Of a DNA stretch of 46,394 nt, positions 1-46,394 are shown piece by piece. Every line of letters starts with the position of its first letter. Positions within the stretch are counted from its first letter, which is position 1. The translations under genes and the position numbers were made by a program. The notes under the pieces are model-generated. The model saw only the letters and a list, made by a program, of their open reading frames with translations. It had not been told where the DNA came from and made no database searches. The stretch is from a virus. Location of the stretch: the UHGV virus genome UHGV-0390997; one strand, written 5' to 3'.

Positions 1-860
1 TCGGCGTCTGGTCCCATTCCCTCCGCCTCGCCGGATGGCCTGACGATCGCCCGGTCTGGACTGGTTCCTGCCCGTGCCAGCCTTTCAGCCCGGCAGGCAA
101 AGGAGATGGATTTGCTGACGAGCGGCACCTTTGGCCCCAGTTCTTCCACCTCATCAGCGAGCGCAGACCTCAGCATGTCTTTGGCGAACAGGTTGCAGCA
201 GGTAACGCAAACGTATGGTTCGACCTTGTACAAGCTGACCTGGAAGGAATGGGATACGCCTTCGGGCTTGTGCCGTTTACGTCAGCGGGCATCGGCGCGC
301 CGCACATCAGAGAGCGAGCTTACTGGGTGGCCAACGCCGACAGCGTCATCAGTGACCGGCGCGGGAACGTCCGGGCGCCAGGGCGGGATGAATATTCAAA
401 CGGCGGCGATGATGTCCGGCTGGCCGACGCCGGTGGCGAATACAAAGGATCAGCCAGAAACAAAGAGGGGGATGGAGAATCTTGCCGGGCTGGTAAAGAT
501 GGCGGGCTGGGTAACGCCAATGTCGCGCGACTGGAAGGACTCGGCGGGAATGACTGCGCAGCGGGACGGGAAAGAGCGACTGGACCAACTGCCGCGCCAG
601 GCGTTCACCTGTTGCCCCTTGAGGTTAACGGTTTTTGGCGAGATGCGGACTGGCTCTTATGTCGAGATGGCAAATGGCGTCCAGTTGAACCCGGCACATT
701 CCCGCTGGTTGATGGGGCTGCCGCACGCATGGGACGAGTCGAGCCCGGGGTGGCAAGAGTGGCAAGCGGCAACCGCGTCGGACGCCTGAAAGGGTACGGC
801 AACGCCATAAACGCCCAGGCCGCTGCGGCTTTCATTCGCGCTTATATGGGGGTCGCATGA
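1..860 (+). CDS. DNA (cytosine-5)-methyltransferase, C-terminal part (5' end lies before the window); the coding frame appears to switch twice
   Basis: Frame 3 (3..~345) carries motif IV CPCQPFSPAG, motif VI-like FGEQV and motif VIII PHIRERAYWVA. Frame 1 (~322..789) carries three GW(P/V)TP repeats and a motif IX-like LNPAHSRWLMGLP. Frame 3 (~775..860) carries motif X YGNAINAQAAAAFIRAY at the C-terminus. Confidence 0.6.
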   Translation, partial: GVWSHSLRLAGWPDDRPVWTGSCPCQPFSPAGKGDGFADERHLWPQFFHLISERRPQHVFGEQVAAGNANVWFDLVQADLEGMGYAFGLVPFTSAGIGAPHIRERAYWVANADSVISDRRGNVRAPGRDEYSNGGDDVRLADAGGEYKGSARNKEGDGESCRAGKDGGLGNANVARLEGLGGNDCAAGRERATGPTAAPGVHLLPLEVNGFWRDADWLLCRDGKWRPVEPGTFPLVDGAAARMGRVEPGVARVASGNRVGRLKGYGNAINAQAAAAFIRAYMGVA

Positions 861-1078
861 CGCCTGAAGAAAAAGAAAACGCTCTCCGTGCCCAGGCTCG
901 TCGCTGCGCAGAAGAGCTAACCAAAGCGATGAGCGTAAAGCCTAAACCGAAGTGGAACGCTGTATGCCCCCCCATCCTTCGCAAGCACTACGAGAAGGTA
1001 AAGCCGATGGGTGTCAGCTTAGTCAAATTTGTCAGTGTTATTGGCCGCATGAATGGGCGGTATGGAGTGGAATCATGA
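857..1078 (+). CDS. hypothetical early protein (73 aa)
   Basis: ORF with upstream GGGGG RBS; tightly packed in the PL-operon direction. Confidence 0.4.
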   Translation: MTPEEKENALRAQARRCAEELTKAMSVKPKPKWNAVCPPILRKHYEKVKPMGVSLVKFVSVIGRMNGRYGVES

Positions 1079-1590
1079 GCTATTCAACAGTAATTAAAGT
1101 CTGGCCCGGCGAAAAGCAGGAAGAAGATGAAGAGCTTCGCAATGGCTGGGGCAGCGGCCCAGTGATTTGGGACGACATGGCAATGCGTTATCTCGCGCTG
1201 CCCAAACACGCCTATATGTCAAAAATTGACGACCTTTGGCCTCTCGCTAACCGCCTCGATATCCCATATCACCATCGCGCAGTCCTTGCTATGACATATG
1301 ACCGCATGTATGTGAAAGCTGAGCATTACAAGCTGGCTGCTGACTGCATCCGCAAATATCTAAACGACTTTCCGGTGAATGAGAAATACGTAAATCACTG
1401 GCCGCGTATCGCTGAAATTTTTGAAAGCTGCCCCGACTGTCCGGCGATTGGTCTTTGGCTAACTTCAGTATGCGAAAACCCATTTATGGGGTTGTGGGAT
1501 GAAGAATTGCAAGATTACGGGCAGCCAGATTGGTCACGCTATTGGAGCCTGTTTGATGATCTGGAAGTGGGTGAAGGCGGTGCAGCATGA
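1075..1590 (+). CDS. hypothetical early protein (171 aa), ATGA-coupled to the preceding gene
   Basis: ORF starting MSYSTVIKVW with an ATGA overlap; ends with the EGGAA* junction repeat. Confidence 0.5.
   Translation: MSYSTVIKVWPGEKQEEDEELRNGWGSGPVIWDDMAMRYLALPKHAYMSKIDDLWPLANRLDIPYHHRAVLAMTYDRMYVKAEHYKLAADCIRKYLNDFPVNEKYVNHWPRIAEIFESCPDCPAIGLWLTSVCENPFMGLWDEELQDYGQPDWSRYWSLFDDLEVGEGGAA
1573..1590 (+). repeat. 18-nt gene-junction repeat GAAGGCGGTGCAGCATGA (copy 1)
   Basis: Identical to 1761..1778; encodes EGGAA*, an SD-like GAAGGCGG and an overlapping ATG. Confidence 0.85.
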
Positions 1591-1778
1591 ACAGAGCCTC
1601 TCCCGTTGATTTAAGGAAATGCCTTGAGGCCGCACATGGCCTCGCTCATATCGGCATCCGGTTTGTGCCGATCCCGGTAGCGACAGAGGAAGAATTCCAG
1701 GCACTGTCTGCCGAGCTTTCACGAAAGCTTGAGCGGATGGCGGTTGAAGCGGAAAAAAGCGAAGGCGGTGCAGCATGA
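1587..1778 (+). CDS. hypothetical protein (63 aa)
   Basis: ATGA-coupled ORF; its C-terminus carries the same 18-nt junction repeat as the preceding gene. Confidence 0.4.
   Translation: MNRASPVDLRKCLEAAHGLAHIGIRFVPIPVATEEEFQALSAELSRKLERMAVEAEKSEGGAA
1761..1778 (+). repeat. 18-nt gene-junction repeat (copy 2)
   Basis: Identical to copy 1. Confidence 0.85.
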
Positions 1779-2002
1779 CCAAATACGCAAATCTTGATAA
1801 CGCGATAATGAGCAAGCTTAGCGAGACGCCCTCTCCGTTCAATCGTTTGTTCGTTGGTGATGTTGGGGCTGAGTGCTGCGAAATAGTTCAGGAGGAAGGC
1901 GGCAAAAAAGAACCTTTCCGTATTCTCGACCGCCGACTGCAAACCCTTCGCAAGCTTGGCGTCATCAGTTATGTGACTGGCAAAGGGTGGATTAAAACAT
2001 GA
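1775..2002 (+). CDS. hypothetical protein (75 aa)
   Basis: ATGA-coupled ORF in the operon. Confidence 0.4.
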   Translation: MTKYANLDNAIMSKLSETPSPFNRLFVGDVGAECCEIVQEEGGKKEPFRILDRRLQTLRKLGVISYVTGKGWIKT

Positions 2003-2217
2003 GCGCTGAGATTATCGATCAGGCCAACGAACTGGCAGAGCGCCGGCTGGAACTGACCATCCAGAACATGCGGATCAACCATGCGGCTGTTTCGGCTACT
2101 CACTGCTGCGATTGCGGGGAAGAGATACCCGAGCGGCGCCGGGAACTGGTGGCGGGCTGTCAGCGCTGCGCTGACTGTCAGGAAGAAGAGGAATTGCGCG
2201 GTAAGCATCGGAGGTGA
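1999..2217 (+). CDS. TraR/DksA-family C4 zinc-finger protein
   Basis: C-x2-C-x17-C-x2-C motif (CCDCGEEIP...CQRCADC), 72 aa, typical phage TraR homolog position upstream of xis. Confidence 0.7.
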   Translation: MSAEIIDQANELAERRLELTIQNMRINHAAVSATHCCDCGEEIPERRRELVAGCQRCADCQEEEELRGKHRR

Positions 2218-2218
2218 T

Positions 2219-2554
2219 ATGGCGTCAGACAAACCGATAACAGCTCAGCAGGCCGCCGACTTACTCATCGTGTCGGCGCGGGTAATCTACCGCCTGATTG
2301 AGTCAGGAGAACTCGCCGGCCGCAAGGTCGGCAACAAGTACAGAACGACCGAAGCGGCATGTATTGCGTATTTGTCATCCCCGCAGGAAACTAAACAAGC
2401 GAACGCGGGTGAGCATAAAGGAGATATTTTATGTCCATCACCCTCAGAGGCGGCATGTGGCACTGTCATTTCTTTACGCCGTCAGGGAAAAGAGTTAGGC
2501 GATCTCTTGGTACGGGGGACAAAAAGCAGGCGCAGGAGCTCCACGATAAGCTAA
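2219..2554 (+). CDS. xis: excisionase (HTH_17/AlpA-like DNA-binding protein)
   Basis: Start [32 protein letters not shown] with a GGAGGTGA RBS. It overlaps the 5' end of int, as lambda xis does. Confidence 0.65.
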
Positions 2555-3594
2555 AGGCTGAAGCATGGCGGGTTGACCAGATCGGCGACCTGCCTGTCAG
2601 AACCTTCGAAGAGTGCTGTATCCGGTGGCTGCGGGAGAAAGACCATAAGCGGTCGCTGGATGATGACAAAACCAAAATAGAGTTTTGGCTGCAGCATTTT
2701 TCCGGCCGCGACGTTTCGAAAATAACGGCGGAGGAAATTCACGAAGCCGTTAACGGGATGATCAACCGTAAGCACCTGCAGGTGTGGGAGAGTAAGCGCG
2801 ATGCCGCGTTGCGTAAGGGTAAGCCGGTTCCGGAGTACAAACCACGGCAGGTTTCTCAGGCGACGAAGGCGCAACACCTTTCTTTCATTCGATCCCTTCT
2901 CAGGGCCGCGGCGAATGACTGGGGCTGGATAAAAACGGCCCCAGTTATCAAAACCCGCAAGCCAATCAGTAAGCGGATACGGTGGCTGACCAGAGAAGAA
3001 GCTGAACGGTTGATCGAGTGCATGCCAGAGAGCATTAAGCCAGTAGTGATATTTGCACTGGCAACCGGCCTGCGCCGCTCAAACATCATCGGGCTTGAGT
3101 GGCAGCAGGTCGATATGCAGAGAAAGGTTGCATGGGTAAATCCGGAGAACGCAAAAGCGGGCAAGGCGATTGGCGTAGCTCTGAATGATACCGCATGCAG
3201 GGTATTAAGGGATCAGATAGGGAAGCATTCCCGGTGGGTGTTCGTTCACACCACGGCAAAACATCGACCGGATGGAACGCTGACGCCCGCGGTGAGAAAA
3301 ATGCGGGTGGATGACAATAACGCCTGGCGCGCCGGACTGAAAAAAGCGGGGATAGAGGATTTCCGTTTTCACGACCTCCGGCACACCTGGGCGAGCTGGT
3401 TAATCCAGTCCGGCGTCCCGCTTTCTGTTTTACAGGAAATGGGCGGATGGGAGAGCATCGAGATGGTGCGCCGATATGCTCACCTGGCACCGAACCATTT
3501 GACCGAGCACGCACGGAAAATTGACGCCATTTTTGGCGCTAGCGACACAAATACGACACAAGGGGGAAATCAGGCTGGACTAAAACTTGCGTAA
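2431..3594 (+). CDS. int: tyrosine integrase
   Basis: C-terminal catalytic motif [42 protein letters not shown] (R..HxxR..Y). Ends 16 nt before the attP core. Confidence 0.95.
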
Positions 3595-3609
3595 GTGATT
3601 GTTTCTTAA

Positions 3610-3654
3610 TGGTACGCCCTACAGGGTTCGAACCTGTGACCTACGGCTTAGAAG
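3610..3654 (-). other. attP core: 3' ~45 nt of a tRNA-Arg(UCU) gene (anticodon loop CTTCTAAG through TΨC arm and acceptor 3' end with CCA); no 5' half present
   Basis: The reverse complement reads CTTCTAAGCCGTAGGTCACAGGTTCGAACCCTGTAGGGCGTACCA. The upstream sequence cannot pair as the 5' acceptor or anticodon stem, so this is a partial tRNA, as expected for a phage attachment core. Confidence 0.75.
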
Positions 3655-3788
3655 AAAGTAGAGCGTTAAATAACACACTGTAAACACATATGTTTTCCGC
3701 GTTCGCATCCGGTTTTGTGTCGTTACGTGTCGTTGTGTGACTTCCTTGTCCTTATCGCGCTATTCAGTTACGCCACAAATGCGACACA

Positions 3789-4115
3789 TCAAACAGGACT
3801 GGCATCCTGCCTCAAATCGTTAATCGCGTGCGTTGCGACTCCTAGTACTTCCACGTCTTCCAGCGCCTCACCTTCGATGCTCTCGCCTTCGGCTGTGATA
3901 AAAGAGCTGCCCATCAATTTTGCAAACTGCAGTTCGCCAGCCAGGCGGATAAGCAGGACGCTTCCTTGCGTCACTTTTAACGACAGATCGAGGACCACAA
4001 ATCCGCGATCAGTCTCTATAACCTGAGAGTTCGCGCCAATGTTGCACGCAGCCGTAACAGTCAGAGCAGACTCAACGTAGTCGGCAGCAGGTGAAGGAAA
4101 ATAGCTGGCAGTCAT
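3789..4115 (-). CDS. hypothetical protein (108 aa from MTASYFPS), translationally coupled to the upstream gene
   Basis: TAATG stop/start overlap at 4115; no recognisable family. Confidence 0.4.
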   Translation of the reverse strand: MTASYFPSPAADYVESALTVTAACNIGANSQVIETDRGFVVLDLSLKVTQGSVLLIRLAGELQFAKLMGSSFITAEGESIEGEALEDVEVLGVATHAINDLRQDASPV

Positions 4116-4375
4116 TACATCACCCTCCCCATGTTGCGGAGAATCCATAATCTATTCTCGGTATGATCCGGCGTTTTGTCAGCGAAGCAAGACTGATAGC
4201 GCTCTATCCACCGGTTAGCCTCGGAATAAGATAAGTGAATTCCTCGACACACAAGAGAAGACACAAAATCGCGAGTGTGCAGGTACTGGTAGCCTTTCGA
4301 GTTCCGAAGAATCGATCCCCTAAAGGCTTGATTGATGTCTGACTGTCTGAGCATGATCTGCCCTCCTATAAACAC
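4115..4375 (-). CDS. hypothetical small protein (b-region cargo), first gene of a 2-gene unit
   Basis: ORF in the AT-rich region between attP and the tailspike gene; its stop overlaps the next start (TAATG). Confidence 0.4.
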   Translation of the reverse strand: MFIGGQIMLRQSDINQAFRGSILRNSKGYQYLHTRDFVSSLVCRGIHLSYSEANRWIERYQSCFADKTPDHTENRLWILRNMGRVM

Positions 4376-4612
4376 TGTTTATGCATACAGTAGTTTTATT
4401 TGAAGGGAAGATCAAGAGAGACTGCAGGTATCAATACTCGCAACAGAAAATGTCACTGATTCATATGACTTTATTAGAATTCAGCCAATGAATTCCATCT
4501 GTTGAAGTATTGGCTACGGCACTGGAGTATTCGGTATAGTTGCTGATATCTTTTTCGTATTGTGTTATAGGTGAAATGGCACTTTTACCACAAAGAAAAA
4601 TCAGGAGTTTTC

Positions 4613-4885
4613 ATGTCATTTACAATTAAAGTTACCACAGCGCAAAGAACGTCATTCCCCTTATTCAACGTCACCTTAGGTGAGCAAAGCAAACCAATAG
4701 ATGTCTTAATCGATGTTCTTAATATTGTTTCGCTTGGGAGAGATAACCATGGGACTGTGGAATGCATTGCAACTATTGATGGTATTTCTGGAGGTGTGAT
4801 AGTTTATCCGTTTGTTTACTCTGGAACTGGTCACCCACTGGATGACGCTGAAGAGCAAGTAAAGGCTATGTTAACGACAAAATAA
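4613..4885 (+). CDS. hypothetical protein (90 aa), AT-rich cargo
   Basis: AGGAG RBS 7 nt upstream of ATG (MSFTIKV...); low GC. Confidence 0.4.
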   Translation: MSFTIKVTTAQRTSFPLFNVTLGEQSKPIDVLIDVLNIVSLGRDNHGTVECIATIDGISGGVIVYPFVYSGTGHPLDDAEEQVKAMLTTK

Positions 4886-4917
4886 ATAACCCCCGCCGAG
4901 ATGGCAGGGTAGCGTTC

Positions 4918-5181
4918 TTAATCAATTATTGAGAAATTGCTCAAGTATGTTTCTTTAGCCAAAGAAAAAACATCGTCAGGGTCTCCACTGAGAGTTCCTA
5001 CGTTAAAATCGAATATTTTATTTTCCTTGTCTTCTCCATCATAAATTCCGATAGCACTAATATAAAGATCTCCATCTTTCACGGTATCATCTATGTAGGC
5101 AAAACACCCTACCTTCGATTCGCCATAGCGAGAGCTCGTCGATATGTAATCACCTTTCATGTAAGTCATAGTGTTCCCCAA
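4918..5181 (-). CDS. hypothetical protein (87 aa), AT-rich
   Basis: ORF convergent with 4613..4885; overlaps the tailspike gene 3' end by 16 nt. Confidence 0.3.
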   Translation of the reverse strand: MGNTMTYMKGDYISTSSRYGESKVGCFAYIDDTVKDGDLYISAIGIYDGEDKENKIFDFNVGTLSGDPDDVFSLAKETYLSNFSIID

Positions 5182-7136
5182 GCAGCTCTGAAGATGGAAT
5201 ATGCGTATGCGCTATTTAAATAAGATGTGTAGTCTCCGGCAATATAGTCCTGACTGGTAACATCCCATTTCCTGACGACAGCATAAGATGATGTGACGCT
5301 GTGAACAGAGTAGTAATTTCCGTTAATCAGCATAAACTCACCCGCTGCTACAAGCGCACTGCTCATAGCAATAACAGTCTCACCCGCCACGATGGAGTTA
5401 TAGAGTGAATAGGCTGGTCCCCAGCCACTGTTCGATGGAAGGTTGCCAGTAGCCCGAATAAAGTTATCTTCACCTGTCGTCGCGGCGTACATCATATATG
5501 GCGCAGAGAATGAGCAACGGTAGTACCGGGTATTGTTCGCAGATGGCCAGTTGCGAGGTGTGGTGTTGTAAGGTATCCCGTCCGTCTGAACGCCGTTGTA
5601 GACCTGCTGCGCCATTCGGGTGTAGACACAGCCGTTTGAGGTTTTAGGTACGTAGAGGAAGCACCGACCGATGTTTTCGTGATTATTTACCCCAATATCA
5701 ACGTAAATCATGCCTCCGGTTGTTACAAAGGAATCGATGCAGTTTTTTAACGTATTGTTGTATACGCGCGTATAACCTACAGCATTTTTCCAGCGGATAC
5801 CCTGGCTGGTAGTGATGTCTTTACCAGTAATCGTGCACCCCGTAACTGAACAGTTATACGCCGCTGTATTTATCCGGTTAAAGAAAACTCCCGAGTTTGG
5901 AAACCCAAAGATGACACAGGCGGAAATAGTGGCGTTTCCGCAGGATTCGATAAAGATTCCAACGGAAATATCACCCACCGTACAATTGGCTATAACAACA
6001 TTTTCCGCGATACCCTGACCGGTCTCATCGGTTACATTACCAAAGATATCAATGCCGTTATCACCGCAGGAAGTTACGGTACATCCCGTAATGGTCATCC
6101 CGTTGGGACGCTCACACTGAATGCCGATATAGCCTACATTATGCACATAGCAGTTTAATATCCGTGAGTTAGAACACCCGTAAACTTCATTATTTGCACG
6201 CCGCAGATAAATGCCGCCAGATGTACTGTCAAACGCCTTAACGTTATCAATAGTGACATTATCCGAGTCCACGATATTAATGCAGGTAATCCCCGTTCCG
6301 GCAGCGGTGCCACGGCTACCGTTAAGCGTGATCCCCTGAATCTTGCAGTTATCGGCAGCGCCTTCCCAGTTAGTGATGATTGCACCACTGGATGAGCCGG
6401 TAAAACTGCCATCAAGAGTGATTGATCCGCCGCCCATAAGGGTAACACCACTGCGCATGCACAGCGCGCCACGGCCCGCAGCAACCTCACCGGGGATCAA
6501 AGTTGAATCCGGATTGAGAGTGACAGTGAACTCACCACCAATGAGAATATTAGTCGGACCGCTCCCTGCAAGATAATTCTGGTTAGCCTGGTCAATGGAT
6601 GCCTGAATCGCCTTCCGCCAGTCGTTCCCTTCAGCGAGATACGAATACATTTCGACGGTCAGAAAGCTCAGGCCGCCAATCAGTTTTGCTCCATCGCCTG
6701 AACCCAGGTTTTGGCGAAGCGTGTCGCCATCCATCAGAACGAAGTGGGCAATATCATTCGCAAAACTGGTTGCATCGGTTCCGGTGGTCGTAAAACCGAC
6801 GTCAGTGGCAGCATTAAGGCGGTAATACTGATTATCGTAGCGAATATACTGATTGCGGGCGCTGAACTGAAATGGTCCGTCTTCATAGTCGCCAAGAAAT
6901 ACATAACCTGATGAAAGGAGGAACTGCTGGAAGCGAGCCTCTTTATCAGCCTGAGCTGCATTGAACTGATTATTTCGCCCTGTATTGGTCAGGCGCTTTA
7001 CACCAAGGCGATCAGTGTAATATTCGCCAGAACCGGTTACTTCCTCGTCAAGCTTCGCGCCTGCAAATACCGCATTACGGATATCTGTGCTTGGTACCGG
7101 AACTTGCGTCGGTGTCGGGAGTGGAACTTCTGCCAT
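5166..7136 (-). CDS. tailspike with right-handed parallel beta-helix (pectate-lyase-like) fold, probable capsule/O-antigen depolymerase
   Basis: Conserved N-terminal anchor MAEVPLPTPTQVPVPSTDIRNAVFAGAKLDE. Long central region rich in N/G/T/S beta-helix rungs (ITLNGSR, NCTVGDISVGIF, NATISACVIFGFPNSGVFFN). Confidence 0.8.
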   Translation of the reverse strand: MAEVPLPTPTQVPVPSTDIRNAVFAGAKLDEEVTGSGEYYTDRLGVKRLTNTGRNNQFNAAQADKEARFQQFLLSSGYVFLGDYEDGPFQFSARNQYIRYDNQYYRLNAATDVGFTTTGTDATSFANDIAHFVLMDGDTLRQNLGSGDGAKLIGGLSFLTVEMYSYLAEGNDWRKAIQASIDQANQNYLAGSGPTNILIGGEFTVTLNPDSTLIPGEVAAGRGALCMRSGVTLMGGGSITLDGSFTGSSSGAIITNWEGAADNCKIQGITLNGSRGTAAGTGITCINIVDSDNVTIDNVKAFDSTSGGIYLRRANNEVYGCSNSRILNCYVHNVGYIGIQCERPNGMTITGCTVTSCGDNGIDIFGNVTDETGQGIAENVVIANCTVGDISVGIFIESCGNATISACVIFGFPNSGVFFNRINTAAYNCSVTGCTITGKDITTSQGIRWKNAVGYTRVYNNTLKNCIDSFVTTGGMIYVDIGVNNHENIGRCFLYVPKTSNGCVYTRMAQQVYNGVQTDGIPYNTTPRNWPSANNTRYYRCSFSAPYMMYAATTGEDNFIRATGNLPSNSGWGPAYSLYNSIVAGETVIAMSSALVAAGEFMLINGNYYSVHSVTSSYAVVRKWDVTSQDYIAGDYTSYLNSAYAYSIFRAAWGTL

Positions 7137-7224
7137 TGTGCATGTCGCCCTATGTAAAAGGCGCACGAACCCCTCAGAAATTAACCTGATGTTGTGCGCG
7201 AAGGTTGGTAATTACTGCTGTGTG

Positions 7225-9702
7225 TTACGGATAAATAGAGTCTGAATATTCAGTGAGTGAAAGCGTTTGCGTGTCATCACCGTTGGGTTTGGCGCTATCG
7301 ACGCGCCAGATTGTGGAGTTCAGTTCCGAGTCAGTAGCGATGAAATACCGGCTGGGGTTTTGTACCGTGTTGCGGTCATAAATGTTCAGAGCGAAGGTAT
7401 CGGCTGCAGCCTGAAATGCTTTGGGCTTGCCACTTACCGGATAAGCTCGCCAGCGCCCGCGGTAATTTCCGAGGCTGTCGGTCATCACCACCCACATATC
7501 GCCGAGTGAAAAGTCGATACGTTCTGACGTCGAGAACACATCCCCGGAGCGCCCGGTTATGTATCCAGTCTGCTGCGCGTTGTCGTACATGTCCGGACAC
7601 TGAACCACCGTACCGCGCACGACCTGCGTTTCTTCCAGCACTTTCACCGTCATGGTCAGGCGTGAGTAGAGGATTTTCCTCGCCTCAAGCCAGGCCCGAT
7701 CAGTTGCCTGAGTGGCGTTGCGGCAGCCATCCAGGCTGATCTGCATCGCGTTAACGGTAGCATCCTCAACCTCAGTGATACCGCTGCTGTCGATCTGCAG
7801 ATAGATGTACGCCTTCTTGTTCGTCAGCGGGTCAACATAATCCAGCGCCACGCCGTCATAACCACCGGGGAGGGACATTTGCCAGGCGACCTTGTACTCG
7901 TCCCAGAACATGTTTGAGCGCGCAAAAACCGCATCCGGATTTGTCACTTTCTCATCACGCCAGAACGTCAGCACATCGCCGATGTTGTTGCCGTCGACGC
8001 GAGCGACATTAGCGATCGTTGCTATGCGCTCACCAAGCGGCTGTTTTTCATCCGAGAAGGTGTAGTCGAAATAACCTAGCGCCTCATCTGACATCGAATC
8101 AGCGATCGCATAGAGTGCGACGATATCCAGGCTACCAACGTCCTGCTTACTTACGACAATCCACTCGTGCAGGATAGCGTCGGCAAACGACCGACTTGGC
8201 CGCAGCGTGTAATCGACCGCGCCGGTCGTCCGGTCGTAGCTGATGGTATGCCGCTGCGCCAGCATGTTGTACTTCTGCTCTCTGTTGCTGTTGCTGTCGT
8301 TCGACCCCTTTATCGTGATACGGGCAATCGTGTCTTCTGGATAAACGACGTTTTCCCGAACGTTAACTGCGTGGATCGCCATTAACGTTACGACGTTGGC
8401 ATCGTTGCTGTTATCGAGGCGCTCGATGGTCACCGCATAGCGCCCCGCCGCTGCGACCGGGGTGAATTTATGCGTCGTACGGAAATATCTGGTCGTTACC
8501 TGGAAATCGTTGTCGAAGAAATAATCGTACTGCTCTGAGGTCCCTGGCACCTGATTGTTATCGTCATCAACCATCCAGAAGCTAATCCGGTATTGCGTTG
8601 TGCCGGCGGTCGCGCCGAGCTGAACAAGCACATGCACCCACACCTGAGTGGAGACGATAGGCGAGACTGACGGCCCGATAACCAGAGGGGTCTGGTCATT
8701 CAGCGTGAACAGAGTCGCGTTGATAACCGCATTACCCGGCAGCGAAGTAATTTCTCCAGAGAGCTCGCCGATATAAAACGTCGTGTACGACAGCGTGTCG
8801 TCGCCGATGAAGCTCTCTGATGAGATGATATTCCCGGCGCCGGTGACGTTCCGAGTAACGCTTGTGCCGCCGTCGTTCCATGTGGCATTGATGACGAACG
8901 TAACCGGGTGCGGCACCGCCAGTGCTGCAAAGTAGGCAAAGTTATCGTCGTTCGACAGAACAACAGCCTTGAGCTGATTACTTTCGATCGCCACCGATGT
9001 CGGCGCCGTCGTGGTTGCTGTCTGGGCCGGGAAGTCCTGACTTTCGTTCAGGCCGGGGACTGTCTCGTTATCGACGTCATCGAACTGATACCCGACTTCA
9101 ATCGTGCCGATCACGTCACCCGGGTTATAGATCGCAGAACTGGCGCCCGCCAGGCTGCCGAGGTTCGATTCCGAGTAGCGGATCGAGGAAATGGTGTACC
9201 GGCCGTAACCGACCTCGAACCACTCCGTAAGCTGTTTGTTATTGTCGACGAACTCAAACAGCGCTTCCTGAATCAAATCGGGAAACACGCGGCACTGGCC
9301 GTAAATGTTAGGGCGCCCCTTGTAGAGTCGCGCGCGGTTCGTCTGGCCGGTTAAGTCGTTGTTAGGGGATTCGCCTGTAGCCACCGATACCGAAGCGCTG
9401 GGTTTGTTTGACAGGCCGAATACCTTCAGCGCACCGGACAGAATTTTTGATACCGGACGCAATATTGTGGTGACCAGTTTTCCGACTCCGCCCTCCGGCT
9501 GGTCGAACACCGCCACGACGTCACCGGCACTCAGTGGCCGGCTGATATCGTAATCGTCAGGCAGCGCTCGGCCATTCAGTTTCACGATAACATCGCGGTG
9601 CAGCTGCAGAGAATCCAGCAGGCTCACCAGTGTGGTGCCGGCATCTACCGTTCCCCGCTGCAGCGGGGCGCCAGGCAGCCTCTGTAACTCATATCGCACC
9701 AT
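7225..9702 (-). CDS. central tail fibre / host-specificity protein (J-like, 825 aa)
   Basis: Large ORF immediately after the NlpC/P60 tail gene; its N-terminus is the conserved phage tail-tip family; position equals lambda J. Confidence 0.7.
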   Translation of the reverse strand: MVRYELQRLPGAPLQRGTVDAGTTLVSLLDSLQLHRDVIVKLNGRALPDDYDISRPLSAGDVVAVFDQPEGGVGKLVTTILRPVSKILSGALKVFGLSNKPSASVSVATGESPNNDLTGQTNRARLYKGRPNIYGQCRVFPDLIQEALFEFVDNNKQLTEWFEVGYGRYTISSIRYSESNLGSLAGASSAIYNPGDVIGTIEVGYQFDDVDNETVPGLNESQDFPAQTATTTAPTSVAIESNQLKAVVLSNDDNFAYFAALAVPHPVTFVINATWNDGGTSVTRNVTGAGNIISSESFIGDDTLSYTTFYIGELSGEITSLPGNAVINATLFTLNDQTPLVIGPSVSPIVSTQVWVHVLVQLGATAGTTQYRISFWMVDDDNNQVPGTSEQYDYFFDNDFQVTTRYFRTTHKFTPVAAAGRYAVTIERLDNSNDANVVTLMAIHAVNVRENVVYPEDTIARITIKGSNDSNSNREQKYNMLAQRHTISYDRTTGAVDYTLRPSRSFADAILHEWIVVSKQDVGSLDIVALYAIADSMSDEALGYFDYTFSDEKQPLGERIATIANVARVDGNNIGDVLTFWRDEKVTNPDAVFARSNMFWDEYKVAWQMSLPGGYDGVALDYVDPLTNKKAYIYLQIDSSGITEVEDATVNAMQISLDGCRNATQATDRAWLEARKILYSRLTMTVKVLEETQVVRGTVVQCPDMYDNAQQTGYITGRSGDVFSTSERIDFSLGDMWVVMTDSLGNYRGRWRAYPVSGKPKAFQAAADTFALNIYDRNTVQNPSRYFIATDSELNSTIWRVDSAKPNGDDTQTLSLTEYSDSIYP

Positions 9703-10084
9703 GCACCATGTACTCCACTTTGCTGTAAACCTTCAGTAATGCCAGCGGGCTATCGCAGCGCACAAAACCAAACTCCCCGCGGGCATGCAGGCACTTAACC
9801 GGGCTGATCATCACACCGATATGCGCCGGCACTTCGCCGCGGTAAAAAACGGCGATGCATCCGGTGGCCGCCACCGGCACACGCCGCCAGTGCGTGCGCT
9901 CCTGTTCGTAGCAGGTGATGAAATCCGCGCCCGATTCGTAGCCGGCGATGTGATGCAGCTCCAGTCCGAGCACATGCCGGTAATAGAGAACCACCAGGCC
10001 CCAGCAGTCCATCTGCTCAAAACTGCAGGCGCGATTAGCCCAGGGCTTGCCGTTAACAATTCCGATAAAGTCGCTCTGTGTCAT
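9689..10084 (-). CDS. tail assembly protein with NlpC/P60 peptidase domain (gpK C-terminal-like)
   Basis: Catalytic Cys context DCWGLV with downstream His residues; 131 aa; position between the minor tail genes and J. Confidence 0.8.
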   Translation of the reverse strand: MTQSDFIGIVNGKPWANRACSFEQMDCWGLVVLYYRHVLGLELHHIAGYESGADFITCYEQERTHWRRVPVAATGCIAVFYRGEVPAHIGVMISPVKCLHARGEFGFVRCDSPLALLKVYSKVEYMVHGAI

Positions 10085-10551
10085 ACGGTGATTAGCCCGG
10101 GATAGTCTTTCGTGGTGTAAATGATGGAGTTGGCCAGCGTCAGCGGGTTAGTCTTTCCGGCGGTCACAGTGACGTTGCTGGCATCGGCGGAAATGTCGTT
10201 CACGTAAAGCGTCCAGTCTTTCAGGGTTGATGCATCGCCGATCGCATTCCACTGCTGATACAGGCATTTTATCGGCGTCATGCGCGCCGCCCCGCGCCAG
10301 CTTTTCAGTGTCTGCCGGACATGCTCCGTCGCGGCGACAAAAGTGATCGTCATTGATATGACCGCCGTTCCGTCCTGCGCTGGCTCGGTCACGCTGAACC
10401 GCGCAGGTTCGAATGAGTTTCCGCCAAACGTTGCCGGGCGAAACAGGTTATTGACCACCCGGTAATAACCAAACTCAGGGTGATAAAACTCCACCGTCTG
10501 TTTGATGTCGCTCGCCGGCCGGCGCTCCTTCCACTCTCTCAATGTCGGCAT
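10081..10551 (-). CDS. minor tail protein (L-position)
   Basis: Synteny (tape measure, M-like, L-like, K-like, J-like); ATGA-coupled. Confidence 0.55.
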   Translation of the reverse strand: MPTLREWKERRPASDIKQTVEFYHPEFGYYRVVNNLFRPATFGGNSFEPARFSVTEPAQDGTAVISMTITFVAATEHVRQTLKSWRGAARMTPIKCLYQQWNAIGDASTLKDWTLYVNDISADASNVTVTAGKTNPLTLANSIIYTTKDYPGLITV

Positions 10552-11042
10552 CAGTCGGCCCTCGGCATCACTTCGGTGATCAGGTAATCCAGCCAGTATC
10601 CATAGCCAGGCTGAGCCTCAACAATCCAGTCGTCATAGTCCTCGGTAATGTCCTCGATACCGTTGCTTATAACCGTTGCGGTCCAGGTGACAATGTTGCC
10701 GTTTTTGCTGGTCTGCACCGGCATGTCGACGAAATGCAGAGTCTGCTGCTGAACGCCCTGCGTATCACCCAGGTCGATCGGCATCTGGAACCAGTTGCGC
10801 CCGCGGTCGCAGTATGTCGGCGAGCGAAGCCACGACTTAAACCGCTCGGCCTGGGCCAGCGTGAATATCCACTGCAGCGTCCATGTCGCTTTAAGGTCCG
10901 TAGTGATCGGCGTGATTATCAATGGACCGACTGCCGTCTGCGTCGTCTGCCAGGCTGTATCCTGCGTCATGTTCTGATCGGCGCGCTGGGGAAGCGGCAG
11001 GAACGGAGGGTATTGAACTGTTGCCACGTTTCCTCCGGGCAT
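10551..11042 (-). CDS. minor (distal) tail protein (M-position)
   Basis: First gene after the tape measure; its start codon lies inside the 38-bp repeat. Confidence 0.55.
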   Translation of the reverse strand: MPGGNVATVQYPPFLPLPQRADQNMTQDTAWQTTQTAVGPLIITPITTDLKATWTLQWIFTLAQAERFKSWLRSPTYCDRGRNWFQMPIDLGDTQGVQQQTLHFVDMPVQTSKNGNIVTWTATVISNGIEDITEDYDDWIVEAQPGYGYWLDYLITEVMPRAD

Positions 11043-11071
11043 TAAAAAACCCGCCGGAGCGGGTTTGGTTT
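11034..11071. repeat. 38-bp direct repeat copy 1 (CTCCGGGCATTAAAAAACCCGCCGGAGCGGGTTTGGTT) abutting the tape-measure stop codon
   Basis: Identical to 13710..13747. Contains the hairpin CCCGCcggaGCGGG flanked by A6/T6, plus TAATGCCCGGAG with an in-frame ATG used by the downstream gene. Confidence 0.9.
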
Positions 11072-13703
11072 AGTAAGCACCTTGCGCTTTGCGACTTAGT
11101 CCAAATGTCTGCTGCATCTGAGAGGATACCGGGCCGCCTCTTTCCATATCGGTGATCAGCAAGTCCACCACTGCGCTACCGTCCTGCATATAGCCGTCGG
11201 CACTCTGTACGGTGGCACCTGTAGACTGGTTAATGACGTTCACCTGCACGCTAATCCCTCCTCCTGACTGCATATCCTTATTGCTGATGACCTTGCCGTT
11301 ATCGCCGGGGATCATGTACTGCTTGCCGGTGCTGGCCTGGTAAATCTCTGGTTTTCCGCCTTCACCCACCTGATACATTGAGCCAGCAGATACTGGGCCA
11401 CCATTTTTACGCTTGCCTGCCAATGCCATAACGCCAGCCATAGCGCCAAGACCGATAGCAACTGCACCACCCCATGAGGCTATAGAGGACATAATTGCAG
11501 CTGGAGTCCATGCTGCAGTGGTAGTGGCCGCCGCCGCGGTGCTTGCCGCTGTCTGAGTGGTTATCCCTGCGACTTGTGCGGCCGTAGTTGCTGCTATTGC
11601 AGTCTGCTGGGTGGTCGCACCCATAATCGCGTTTCTGGCCCACTCAACACCCATTTGAACGAATGCGTTTACAAGGCTGTTCAGAACGGTGCTGGCAAGT
11701 GATTGCGCTGCTTCCTGTGCGCTCATACTTCCTGTAATTATGCCGGTAAGGGCGTTAGAAGCATTACCAGCCAGAGCATCGAATGAAGCAGCTATGGCCT
11801 CATTGCCAAGGCTCTGATTCCGGTAAACCTCCCACATAGCAGCGGTTCTCTGCTGCTCATACTGAGTGTCAGCGGCTTTTTTCAGTGCTAAGGCCTGAGT
11901 GTGAGCGATAACCCCTTGCTGCTCGAACTGCTGAATCAGCGCCAACTCCTGCGCGTGCTGGTTGGCCAACTGCTGCACCGGGTCAACTTCACCAATTGCC
12001 TGCTGGGTGGGATTAACCACCTGCTGAGAGCGTATTTTGGCGAGGTTGGCCTGATGCTGCTGCTCCATCTGCTCAGTGGCTGCGTTGTACTCCTGCAGAT
12101 CAATCTTCCCGGCGTTCAGCGCAGCTTTCAGGTTCTGCATGGATTGAGCGTAGGATTTATTCTCCGCCTGTTCCGGAATGGCATTAAGCGCCTCTGTTAC
12201 CCCCTTCGCCGCTGCGGCTGCATCCCAGGCGGCTGCTGCGTATTTTCCTGCCTCCTGGATTTGAGCCTGAGTAGCTGATTTACCGAGAGACTGCTGCGCT
12301 CGCAATATCGCCTGCTCACGGCTCAATTCCTGCGTTGAGGCCGCTGCAAGCTCAGACTGCTGGCGAAGGTTTTCAAGTTTTTGGGCTATAGACTCAGCGG
12401 TGGAAGCAGACTGCTTCCCGGCTTTATCGCTTTCCTTCCTGGCCTCCGTAACCCGGTAGGTTTCGGCGTATTCGTCCTGCAGCGCTTTTATTCGCTTAGG
12501 ATCGGTCACACCGGCATCAGCAGCATCATATTGGGCCTGAAGCCTGGCTCGCGCCTCGCCTTCAAGTTTGGCCAACGCAAGACGGCGTTCAGAGTTTTGA
12601 ACCAGCTTCTTTGTTGCGGCATCATCGCCTTTGGTCGGCGGCGCATTAAACTGGTTGCTTCCTGCGTCCTTCTGAGCCTTTGCTCGAATGTGGGCTATTT
12701 CCCCCTCGATCTGCTTCAGCTGCACTGCTGCCTGCGCCCTTCTGGCCTGAAAAACTGAGTCAGTTTCATACCATCTCTGGCCATCTTTCAGCTCATTGTT
12801 CAGATCCTGCTGGAGCTTGATCAGCTTCGGCATTCTTGAAGAATCGCCGACATTGTTGTTGTAGTAATTGAGGTTATCCGCGACGCTCTGCATTAATCCT
12901 GCAAGTGTCGTGGTCAGGCCTATTGCCTGGTTCAGGTCGTTAATAGCATTTTTGAAGGCCACATCGAGGCTGTTCTTTGCGCGATCAATGCTGACCGGCA
13001 TTTTATCGAACTCTTCATTGACCGACTGCGACTGACGTTGAATGGCGTTCAGAGCATCCTGAGCCGTCAGTTTACCTTCCAGCATTCTCTTGCGAAGATC
13101 GCCGATTGATATCCCCAGCCCCGCTGCAATCTGGCGCGCAAGTTCAGGCATCTGCTCAAGAATAGAGTTGAACTCTTCAGCACGGACGATACCGCCAGAA
13201 ATAGACTGGCCGAACTGCCGCAATGCGTTTGCCATTTCCTCAGTAGAGGACCCACCGATCGTACCAATTTTTTGCAGTGTCGACGTCAACCCGAGAATTT
13301 GCGAGTTAGTGGCGCCAGTCTCCTTTAACGCTGTCGTCAGTGATTCCCATAACCTCTCAGTTTCTGACAGGCTATTACCTGTTTGAGCTGCGATTGCAGA
13401 CAGGGAGGCAAGTGTTTCTTTGGCCACGTCAATGCTGGGGCTTAGTCTGGCTATCCTCGCCTGTAGAGTAACCATCTCGTCGCCGATGGCGATAAGCTTC
13501 TTCGCTGCATCAATGGTGAAAGCTGCTGCAATGGCAACGCCAACTTTATTTAAAGCACCTTCGAAGCGCCCGGCAGATCGTGATGATTGTTCAAACTTGG
13601 CGTCCATTTGGTCAAGACGCTTATTAACCTGCTGCTGCGCCTGGATCAGGCCGGATACGTTAGCTTCAATGTCATAATAAATTTCACCTGCTTTTTCTGC
13701 CAT
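11070..13703 (-). CDS. tail tape measure protein (877 aa)
   Basis: Long coiled-coil/Ala-Gln-rich protein with a C-terminal hydrophobic/Gly-rich segment; position before the tail-tip genes. Confidence 0.9.
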   Translation of the reverse strand: MAEKAGEIYYDIEANVSGLIQAQQQVNKRLDQMDAKFEQSSRSAGRFEGALNKVGVAIAAAFTIDAAKKLIAIGDEMVTLQARIARLSPSIDVAKETLASLSAIAAQTGNSLSETERLWESLTTALKETGATNSQILGLTSTLQKIGTIGGSSTEEMANALRQFGQSISGGIVRAEEFNSILEQMPELARQIAAGLGISIGDLRKRMLEGKLTAQDALNAIQRQSQSVNEEFDKMPVSIDRAKNSLDVAFKNAINDLNQAIGLTTTLAGLMQSVADNLNYYNNNVGDSSRMPKLIKLQQDLNNELKDGQRWYETDSVFQARRAQAAVQLKQIEGEIAHIRAKAQKDAGSNQFNAPPTKGDDAATKKLVQNSERRLALAKLEGEARARLQAQYDAADAGVTDPKRIKALQDEYAETYRVTEARKESDKAGKQSASTAESIAQKLENLRQQSELAAASTQELSREQAILRAQQSLGKSATQAQIQEAGKYAAAAWDAAAAAKGVTEALNAIPEQAENKSYAQSMQNLKAALNAGKIDLQEYNAATEQMEQQHQANLAKIRSQQVVNPTQQAIGEVDPVQQLANQHAQELALIQQFEQQGVIAHTQALALKKAADTQYEQQRTAAMWEVYRNQSLGNEAIAASFDALAGNASNALTGIITGSMSAQEAAQSLASTVLNSLVNAFVQMGVEWARNAIMGATTQQTAIAATTAAQVAGITTQTAASTAAAATTTAAWTPAAIMSSIASWGGAVAIGLGAMAGVMALAGKRKNGGPVSAGSMYQVGEGGKPEIYQASTGKQYMIPGDNGKVISNKDMQSGGGISVQVNVINQSTGATVQSADGYMQDGSAVVDLLITDMERGGPVSSQMQQTFGLSRKAQGAY

Positions 13704-13709
13704 CGCATA

Positions 13710-13747
13710 CTCCGGGCATTAAAAAACCCGCCGGAGCGGGTTTGGTT
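13710..13747. repeat. 38-bp direct repeat copy 2, 7 nt upstream of the tape-measure start
   Basis: Exact 38/38 match to 11034..11071; also serves as a terminator-like hairpin after the moron gene ending at 13746. Confidence 0.9.
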
Positions 13748-14075
13748 ATTTACAGGCCTGTTGGCCTATATAATACGCTATTGAATTATCAACTATTGGA
13801 GACATGCCTTCGTCAGGCTTGGATGCTTTCATTTGTTCCAGCGTGTCCCCATCACCAAGATACTTCACCGTCCACGATGTGCAGTCATACAGGCGCTGTG
13901 AGTAGGATGTCCCTGACGGGCCCTCTCTCATGGTCGTGATGGTTGCCATGGAGCCGTTCAAGTTTTTATCAATGATGGTGTATTTGGCTTTCAAATCCGT
14001 TGGAATGCTGAATGTCGTAGCTGATACTGCGCTAAATGACATCAGTGCCAAGAGCGCAAATAAAGCCTTTTTCAT
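13746..14075 (-). CDS. secreted protein with signal peptide, possible PliC/MliC-family lysozyme inhibitor (moron)
   Basis: Signal peptide MKKALFALLALMSFSAVSA; the motif EGPSGTSY...W.VKYLGDGDT resembles the MliC/PliC S-x-SGA-x-Y...KGDEA signature. Homology is unconfirmed. Confidence 0.4.
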   Translation of the reverse strand: MKKALFALLALMSFSAVSATTFSIPTDLKAKYTIIDKNLNGSMATITTMREGPSGTSYSQRLYDCTSWTVKYLGDGDTLEQMKASKPDEGMSPIVDNSIAYYIGQQACK

Positions 14076-14179
14076 ATCCCTATCCCCACTGGTTGGTTTT
14101 GGACAGATTAGCAGGGATATATCAGGTTTCAATGCAACCAAAAGCAAAAAACCTCACCGAAGTGAGGTTGTCTCTGTAC

Positions 14180-14572
14180 TTAATCGGCCCAGCCAGATTT
14201 AGTATTGATAGCCGACTCTGCCATTGTGTACTTGGCTACTACATCGTCTTTAAACAGGATGGTAAGTTCTTTCTTGGTGCCGTTAGTTCCGTTATGGAAG
14301 AGGCCATAGAAAGGTATGAACGTAGTCCCGTTAACTTTCACTTTGGCGAAAGCGTACTTCCAGATCTCATTGCCACCGTCAGTATACGACACTGAATCCG
14401 GGGAGCCGAATGTCGTTTTAACCTCTGCCTTGGTAGTTTTCCCTTCCTGCAGTTTAGACTTTACGCTGATTTCTGTTTCCTTGCTGAGTTGCTGGTTTCC
14501 TGAGGAAGCGCAGCCTGCCAGAGTCAAAGCAATCGCAGTAGCGACTAAAATTTTCTTCATTTTTGTAATCAT
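14180..14572 (-). CDS. lipoprotein with SmpA/OmlA (BamE-like) domain (moron)
   Basis: Lipobox LTLAGC after a signal peptide. KAEVKTTFGSPDSV...EIWKY matches the BamE fold motif (G.T...V...LG.P.....W.Y). Confidence 0.5.
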   Translation of the reverse strand: MITKMKKILVATAIALTLAGCASSGNQQLSKETEISVKSKLQEGKTTKAEVKTTFGSPDSVSYTDGGNEIWKYAFAKVKVNGTTFIPFYGLFHNGTNGTKKELTILFKDDVVAKYTMAESAINTKSGWAD

Positions 14573-14637
14573 CCCTTTGGTATTGTTCGGACTAATCCTA
14601 ACAGGGATGCGGCCGACAAAAAACCCGCCATATTGTG

Positions 14638-14958
14638 CTATAGGAATGAGGTGATTTGCTCTCTTTTCTGCTTTTGGCTTTTAGCACCGTGCCATTCATG
14701 GAGCACTGTTCCATCGGTTGATTTAACGACGGCGATGTCCAACTCATGAAGGAATATTATTCCCTCGCAATCCTTATTCCCTGTCGTGCGCCATAAAACC
14801 ACAGGATGGGCGTTGTCATCATCACCTTTGCAGGGTGCCCTTACTCCGAGGGAAACGTCGTATACTTCAATTATGGACTGAGTCATGCCGCCATGCATCG
14901 TCCGGCCTGAATTCAAGGTGATATGAAGGTACATGATCATCTCCAGATGAAAGCCCAC
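14638..14958 (-). CDS. hypothetical protein (up to 106 aa; moron)
   Basis: ORF inside the moron island; no family recognised. Confidence 0.35.
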   Translation of the reverse strand: MGFHLEMIMYLHITLNSGRTMHGGMTQSIIEVYDVSLGVRAPCKGDDDNAHPVVLWRTTGNKDCEGIIFLHELDIAVVKSTDGTVLHEWHGAKSQKQKREQITSFL

Positions 14959-14994
14959 CGTGGCGGGCTATCTTGAATGGTAAGTTTAGGATGT

Positions 14995-15525
14995 TCACGC
15001 CTCAAATCCTGGGAGGTACATCTGAACCTCATCGACCACACGGGCGCGGGCTGCCATAAGCAGGCGCTTTCTTCCTCCGGCACCCCACTTGCCCATTCGA
15101 CTTGCGCATTGACTAACTTCCTTCGTTTCAGCGTTTATCACATGGTCGATTTTATTTAGGCGGGCCATGGCATCAAATCCCTGACGGACAAGAGACTGGA
15201 ATGTCTGATAAACGCGGATTTCAAACTCAGCACTGAGCCACGCAGCATAACGAATAGCGACGATCTCCAGAGCCCAGACGCCTTGATTCAAACCACCGTT
15301 AATAACCTTAACTGGTTGATTTTCCTCCAGAGTGCATTTTTGCATTCTGGCTAAAGTCTGAACAAAATATTTAACCTTTTTGGCGCGAAGAAACTGGCTT
15401 GGTCCCTGATTCTCTTTGGCTTGGCCGCTACATACCGCCGAAGCGTGCAGGTCATTCAGGCTGTAGCGCCCCTGGTCATCGACACGAACGGAGACGCCGT
15501 TCACTGATACCGTTGGATATTTCAT
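14995..15525 (-). CDS. KilA-N domain protein (176 aa)
   Basis: N-terminal VSVNGVSVRVDDQGRYSLNDLHASAV... is typical of the KilA-N DNA-binding domain of phage antirepressor/KilA proteins. Confidence 0.65.
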   Translation of the reverse strand: MKYPTVSVNGVSVRVDDQGRYSLNDLHASAVCSGQAKENQGPSQFLRAKKVKYFVQTLARMQKCTLEENQPVKVINGGLNQGVWALEIVAIRYAAWLSAEFEIRVYQTFQSLVRQGFDAMARLNKIDHVINAETKEVSQCASRMGKWGAGGRKRLLMAARARVVDEVQMYLPGFEA

Positions 15526-15693
15526 ATCGGCTTACCTTTTAGTGATGAACCTTGTCGCACAGGAAACCGGCCCACAGAAGGCACCGACAGCCAGCCGGCA
15601 TCCTCAAGGGTCATCCTGAAAGGTTCTGTGTTAAATGCGCGTGCGAAGCGCGTCAGAAGTGAGTGGGCATTAGCCGCTCACGAACAAACGGAT

Positions 15694-15720
15694 ATAAAAA
15701 AGCCCCGCGGATGCGAGGCT
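15694..15720 (-). terminator. rho-independent terminator after gene 15742..16455
   Basis: Minus-strand GCCTCGCATCCGCGGGGC followed by TTTTTTAT. It is near-identical to the hairpin at 30964..30992. Confidence 0.6.
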
Positions 15721-15741
15721 GATATTCGGTTAGTGCTGAGG

Positions 15742-16455
15742 TTATTTCTTCGTGCGGCTTGTCATGGATCGCTCCTGCTCCATAATTGCCTGCCAGCGGC
15801 GATCGTCTTCGTCCATGACCGTGTCGTACTCTTCGCGCGTGAAGCCGTTCTGATTGGGGTATTTGGCGTTAATCATCATGGCGAACTCTGTCATCGTGAG
15901 GTTCTCGGCCTCTTCCCGGCTTATGCCGAAATGGTTGCGGGCCGCCATGATGTAGTCAGCTGCGCGGAATTCTGCGGTTGTCTCATTCGTTTCGTAACGC
16001 TGCAGCTTACGCACCTTCGCTTTGCCGATGATGCCGTGCATCATCAGGTTTTGCGCGACAATGACCATGCTTTCCGGCGGCATGCTTCCCGGGCGCCACA
16101 CGAAGCCACGCTTGCGTGATTTCCCCGGTTTCATCCAGCCAACCAGATCGCCGATATCGTCGTCACAGCAGGCTGTCAGTACCGTATGCGCGGCCATGAC
16201 CGCTTTGCGTGACAGGAGGCCGCTTTGCATAAACCGCAGGACGCAATCAGGAAGGCGGCTGTACTCATCGCTGATATAAGCCTCGGCTGCGCGCTGTGCG
16301 AATGGTGTCGTCTCGTCATTGCACAGGTCATAGAACGCCTGGACAATTTCCTCTGGCTCACCGATTCGCGCCATGTTGCGAAAAGACGGACGGAAAAAGA
16401 ATTCCCGGTCACCGGTACCGATAACGCATTCGCCTAATTCTTTAATCGGGGTCAT
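15742..16455 (-). CDS. hypothetical protein in the G/GT tail-assembly-chaperone position (237 aa)
   Basis: Located between the major tail protein and tape measure genes; assignment is by synteny only. Confidence 0.35.
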   Translation of the reverse strand: MTPIKELGECVIGTGDREFFFRPSFRNMARIGEPEEIVQAFYDLCNDETTPFAQRAAEAYISDEYSRLPDCVLRFMQSGLLSRKAVMAAHTVLTACCDDDIGDLVGWMKPGKSRKRGFVWRPGSMPPESMVIVAQNLMMHGIIGKAKVRKLQRYETNETTAEFRAADYIMAARNHFGISREEAENLTMTEFAMMINAKYPNQNGFTREEYDTVMDEDDRRWQAIMEQERSMTSRTKK

Positions 16456-16523
16456 AGTCGCTCCATAAACAGTATCAAGGGCGCATAAACGCCCTTTGTA
16501 CTATTCACGAAATAGCCTGGTGG

Positions 16524-17288
16524 TTAACTGATAGTGACCGCGCAGGATGCAGAAGTGATCGTGACTGGAGTCGCGGAAGAATCGGTAACTTCACAGGTAT
16601 AGGCCCCGGCATCACCGGAAACAGCGCTGGCCTTGTTGAAGGTCGCCGTTGTTTGCCCGCTGACAACCGTTCCGTCTTTCTTCCAGACATAGGTGTAAGG
16701 CGAAGTGCCACCCTCAACCACGACCGACATATTCAGAGCCGATCCGGCCGCTACGCTCTTGGTCGTCGGCAGGTTAGTGGTAAACGCCAGCGCCGGCGGA
16801 GCGACTTCAAATACCACGGTGTCTGCATCAGCCACTTTCCATTCCCCGGAGAAGGTCGAAATATCCGTGGTGCCGAAATCACCAGACCAGGAGGTAGTGT
16901 TGAAGTACCCCATGATATAAGTTCCAGCGTCTTCACCAGTAAAGTCGAAACGGACCCAGATTGTCGGCTGACGGCCGGCCTGCACTTCATCGAAAATATA
17001 TTTCGAGATGGCAATAGCGCCGACTTCCGTCGTCTTGTCTTTCTTGCGGAACTCACCTTCTCCTGAGATGGTGAAGTCCATATTGTTGACCAGGTTCTCA
17101 ACCAGACCTTTCGTATCGTCAGCCTCAGAGGTGACGGTATTCATGGAGTAGTCAAAGCCCTTGGTGGTCATGGCGCCGAGTCGCTTCCATTCGGAAAGCG
17201 CAGGAACCGTATCAGCACAGCCAAAAGCCATGCGGAGCACGGCCACCTTACCAATCAGCTTGCCGGTGTCATTAGCGCAGCCTTGCAT
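16524..17288 (-). CDS. major tail protein with C-terminal Ig-like (Big_2-type) domain (gpV-like)
   Basis: 254 aa with a GAGAGG RBS. The C-terminal ~90 aa carries Ig-like motifs (TYVWKKDGTVVSGQ...GAYTCEVTD). Confidence 0.85.
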   Translation of the reverse strand: MQGCANDTGKLIGKVAVLRMAFGCADTVPALSEWKRLGAMTTKGFDYSMNTVTSEADDTKGLVENLVNNMDFTISGEGEFRKKDKTTEVGAIAISKYIFDEVQAGRQPTIWVRFDFTGEDAGTYIMGYFNTTSWSGDFGTTDISTFSGEWKVADADTVVFEVAPPALAFTTNLPTTKSVAAGSALNMSVVVEGGTSPYTYVWKKDGTVVSGQTTATFNKASAVSGDAGAYTCEVTDSSATPVTITSASCAVTIS

Positions 17289-17302
17289 GTATGCCTCTCA
17301 AT

Positions 17303-17327
17303 TAAAAAAGGCCGCCATATGGCAGCC
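17303..17327 (-). terminator. terminator/attenuator hairpin upstream of the major tail gene
   Basis: Minus-strand GGCTGCCatatGGCGGCC followed by TTTTTT. Confidence 0.45.
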
Positions 17328-17346
17328 TGATGGGTGATTCTGACGA

Positions 17347-17730
17347 TTATTCGCCGTATGTGCAGGAGACGAGCAGCCGGGTTACTAACCGGCCCTCTTC
17401 GGTGGGGATCGGAGCCGGGACATTACCGACAAGCCGCAGCGCGCCAACGCAATCATCGGCGCCGGATTGCGCGCTGATATACTCGACAATGGCGTTTACC
17501 GCGGCGTCAGCAGCATCGGGATTGGCCTTCGAGGAGATCACATCAACCATCACATACCAGTCTCCGCCAAGGTCAAAGGTGATATCGGTACCGCCTGAAG
17601 ACCGGAACACGATGAACTGATCGGTATCTTTCCCGGTATCGCGCCATTGCCGCCATTGGACCTTAAACCCCGCGGTAAGCCCCTCAGCCACAAACAGGTC
17701 TTTGAGGCGCATATACATCGGAGGGGTCAT
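17347..17730 (-). CDS. tail terminator protein (gpU-position)
   Basis: 127 aa, immediately upstream of the major tail gene. Confidence 0.55.
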   Translation of the reverse strand: MTPPMYMRLKDLFVAEGLTAGFKVQWRQWRDTGKDTDQFIVFRSSGGTDITFDLGGDWYVMVDVISSKANPDAADAAVNAIVEYISAQSGADDCVGALRLVGNVPAPIPTEEGRLVTRLLVSCTYGE

Positions 17731-18095
17731 AGCGAAAGCTCCTTCTTCACCACCGCGTCAATCTGGCTGCGGGTATCTTCGAAGCCCTTCGTTAAGAACT
17801 CCTTGCGGGCAGTTGCTCGCCGGAAGTTCTGCTTCACTGCCGGGTCGTGGACATACGCCGCATAGTTGGCAGAGTAACCAACGCGCCCGGTTACCCTGGT
17901 GCCGTTAGCCATGATTTCGCGGAACTGGCTGTTGATGAGCGTCGACGTATCGATCGGGGTGTAAAGTGCTGCCTGCGCGCTGCCGATAAGCATCGCAGAC
18001 TGGATTGCCCGCACGACTTTACGCCCCTGGACGTCTTTGATGATGCGATCGAGGTTGGCCTTGGCCTGGCGGATGCCGCGAACTTTAGCGCCCAT
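17727..18095 (-). CDS. tail completion / head-tail joining protein (gpZ / HK97 gp10-position)
   Basis: 122 aa, ATGA-coupled to the U-like gene. Confidence 0.5.
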   Translation of the reverse strand: MGAKVRGIRQAKANLDRIIKDVQGRKVVRAIQSAMLIGSAQAALYTPIDTSTLINSQFREIMANGTRVTGRVGYSANYAAYVHDPAVKQNFRRATARKEFLTKGFEDTRSQIDAVVKKELSL

Positions 18096-18111
18096 AATCA
18101 GACTCCAGACG

Positions 18112-18135
18112 TAAAAAAGGCCGCCGTAGCGACCT
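18112..18135 (-). terminator. terminator hairpin after the HNH-AP2 gene
   Basis: Minus-strand GGTCGCtacgGCGGCC followed by TTTTTT. Confidence 0.45.
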
Positions 18136-18146
18136 TGTTTTGTGAA

Positions 18147-18689
18147 TTATTGGGCTCGCCCATGATTTTCATGGTAGCCATACTTAAATTCTGCTGACTT
18201 TCTTGCAGCAACAGCATCAATCAGGCTCTCATAATATCCGAGGTGAATCTGCCCACCCGCATGGTTAATCGAAGCAACCCAACGATTATCCCTTAAGCGC
18301 CAATGTACCCCGCAAACGCCAGAGATATTATTTTTATGCCTTGCCGAATTCCTTCCATTACCAACCCTGTCGACATCCCTTAAATTAATTAGGCGATTAT
18401 CGTTTCTGACACCATTGATGTGGTCAATGAAGCCCTCTGGATAGGCTCTGTAAGATAGCGCCCAAGCTATACGATGAGCCTTCATAAGCCTACCTTGAAT
18501 ACCAATCTCTAAATATCCATTGATGTTCAAGCAACCTGCTTCTTTCCCGCAAAATCTAGAGTGCCAAGTATTGAATACCCTTTCGGTTGAAAAATGAATC
18601 CTTGGTCTAGGTTTCCAGGTAATAATTCCAGTTTTTGGGTTATAACTGAAACATTGATGTAAAAAATCGATATCAGGGTCTTTAGCCAT
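18147..18689 (-). CDS. HNH homing endonuclease with C-terminal AP2 DNA-binding domain
   Basis: HNH_3-like KAHRIAWAL...HINGVRNDNRLINLR followed by an AP2-like GVHWRLRDNRWVASINHAGGQIHLGYYESLIDAVAARKSAEFKYG. Markedly AT-rich versus its neighbours. Probable start MAKDPD with a GTGAGG RBS. Confidence 0.8.
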   Translation of the reverse strand: MAKDPDIDFLHQCFSYNPKTGIITWKPRPRIHFSTERVFNTWHSRFCGKEAGCLNINGYLEIGIQGRLMKAHRIAWALSYRAYPEGFIDHINGVRNDNRLINLRDVDRVGNGRNSARHKNNISGVCGVHWRLRDNRWVASINHAGGQIHLGYYESLIDAVAARKSAEFKYGYHENHGRAQ

Positions 18690-18788
18690 AACAAACCTCA
18701 CAGTAGGTTTCACAGAGAGAGGTGCGCGGCAACAGAGTCTGTGTTCTCTGCTTTCGACTGGCCGGTCTAGCCGCGCCATTACATTTTA

Positions 18789-19151
18789 TCACGCGCCGGT
18801 GATAATCGCATAATCGTCCGCCAGTCGCTCGAACGTATCTGCGAACTGGACGATCTGCCGAATCTCATCAGCTTCATCTGGCGGCGCCGCATCGGTTGAT
18901 GCGCCAATCAGGATATAATCCCCTTCCCGCGCCGTTGCGTACTCGGTCCATATCGTGTTTTTAACCACGATCTCCCGGCCAAGGTCACCGATTTTTGCAG
19001 AGAGACCACCCTGGTAGTCGCAGAGGATAGCGATCGGCGCTTCCCACCCGTACGGCTGACCTCCGCCGTCGGTATCGCTACCGTCAGCATCGCGTATGCG
19101 CCGCCAGATTGTCGCCGTCGCGGTGTATGACCAATTAGCTACCGATGACAT
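18789..19151 (-). CDS. head-tail adaptor / head closure protein (putative)
   Basis: 120 aa; position between the connector and tail completion genes. Confidence 0.45.
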   Translation of the reverse strand: MSSVANWSYTATATIWRRIRDADGSDTDGGGQPYGWEAPIAILCDYQGGLSAKIGDLGREIVVKNTIWTEYATAREGDYILIGASTDAAPPDEADEIRQIVQFADTFERLADDYAIITGA

Positions 19152-19323
19152 CAGTCATCCCTCCATCGCAGCACAACAGCACCTGTGGCGCGTATGCGGT
19201 CGCAGTTAATGAACCACTCCCCGTCTCTTTTCACGTACGCCGTGGTCTGCTGGCCGGTATCAGTCATGACCCACACCCGGGTAAACGTCCGCGGCAGCCG
19301 TTGCTGAACTGAAACCCATGCCA

Positions 19324-19704
19324 TCAGCAGCCGCCAACAACGAGAAACAGGCCGACGCTGTTGCCGGCGCTGATTGGTAGTTCACTGGTGCAGCCGCTGG
19401 TATCGAGCTTCGCCAGCGAGTCGCGCAGCCAGGCAATGCCCTCATCTCCATAATCGAACGAGCGCGACGCGCCGGACGGAGCCCCCTGCGATTTTATTCG
19501 CCGGGCGCCGGATGACGTCGCCATGAGTGCAGCGGCATACATCAGGATGAGCTTTGCCGTGCATTCGTCGTATCCCGCACCATCGAGGCACGGGATAATC
19601 TTGTTCACCACGCAGAGAATCGGATCGAGCAACGCTCCGGGGATGGCGTAACCCAACTCACCGAGGAACGCCTGCACGTCTGCCGCTGTGATTGGGTCAG
19701 CCAT
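19324..19704 (-). CDS. head-tail connector protein (gp6-like, putative)
   Basis: 126 aa downstream of the capsid genes. Confidence 0.45.
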   Translation of the reverse strand: MADPITAADVQAFLGELGYAIPGALLDPILCVVNKIIPCLDGAGYDECTAKLILMYAAALMATSSGARRIKSQGAPSGASRSFDYGDEGIAWLRDSLAKLDTSGCTSELPISAGNSVGLFLVVGGC

Positions 19705-19706
19705 GG

Positions 19707-20072
19707 TTATTTCGCCTTCTTGGTTGCTTCTGCCAGTGCTGCTTCAGCTTCGTCAGCGCGTTTTGTTTCTGCTGCCAGCGCGTCGGCGTGAGCCTTGTCT
19801 TTCGCTTCACCATCGGCGATTAGCTGTTGGTTCTGCTCCAGCGCGTCGGCGAGTTGCTTTTGCAGGGCAGTCAGTTCTGCTACAGGCGCGGACGGAGTGG
19901 CCACTTCGAAGGAAAGCTTCTCGCCTTTCTTTTTGTCGGTCTCCTTAGCTTTGCCAGTGCTGATCCAGCGCTCAGCCGTTGCGTCGTCTACATCCACCAC
20001 CGAACCAACCTCCAGTTTGCGGAGGCTGGCACCGGCGTGCAGGTTGCTTGCCACGATTTCTATCAGTGCCAT
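19707..20072 (-). CDS. hypothetical head-module protein (121 aa, charged coiled C-terminus)
   Basis: ORF directly after the major capsid gene. Confidence 0.4.
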   Translation of the reverse strand: MALIEIVASNLHAGASLRKLEVGSVVDVDDATAERWISTGKAKETDKKKGEKLSFEVATPSAPVAELTALQKQLADALEQNQQLIADGEAKDKAHADALAAETKRADEAEAALAEATKKAK

Positions 20073-20081
20073 GACTTATCC

Positions 20082-21179
20082 TTAGCTTGATGCGTGAATT
20101 ACGGAGTATTTATTGTTGATGTCCTGCTTAACCATCAACCCCATTGCACCCCAGGTGCGCCAGATATAGTCGCTGTTGTATTCCGGACGCGGAGAGGCAA
20201 CGGTACCGATAGCCTGGCCAACGATTGGAGCAATGACGCCAGCAGACAGCGGAACGATGACAATTTCGTTACCTGAAAGCTGGCTGTCTTCTTTAATCGC
20301 CGCTACACCGGTCAGTTTCAGGATTTCATCCATGATCGTGCCTGACTGGAAGTTGTCGGAGAAATAACGCTCCAGGTTAGAGATGATTTCACCGGATACG
20401 TACCAGGTCTGTTCTGCATACTGGTTGTTTACGCGACGCATCTGATCACGCAGCGCGATTGCGCCAGCGCGGATAGCCTGAGACGTTGCTGTACCAGAGG
20501 TGAAGTCGATGTTAAGGCCGGAAGCCCCAAGATCGATCTGTGCTACACGCTCATCGTCACGCAACCCTTTCCAGGTCAGGCCGTCGAACACTGCGAAGTT
20601 GCCAGCTTTGTCACGGAAGCCGTTGAAAATGTAGTCAACGTAACGACGCTGAACATCTTCAACGGAACCACGCTGTGCATCCGACTGCGACTGCAATGCC
20701 TGCGGGCTGTTGAAGATTGGATCACGCCATTCGAACTTAAAGCCCGAGTCGTGAATAGGCACCATGGTGCCGTCGAAGGAATAGCTGCGAGCATCCAGCG
20801 CCGCACCGACCTGACCGGACATGGAAGTATGAGCCCAGCCGCGGCCGCCGGTACGAGCGTAATCGTAACGAGACTGCTCAATTCGCACGGAGCGAGACAG
20901 CGGCATCAGATCGTTCAGTAGAGTGAATTCGGTATTCGGCTCGAACTGCTGAAGCACAGTTGTGTCGAAAGCGCGATACAGGCGGCGGATATCGTCAACT
21001 GCGTTCACCGCGTCGAGATAAGGGACGTTTTCTGCATCACCACGGAACTGAGTGCGTGCCAGAAAATCAGCTGCTGCCTGAGCACTGGCGTTTCGCTCAA
21101 GTTCGAGAGCGCGCCATTGCGCCTGGTTTACCGCGAGGTTACCGGTCTTCTCGCCGATAGACTTGGAGAATACAAACAT
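20082..21179 (-). CDS. major capsid protein (lambda E-position, 365 aa)
   Basis: Size and position after a D-like decoration gene and protease/scaffold. Confidence 0.75.
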   Translation of the reverse strand: MFVFSKSIGEKTGNLAVNQAQWRALELERNASAQAAADFLARTQFRGDAENVPYLDAVNAVDDIRRLYRAFDTTVLQQFEPNTEFTLLNDLMPLSRSVRIEQSRYDYARTGGRGWAHTSMSGQVGAALDARSYSFDGTMVPIHDSGFKFEWRDPIFNSPQALQSQSDAQRGSVEDVQRRYVDYIFNGFRDKAGNFAVFDGLTWKGLRDDERVAQIDLGASGLNIDFTSGTATSQAIRAGAIALRDQMRRVNNQYAEQTWYVSGEIISNLERYFSDNFQSGTIMDEILKLTGVAAIKEDSQLSGNEIVIVPLSAGVIAPIVGQAIGTVASPRPEYNSDYIWRTWGAMGLMVKQDINNKYSVIHASS

Positions 21180-21188
21180 ATCTGCTCC

Positions 21189-21623
21189 TTACTTAATTAC
21201 GACACGAAGCAGATCGCCCGCTGCCGTTGTGTATGATTTGTCTTCCTCGACGTAGCAGCGAACTGACTCGTCCCCAGCAGCCACTTTGACTCGGCCGTTT
21301 GCAATCGAGAGCGCTTGCCCCTTGGTGTAGGTACCGGCTGCTGCACGAACGTTTAAGAACATGCCTGGCAGAGGTTGAATACCTACCACCAGTTCGCCAG
21401 CAGGAATAGGGTCATCCACTGAAAGGCAGCGCAGATAGTCTTTGTTGGCCACGTACAGAATTGCAGCTTCATTGCCATCAACCGATGCCGTGAATTTGTC
21501 CGTTGCACTGAAGAAACCAATGGTTCCAGGAGGGGTTGATGCCGCAGCTGCGCCTTCACGGTTAAGCAGCGGATTAGGGAACACGCCGCCGGCGTGGATA
21601 ATATGCTTTCCGTCTTTAGCCAT
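21189..21623 (-). CDS. head decoration protein (gpD-like)
   Basis: 144 aa between the scaffold/protease and major capsid genes. Confidence 0.55.
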   Translation of the reverse strand: MAKDGKHIIHAGGVFPNPLLNREGAAAASTPPGTIGFFSATDKFTASVDGNEAAILYVANKDYLRCLSVDDPIPAGELVVGIQPLPGMFLNVRAAAGTYTKGQALSIANGRVKVAAGDESVRCYVEEDKSYTTAAGDLLRVVIK

Positions 21624-21626
21624 TTT

Positions 21627-23027
21627 TTACTCCGGCATTTCGCTGACTGATTGGGTGTTGGTTGCCTGATGGCGGAATGCACCATTCAGGCCGAAAGATG
21701 TCTGGCACTTGGCGTACATGGCGTCGAGCGCCTTACCGTCCAGATCTGCGACTTCTTCATCGCTCATGTTCATCACCAGCTTCACAGCCGCGCGCTTTTC
21801 GCCTTTCTCTTTGTCGGCGTTAGCGTTCAGGCTGTTGAAAACGACGTCCACGCGATCGGCTAGTTTCTGCGCCCACGCTGGCATCTCTTCGCTGTTGCTG
21901 GCTTGCTCTTTGGCTTTCTTATCGTCAGCCTCTTTCTTTTCACGAGCGGCCTTTTCTTCCGGCGTTTCGTTTTTGGCTGCCGCCTTCTCTGCCGCTAACT
22001 GGTTGTAAGCGTCCATCAGTTCGGCATCGGACTTGCCTTCAGTCGGCTTACCCGCGGCTTGCAGCGCATTGATAATCAGTTCTTTCATCGGATCGTTCTC
22101 TCCGTTGGTTTTAATCTCGTACTCAATGGGTTTGCGCACGACTTCTACAGGTTCGCCGACGAACACGGCTTTGCCGTCGTCATCGATGAGGTACTTCTGC
22201 TTCAGGTATTTGGTGTCATTGCGGTAGATGAAGTTGTCCGGCCACACCGTTTCAGGCCAAAGCCATTTATCTTCAGTGTCACCCTCGCGCAGCTTGTCGC
22301 TGATGGCGCGGGAGATGTCGTCGAAAGAGAAGTTGGAGGCATTGGTGAAGAAGAATTTGGTTTTGTTGATCAGGCCGTCGCGGGTGCAGTCGATACCATC
22401 AGCCAGGCGGGCAACTTCGATCTGTTGATCATCACCTTCCGAGTTAACGAAGATGCCAACGCCCTCTTCCGGCGTACCGGCGCCAGGCTCATCGAGCAGC
22501 ACCGCCACATGGTCAAACATCATGTTGGTGGCGATCTCGTTGTACTTCTTGCCCTTCGACTCGCCATTAGCGGCAATGCCGGAATACAGCAGTCCTGTGG
22601 AGATGTGGATGGGTTCTGAGTTGGTACCGGCGATCATCTCATCAAGGCGATTAATCAGGCGCTTGCCCTTCTCGCTTGACTCGGCGTACTGGCGGTTAAC
22701 GTACATATCACCCGTCACCTTCCCACCTTCGTGGCTGACGTTCTGCAGCCATGCGCCGACGTGATATTCGTTCACCGCCCGGACATCGCGCGCCGACACA
22801 TGCTTGCCGTCCACCTTCGGGTGTCCCAGCGGCATCGGGTTACGCTCAAGCGTGTTGTAGGCCTTTTCGATTTCTGCTGCCGGGTACAACTTCCGGTTCA
22901 TCACGATATCGTCCACGACAGGCGTGATGCCGCGAACCACGATATGTGGCTTGCCGTCGATGGTTTCAGTGGTGATGTTTGAAGCGGAGTTGACGACGGT
23001 CAGCACGTTAACGCGATTGCGTTTCAT
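21627..23027 (-). CDS. prohead protease / scaffolding protein (lambda C/Nu3-position)
   Basis: 466 aa with a highly charged Lys/Glu/Ala-rich C-terminal third (scaffold-like); position after the portal and minor head protein. Confidence 0.5.
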   Translation of the reverse strand: MKRNRVNVLTVVNSASNITTETIDGKPHIVVRGITPVVDDIVMNRKLYPAAEIEKAYNTLERNPMPLGHPKVDGKHVSARDVRAVNEYHVGAWLQNVSHEGGKVTGDMYVNRQYAESSEKGKRLINRLDEMIAGTNSEPIHISTGLLYSGIAANGESKGKKYNEIATNMMFDHVAVLLDEPGAGTPEEGVGIFVNSEGDDQQIEVARLADGIDCTRDGLINKTKFFFTNASNFSFDDISRAISDKLREGDTEDKWLWPETVWPDNFIYRNDTKYLKQKYLIDDDGKAVFVGEPVEVVRKPIEYEIKTNGENDPMKELIINALQAAGKPTEGKSDAELMDAYNQLAAEKAAAKNETPEEKAAREKKEADDKKAKEQASNSEEMPAWAQKLADRVDVVFNSLNANADKEKGEKRAAVKLVMNMSDEEVADLDGKALDAMYAKCQTSFGLNGAFRHQATNTQSVSEMPE

Positions 23028-23056
23028 GCTGGGTCCTCATTGGTGGATTTCTGGCA

Positions 23057-23081
23057 ATAAAAAAGGCCGCACAAGCGGCCT
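23057..23081 (-). terminator. rho-independent terminator after the moron gene 23094..23624
   Basis: Minus-strand GGCCGCttgtGCGGCC followed by TTTTTTAT. Confidence 0.6.
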
Positions 23082-23093
23082 ATCACTAAATGA

Positions 23094-23624
23094 TTATTTG
23101 AATTTTAACTCACTTTCAGCATCACGAACAATTGCTTCAATAATTTCTTCAATCTTAGAAGACATTGAGTCAAATATTCTAAAGTCATGCTCCCCATCCT
23201 CGAAAGATCTTCTTTCAGCTTCTTTATCTGCCTCAAAAAAACTCTTTAGCAATGTCCGGGAAGTTAAACTTAACGAAATTGGTGAAAAGGCATACATTCT
23301 GAGTAGTTGCGCCTTAATTTGGTGAAACTTATCCCAATCAACGTTATCCTCAGGGAAAGAGTAGTTATCGTTATTCTGTGCTATCCATTCTTTTTCGTAA
23401 TATAACGACGCAGCCTTGTATATCTCGTTTATCTCAAAAAGATTATCAAGAACTGAATTGTATGCTACAAACTTTTTCTCCCACCATTTTTCCCGATAAA
23501 ATCGATTCAAAGCAAAGTACGCAGTAAATCCTGCCGCAACGATTCCTGTTGCGATAGGAACAATCAATGACAGAAAAAAAGTACCGACTTCAGTCGCTGT
23601 TATACTGCTCATTGCCATCCCCAA
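23094..23624 (-). CDS. AT-rich moron: single-pass membrane protein (176 aa)
   Basis: N-terminal TM helix (FFLSLIVPIATGIVAAGFTAYFAL) plus a ~140-aa soluble domain. Low GC, with its own terminator; inserted between the minor head protein and protease/scaffold genes. Confidence 0.6.
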   Translation of the reverse strand: MGMAMSSITATEVGTFFLSLIVPIATGIVAAGFTAYFALNRFYREKWWEKKFVAYNSVLDNLFEINEIYKAASLYYEKEWIAQNNDNYSFPEDNVDWDKFHQIKAQLLRMYAFSPISLSLTSRTLLKSFFEADKEAERRSFEDGEHDFRIFDSMSSKIEEIIEAIVRDAESELKFK

Positions 23625-23651
23625 AAGATTGTTCAGATGAACTTGATAATA

Positions 23652-24656
23652 TCATCCTGAAGATGCAATCCAACCTTTCCGTTCTTTCGCCAGCTTATCA
23701 GCCAGCCCCTCGTTGAATATGCTGCCATCGTCGTTGAGCAGCACCGGGATCTGGCTGCAGTAGCAGTTGTACCGGTTGCCGTTCTCAGCGTAGAAGTCGC
23801 GCACTTCTTCGGTGGTGTAGACCTTGCCGTGACGGCTGGCGTGCCAGGTTCGCGTCGTTGGTTTGAGCGCTGACAGCCACAGCAGGCCGGTATTCAGTCC
23901 AAGACGATCCGCCGTCCAGTCCGTTTCGTTCCATTGCGCCTGCCGCAGTGCGCCGACCTGCTCGGTCTGGGCAATATTTTTCGCCCTCGACATCGAGACA
24001 TCAAGGCGCTTGCTGACGATGCTGGCTGTTTCTCGGGGGTTTATGCCGCGGCCTATTGCGTCGGCAATGACGTTAGCGAGATCGGCCCGCACGGCGTCGC
24101 TTATCCCCTTCCAGTCGCTGTACGTGCTGATGTAAGCAGCAGCGATCTGATTCTGATACGCTGGACTGGAAAGCAACTGCAGCAGCGTCGTCTGGCTGGC
24201 GTATACCGGCGACTGTACAGATAAATTCGTGAAGGCCTGCTGCGTTCCTCGCTCATACTCTGCGGCGACATAATCCAGTGCCCAGAGGTTCTGGCTGCCA
24301 CCATCGAGCAGAGCGTCATCCAGAATCGTTTGCACAATCTGTAGAAGGTCGGCTAACTGCGCCGCAGTCATGTCATAAATGTAGGTGCCGGCGTTAACCT
24401 GGTAGAGCGACGGCTCAGCACCTTCGTTATTGCACATCAGCCATGAACGATCGCCGTTAACCTCCCGCTGTCGGCCAGTCAGACGCTGGTCAAACACCAT
24501 TTTCAAACGACGCTTAATATCCAGATACCGGCCTTCGATATCCTGAAACATCCTGCTAACCGGCCTGGCTGATTGCGTGGGGTCCACTTTGCTGCGGGGG
24601 ATTATCGGCATGCCGACTTTACTCTTTTGCTCCTGGGTCATCGGAAAGAGGATCAT
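23652..24656 (-). CDS. minor head protein (SPP1 gp7 / Mu F-like head morphogenesis)
   Basis: 334 aa following the portal gene, as in headful-packaging phages. Confidence 0.7.
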   Translation of the reverse strand: MILFPMTQEQKSKVGMPIIPRSKVDPTQSARPVSRMFQDIEGRYLDIKRRLKMVFDQRLTGRQREVNGDRSWLMCNNEGAEPSLYQVNAGTYIYDMTAAQLADLLQIVQTILDDALLDGGSQNLWALDYVAAEYERGTQQAFTNLSVQSPVYASQTTLLQLLSSPAYQNQIAAAYISTYSDWKGISDAVRADLANVIADAIGRGINPRETASIVSKRLDVSMSRAKNIAQTEQVGALRQAQWNETDWTADRLGLNTGLLWLSALKPTTRTWHASRHGKVYTTEEVRDFYAENGNRYNCYCSQIPVLLNDDGSIFNEGLADKLAKERKGWIASSG

Positions 24657-26040
24657 CGGTTGTCACCTTATTGTTTGGGTCTGGCTGAGCAACCTCTTTG
24701 CGAGGTTCAAGCTCACCGACTGCCCTTACCTCGTTCTCATCGACCACAGGAGTGCCGTAGGCTTGCTGAGTTTTCTGGGCAACATCAGCCATAGTTGCCA
24801 TATTCGCGAGCTTTTCTTTCTCACTGGGAGCGAGCAAGTCAGACCACGCCAAGGTGACCTCGCCCGATGCGGGAGGGTCGATAATACCAATAGTCCAGAA
24901 TCGCTCTATCACTCGCGTAATGACATCAGACATAAAGCCCCAGCGTCGCGCATTGCAACGATTGGCCCACGCGGTTTTATCCTCCTCTGAAGCAAGGTTG
25001 CCTGTCTGCTTGCCAAACAGGATGTTAAACGGACACTGAATCGTCGACGCGAATGAGTTTGCAGAAACCGTCCACGTTGGTGTCGGATCAGCTGCCGCAA
25101 CAGAAAGAACGCTCGCCTTCCCTGCCTGCATGGCTATTGCAGCATCCGTACCGCGGTTAAGCTTATTCACCTTGTCATTCATCGCATCACCAAGGCTGTT
25201 ATATCCAGCATCCTTGGCTTGCTTGATTAGCGTGTCAATTTGGGTGGCGGCATCGAACTCCATCGCCAGTTGACGACTGGCGTTCTTCAGAAACCCCTCA
25301 GCACTACCGCCTTTCGTCTTCTCAATATCGAGGAGGTCATTGTAGCCGGCCTCAAGAAGCGGGATTCCCGACAGGATATTCTCATCCTCTGAGCCTTCAC
25401 AGAGCAGAATGATACGGTCAGGATGCACCTGAACCGAACGAGGGCTGCTATACGTGCCCTCGTCGCCTATCGGTTGTTCATTAAACTGATAGCTGACGGG
25501 CTGCCCGTAGGTTTCCGACCAGGTATCAATATCAAGGTTGCCAGGTTTGACTTGCGGCTCCCATGCCGGGATCAGTTTAACCAGTGCAGCACTACCTAGC
25601 CTCTGGACCAGTGCCACATCAACAGGCTCACTCCAGTCTCGATTATCTTTCACCTGAATCAGAAGTGCTGAGTAACGCCCAACCATATTGCGGCGGTCAG
25701 CGTCTTTAATTTTCGCCCAGTGCTTTTTCATCAGTTTGGTAACTGACTTTTCCCATGGCGTAGTTTTGGTCGACTCCCTGTCTTCATCACCATCGATGAT
25801 GGTCGGCCTGTCCATCCAGCAGGAATCCAGCAATTTATGGACAGCTGCAAAACCGGTAGAACCGCGGCGATACTGGCGATAGAAATTGTCGAAAGTTAGC
25901 GTGTCCGGGTAGCCGAACTCGTCCCATAACTTTGTCCGTTTAACGTTGCCATTACGCCCTGCGTAGAGCATGCGCTGGCGCCCGATAGCATCAGCAAGGG
26001 CATTAACGAGGAATTGTTCCCCGGTGCTTAATTCACTCAC
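24619..26040 (-). CDS. portal protein
   Basis: 473 aa immediately downstream of the large terminase. Confidence 0.85.
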   Translation of the reverse strand: MSELSTGEQFLVNALADAIGRQRMLYAGRNGNVKRTKLWDEFGYPDTLTFDNFYRQYRRGSTGFAAVHKLLDSCWMDRPTIIDGDEDRESTKTTPWEKSVTKLMKKHWAKIKDADRRNMVGRYSALLIQVKDNRDWSEPVDVALVQRLGSAALVKLIPAWEPQVKPGNLDIDTWSETYGQPVSYQFNEQPIGDEGTYSSPRSVQVHPDRIILLCEGSEDENILSGIPLLEAGYNDLLDIEKTKGGSAEGFLKNASRQLAMEFDAATQIDTLIKQAKDAGYNSLGDAMNDKVNKLNRGTDAAIAMQAGKASVLSVAAADPTPTWTVSANSFASTIQCPFNILFGKQTGNLASEEDKTAWANRCNARRWGFMSDVITRVIERFWTIGIIDPPASGEVTLAWSDLLAPSEKEKLANMATMADVAQKTQQAYGTPVVDENEVRAVGELEPRKEVAQPDPNNKVTTDDPLSDDPGAKE

Positions 26041-26051
26041 TGATGAGCTCC

Positions 26052-27611
26052 TTAGAAGAAGACTGCGCCAACCTTTTTCGGTGAGTGCAGTACGCGGTAA
26101 CGAGTACCATCCCAGTCATGATCTTCCTGCTGGGTGTCTACGTCGTCAGGGTTTTTATCGTCGCGGACAAGCACAGGGATACGGCTAATCCAGCCTCGGC
26201 AGTAGTCGAAAACGTAGAATGCTGGCTTCTCAGGCACGCCTGATTCCAGCTTTTTACCTTCGATAACAGCTTCCAGCATGTCAGCGAATAACGATGCGCC
26301 GTTGATACGGGAACCTGGCTTTTTATCAGCTGGCAACCAGGTAACTCCCTGCGCTTCCATCTTCTGCGCGATCGATAACTCGTTATCACCAGTGTTGAAT
26401 ATCGCGCCGTCAGCCGGTCCAGGAATAACCTCGCTGCAGATGCCAGGCATAATGTGCAACTGACCTTGCGTAACCCCGTCGAGTTGAATCTCTTCCGGCT
26501 CGTCTGCATCTTCGCCCACCAGGCGCTTATCAATCCACGCCACGCCTTTCGCGACGTTCGTGGACGACATATTCAGCCCCTTGTTCAGCTCGTCAGGCGG
26601 GCAGCCATACCACTCGCCGATCAGGATAAGGGAGCCTGCAGGCGGGCAGAACTGCCGGCCATCAGGCAAATCAGCTGCGGTGCCATCGGCTTGCGCCCAC
26701 CACAGGTTGGAGAACGGCTTCGACTCGCCCCAGTCGTGAGAGCGGTCAACGGTCCAGCTATCCGGTATGCGGAACGGTTTAATGACGTGCAGTGCTTCAT
26801 TCCACAGGTGGTCAAAGCGGCCGCCACTGGTCACATCCCAGGAGCCCTCTACCCACGCCTTGCGTCGGTTAGGGTCTTTGATGGCCATCAGCGTCGCGAT
26901 GTACTGCGGATCAAGATACGGGTTCTCTTTGAAGGAACCGTGGATTGCAACGCGGGTAAGCGTCACATCCTCTTCTTTCTCGGTCTGAGGGTTAAAGACC
27001 CGCTGCGTTTCGCGAATGATGGTGCCGCGAGGCGCTGGCTCGATGAAGCGTTTCTTCACCCAGGTATGACCGATGCCGAATGGGTTGGTAGTGCTGAATG
27101 TCTCCAGGGGGATCGGCTTCAACAGGCTGCCGTCCGCCAGCGGGTAGTTCTCAGGCCTAAACGACGAGCGCCGGCAGGAGAACATCATTTCGTAGAATTC
27201 AGCGGACTGCTGCTTTGTCAGCTCGTTGAAACCGATGAACGGGAATTCCTGTCCGTGATAGTCCCAATAGTCGCCCTCTTCTTTCCCAAACCGGAAGAGA
27301 AGCTCTTCGCCAGTCGGCCACACCCAACGCAATTCTGAGGCTGAAGCGAGATAACGCGCGCCGTCGTTAAACAGGCGATACATACGCTTTGACTGTGTAA
27401 TGATGTCGGTGAGGTTTTTATACTCGGTGTCGAAAATTACGCCACGCCAGAACGAGCCATAGCCGAGGCCGACCAGACGCCGAAATCGGGCCAACTGCGC
27501 CGCTGTTTTTCCTGGCCCGCGAGTTCCCTCATAGAGAATCTCGTTACACGGGCAACTCAATGATAGAGATTGAGATCCGGGCAGAGGCTTCCATACAGCT
27601 TTGTAATTCAT
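26052..27611 (-). CDS. terminase large subunit
   Basis: Walker A GTRGPGKT near the N-terminus; C-terminal nuclease region; 519 aa. Confidence 0.9.
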   Translation of the reverse strand: MNYKAVWKPLPGSQSLSLSCPCNEILYEGTRGPGKTAAQLARFRRLVGLGYGSFWRGVIFDTEYKNLTDIITQSKRMYRLFNDGARYLASASELRWVWPTGEELLFRFGKEEGDYWDYHGQEFPFIGFNELTKQQSAEFYEMMFSCRRSSFRPENYPLADGSLLKPIPLETFSTTNPFGIGHTWVKKRFIEPAPRGTIIRETQRVFNPQTEKEEDVTLTRVAIHGSFKENPYLDPQYIATLMAIKDPNRRKAWVEGSWDVTSGGRFDHLWNEALHVIKPFRIPDSWTVDRSHDWGESKPFSNLWWAQADGTAADLPDGRQFCPPAGSLILIGEWYGCPPDELNKGLNMSSTNVAKGVAWIDKRLVGEDADEPEEIQLDGVTQGQLHIMPGICSEVIPGPADGAIFNTGDNELSIAQKMEAQGVTWLPADKKPGSRINGASLFADMLEAVIEGKKLESGVPEKPAFYVFDYCRGWISRIPVLVRDDKNPDDVDTQQEDHDWDGTRYRVLHSPKKVGAVFF

Positions 27612-28096
27612 CCACCCAATACCTCGCCCTGCTGTTTTTGTGCTGCCTTTTCCCAGTCATCAACGTTGTCGCAGGACGGAACCGGCATAACGTTATGAGT
27701 CGCAACCACGCTTTGCTCTACTTTTTGCTTGTTCGTGTAGACGTCGCCAACATCCTTGGCGGCCTGCTCAAGCAGTTGTGCGGTCATGCCATAGTTCTTC
27801 ATGCTTTCGGCATTTACGGCCATGCGGTTGAGAACGCGTAAACGGTACGCTTTATTGGCGATCGGAATATCGGATATCTCATTCAGGAATCGGTCGCGAG
27901 TAACATTGAAAAGGTCGACCCACTTTTTAGCGAGGCCCTTTCCGCTAACCTTGGTGGGGTCGTTTTGATCCACCTGCTGCCGGGTTATTTTTATGCCAAA
28001 TTCTTTTAGGACGGCATCAGCGACTTGCGAGGGTGCTTCGTAACACGCAACTGACTGAATTATGAAAGCTTTAACCTCTGGTTTTAATGCCGCCAT
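27608..28096 (-). CDS. terminase small subunit (putative)
   Basis: 162 aa, ATGA-coupled upstream of the large terminase. Confidence 0.6.
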   Translation of the reverse strand: MAALKPEVKAFIIQSVACYEAPSQVADAVLKEFGIKITRQQVDQNDPTKVSGKGLAKKWVDLFNVTRDRFLNEISDIPIANKAYRLRVLNRMAVNAESMKNYGMTAQLLEQAAKDVGDVYTNKQKVEQSVVATHNVMPVPSCDNVDDWEKAAQKQQGEVLGG

Positions 28097-28127
28097 AATT
28101 CACCATCCGTCCTAACCTGTCCTGAAT

Positions 28128-28772
28128 TTATGCCAACTTCAGCATGCAAGTCCCGCACGCCCTGGCAACATCGATATGAGCAACCTCCGCCGGCCTATTT
28201 GCCGCATCCACCATTTCCTGCACGTCTTTACTGGCGCCATAACGCCGGACCACTCCAACGAATTCTTCGACGTCGTGGCCGCGAAGCTTCAGAATCGGCA
28301 TTCCGGTCTCTTTGTTGAACTTCGGCGCGCCATGGTCATCGGTAGCCTGGGCGATGTGGTAAAGCTCATGCTCAACCAGTGCGCAGAACTCCAGATCGTT
28401 GCATTGCTCGCAGTAGTCGGCAGCCAAAGTGATGATGAACTTCGGTATGCGACCGAACCATTCGTGCATCTGCTGCTCCATTCGGGCTTTCTGCCAGCCG
28501 CCAGCACGCATCATTACCTGCTCACACTGGCCCAGCACAATGCGGCCGCTTTTGGCGAAAGAGCCAGAGGCCCACATAAACGCCACATCAGCATCGAGCA
28601 AGTGCGTATGGTCAGGGTTATGGATTCGGCCCTCTTCGGAGAGGATGTTCTGATTTACCCACTCGCCGATTTCGGAAGCAGGGATAAGCCGGGTATACGG
28701 CAGCCAGTTTTCGCCAGTGAAGTTGACAGGAGGGAATGGTCGGCGGTCTTCAAAATCAGCCATACAGAACAT
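28128..28772 (-). CDS. HExxH-motif protein, putative metallopeptidase
   Basis: HELYH motif (ALVEHELYHIAQ); 214 aa between the lysis and packaging genes. Confidence 0.45.
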   Translation of the reverse strand: MFCMADFEDRRPFPPVNFTGENWLPYTRLIPASEIGEWVNQNILSEEGRIHNPDHTHLLDADVAFMWASGSFAKSGRIVLGQCEQVMMRAGGWQKARMEQQMHEWFGRIPKFIITLAADYCEQCNDLEFCALVEHELYHIAQATDDHGAPKFNKETGMPILKLRGHDVEEFVGVVRRYGASKDVQEMVDAANRPAEVAHIDVARACGTCMLKLA

Positions 28773-29042
28773 TCCTCTGGGTTTCTCGAATACTTACCGG
28801 GGAAATAATCAACAGGCAGCGCAGTAAACTTACATAAAACTCTGTCAATAGCGCCATAAATACGCCATTTGCAGAACTTTATAAACGCAACATTGTCACT
28901 TCTTCTCAGAGTTGCTCAGTCACTTCTCGTCTTTGCGAGCCGTCAAGATGTGGATCACCTCTTTGGTCGACACCAGATCTATGCTTCTTGTCGGGTAAGC
29001 ATTATCAAAGCCCCTCTCTATGTGAGGGACTTCTGTAATGCC

Positions 29043-29288
29043 TTAACTGGATTGCGCGGCAGCGGTATCGAAGAGTACCAGCGCTTCCGTCGACTCCTGA
29101 ATCGCTTTGATGGTCTTGGCCACCACCGTTGATTCAGTTGTAACCCGGTTAAACTGCTGGATGAAAAGCTGATACTTCAGCTGGCTGTCCTGTACGAACT
29201 CAATCGCCTTAGCAGCCGCCGCGGTGTCGTAGTTAAGGGTCGAAAGCAGATTAAGTCGGATCTGAGCTTCGTCGGAGATTTCTGGCAT
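29043..29288 (-). CDS. hypothetical protein (81 aa)
   Basis: ORF downstream of Rz1. Confidence 0.4.
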   Translation of the reverse strand: MPEISDEAQIRLNLLSTLNYDTAAAAKAIEFVQDSQLKYQLFIQQFNRVTTESTVVAKTIKAIQESTEALVLFDTAAAQSS

Positions 29289-29353
29289 GCCTTACCTCTG
29301 TGCGATGTTTTTTGCGTTATCGAATCCACTACTTGAAGTGGCTATGTAATGCC

Positions 29354-29605
29354 CTATTGGCGTTTTGTTTCCGCCTGTCTGATATCAGCCTTATCCCGGT
29401 TACACTGTCCCAGTGCTGAAAGAAGGCTGACGTTTAAATCAAGGCTCTGGCCCCACGTCAGGTTGTCAGGGATTTCTGGCTGAGGAGTTTCAGCTGTCAG
29501 GCTGGCTGGTAACGGGACCGCCGGCACCTTGACGTAAACCGTTCGCGAATTGTTGCAACCGCTTAACTGCGCCAGCAGGCACAGGCCGATTAGTGCAATC
29601 ATCAT
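29354..29605 (-). CDS. Rz1: o-spanin Rz1 (outer-membrane lipoprotein), overlapping the Rz 3' end in another frame
   Basis: [17 protein letters not shown] lipobox; Pro-rich mature part. Confidence 0.6.
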   Translation of the reverse strand: MMIALIGLCLLAQLSGCNNSRTVYVKVPAVPLPASLTAETPQPEIPDNLTWGQSLDLNVSLLSALGQCNRDKADIRQAETKRQ

Positions 29606-29897
29606 TCGCAACAGCAACCCTGATATCAGCCGTGGCTCCCGATGCGTCCAGTGCGATCTGCTCTTTTGCATTTTTGTTAGCCTCGGCGATGGAGTTGAAT
29701 ATCGTCATGGTGGTCAGGACGTTGGAGGTGATGGCCTGAGCGGTATTTACCTGGTGCTCAGCAGTTTCAGCTCTGGATTCCTGCTGACTGGCGGCGTTGT
29801 GGTAATGCATAACCAGCCAGCCAAGGCAGACGACCAGACAGATAACCACGGCGATGATAATGGCGGTTAATCGGCTCATTTTTGACTCCAGAGACAA
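29490..29897 (-). CDS. Rz: i-spanin Rz
   Basis: N-terminal TM, coiled-coil periplasmic domain; overlaps the endolysin 3' end. Confidence 0.75.
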
Positions 29898-30373
29898 ACT
29901 TCGCGCTCAATCTCGCGGCGGGTTATCAGGCCTTTCCACTGCTTGCCCTTGGCGTAGGTCCAGCGGCGCAACTGATCACATGCGCCTTGCTGGTCGCCCT
30001 GGTTGATTTTTCGTAGCAGCGTGGAGGTCTGAAAGTTTCCGGCACCGACGTTATAGGCGAATGAGTAGAGGGCCCCGCGCATTGTTACCGGGATCGGCTT
30101 CTGGATGTACGGGTCAATCTGGCGTGCGACGGTGTTCAGGTCTTTGCTAAGCAGCGCACGGCATTCAGCCTTGGTGTACTTCCTGCCAAGCTTGATGTCT
30201 TTGCCAGTGTGGCCATAGCAGACAGTCCAGACGCCCACCACATCCTGATACGGCTTATATCTCACCCCTTCCAGTCCATCATTGCCGGTTGGCCCGGTGA
30301 TGAGAGCGGATGCGATCGCAATAGCGCCGCCGGTGACCGCTGCAATAACAGTTTTTTGCAGTGCTGGAGACAT
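29876..30373 (-). CDS. SAR endolysin (GH24 lysozyme, phage 21 R-like)
   Basis: N-terminal signal-arrest-release segment [21 protein letters not shown] followed by [28 protein letters not shown] (E-D-T catalytic triad). Confidence 0.9.
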
Positions 30374-30588
30374 TATTCCCCCCTGGCAGCTTTGCGCCGG
30401 TCTTCTTTAATTTTGAAATACAAATTTGTCAGGTAAGTAAGGAAGCCGAATACCAGACTCCCAAGAACGCCAATGGCAGCCCACTGGGAGGGGGATACTT
30501 TGTCGAGTAGCTGCAGTATCCAGAACCCCGCGCTACCTGCGGAAGAACCGTAGGCAATGCCCGTTGTGAGTTTGTCCATTCTGTACAT
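30373..30588 (-). CDS. class II pinholin (S21-like) with dual-start motif
   Basis: [26 protein letters not shown]..., two TM helices; Met1/Met4 with an intervening Arg (antiholin/holin dual start). Confidence 0.85.
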
Positions 30589-30696
30589 ACTCCACCCCCG
30601 TTAGTTACGGATGGCGCTGTGTTTTAAAGGGGTCAGGCCCGTCAGGCTGGATTTAACAACGAAGCGTGTCGATGATGATTCCTGCGGGACCTGATA

Positions 30697-30719
30697 ATAA
30701 AAAACCCGCACAAGGCGGG
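30697..30719 (-). terminator. rho-independent terminator in the late leader
   Basis: Minus-strand CCCGCCttgtGCGGG followed by TTTTTTAT. Confidence 0.55.
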
Positions 30720-30963
30720 AAGGAATACCAAGGGTAAAAATGACGGCGCGGTAGCCGTAAGGGTCCCAAGGCAGGGGATATGGCGGCCTTTGGCGCTGTT
30801 GCAGCAGCGCCCCTGATGGATTGGATTATGAGCCCGTCATCAGGTCAGGCCATTATCTGGCGCTGCTGAGCTAAATCAGCAATCTGGTTCAGAGCTCTCG
30901 CGTATGAGCTTCAACGTGTAGTGCGGCACGCATTCACTCAAGAGCCCTGACCGGATTGCGGAC

Positions 30964-30992
30964 ATAAAAAAGCCCCGGCGGATGCCGAGGCT
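30964..30992 (-). terminator. tR'-like terminator downstream of the Q-dependent late promoter
   Basis: Minus-strand GCCTCGGCATCCGCCGGGGC followed by TTTTTTAT, ~90 nt downstream of a candidate PR'. Confidence 0.6.
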
Positions 30993-31039
30993 AACTTTGC
31001 AAACTGGTGTGTGACTATCATCTTCATGCCGCCACTTAA

Positions 31040-31100
31040 AGTTAAGGCAGCATATCAAAGTAGACTCAAATATGACGCATTTAATTGACTTTTGCAATAC
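31040..31100 (-). promoter_or_regulatory. candidate late promoter PR' / Q-utilisation region at the 3' end of Q
   Basis: Minus-strand TTGCAA followed by 17 nt then CATATT. Confidence 0.35.
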
Positions 31101-31767
31101 CTTGCTGCGAAAAAGTCGCCTTTTGTTGTGAACGTGATCGAGAAACAGAGAGTAATGCCTGGCTATCAAGTTTCTGGTAGATGTCCATCATAGCCTGCCA
31201 GTAATCCGAATAATTGTGGCACCAGTTATCTGGCTTTATTCCCACCATAGCGGCGGGAGAGTAATGATGCCCTCTACCGGTTATTTCCTGCTTTGTATTT
31301 TGAGCCGCCAGCCAGATAAGCTGACGCAGGCGATCTACCGTTTTCTTTGCGATACGCGCACCGGCCAGCTTCTCGCTGAATTGCTCCCATGCCCACCGTG
31401 TGATCGTCTCCTGGTGCTCCCAGCGGATATTGTCGCTGTAGTTCCAGAGCAGCCACGCTTTCTGGTAGTCTTCAAGTGATAGGACAGCGCGGCGCCAGCT
31501 CGCCGTCGAATACTCAACGGGCAGAACGAGGGCAATTGCAGAGCCTTTCGCGCGGGACTGGCTGCCAGCCATTGGCGGGCCTTCCGGGTTCACCATGCGC
31601 TGCTTATCTTTGTCGAATACCTTTTTCCTTCCCCGGCTACGCGCCGTAGCGGTGAATTGCGCGTTCTCTGCAAAGGCTACCAGTTGCCCTTTCGTCGCGC
31701 CGCTCAGATCGGCGGTGGCCACTATCAGCTGCTGGCGAACATACTGGAGGTATTGAGTGTTAATCAT
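31081..31767 (-). CDS. Q: antitermination protein Q
   Basis: 228 aa between the nin region and lysis genes; Cys/His-containing C-terminal region. Confidence 0.7.
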   Translation of the reverse strand: MINTQYLQYVRQQLIVATADLSGATKGQLVAFAENAQFTATARSRGRKKVFDKDKQRMVNPEGPPMAGSQSRAKGSAIALVLPVEYSTASWRRAVLSLEDYQKAWLLWNYSDNIRWEHQETITRWAWEQFSEKLAGARIAKKTVDRLRQLIWLAAQNTKQEITGRGHHYSPAAMVGIKPDNWCHNYSDYWQAMMDIYQKLDSQALLSVSRSRSQQKATFSQQGIAKVN

Positions 31768-31900
31768 GCTTTCTCTCCCAGGGTCTGATAGATGCGGACG
31801 AAATTCTTGAGGATGCGGTAGTCAACCAACACGGTGCCGCTGCTGCGTAAAAGACGGAGCTTTATCCAGCGGTCGCGGATGCGTTCGATAACGTCACGGC

Positions 31901-32131
31901 TCATTTTGATACCCTCAATATGGCCTTAATCATCGCCTTATACGCCCTGAGTACATATGCGTTTTTCCCGTACAGGGTGATCTGGAAGGTGAGTCCGTGA
32001 GACTCCCAGGTGTTGACCGGGGACTCGTCCAGACCTGCATCCGCAATACGCCTGGCCTTAGCCAGTTGCCAAAATGGACCGGTCAGCCAGATGCGGGCGT
32101 AAGCCCCTTCGTCGCTATAGGTGATCTTCAT
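31901..32131 (-). CDS. hypothetical nin-region protein (76 aa)
   Basis: ORF. Confidence 0.4.
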   Translation of the reverse strand: MKITYSDEGAYARIWLTGPFWQLAKARRIADAGLDESPVNTWESHGLTFQITLYGKNAYVLRAYKAMIKAILRVSK

Positions 32132-32352
32132 GCGGCCTCCGCCATAAGCTGGTCATACGTCAGGTAAAGGCCCCAGCAGCTAAACAGCACATGCGCCTTA
32201 ACGACGGCTATTTCCTCGTTGTTCCACCGGCAGAACCATCTGATCGCGCCCATAACCTCGCTATCTATCTGATGCGATCCGTTCAGGTGGATGGGATAGA
32301 CCACGTCATCAAAAACAGCGGCAGTGGACATTGGGTATTGGATTTTGCTCAT
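32128..32352 (-). CDS. hypothetical nin-region protein (74 aa)
   Basis: ATGA-coupled ORF. Confidence 0.4.
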   Translation of the reverse strand: MSKIQYPMSTAAVFDDVVYPIHLNGSHQIDSEVMGAIRWFCRWNNEEIAVVKAHVLFSCWGLYLTYDQLMAEAA

Positions 32353-32996
32353 GCGGCCTCCTGATGGCGGGCGCGGCGCTTCTCCAGCGCGCGGGCTCTG
32401 CGGGTGAATATGGATTTGATGCGCTGCAGGTAAGGAATATCGAACCGGCGCGGCTCGTTATCAGCCTCAAGGCGCTCTACGCGGTCCAGCCCAATGCGAT
32501 CAATAAGGTGAATCCGGTACTCAACAGCGTTACCGCTCAATTGGCGGTTGCAGCGGGTACAGGCGGAGTGGACATTGAATACGTTGAACTTCAGGTGCGA
32601 CGCCGCGCCGCGGGAACGGTAATGGCTGGCATCAATGGCGCTCCCGGTCAGGTAGTTGCTCTTTCCAATCAGCGGAGCACCGCAACTGGCGCAGGGCTTA
32701 CCTTCATCACGAATGCGAATGTACCGGTTAAAGGCTGACTGAGCCTCTTTATCCCATTGGGCCTTTGTCTTGAATGACTCGCGCTTGGCCCGGCGACGTT
32801 GGCGTCCCTCCTTCTCGGATTGGCGCTGTAGCTTCACCGCCCTGGCCTTAGCCGATTCACGGGCTTTTGCTGTCTGTTTTTTGGCGATCGCGCTGGCGCA
32901 TTCAAAGCAGCAAACTACCTGTCCCTCCCGGGCGGGATGGAACCATTCGCGGCAGTGGGCGCATTTACGTCGTGCTGGTTTACGCATACGCACCAC
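32349..32996 (-). CDS. ninG: NinG/Rap recombination-associated protein
   Basis: N-terminal [13 protein letters not shown]...CCFECA zinc-ribbon plus CASCGAPL...HYRSRGA...CTRCN, matching lambda NinG. Confidence 0.85.
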
Positions 32997-33648
32997 CCTG
33001 GATCTGTACCAAGGTCAGGCGGCCGCAGAATACAGCACCGGTGTCGATATACATCTGATTGGCGTACTGGCTTGGCTGATGTGCCGGGGTATGACCAAAA
33101 ATAAACAGCTCTGCACCGGATATTTCATTCACTATCCCATCCTGAGCCGCGCTCACTCGCTCACGATTCCAGATCACCTGTTCTGCATTGACGGGCTTGT
33201 CATACGCATATTCGTTATGAGGGTAGTCAGCATGGCAGACCACCACCCTCTTACCCTCGGTCATTACCTCGATGATGAGTGGCAAACCTGCAACCAAATG
33301 GGACAACGCGATAGCCAGGCGTTCTTTGTCGTAGTCAAGGTTAAAGAACCATCCGCCACCGTTGGCGAGCCAGTGATTCACGTTCCCGGAGGAGGATAGT
33401 CCGTCGAGCATCATCTGCTCATGGTTTCCGCGAACAGCCATAAACCAGGGCATTGTGATTAGCTCAAGGCATTCGACGTTTTCCGCCCCGCGATCGATAA
33501 GGTCACCTACCGAGATCAGCAGGTCACGCGATGGGTCAAAACTGACCCTTTCCAGCTCATTCATCAGCAGCGTATGGCACCCATGCAGATCGCCAACAAC
33601 CCAGATGTTGCGCCAGTCTGCGCCGTTAATGCGTTGATAAATGCTCAT
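32980..33648 (-). CDS. Ser/Thr protein phosphatase (lambda NinI-like)
   Basis: Metallophosphatase motifs GDLHGCH, GDLIDRG, GNHE. Confidence 0.85.
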
Positions 33649-33817
33649 GCAATTTTCCTTCTGGCAGCGTGGCGCAGCCAGCGGACATCTGCCAGGTGAG
33701 CCGTATAGTGAAAGGTGGGAATATCTGATGGTTTAACTTCGACCTTGCGCTTGCGGCGCGCAGGCACGCGGAATATGCCGCGTTCCATTACTTTGGCGAG
33801 AAGACATTGCATATCCA

Positions 33818-34414
33818 TCACCCCGCAAAGCTCAGCAGCTGACTGGCGGCGTTTTCAACCTCAGCCGGCGAGTGGAATTTGCGACGCAGAATGTAGTTCC
33901 ACAGCACATTCAGCACTGATTTGTAGACGCCGTTAAACTGGCTGTCGTCCATGCTGGCGAAGGAGATCGACTTTGCGACACGATGATGGCTGCCGTCAGG
34001 CATCTGGTATTCGTCGTAAAAGCCAGCCTGAATGGTTGCCCACTCGCGGAAGGATTCGAAGTGCTTCAGCAGCGCCATATCGCGGGAACGAGAAATACCG
34101 ACAGAGGAGAGATACATCTCCGCGGCGTTCTGGAGCGCAGCGCGCTGATCGAAGTCGGATGAGAGGAAGTCGATAAACCCGGATATGAGGTTGCGCTCCG
34201 CGGGCTCAATGAGACCACCGGAAGGCGTCCAGTAGTGATACCCGAGAGTCAGAAGCTTGAAAAACCTCTTGTGGAATGCGTAATTCCGGGGCTTGCGGAA
34301 CTCACCGCAAAGCAGTTGCCCTACGGGGATAAGTTGCAGGTATTCGCTGGTTCCCGGCTCTGCGGGAATCAGTACGTTTTGATAACTCTTCTCAAATTGC
34401 AGTGTTTGCGCCAT
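33818..34414 (-). CDS. DUF1367-like nin-region protein
   Basis: 198 aa; position and conserved N-terminal pattern only. Confidence 0.4.
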
Positions 34415-34572
34415 GTGTCCCCACTTGGCGCCGGAAGTAAGTTGTCAGTTGCTCAGGCTGACGAGGTAATTATCGCCCTTCCCGGGGATAAAAGCAAAAT
34501 GAGCATATACGAGAAAAACCCCTCCGGAGAGGGGTTTGATTTCAACTGGAGGCTTTACGTTCTGCGGGGGAT

Positions 34573-34764
34573 TTAGGCACCCTTCACCTCTACGCATTGA
34601 ATATTATCTACGCTCGGCGAATCGTCGTCCCAGGACCTCTTATCATCTGCAACTTTCATCGCCTTAATGGCTGCTTTGCACTGCTCCATACTCTGCATGG
34701 GAACCACCTGCATATTCGATGTATTGCTGCTGATGACGAAAATCAGGAAGATGTACGCCATCAC
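34573..34764 (-). CDS. small protein with N-terminal hydrophobic segment (63 aa)
   Basis: ORF with a signal-like N-terminus. Confidence 0.3.
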   Translation of the reverse strand: MMAYIFLIFVISSNTSNMQVVPMQSMEQCKAAIKAMKVADDKRSWDDDSPSVDNIQCVEVKGA

Positions 34765-35453
34765 TTCACCTCCTGCGGGGCGGCTGCGAGCATGGCGGCG
34801 CAGCGGTTTACCACCTCGATTAACGCTTCTTCAGCATCACTCAGGCAATCAGCGATGCCACGGAGATCGCCGTCGAAGTCATTCAGGTCGAGGCGTATAC
34901 GAGCAACCTTCTGCAATGCTTCCAGCACATCATCCGGCACTACCGGCGCTGGCTGCTCTTTGATATGCAACCGCGGTTCCCCGTCTTTTGGCTCCGGCCA
35001 TGAGCGCTGCTTGTTTACCGCCAGCTTTTCGATCATTGCCTGAGTAATCTGCTCATCTGTAATACCAGCCCGGCGCTGGGAATCCCACAGCAGGAATTGC
35101 ATATCAGCCCACTCGCTGAGGTCGCGTTCTGGCCCTGGCTGCGCGTGGCGATAGAGCGGCGCTTCAGCCATTAACTCTACTTCACGTGCCAGCTGGTACA
35201 GATGTGCCGTATTAAACGACGATTCTCCGCCTATTGGCCGCGGATTTTCAGCCAGGTACCTCAGGGCTGCAGGAACAGATTTGTTGCATCCGTTGACCCA
35301 AGCCACCGGCTTGCTGTCGGCCTTGCGGCGCTCCTGTAGCTCTACCAGGCAAATTAGCTGACGACGGTAGAACCCAGCCGCTTCTAACTCACAAATCAAA
35401 TCCTCTAAATCAGAATTAGAGAGGCGTTCGCCTATCAACTGGTTATTGGTCAT
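34761..35453 (-). CDS. hypothetical protein (230 aa)
   Basis: ORF; its start region shares a 21-nt RBS/start repeat with the next gene upstream. Confidence 0.45.
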   Translation of the reverse strand: MTNNQLIGERLSNSDLEDLICELEAAGFYRRQLICLVELQERRKADSKPVAWVNGCNKSVPAALRYLAENPRPIGGESSFNTAHLYQLAREVELMAEAPLYRHAQPGPERDLSEWADMQFLLWDSQRRAGITDEQITQAMIEKLAVNKQRSWPEPKDGEPRLHIKEQPAPVVPDDVLEALQKVARIRLDLNDFDGDLRGIADCLSDAEEALIEVVNRCAAMLAAAPQEVK

Positions 35454-35919
35454 TGGTTGGCTCCTTCGGCACCATCACGTACCCCTCTGGAATTACCGGA
35501 GAGTTGCCAGCCTGCAGCATGGCAGCGCTCCAGGCTTCAAACTGCCCGTCAATACCATCATCACAATAGCCGTCAGTTGTCCGTAACGAATCCCAGCCAT
35601 CGAGGGGCGCTCCATTCTGTGATTCCCACCACTTTTCGAATATGGATCGGTCAGGCACTACCGGCGCCGCAGGCATGGCCGCTGGTCGAGGTTCAGCATA
35701 TAGCGGCGTTGGCTCGCTATACTCTGCGAGCTTTGGATCACCTGCATGCAGTAGATATCCTTTGTACGTCATGTACGCCACCGGCTCGCTGTCCAGCGCG
35801 GCCAGCGCCATGCGGGCTACTCGCTTGAGAATCTCTACATCGGCGAGCCCCAACGTGTAGCCGGATTTTAAATCAAAGACAGCCTGAACATTCTCTTCTC
35901 TGGTTAATTTGCTGGTCAT
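35443..35919 (-). CDS. hypothetical protein (158 aa)
   Basis: ORF; shares the junction repeat at its start. Confidence 0.45.
   Translation of the reverse strand: MTSKLTREENVQAVFDLKSGYTLGLADVEILKRVARMALAALDSEPVAYMTYKGYLLHAGDPKLAEYSEPTPLYAEPRPAAMPAAPVVPDRSIFEKWWESQNGAPLDGWDSLRTTDGYCDDGIDGQFEAWSAAMLQAGNSPVIPEGYVMVPKEPTNDQ
35447..35467 (-). repeat. 21-nt start-region repeat (minus strand GAAGGAGCCAACCAATGACCA), copy 1
   Basis: Identical to 35913..35933; contains a GAAGGAG RBS and ATGACC start of consecutive genes. Confidence 0.8.
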
Positions 35920-35933
35920 TGGTTGGCTCCTTC
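35913..35933 (-). repeat. 21-nt start-region repeat, copy 2
   Basis: Identical to 35447..35467. Confidence 0.8.
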
Positions 35934-36338
35934 TGCCTGATATTTTTCGAACCAGAACACAACAGGCTTTGCGACGATTTCAACGAGGCCGAAACGTTCA
36001 GCTGTGCGGAAATTCACACTGTATGCGCGGGCGCGTTCTGCTTGAGCTGCGATTTGCGTCCGGAAATCCTCAACAGCGAAAGTGGCCTTAAACAGGTTGC
36101 ATGGAGCGCAAGAGGGGAACAGATTTTCAAGCGCGTCGTTTTCAGGGCGCCAGAATTCACCCGTTGCAACAGTGCGTCGTGTCCCGTCGGCCTGGCGCTC
36201 GCCAAATTCCCATTTCCGCAGAGCGGCTTCTACGTGGTCAGCATGCCAGCCCTTTTCAGGAAGTTCGCAACCGCAGTAAGCGCAGCGGCCGCCAAATTTC
36301 ATGCGCAGCTCTGCGCGCTGTTTTTTGGTCAGTGCCAT
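35916..36338 (-). CDS. HNH endonuclease
   Basis: CAYCGC...HADH...CAPCN zinc-finger/HNH signature; 140 aa. Confidence 0.75.
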   Translation of the reverse strand: MALTKKQRAELRMKFGGRCAYCGCELPEKGWHADHVEAALRKWEFGERQADGTRRTVATGEFWRPENDALENLFPSCAPCNLFKATFAVEDFRTQIAAQAERARAYSVNFRTAERFGLVEIVAKPVVFWFEKYQAEGANQ

Positions 36339-36917
36339 CTACTCAGCCTCCCACTTGATACCCTTGGCGTCTAACTCCTGCTGAATAACGCTCTCACAGT
36401 GAATAACTGTGCTGTTATAACCAGCTCCGAACATATAGGGATGTTTTTTTCCATCACGAACATTGCCCAATTCCTCGACCGGAATTGGCGCAAATTTGAT
36501 GTTGACGGAGCGGGACTCCAGCTCGGCGATGCGCTTCTCGGCCGCTCTACGCTTGCGGAACTGGGCTTTGCGGCTGGCTTTGAGGTTATGCTTAGCCAGT
36601 TCAGCCATGTAGAGTTGGTGCTCTGCGTTAGCCAAGCGCTGACGAACTTCATCGTTCTCCGGTTCATCAATCCGCTGCCGCGCCTTCTCCAGCGCCTCTA
36701 CCAGCGCGAGAACGTTGGCAGGGTTTGCCAGGGCGATGAATGCGCTATTTGCTTCCGTAACATCCCCGGCCAAAAGATTAACGACGCGCGTATTGTTCGC
36801 CGCTGAAATCTCGGCATCCATGAATGGGGTCGTTTTGAGATAGCGCCACTCGCCGGGAGTCGCTTTCTCTGCTGCCGCTTTCATAGCTGGCGCCAGTTCG
36901 GTGATATCAGTTGTCAT
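36339..36917 (-). CDS. hypothetical protein (192 aa, coiled-coil middle)
   Basis: ORF. Confidence 0.4.
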   Translation of the reverse strand: MTTDITELAPAMKAAAEKATPGEWRYLKTTPFMDAEISAANNTRVVNLLAGDVTEANSAFIALANPANVLALVEALEKARQRIDEPENDEVRQRLANAEHQLYMAELAKHNLKASRKAQFRKRRAAEKRIAELESRSVNIKFAPIPVEELGNVRDGKKHPYMFGAGYNSTVIHCESVIQQELDAKGIKWEAE

Positions 36918-37231
36918 GCTGCACGCTCCTGTTTTGGCATCAGCGCATCTCGGACGCTCTGGCGGTAGTAGTGGTGAAAGGCAAACGTCAGGCCGAGTTT
37001 TGTTGGTCGCTCCTGCTTACCCAGCAGTTTGAGGCGTGTGCAAATGGTCGTCGCCGTCCAGCCAGAGTGATAACCGGCGGCACGCTTCATAACGGTTTCA
37101 GCCAGGATGGTGCGGAAGTCGTCGCGCCCGAAGTTAGTGTTTTCGAATGCGGCGTAGATCACTTCATCGGTGAGATGTGCATCGATAGCGCGGCTCATTT
37201 GTCGGCCCCCTCGCGCAGCACGGCTTCCCAT
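36914..37231 (-). CDS. hypothetical protein (105 aa)
   Basis: ORF. Confidence 0.35.
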   Translation of the reverse strand: MGSRAARGGRQMSRAIDAHLTDEVIYAAFENTNFGRDDFRTILAETVMKRAAGYHSGWTATTICTRLKLLGKQERPTKLGLTFAFHHYYRQSVRDALMPKQERAA

Positions 37232-37683
37232 TCAACCAGGGATTTTTCTGCATATTCACCTGACAGGCCATCTTCTGCTGGGTTGTTGGCTAAATCCTCT
37301 TTTGCGGTGAGTATCATGCGCACCACGTCAAAAACTTCTGACATTGGCTTATCAACGAATCCATGGTTAAAAGCGGCAGCAAGGCGGCTTGCTGCAAAGT
37401 TGATGCCTTCCACGCGACCATCAGCCTTAATCCCGGCTACGATGCGATCGGTGGCGGGGGTATTGATATCGAGCAACATTCTCACGCTTTCAACGTTTTC
37501 CACATCGGTAGATTGCTGCCATCCTATGGTTGCATCAATTGCCGCTTTCAGTGCCACATTCTCCGCAGCCAGCTGCTGGTAAGCTTTCGCCAACTCCAGA
37601 TACTTCCGCTCTTTGATTGACAGCTCTCCCGCCGACTCAAGCGACTTAATGAGCTCGTTTACTGCCTGTAGTGTGATAGTCAT
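37195..37683 (-). CDS. hypothetical protein (162 aa)
   Basis: ORF. Confidence 0.4.
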   Translation of the reverse strand: MTITLQAVNELIKSLESAGELSIKERKYLELAKAYQQLAAENVALKAAIDATIGWQQSTDVENVESVRMLLDINTPATDRIVAGIKADGRVEGINFAASRLAAAFNHGFVDKPMSEVFDVVRMILTAKEDLANNPAEDGLSGEYAEKSLVEWEAVLREGADK

Positions 37684-37925
37684 TTGGCGGCTCCTGCGGT
37701 AAGCATGGCGATGATTTCTTCCAGGGTCTCTTTCACTTCAATGCTCTCACCGGAGGACATTTTTATGACTGTCAGGCCAGCAAAATACATACTGATGATA
37801 TGATCTGCGGCAACAAATACGGGCTCGTAGACTGTTTCTTGTTCCCAGCCATACTTGCCCTGCCGACCTATCGTTGCCTTTTGACTTAAATTGAGAAAAA
37901 TCATTTTCTTACTCCCGCCAGGCAC
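37680..37925 (-). CDS. hypothetical protein (81 aa)
   Basis: ORF. Confidence 0.35.
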   Translation of the reverse strand: MPGGSKKMIFLNLSQKATIGRQGKYGWEQETVYEPVFVAADHIISMYFAGLTVIKMSSGESIEVKETLEEIIAMLTAGAAK

Positions 37926-38254
37926 TGGTTAAAAAGGTTGGTCAGCTTGTTGGCGCCGCAGTGCCGATTGCTGAACTGAAAATCCGCCGACGTGCTTTCG
38001 GTTACGGTTGTCTGCTCAGCAAGGGTGTAGCGATAGCCTTTCCGCTCCCCAGCTCGCAAAACCCGGCCGTCGTTGAACGTGGCCCAGATAGCTGAGCTGA
38101 CCACTGAAGAATCCAGGCCCGTTCCGGTGCGTATCTCTGAAAAAGTGCAACCGGGATTGCTGCCTATAAAATTGATGACGATTTGAGTACCGGATATACG
38201 CTTCATTGAATCAGCCCTTTTTCTTTGCCAATCAGGTATTCGTCCCGCAGCCAC
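37901..38254 (-). CDS. hypothetical protein (117 aa)
   Basis: ORF. Confidence 0.35.
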   Translation of the reverse strand: MAAGRIPDWQRKRADSMKRISGTQIVINFIGSNPGCTFSEIRTGTGLDSSVVSSAIWATFNDGRVLRAGERKGYRYTLAEQTTVTESTSADFQFSNRHCGANKLTNLFNQCLAGVRK

Positions 38255-38985
38255 TGAGCCGGGGTTAGCGCACCGAGTGATGCGGCACCAGGCATGCAGC
38301 CAAAGCTTTTGCCTTCCGGATGAAAACCCTGCTGGCGACTGACATGGTTTGTCGGGATTGCTTCCTGGTTGTTCTCCAGCGCCAGTACCGGCGACGGTAT
38401 CTGCTCTCCGGCGGCCACTTTAAGCACCCAGTCTTCCAGTTTCTTAGCAGCATATTTCTCGGTTTCTGCCTCGCTGAGCTGGCGCTGGTACATTGCCCGC
38501 CGGGTATCGGTGATAATCCAGTACATGACCGGGTGAGACCACGGAAAGCGCTCTGCGCCGCCGGTATGGAGCCCCTTCTCGCGGTTGTATCGTTGAAATT
38601 CACCCATCACGTCAGCCAGCTTGATACCGAGGACTGTTCCGCTGTCCTTGCACCACTTGATAAACTGACCAGGGCTAGGCAGAAACGGTTTATCCTGCTT
38701 ACGAGCTTCACGCATTCCAGCGTTGATCTGCTCCATGGTGTTGATGCCATTCTCCTTGAATGCCAGCAGCCACTGGCGGCGCATCTCGTTCATCTCATCG
38801 TTGGTTTTGCTGGACAGCGCCGGGAATACAGCGAGCAGCTGGCGGAATAGCTCGTTAAAGACTTCCGCAGTCTTGTCGGCCTGGCGCCTAATGTCCTGAC
38901 CACCCTGAATTTCAGGCATGTCGGCAGCAACGCGCTGGAAGTTCTCACGATCGAAGTTGTTCATGCTTTCAGCGATTGATTTCAT
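38203..38985 (-). CDS. P: replication protein P (DnaB helicase loader)
   Basis: MKSIAESMNNFDRENFQRVAADMPE...RRQWLLAFKENGINTMEQINAGMREARKQDKPFLPSPGQFIKWC is collinear with lambda P. Confidence 0.85.
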   Translation of the reverse strand: MKSIAESMNNFDRENFQRVAADMPEIQGGQDIRRQADKTAEVFNELFRQLLAVFPALSSKTNDEMNEMRRQWLLAFKENGINTMEQINAGMREARKQDKPFLPSPGQFIKWCKDSGTVLGIKLADVMGEFQRYNREKGLHTGGAERFPWSHPVMYWIITDTRRAMYQRQLSEAETEKYAAKKLEDWVLKVAAGEQIPSPVLALENNQEAIPTNHVSRQQGFHPEGKSFGCMPGAASLGALTPAQWLRDEYLIGKEKGLIQ

Positions 38986-40007
38986 TCGAGCACCCCGTAA
39001 ATCCAGTCAGTGTTATTTAGGTCTGCTTTGGGCTTAGTGGATGCATTTCCTCCGGATTGCTTACCACGCTGAATATCAAGCTGAGTCCACTTCTCTCGGA
39101 GCTTGGCTGGGCTAAGCACGTTTCCAGACCAGAAACCGTCATGACATGCCCAGCGGAAAAGCAAGCACATATCGCGATGAGTGCGGCCGTCACGCTCACG
39201 CATCAGGCGGATATCATTAGCCCATCCAGCAAAGTTCGGTTTTTTTGCAGATGGGGCGATGGTCTTCACCACATCAAACATCCATTCAGCAGCGGTGAGG
39301 TCTTCAGATGTTCCCCACTTTGAGCCGCTTTGTATTGCAGCATCAGGCTTAGCAAGTGGGGGATTAGTTATTTGCTTGTCAGAGGATTCGCCAGAATTCT
39401 CGGACGTAGATCTTTTAATGTTTTTATTCTTGTTATTACCTTCTTGTTCATGTTGTGCGGTTGTTTGTGCGCCATCATGTGCGCCATCATGTGCGGGTGC
39501 CGCCTTCAAACCAGCGCCATTACTGGCCCATCCATGTGCGCAAGTATGTGCGCCATCATGTGCGGCTTCATGTGCGGGTAAATTGTCTATTTTTTGAGCA
39601 TATTCAGCAAAATGTGTGATGGTAATCACTCTCCCTTTTTGCTTCTCCCCTTCGATAGAAATCATCCCTTCGCGCACAAAAACAGCCAGCATTCTCTCCA
39701 CTGAATCGCGACTTGTAGGATTCCCTTTCCGGTCGCAAAGCTGCAGCCCTAAATCGGATGCTGTGACCACCAGTTGACCGGGCAGCAATGACCACTCATG
39801 ACCTTTGAAAGTCGCTCTGAATGGCTGACGAGCAGCATTAAGCAGCAGGTTTTCCCACAGGGTTCTGAGGTACACATCTTTTGCCCAGGACTGCTTGAGA
39901 ACGCTCCGGTACAACGGGATGTAGCCAGATTTCTGGTTTTCCATCCGGTTGCTCCTGAATTGCCCCGGATCGGCGCCGGGAAACTTGAGTATTTCTGCGG
40001 TATTCAT
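38982..40007 (-). CDS. O: replication initiator O with internal origin
   Basis: Position upstream of P (ATGA-coupled). The central His/Ala/Gly-rich repeat and Lys/Asn-rich segment are encoded by the iterons and AT-rich region. Confidence 0.8.
   Translation of the reverse strand: MNTAEILKFPGADPGQFRSNRMENQKSGYIPLYRSVLKQSWAKDVYLRTLWENLLLNAARQPFRATFKGHEWSLLPGQLVVTASDLGLQLCDRKGNPTSRDSVERMLAVFVREGMISIEGEKQKGRVITITHFAEYAQKIDNLPAHEAAHDGAHTCAHGWASNGAGLKAAPAHDGAHDGAQTTAQHEQEGNNKNKNIKRSTSENSGESSDKQITNPPLAKPDAAIQSGSKWGTSEDLTAAEWMFDVVKTIAPSAKKPNFAGWANDIRLMRERDGRTHRDMCLLFRWACHDGFWSGNVLSPAKLREKWTQLDIQRGKQSGGNASTKPKADLNNTDWIYGVLE
39395..39577 (-). promoter_or_regulatory. lambda-type replication origin inside O: 8 iterons (A)TGTGCG(G/C) in two clusters of four at ~11-12 bp spacing, followed (in gene direction) by an AT-rich stretch
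   Basis: Iteron copies start at 39455, 39466, 39479, 39490, 39535, 39547, 39559 and 39570. AT-rich region 39395..39445. Confidence 0.7.
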
Positions 40008-40801
40008 GCTTCACTCTCCCAGCCAGCCTCTTTCAGAAAAGCGCGATATTCGTCCAGGATGGCGGATGCCTCAGCAGACAGAGCGAGATCGACCTGATCA
40101 GCGACTATCTGGATAAACTGGCGAGCCTTAGCTGCACTGAACTGCGGTAGCGCCGCGCTACGGGTTAGTTTCGATTTACCTGATGCTCTCGCCTTATCCA
40201 TCTGGCGAACGGCTACTGATGCCGCCTGAGGGCCGTGCTCGCGGGATAATGCAACCGCGGTTGTCGGGGATACCTCGCCGGCACGCACCATACTGATCAG
40301 CTCTTCTCCGCAGGTCAGCAAATGCAGGTGATAGTCGACGTCGGACAGTGAGCGTTTTACCTTCTTCGCGATCTCGTCAGGCTCCCACCCCTGGTTTCTC
40401 AGCCGCTGGTATGCAGCTGCGCGCTCCAGAGCAGTGAGGGGCCTCCCCTGGTTCCGGGTTACCATGAAGGCGATCCGGTCAGCTTCGCTCCCGACGAAGT
40501 CCTTGCACTCCAGGCGGATGACGTCAGCACCTGCTTTCGTCGCTTCAATTGCGCCGTAATAGCGGTGGTGGCCGTCGATTACCTTCACGCCCTTCTCGGT
40601 AACCTGAACGTCCAGCGGAGGAACAGACTCACCAGCGATAAACGCATCGCGGAATTCAGCGACATGTTCCTGGTCAATATCGCGAATGTTCAGGCCGGGC
40701 TCGACGTATAGCTCTTTCAGGGGAACGATAAACGTCCGGTTCACCTTGATACCGGTTCCGTTTTTATTTTTTTGGTTGTAATGCTGGTAAAGTGAACTCA
40801 T
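40004..40801 (-). CDS. ParB-like nuclease-domain protein (265 aa)
   Basis: ParB/Srx N-terminal motif VIDGHHRYYGA; located between cII and O, ATGA-coupled to O. Confidence 0.7.
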   Translation of the reverse strand: MSSLYQHYNQKNKNGTGIKVNRTFIVPLKELYVEPGLNIRDIDQEHVAEFRDAFIAGESVPPLDVQVTEKGVKVIDGHHRYYGAIEATKAGADVIRLECKDFVGSEADRIAFMVTRNQGRPLTALERAAAYQRLRNQGWEPDEIAKKVKRSLSDVDYHLHLLTCGEELISMVRAGEVSPTTAVALSREHGPQAASVAVRQMDKARASGKSKLTRSAALPQFSAAKARQFIQIVADQVDLALSAEASAILDEYRAFLKEAGWESEA

Positions 40802-40887
40802 AATTACTCCTGTGAATTGATCCAGTTAATTCGCGTAGAAAGCCGTTAGTGTTCGAGCACTGCGGCTTTCGCCCTTTCTGATACCCC

Positions 40888-41109
40888 TCATGCCTCAAAA
40901 TCCCCCTTCTCTCCCGTTCGGTTAGAAATCAGGATGGCCAGCAGCAGCGACATGTTCGGCAGCAGACTTTCCCGCCAGCGACTCACCGTCGACTTATTCA
41001 CTCCGGCCACTTTGGCGATATTCGTGGTTCCCAGTTCTGCTATCTGGCTGTGTAACCAGCTTTCAATTCTCCGGGCCTCCACTTTGTTGCGTGTTGTTGA
41101 ACTCTCCAT
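40888..41109 (-). CDS. cII: CII-like transcriptional activator
   Basis: RIESWLHSQIAELGTTNIAKVAGVNKSTVSRWRESLLPNMSLLLAIL parallels lambda CII (RIESALLNKIAMLGTEKTAEAVGVDKSQISRWKRDWIPKFSMLLAVL). Probable start MESSTT with an AGAGGAAG RBS. Confidence 0.75.
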   Translation of the reverse strand: MESSTTRNKVEARRIESWLHSQIAELGTTNIAKVAGVNKSTVSRWRESLLPNMSLLLAILISNRTGEKGDFEA

Positions 41110-41149
41110 TTGTGATACTTCCTCTGGTGTTGTTTGGAATGGCCGCCGG

Positions 41150-41368
41150 TCAGGCGGCATTGCTTTTCGGTGGCGGGAATACGTCATCAACGCTGACCGA
41201 AGCTCCGTATTTATTCAGCACTGCAACGATTTTCCTGCACTGCTCGATACTGAGATTCCGTTTCCCGTTTTCGTAATGGCAGATGGCGCCAGTAGTCAGG
41301 TTTAGATCGACCGCTATTTGGCGCTGTGTAAGTCCTGCTCGACGTCTTATCTTGCTTAGATTGTTCAT
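41150..41368 (-). CDS. cro: Cro-like HTH repressor
   Basis: [37 protein letters not shown] (XRE HTH); divergent from cI across the operators. Confidence 0.8.
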
Positions 41369-41390
41369 GTCGGGTCTCCTCTTAATGAGT

Positions 41391-41470
41391 TTAATATACA
41401 TATTGTATTCTTTAGTCGCAAGGTAAATATACAAATTGTGTCTCGAAGAAAAATATACAACTTGTATCAT
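41391..41470. promoter_or_regulatory. OR region: three operators ATACA-N3-TGTAT (OR1-3) with divergent PR/PRM
   Basis: ATACAtatTGTAT (41397..41409), ATACAaatTGTGT (41431..41443), ATACAactTGTAT (41455..41467). Confidence 0.75.
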
Positions 41471-41476
41471 TTGGGT

Positions 41477-42136
41477 ATGAGCATGAAATGGTATGACTTA
41501 GCCAAGTCCCTTATGAAAACAAAGGGCATTAACCAGGAAGAACTGGCCGAGCACCTTGGGATAACTAAAGGTGCGGTTAGCCATTGGCTGAATGCAAGGA
41601 GAGAGCCCAGCCTTGAAGATATAGCCAACATTCTTCACTTCCTTGGAAAGCAACATTTTTCTGTTGGGGCCAACGGCATGATTGTTGATGAAAATCTGAA
41701 GGGGGATGTTGAGTACATAGGCCCTTATGAAGCCGGGAAAAAGTATCCGGTTCTGAGCAGCGTACAGGCGGGATCATGGAGGGAAGCCGTTGAGCCATAC
41801 TCTCTGAAGGACGTGGATGTTTGGCTTGAATCTAACGCGCATATCCAGGGTGAAGCATTTTGGTTATTGGTAGAGGGAGAATCTATGACAGCCCCTGCCG
41901 GCCTTAGCATACCTGAGGGCACGTATGTTCTTTTCGATACAGGCAGGGAGCCAATCAACGGAAGCCTTGTTATTGCAAAGCTATCGGAATCAAACGAGGC
42001 GACATTCAAAAAGTTGATAATTGATGGCGGCCAGAAGTATCTGAAGGGATTGAACCCACAATGGCCAATGGTACCCATCAACGGAAACTGTCGAATCATT
42101 GGGGTGGCAGTAGAAACTAAGCTTCGCTTGGTTTGA
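41477..42136 (+). CDS. cI: CI repressor (HTH + LexA-like S24 peptidase domain)
   Basis: N-terminal HTH ([22 protein letters not shown]). C-terminal autocleavage domain with Ala-Gly site and Ser/Lys (GESMTAP...FKKL). Confidence 0.9.
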
Positions 42137-42177
42137 ATGTCGCTGACGCCAGAGCATCTAGCAAATAATCATGTAAG

Positions 42178-42200
42178 CCCGGCCACCGCGCCGGGTTTTT
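42178..42200 (+). terminator. bidirectional rho-independent terminator after cI
   Basis: CCCGGCcaccgcGCCGGG followed by TTTTT, with an A-run on the other side. Confidence 0.7.
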
Positions 42201-42209
42201 GTTACCCTA

Positions 42210-42443
42210 TTATTTCCGCAGCATCAGCACATCAAGCGCCAACTCCACAGCCAGACTCACCTTGTCTTGCTGCCACAACACCTGAATCGTCTCTATTAGT
42301 GCTTCTCTTGACGGCTCGCGCTCCTCAACCAGCAGTTGCATAACTGCTATCCCAATAACCTGCGCTATCTGCGGGTGCATCTCTGCAAAAAACTCATCTT
42401 CATTCGACATGACCGCCACCCTCTTTGAGGTTTTTTTGAGCAT
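42210..42443 (-). CDS. small protein in the rex-equivalent position (77 aa), convergent with cI; possible YmgB/AriR-like fold (tentative)
   Basis: AGAGGGTGG RBS. The helical sequence ALIETIQVLWQQDKVSLAVELALDVLML loosely resembles AriR-family connectors. Confidence 0.45.
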   Translation of the reverse strand: MLKKTSKRVAVMSNEDEFFAEMHPQIAQVIGIAVMQLLVEEREPSREALIETIQVLWQQDKVSLAVELALDVLMLRK

Positions 42444-42483
42444 AACAGCGCGCCAGAAAAAAATATATCAATAATAAAAACAT

Positions 42484-42553
42484 TACGTTATGTATAAATC
42501 AAAAAATTAGTATACGATTTGTATTGCTTATCAAAAATACGTTTTGTATATTT
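42484..42553 (+). promoter_or_regulatory. OL/PL: operators ATACG-N2/3-TTGTAT (x2-3) overlapping a promoter (TTGCTT, 16 nt, TATATT) directed rightward
   Basis: ATACGatTTGTAT (42512..42524), ATACGttTTGTAT (42537..42549); a weaker copy at 42484..42496. Confidence 0.65.
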
Positions 42554-42631
42554 AACCCATCCAAACAACACCGGCAACGCCGGACGTAAGTAAAACGCTC
42601 AGCTGGCCGGCTTTAAGGCAAAGGTGAAGAG

Positions 42632-42748
42632 ATGATCCGCGAAGAAGATAAAACTGAGTGGTTTAAGTTTCTGGCACACGCATTCGCCATCGTCGTATGC
42701 GTACTGGTAGCAAGCGCACTCTGCCTGATACCTGGTGGTACAGCATGA
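42632..42748 (+). CDS. tiny hydrophobic peptide (38 aa, single TM), first gene after PL
   Basis: MIREEDKTEWFKFLAHAFAIVVCVLVASALCLIPGGTA with a GGTGAAGAG RBS; not in the supplied track (<60 aa). Confidence 0.35.
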   Translation: MIREEDKTEWFKFLAHAFAIVVCVLVASALCLIPGGTA

Positions 42749-42855
42749 GCAGAAACGGCATTCGCTCACTGGTTATCGTGCTGATTGTTATGACGGTTCT
42801 CTGGTCAGCGGTGGTTATCAACATTATGCATTTTGCGGGGGTGTTCAATGGCTAA
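42745..42855 (+). CDS. tiny hydrophobic peptide (36 aa, single TM), ATGA-coupled
   Basis: MSRNGIRSLVIVLIVMTVLWSAVVINIMHFAGVFNG. Confidence 0.35.
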   Translation: MSRNGIRSLVIVLIVMTVLWSAVVINIMHFAGVFNG

Positions 42856-43042
42856 AGCAATTCCTAACAACGGACGCGCCGTGATGATGCGCAATCGCCG
42901 CACCGGCGCCGCCTGGCTTGTCAGCTTCGACTATCGCGACGGCAGCTACTGGCATGAGCCGCAGGGCAATCTGCGTCACATCCGCCGGCCATACGCATCT
43001 CGCAGCATTGAGCCACACCTGGTACCAGCCGGGACGCATTAA
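42848..43042 (+). CDS. small Arg-rich protein in the N-antiterminator position (64 aa)
   Basis: MAKAIPNNGRAVMMRNRRTGAAW...; Arg-rich N-terminus reminiscent of an ARM; position immediately downstream of PL. Confidence 0.3.
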   Translation: MAKAIPNNGRAVMMRNRRTGAAWLVSFDYRDGSYWHEPQGNLRHIRRPYASRSIEPHLVPAGTH

Positions 43043-43129
43043 CCGCGCATATCAGCGCACGAATTTAACTGAGCTATCAGGCAGCCATTACGGTGCCGGA
43101 ATTCTTGCAACCAAATTTCAGGGGAAACC

Positions 43130-44134
43130 ATGAGCGAAATAATGGATTTAACCGTCATCGAAATAAAACCAGAACAGGCACCGACCCTGTACCGGGCTGG
43201 CGGTCTTGACGCTTACCTGGAGCAGATTCGCAAGGCCGTGAACGAGGTTCCGGACCTGACAACCAAGAAAGGTCGTGATCGTGTCGCTTCTCTGGCTGCG
43301 CAGGTATCACGCAGCAAGACGGCAATCGAAAAACCGGGCCGCGAGTACCTGAAACGCCTTAAAGAGGCGGTGCGCCCTGCTGAGGCGGAAATTAAGCGCT
43401 TCGTTGATGCATGTGACGAATTGCGCGACGAAACACGCAAGCCGCTGACCGAATGGGAAGCCGAACAGGAACGCATTAAGGCCGAAGAAGCCATGAACGT
43501 ACTGCATGCCGAAGCGCTGGCCATGAATGAAGAGTTCGATCGGCAGCTGGCTGCTCGTATTGAGTCTGACCACGAAATGGCCCTGCTGATGAATGACGCT
43601 TTCGACCGTGAGCAGGCCGAGAAGAAAGCAGAAACCGAACGCCAGCGCATTGCCCGCGAAGAAGAGATTAAGCGCCAGGCGGAAGAGAAAGCCAAACGTG
43701 AAGCAGCAGAAAAGGCACAGCGTGAAATTGACGCTGCTGCCGCCAGAGAGCGAGAGGCAATTTTGGCAAAAGAGCGCGCAGAACGTGAGCGCATTGAAGC
43801 TCAGCAGCGGGCCGAGCGCGAACAGCGAGAAGCAGCTGAACGTGCTGAGCGTGAAAAACAGGCCGCCGTGGAGGCAGAGCGCCGCAAAGCTCAGGAAGAA
43901 GCCGACCGCATCCGCCGAGAGGCAGAGCAGCGCGAACAGGCACGGCTGGCAGATGAGAAACGCAAGGCCGATGAGCAGGCGCGCCGGGAAGCCGACGTTA
44001 AGCACCGCAAAGCTGTCGGTACTGAAATAGTCAAAGCTCTTCTGGCCAATACCAGCTTAACCCGCGATCAGGCGATTGAAGTCCTGACTGCGATTAAAGA
44101 CGGAAATATCCCACATACCGGGATCAGCTACTGA
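43130..44134 (+). CDS. DUF1351-like coiled-coil protein (334 aa), SSAP-associated
   Basis: Globular N-terminus then a long (E/R/A/Q)-rich coiled coil; sits upstream of erf. Confidence 0.4.
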   Translation: MSEIMDLTVIEIKPEQAPTLYRAGGLDAYLEQIRKAVNEVPDLTTKKGRDRVASLAAQVSRSKTAIEKPGREYLKRLKEAVRPAEAEIKRFVDACDELRDETRKPLTEWEAEQERIKAEEAMNVLHAEALAMNEEFDRQLAARIESDHEMALLMNDAFDREQAEKKAETERQRIAREEEIKRQAEEKAKREAAEKAQREIDAAAAREREAILAKERAERERIEAQQRAEREQREAAERAEREKQAAVEAERRKAQEEADRIRREAEQREQARLADEKRKADEQARREADVKHRKAVGTEIVKALLANTSLTRDQAIEVLTAIKDGNIPHTGISY

Positions 44135-44141
44135 GGTGCTT

Positions 44142-44339
44142 ATGAACATCAAATGTGAATGCACAGACATGCGCACATCTGTAGGCCCGCATAACACGTT
44201 AACTGTCGAGCTGGAAGACGTTGTGCTGTCGGGGACGGTTAATAGTCGTGAAGTCCTCATGCAACTGGATTGGGACGTGGTGATCGAATGTCTGGCGGAG
44301 CATGGCTACGTCATTACTCATCGGGAGAAAGCGGCATGA
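44142..44339 (+). CDS. hypothetical protein (65 aa)
   Basis: ORF, coupled. Confidence 0.4.
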   Translation: MNIKCECTDMRTSVGPHNTLTVELEDVVLSGTVNSREVLMQLDWDVVIECLAEHGYVITHREKAA

Positions 44340-44494
44340 GCGCAGCGGAAAAATGGGATGACGAAAAATTCATTCAGCTGATGAGCGATGCAATTGGCGA
44401 ACGTGATTTCGACGATGAAGAACCAGTAAACCTTTCTGCGGAACGGCAGAACCCGGTGATCAGCTGGGATGAATTTGCGGGGAATTTTCAATGA
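44336..44494 (+). CDS. hypothetical acidic protein (52 aa)
   Basis: ATGA-coupled on both sides. Confidence 0.4.
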   Translation: MSAAEKWDDEKFIQLMSDAIGERDFDDEEPVNLSAERQNPVISWDEFAGNFQ

Positions 44495-45144
44495 CGGAGA
44501 AAAAAGTTTATGCGGCCATCAGCTCGGTAGCCGGTGAGCTGGCAGAGAAAGGTATCAGCAAGGCCAGAAAACAGGGAAGCCAGGTCAACTACGCATTCCG
44601 TGGGATTGATGACGTTTACAACGCTCTGGCCCCTGCTCTGGTTAAGCACAAGTTGCTGATCCTCCCACGGTGTACTGAGCGGTCATGCTGTGAGCGAACC
44701 AGCAAAAATGGTGGGGCGTTGTTTTATGTGACCGTCCGGGCAGAGTTCGACTTTGTCAGCACGGAGGACGGCAGCATTCATACCGTCGTCACCTACGGCG
44801 AGGCGATGGACAGCGGCGATAAAGCAACGAACAAGGCCATGTCGATTGCGTACAAATATGCGGCCTTTCAGGCGTTCTGCATCCCTACAGAAGAGACGAC
44901 GGTGGACCCTGACTATGAGGCTCACCAGGTAAGGCCCGCCGACGCAGATCAGATTCTCGCTGATTTCACTGCTTACGCAGGCTCAGAGAACGATCCGAAG
45001 GCCCTCCAGGATAACTACGGGAAAGCATGGAACGGCCTTCATGGCTTCCCTGAGCATCAGACGAAGTGCAGGGACGTTACCGGCATCCGCCTGAGAGAGC
45101 TGAAACAAGCCGCAAGTGGTGGCAGCCATGAAAGTAACAGCTGA
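44491..45144 (+). CDS. erf: ERF-family single-strand annealing recombinase
   Basis: NYAFRGIDDVYNALAPALVKH...GEAMDSGDKATNKAMSIAYKYAAFQAFCIPTE matches the P22 Erf core. Confidence 0.8.
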   Translation: MTEKKVYAAISSVAGELAEKGISKARKQGSQVNYAFRGIDDVYNALAPALVKHKLLILPRCTERSCCERTSKNGGALFYVTVRAEFDFVSTEDGSIHTVVTYGEAMDSGDKATNKAMSIAYKYAAFQAFCIPTEETTVDPDYEAHQVRPADADQILADFTAYAGSENDPKALQDNYGKAWNGLHGFPEHQTKCRDVTGIRLRELKQAASGGSHESNS

Positions 45145-45418
45145 ATCAATCCTGTCCATCCTGCGCAAGGACGCGCGTAACAACATCACAGCGTTTCACC
45201 GCTGGCAGACAGCAAAGGGCGCTCTCGGTCATACAGCCGGAATAACTCTCAACTATCACGATCCTTATTACGAAGGATGGGCGCCGGCTCTTGAAATGCG
45301 CGAGGTATTCATTTCAGCGCCTGAACTTGAGCAGGTAATTCCCTACCTCTTTGTAGAGAAATGGGGTGACGGGCTAATTGGTGGGGAAATTTATCGAATC
45401 CCTCGGGAGGAAAAATGA
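45116..45418 (+). CDS. hypothetical protein (100 aa)
   Basis: ORF. Confidence 0.4.
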   Translation: MVAAMKVTAESILSILRKDARNNITAFHRWQTAKGALGHTAGITLNYHDPYYEGWAPALEMREVFISAPELEQVIPYLFVEKWGDGLIGGEIYRIPREEK

Positions 45419-45573
45419 AACATCACCACGACGGTATCACCGTAGGAAGTATCACTCTTCCCTATTCCATCAATCGCCGGGGATGGATCGCCCCAAGCGG
45501 CGACGTTATCAAAAACCCATTAAAGGCTCAGCGTCTGGCTGAGCTGATGAACAGTAAGAAGGTGGTGGCATGA
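45415..45573 (+). CDS. small His-rich N-terminus protein (52 aa)
   Basis: GGGAGGAAAAA RBS; ATGA-coupled to the MT-A70 gene; not in the track. Confidence 0.3.
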   Translation: MKHHHDGITVGSITLPYSINRRGWIAPSGDVIKNPLKAQRLAELMNSKKVVA

Positions 45574-46229
45574 GCGGAAAATACTCACTGATTTATGCCG
45601 ATCCGCCCTGGTCTTATGGGAACACAATCAGCAACGGCGCCGCTGCGGACCACTACTCGACGATGCGACTCATCGACCTGAAGCGTCTGCCTGTGTGGGA
45701 ACTGGCTGCCGAAAACGCGGTGCTGGCGATGTGGTACACCGGCACCCACAACCAGGAGGCGATCGAGCTGGCCGAGGCCTGGGGCTTCACGGTGCGCACG
45801 ATGAAGGGTTTCACCTGGGTGAAGTTGAACCAGCTTGCCGAGCTGCGCATTACCAAGGCTCTGGCAGAGGGAGAGGTCTCAGATTTTTACGACTTCCTCG
45901 CCCTGCTGAACGCCGAGACGCGCATGAACGGCGGAAACCATACCCGCGCTAATACCGAAGACGTGTTGATCGCCACCCGCGGCGCAGGGCTGGAGCGCAA
46001 GCACGCCGGCATTAAGCAGGTGGTCTACAGCCCACTCGGCGCGCACAGCGAGAAACCGTGGGAGGTTCGCCACCGTCTGGAGCAGCTCTACGGCGATGTG
46101 CCGCGGATTGAGCTTTTCAGCCGCAGCGCAGCGCCAGGCTGGAGCCACTGGGGTAACCAGTGCGCCACCGCCTCCGTTGAGCTGATACCCGGCTGCGCCA
46201 TTGACGTAGTGAAGACGGAGGCAGCATGA
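45570..46229 (+). CDS. MT-A70-family DNA N6-adenine methyltransferase
   Basis: DPPW catalytic motif (LIYADPPWSY), 219 aa. Confidence 0.85.
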   Translation: MSGKYSLIYADPPWSYGNTISNGAAADHYSTMRLIDLKRLPVWELAAENAVLAMWYTGTHNQEAIELAEAWGFTVRTMKGFTWVKLNQLAELRITKALAEGEVSDFYDFLALLNAETRMNGGNHTRANTEDVLIATRGAGLERKHAGIKQVVYSPLGAHSEKPWEVRHRLEQLYGDVPRIELFSRSAAPGWSHWGNQCATASVELIPGCAIDVVKTEAA

Positions 46230-46394
46230 CGCCTTCAGCTTACTACAACGAGATCGACCCATTCGCGGCGCAGTGGCTGCGTAACCTCATAGCCGCCGGG
46301 CATATCGCCCCGGGCGAAGTTGACGAACGGAGCATTGAAGATGTCACACCTGACGACCTCAGAGGATTTACCCAGTGCCACTTTTTCGCCGGGA
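46227..46394 (+). CDS. DNA (cytosine-5)-methyltransferase, N-terminal 56 aa (truncated by window end)
   Basis: Ends in motif I start ...CHFFAG (F-x-G-x-G); ATGA-coupled to the MT-A70 gene. Confidence 0.75.

What the first reader, a model, noticed from the sequence alone, without database searches (positions are those of the whole stretch)
11034..13747. Identical 38-bp hairpin/start-site repeats precisely bracket the tape measure gene
CTCCGGGCATTAAAAAACCCGCCGGAGCGGGTTTGGTT occurs twice (11034..11071 and 13710..13747). One copy ends at the tape measure stop codon; the other sits 7 nt before its start. On the coding strand each copy gives a GC hairpin followed by T6 (terminator or attenuator-like) and then TAATGCCCGGAG. 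In the downstream copy the ATG is the real start of the next gene. In the upstream copy it opens an 11-codon mini-ORF that terminates inside the tape measure start. The arrangement could drive cassette exchange of the tape measure gene by homologous recombination, or act as paired attenuators and translational-coupling elements controlling the tape measure : distal tail protein ratio.
Basis: seen in the sequence. Interest (0 to 1): 0.65.

Follow-up and report, generated by a model that had tools for sequence, protein, structure and literature searches.

The report
Terminator–start-site cassettes flanking tape measure
The two identical 38-base repeats are real, but they are two copies of a common phage spacer that stops transcription with a hairpin and then supplies the next gene's ribosome-binding site. 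This spacer marks the slots where accessory genes are inserted ahead of tail genes, so it is ordinary operon punctuation, not a device specific to the tape measure gene.

Summary
It runs from the stop codon of the preceding gene to the Shine-Dalgarno sequence of the next gene, on both sides of the 877-aa tape measure (TMP) gene.

Each copy is a GC hairpin with a UNCG loop, a U6 tract, then AAUGCCCGGAG. GGAG serves as the ribosome-binding site, and 166 of 171 related elements have a start codon 3-10 nt downstream.

The element belongs to a very widespread cassette family found in more than 120 viral contigs and 92 bacterial species. It lies in front of tail genes, mostly the TMP gene or the gene after it, and behind highly variable accessory genes such as lipoproteins and superinfection-exclusion proteins. 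HK97's archetypal gp15 moron has the same layout at the same slot.

Homology with relatives breaks at the cassette, but what is swapped is the accessory gene upstream. The TMP gene is mosaic internally. Bracketing pairs in other genomes are usually not identical (2 of 66), so the identity here is incidental. The ATG inside the repeat is not the start of the next gene, and the mini-ORF is not conserved.

Most likely function: a terminator that insulates prophage-expressed inserts, plus a portable translation start. A role as a recombination linker is possible but unproven.

The parts
13710..13747 (-). Upstream cassette copy. Stem CCCGC 13740..13736, loop TCCG 13735..13732, stem GCGGG 13731..13727, with AAA/TTT extension. 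T-run 13726..13721, AATG 13720..13717, CCC 13716..13714, SD GGAG 13713..13710. A 6-nt spacer precedes the TMP ATG at 13703.
11033..11070 (-). Downstream cassette copy, identical in sequence. Hairpin 11066..11047, T-run 11049..11044, SD GGAG(G) 11036..11033. A 5-nt spacer precedes the GTG start at 11027. Base 11070 is the last base of the TMP stop codon.
11070..13703 (-). Tape measure protein gene, 877 aa (PF20155 TMP_3; phrog_1107 and phrog_1538).
10551..11027 (-). First tail-tip (distal tail) gene, phrog_384. The most likely start is GTG 11027. The ATG at 11042 inside the repeat is probably not used.
13746..14075 (-). Accessory (moron-like) gene encoding a 109-aa protein with a signal peptide (phrog_13843). 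Its stop codon abuts the upstream cassette. GC is low.
14150..14169 (-). Separate terminator-like hairpin (AACCTCAC-TTCG-GTGAGGTT plus a T-run) after the lipoprotein gene. It forms the left boundary of the block shared with Kp4856-1.
14180..15525 (-). Accessory gene cluster: KilA-N protein 14995..15525, a 106-aa ORF 14638..14958, and a lipoprotein (BamE-like, weak Cor match) 14180..14572. GC is 43-50%, against 55-58% in the flanking tail genes.
15701..15720 (-). Terminator-like hairpin (CCTCGC type) after the DUF6246 gene (15742..16455). It is the left edge of the accessory-gene slot between the tail tube/chaperone genes and the TMP gene.
18103..18140 (-). Third, degenerate cassette (71% identical): hairpin, then TTTTTTACGTCTGGAG, then 8 nt, then ATG of the tail-completion gene. 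It lies directly after an inserted, low-GC HNH endonuclease gene (18147..18779).
31081..31767 (-). Q-like late antiterminator gene (phrog_304). It is the basis for inferring that late transcription reads through the cassettes.
30966..30991 (-). tR'-like terminator between the Q gene and the lysis genes: hairpin GCCTCGGC-ATCC-GCCGGGGC plus T6.
44491..45144 (+). ERF-family single-strand annealing recombinase. Together with NinB (33818..34414) and NinG (32349..32996), it gives the phage a short-homology recombination system.

Best explanation
Each 38-mer is an independent copy of a widespread intergenic cassette made of an intrinsic (Rho-independent) terminator followed directly by a translation-initiation region. 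The cassette punctuates the tail operons of temperate phages.

Shown by sequence and comparison:
- The hairpin and U-tract lie just after a stop codon on the coding strand.
- GGAG lies 5-6 nt before the next start codon.
- The cassette sits between a variable accessory gene (upstream) and a conserved tail gene (downstream).
- The upstream copy closes a low-GC accessory cluster (KilA-N, lipoprotein, secreted protein). That cluster is inserted in the same slot as HK97's gp15 moron, between the tail tube/chaperone genes and the TMP gene.
- The downstream copy marks the slot between the TMP gene and the tail tip genes. This slot is empty in this phage and filled with extra ORFs in relatives.

Inferred:
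- In the lysogen, the hairpin stops transcripts that start in or upstream of the accessory genes. This keeps the TMP and tail-tip genes silent.
- After induction, Q-modified RNA polymerase reads through. The SD, possibly helped by the U-tract, then gives the next tail gene a context-independent start.
- The exact identity of the two copies has no function of its own. It follows from both belonging to the same local variant of the family (ACCAAACCCGCTCCGGCGGG).
For: Structure: the hairpin is the minimum-free-energy fold in both contexts. When related elements are retrieved by the downstream TIR alone (the translation-initiation region, ATGCCCGGAGAAAAGNATG), 118 of 119 are directly preceded by a GC hairpin plus T-run. 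These comprise 59 different hairpin sequences, including compensatory stems such as CCCGC/GCGGG, CCACC/GGTGG, CCGGC/GCCGG and CCTGC/GCAGG.

SD: 166 of 171 cassette occurrences have an ORF of at least 30 aa starting 3-10 nt after GGAG.

Position: downstream genes fall into a few tail-gene clusters. These are TMP 61, distal tail 33, fibre 21, baseplate hub 14 and gpM-like 13. Upstream genes fall into 80 mostly singleton clusters. They include Cor and superinfection-immunity families and lipoproteins.

Mosaicism: homology with 8 relatives starts at the cassette at both positions.

Empty versus filled slot: in phages 2b LV-2017 and ST13-OXA48phi12.5, extra genes with their own hairpin sit between ...GCGGGTTTTTTAATG and CCCGGAGGAAACGTG.

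Other support:
- The accessory cluster is low in GC.
- HK97 gp15 has an annotated terminator with the same layout immediately before its TMP gene. It is described as the first moron, lying between the chaperone and TMP genes (PMC3594210).
- A Q antiterminator gene and a tR'-like terminator are present.
- Bracketing pairs are normally non-identical.
Against: - No termination, read-through or translation was measured.
- No convincing sigma-70 promoter was found for the accessory genes. The scan gave 11 sites against 15 expected by chance, and none lies in the 14075..14150 gap. Prophage-state transcription of these genes is therefore assumed.
- The downstream copy follows the TMP gene directly, with no accessory gene to insulate. 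About 20% of cassettes lie between two structural genes. Moron insulation therefore cannot be the whole story.
- Simple terminator function does not explain why nearly the same 35-nt string recurs across bacterial orders.
Confidence: 0.7

Rival explanations
1. Recombination-linker reading, which does not exclude the best explanation. The conserved cassette would be the vehicle by which accessory genes, and potentially the TMP gene, are moved between slots and between phages. The mechanism would be short-homology recombination, as proposed for PeSL cassettes in T4-like phages. The two identical copies would then be substrates for the phage's ERF/NinB/NinG system.
For: - The same accessory-gene families, each with the cassette, occur in front of different tail genes. 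Lipoprotein family U3 precedes 6 different downstream genes. Families U11 and U19 also precede several. The window's own phrog_13843 family lies 16 times before a TMP gene and once before a gpM-like gene.
- The same TIR precedes 13 unrelated protein clusters.
- Hairpin halves and SD halves reassort, and the insert in phage 2b LV-2017 is flanked by TTTTTAATG on both sides.
- The T6A/T7 polymorphism occurs at both copies in all four combinations within one lineage.
- The phage encodes ERF, NinB and NinG.
- The PeSL precedent is described in PMC2839356.
Against: - No deletion junction (accessory gene-cassette-distal tail) and no duplication junction was found in viral contigs, although 18 contigs carry the parental junction.
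- There is no concerted evolution of bracketing pairs.
- Only 57 of 366 cassettes have a second terminator within 1.5 kb upstream. Most accessory genes are therefore not flanked by two cassettes.
- Breakpoints at gene boundaries are also expected from illegitimate recombination followed by selection.
Confidence: 0.3
2. The two copies would act as paired partial terminators (attenuators) and translational-coupling elements, including the mini-ORF. Together they would set the ratio of TMP to distal tail proteins during lytic growth.
For: - Terminator-like cassettes recur just before TMP genes, at the border between high-copy tube genes and low-copy TMP and tip genes. This holds in many phages, including ones without lambda-type regulation.
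- In 43 of 66 bracketing pairs a single TMP-sized ORF fills the interval.
Against: - This phage has a Q antiterminator and a tR'-like terminator, so late transcription is expected to ignore intrinsic terminators (inference from lambda).
- The ATG and the mini-ORF are not conserved.
- No alternative antiterminator fold is predicted, and no Rfam leader family matches above threshold.
- The pairs are not matched.
Confidence: 0.12
3. The repeat is a recent local duplication or a chance convergence of two generic terminators, with no shared history or role.
For: - CCCGC-UNCG-GCGGG plus a T-run is a very common terminator. More than 120 viral contigs carry it, and two thirds have other 3' flanks.
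- Most close relatives have a 37/38 match rather than 38/38.
Against: - Identity extends beyond the hairpin into AACC on the 5' side and AATGCCCGGAG on the 3' side.
- CCYGGAG follows 26% of hairpin-selected elements, against about 0.07% expected by chance.
- The arrangement is conserved at both positions across TMP genes only 22% identical to each other.
Confidence: 0.04

Closest known systems
Moron terminators of lambdoid phages, archetype HK97 gene 15 (Juhala et al. 2000; Cumby et al. 2012, PMC3594210)
   Same: - The slot is the same, between the tail chaperone and TMP genes.
- The layout is the same. HK97 reads CCCGC-TATCAA-GCGGG-T8-ATG-GGTGA-AAAT-ATG(TMP), with the terminator annotated in the record.
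- In both, the accessory gene has deviating composition.
- Further hairpin, T-run and ATG junctions precede HK97 genes I and J.
   Different: - The 3' flank here is the CCCGGAG subtype, and it is repeated identically on the other side of the TMP gene.
- No promoter was identified for the accessory genes here.
- About 20% of the cassettes lie between two structural genes with no moron.
- The literature states that moron accretion is not thought to depend on conserved flanks (PMC2839356), whereas these flanks are conserved.
PeSL cassettes (promoter-early stem-loops) of T4-like phages (Arbiol et al. 2010, PMC2839356; Comeau et al. 2014, PMC4122927)
   Same: - Both are short, conserved, repeated intergenic regulatory cassettes containing a terminator stem-loop.
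- Both end with the SD and start codon of the next gene.
- Both lie next to variable ORFs and at indel boundaries between close relatives.
   Different: - PeSLs contain a strong sigma-70 early promoter and span about 100 bp. This cassette has no promoter and spans about 35 bp.
- PeSL recombination was demonstrated through mini-circles. Here none was detected.
- The hosts are temperate phages' late tail operons, not the early hyperplastic regions of lytic phages.
Lambda-type late regulation (Q antiterminator, pR', tR')
   Same: The phage has a Q-like gene followed by a strong hairpin plus T-run before the lysis genes. One of the tail-operon terminators is 95% identical to it over 19 nt (family D11).
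   Different: The cassettes lie far inside the late operon and are coupled to ribosome-binding sites. Whether Q-modified polymerase reads through them was not tested.
Intra-operon attenuators that set gene dosage (partial terminators inside polycistronic operons)
   Same: An intrinsic terminator sits between co-oriented genes, at the border between proteins needed in high and low copy number.
   Different: No alternative structure and no regulatory leader is present. The antiterminator in this phage argues against a dosage role here.

Membership tests
Intrinsic (Rho-independent) terminator | GC-rich stem-loop immediately followed by a U-tract on the transcribed strand | tested here: met
   The 8-bp stem includes 5 G-C pairs, the loop is UCCG, and U6 follows. 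The fold energy is -13.8 kcal/mol, and the same fold is predicted in both contexts.
Intrinsic (Rho-independent) terminator | Structure, rather than sequence, conserved in relatives (compensatory stem changes) | tested here: met
   59 distinct hairpins lie ahead of the same TIR, with stems including CCCGC/GCGGG, CCACC/GGTGG, CCGGC/GCCGG and CCTGC/GCAGG. In total 118 of 119 occurrences have a hairpin plus T-run.
Intrinsic (Rho-independent) terminator | Measured transcript 3' ends or reduced downstream transcription | not testable with these tools
   No transcriptome data are available here.
Moron (Juhala et al. 2000) | Extra gene(s) lying between two genes that are adjacent in related phages | tested here: met
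   The genes between DUF6246 and the TMP gene differ or are absent among relatives. The slot between the TMP and distal tail genes is empty here and filled in L002-L004 and L006-L008.
Moron (Juhala et al. 2000) | Own terminator at the 3' end | tested here: met
   Hairpins with T-runs lie at 14150..14169 and 13721..13743.
Moron (Juhala et al. 2000) | Own promoter | tested here: inconclusive
   The consensus scan found no site at 9/12 or better in the gaps upstream of the accessory genes. The total number of sites is below the shuffle expectation.
Moron (Juhala et al. 2000) | Nucleotide composition different from neighbouring genes | tested here: met
   GC is 43-50% across 13750..15500, against 55-58% in the flanking tail genes.
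Moron (Juhala et al. 2000) | Expression from the repressed prophage | not testable with these tools
   No expression data are available.
PeSL regulatory cassette | Composite of a sigma-70 promoter and a stem-loop | tested here: not met
   The 38-mer leaves no room for -35 and -10 elements, and no promoter-like site overlaps it apart from a weak match inside the TMP start.
PeSL regulatory cassette | SD and start codon of the downstream gene at the 3' end; repeated copies next to variable ORFs | tested here: met
PeSL regulatory cassette | Recombination between copies (deletions, mini-circles) | tested here: inconclusive
   Viral contigs contain 0 deletion and 0 duplication junctions, against 18 parental junctions. 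The sample is too small, and it is biased toward intact phages.
Transcription attenuator or leader RNA | Alternative (antiterminator) structure or a match to a curated leader family | tested here: not met
   Only the terminator fold is predicted. The best Rfam matches fall far below the gathering scores, for example Trp_leader at 25.7 against 41 bits. Loop-to-SD complementarity (CUCCGG/CCGGAG) does not covary.

The most novel reading that the evidence does not exclude
The hairpin-U7-AUGCCCGGAG(-AAAAGNAUG) cassette would be a portable 'terminator plus translation start' linker. It would spread horizontally among the tail operons of temperate phages of Gammaproteobacteria and beyond. It would supply the conserved flanking homology through which accessory genes, and occasionally TMP alleles, are inserted, deleted and moved between slots. 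That would make it a temperate-phage counterpart of T4 PeSLs. It would also bear on how morons are acquired, a question the literature calls mysterious (PMC4378225) and attributes to flank-independent illegitimate recombination (PMC2839356).
Probability: 0.3. Interest if true: 0.65.

Novelty: new member of a known kind. Interest (0 to 1): 0.35.

Why it matters
For this window, the result explains the repeat, corrects the start of the distal-tail gene to GTG 11027, and defines the accessory-gene slots on both sides of the tape measure gene.

More broadly, a roughly 35-nt terminator-plus-ribosome-site string recurs almost unchanged in front of unrelated tail genes in prophages of many bacterial orders. 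It is always coupled to a terminator. This is a simple searchable marker for accessory-gene insertion slots, where superinfection-exclusion and lysogenic-conversion genes are found.

If the conservation reflects recombination rather than convergence, it would give morons the conserved flank they were thought to lack. The cassette may also be a compact natural insulator part for engineering phage operons.

Tried and rejected
1. SD sequestration or an antiterminator. The loop region CUCCGG is complementary to the SD CCGGAG, but loops vary (UUCG, UACG, UCCA, UCAG) with no compensating SD change, and the terminator fold dominates. Rejected.

2. Mini-ORF or upstream ATG as a functional start. The ATG is replaced by ATT, ACG or ATC in many relatives, including ahead of the same distal-tail gene. 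Rejected.

3. TMP cassette exchange. Breakpoints inside the TMP gene (about 11640 and 11405) and variable accessory genes explain the mosaicism better.

4. Repeat-mediated TMP deletion or duplication. No such junctions were found in viral contigs. The test has low power.

5. Concerted evolution or gene conversion between bracketing copies. Mean edit distance was 6.55 within genomes and 6.78 between genomes (permutation p=0.13). No support.

6. Known RNA families. Nothing reached threshold in Rfam.

7. Promoters for the accessory genes. None was convincing.

8. Literature search for the motif string. Only unrelated eukaryotic primer hits were found.

9. Two-cassette flanking of every accessory gene (the PeSL topology). 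Only 57 of 366 cases fit.
Full report
**Observation.** The 38-mer occurs exactly twice in the window, at 11033..11070 and 13710..13747. No other match appears with up to 3 mismatches, and none appears in shuffled sequence. An independent repeat search returns the same pair plus a third copy at 18103..18140 with 71% identity.

All genes in this region are on the minus strand. On that strand the repeat reads AACCAAACCCGCTCCGGCGGGTTTTTTAATGCCCGGAG. It spans the intergenic space from the stop codon of the preceding gene to the Shine-Dalgarno (SD) sequence of the next gene. Only the spacer between the SD and the start codon differs: TATGCG-ATG for the tape measure (TMP) gene and GAAAC-GTG for the next gene.

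**Context.** The window is a complete lambdoid temperate Klebsiella phage. Closest records include Kp4856-1, vB_Kpn_RAH1 and ST11-VIM1phi8.1.

The gene order on the minus strand is as follows:
- major tail protein, 16524..17288
- DUF6246, 15742..16455
- a terminator-like hairpin
- KilA-N protein
- a 106-aa ORF
- a lipoprotein
- another hairpin
- a secreted 109-aa protein (phrog_13843)
- the cassette
- TMP, 11070..13703
- the cassette
- distal tail protein (phrog_384)
- minor tail protein
- NlpC/P60 protein
- TipJ
- tailspike

The block from 13750 to 15500 has 43-50% GC, against 55-58% in the tail genes around it. The phage encodes a Q-like antiterminator, followed by a tR'-like hairpin plus T-run ahead of the holin and endolysin genes. 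It also encodes ERF, NinB and NinG recombination functions.

**What each copy is.** The predicted fold in both contexts is the hairpin AAACCCGC-UCCG-GCGGGUUU, followed by more U residues. This is the anatomy of an intrinsic terminator on the coding strand.

GGAG lies 6 nt before the TMP ATG and 5 nt before a GTG at 11027. In a set of 171 related elements from relatives and viral contigs, 166 have an ORF of at least 30 aa starting 3-10 nt after GGAG. GGAG is therefore a ribosome-binding site.

The ATG inside the downstream copy is very unlikely to be the start of the next gene. Relatives annotate the GTG as the start. Phage ST13-OXA48phi12.5 has AATCCCCGGAGGAAACGTG ahead of the same gene, with no ATG.

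The 11-codon mini-ORF at the upstream copy exists but is not conserved. When relatives are selected by the hairpin alone, the triplet is frequently ATT or ACG.

**A family, not a pair.** Three kinds of scan show this.

1. Scan for the right hairpin arm plus flank (GGCGGG-T5-N0-3-ATGCCCGGAG). It also hit 92 species-representative bacterial genomes, covering Enterobacterales, many Pseudomonas, Halomonas, Marinobacter, Oceanospirillum, Delftia and others. The element almost always lies a few bases before a TMP-like or other tail gene.

2. BLAST of the 38-mer against GenBank phages. This found the same arrangement right before the TMP genes of Marinobacter phage PS3 and 'Synechococcus' phage Ssp-JY37. 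It also found it before the baseplate-hub gene of Pantoea phage AH07, and between two small genes of the lytic Pseudomonas phage LIT1.

3. Scan with only the translation-initiation region, or TIR (ATGCCCGGAGAAAAGNATG). This returned 119 occurrences, of which 118 are directly preceded by a GC hairpin and T-run. There are 59 different hairpin sequences, including stems that differ by compensatory changes. The same TIR precedes 13 unrelated protein clusters.

Conversely, the hairpin alone is generic. Of 111 hairpin-selected elements, 29 carry the CCYGGAG flank, which is hundreds of times more than chance but far from all. In an independent sample of other terminator-to-gene junctions, 13 of 71 carry it. 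Most of the rest start with a U-run followed by AU(G/U) and a G-rich SD, as in HK97.

**Where it sits.**
- Genes downstream of the cassette form a few clusters, all tail genes. The counts are TMP 61 (plus 9 of a second type), distal tail 33, fibre or spike 21, baseplate hub 14, gpM-like 13, and smaller numbers of gpJ, tail completion and wedge.
- Genes upstream form 80 clusters, mostly singletons. Many have lipoprotein or signal-peptide N-termini. They include Cor superinfection-exclusion and superinfection-immunity families.
- About 60% of cassettes lie immediately before a TMP gene or before the gene that follows one.
- Sixty-six non-redundant loci carry two cassettes 1.5-6 kb apart. In 43 of them a single ORF of 836-1173 aa fills the interval. 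For 39 of them the ORF after the upstream cassette is homologous to the window's TMP, at 22-100% identity over its first 320 aa.

Bracketing of the TMP gene is therefore a recurrent architecture.

**Mosaic boundaries.** Against eight relatives, homology to the window begins at the cassette at both positions. Upstream of it the DNA is unrelated or carries different ORFs.

The slot between the TMP gene and the distal-tail gene is empty here and in RAH1 and ST11-VIM1phi8.1. In Kp4856-1, phage 2 LV-2017, ST101-KPC2phi6.1 and Kp4864-1 it holds extra ORFs.

In phages 2b LV-2017 and ST13-OXA48phi12.5, the TMP-linked hairpin is followed by inserted genes that bring a different hairpin (TGCCGC-AGCC-GCGGCA). 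That second hairpin in turn abuts the distal-tail gene's CCCGGAGGAAACGTG. In 2b LV-2017 the insert is flanked by TTTTTAATG on both sides.

The TMP gene itself is mosaic at internal breakpoints near 11640 and 11405. What is exchanged at the cassettes is therefore the accessory DNA, not the TMP gene as a unit.

The same accessory families occur with the cassette in front of different tail genes. Lipoprotein family U3 precedes six different genes. The window's phrog_13843 family lies 16 times before a TMP gene and once before a gpM-like gene.

**Is the identity meaningful?** Twenty genomes share the window's upstream junction. In those where both copies can be read, the copies are usually 37/38 identical (T7 against T6A), and some have a different downstream hairpin. 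All four combinations of the T7/T6A polymorphism occur.

Across the 66 bracketing pairs, copies within a genome are no more alike than copies from different genomes. Mean edit distance is 6.55 against 6.78 (permutation p=0.13), and only 2 pairs are identical.

No junction expected from recombination between the two copies was found in viral contigs. This covers both TMP deletion and duplication. That sample has little power.

The exact identity in this window therefore looks incidental.

**Comparison with the known.** HK97 gene 15, the first gene called a moron, lies between the tail chaperone and TMP genes (PMC3594210). Its record annotates a terminator whose sequence and layout match this class: CCCGCTATCAAGCGGGTTTTTTTTATGGGTGAAAATATG, with the last ATG being the TMP start. 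Similar junctions precede HK97 genes I and J. The window's pair therefore belongs to a known kind.

What appears less known is the degree of sequence conservation of the CCCGGAG subtype and its obligatory coupling to a terminator. The held literature contains no mention of the motif. Arbiol et al. state that morons are not thought to depend on conserved flanks, in contrast to their PeSL cassettes (PMC2839356). Cazares et al. call the acquisition mechanism mysterious (PMC4378225).

The cassette fails the PeSL definition because it has no promoter. It shares the stem-loop, the SD, the start codon and the association with variable ORFs.

**Mechanism.** Shown: the anatomy of the hairpin, U-tract and SD, the position at boundaries between accessory and tail genes, and the structural conservation of the hairpin.

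Inferred from lambda biology:
- In the lysogen the hairpins stop transcripts coming from the accessory genes, so the TMP and tail-tip genes stay silent.
- After induction, Q-modified polymerase that has already passed the tR'-like terminator reads through them.

Inferred from design logic: placing a stable hairpin and U-tract directly ahead of a fixed SD gives the next tail gene a start region independent of whatever is inserted upstream.

Unresolved:
- Whether the cross-order conservation reflects horizontal spread and recombination or convergence.
- Why the U-tract is so often followed by AU(G/U).
- Whether cassettes between two structural genes have a dosage role in phages that lack antitermination.

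**Verdict.** The start-codon, mini-ORF, matched-pair and TMP-cassette ideas are not supported.

The feature is ordinary operon punctuation of the moron type. The wider family property described above deserves a dedicated survey.

Noticed in passing
window 18103..18779 (- strand): A low-GC HNH endonuclease gene (18147..18779) is inserted among the head-tail connector genes. It is followed by a degenerate third copy of the cassette (hairpin, TTTTTTACGTCTGGAG, 8 nt, ATG of the tail-completion gene). A homing-endonuclease insert therefore uses the same 3' punctuation as the morons.
   Followed up: partly
window 30966..30991 and 15689..15720 (- strand): A tR'-like terminator lies downstream of the Q gene. 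It is 95% identical over 19 nt to the terminator after the DUF6246 gene in the tail operon. Both are followed by TTTTTTAT(G/A)TCCG.
   Followed up: partly
window 11405..11640: The tape measure gene is mosaic internally. Several relatives share the same two breakpoints (about 11640 and 11405), which flank a variable segment. TMP lengths among relatives range from 856 to 1148 aa.
   Followed up: partly
window 39442..39579: Five iteron-like direct repeats (CATCATGTGCGCC motif, 12-nt register) lie inside the replication-gene region. They probably mark the phage origin of replication.
   Followed up: no
window 13746..14572 (- strand): Two envelope-targeted accessory proteins lie next to the TMP gene. 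One is a lipoprotein with a weak BamE-domain and Cor-like match (14180..14572). The other is a signal-peptide protein of phrog_13843 (13746..14075). Both are candidate superinfection-exclusion or lysogenic-conversion genes.
   Followed up: partly
L238 (Pseudomonas phage LIT1, FN422399) 2501..2541: The same hairpin, T-run and GCCCGGAG cassette occurs between two small hypothetical genes of a lytic N4-like podovirus. The cassette is therefore not restricted to prophage tail operons.
   Followed up: no
L285 (Gordonia sp.), L286 and L267 (Verrucomicrobiota MAGs), from the scan: The exact cassette was found in genomes far outside Proteobacteria. The flanking sequence looks proteobacterial-phage-like, so contamination or mis-binning is possible. 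This was not checked.
   Followed up: no
window 2431..3594, 41438..42136, 44491..46229: The window also carries an integrase, an S24/HTH CI-like repressor, an ERF recombinase and an MT-A70 methyltransferase. It holds an entire temperate phage genome with no tRNA genes.
   Followed up: partly
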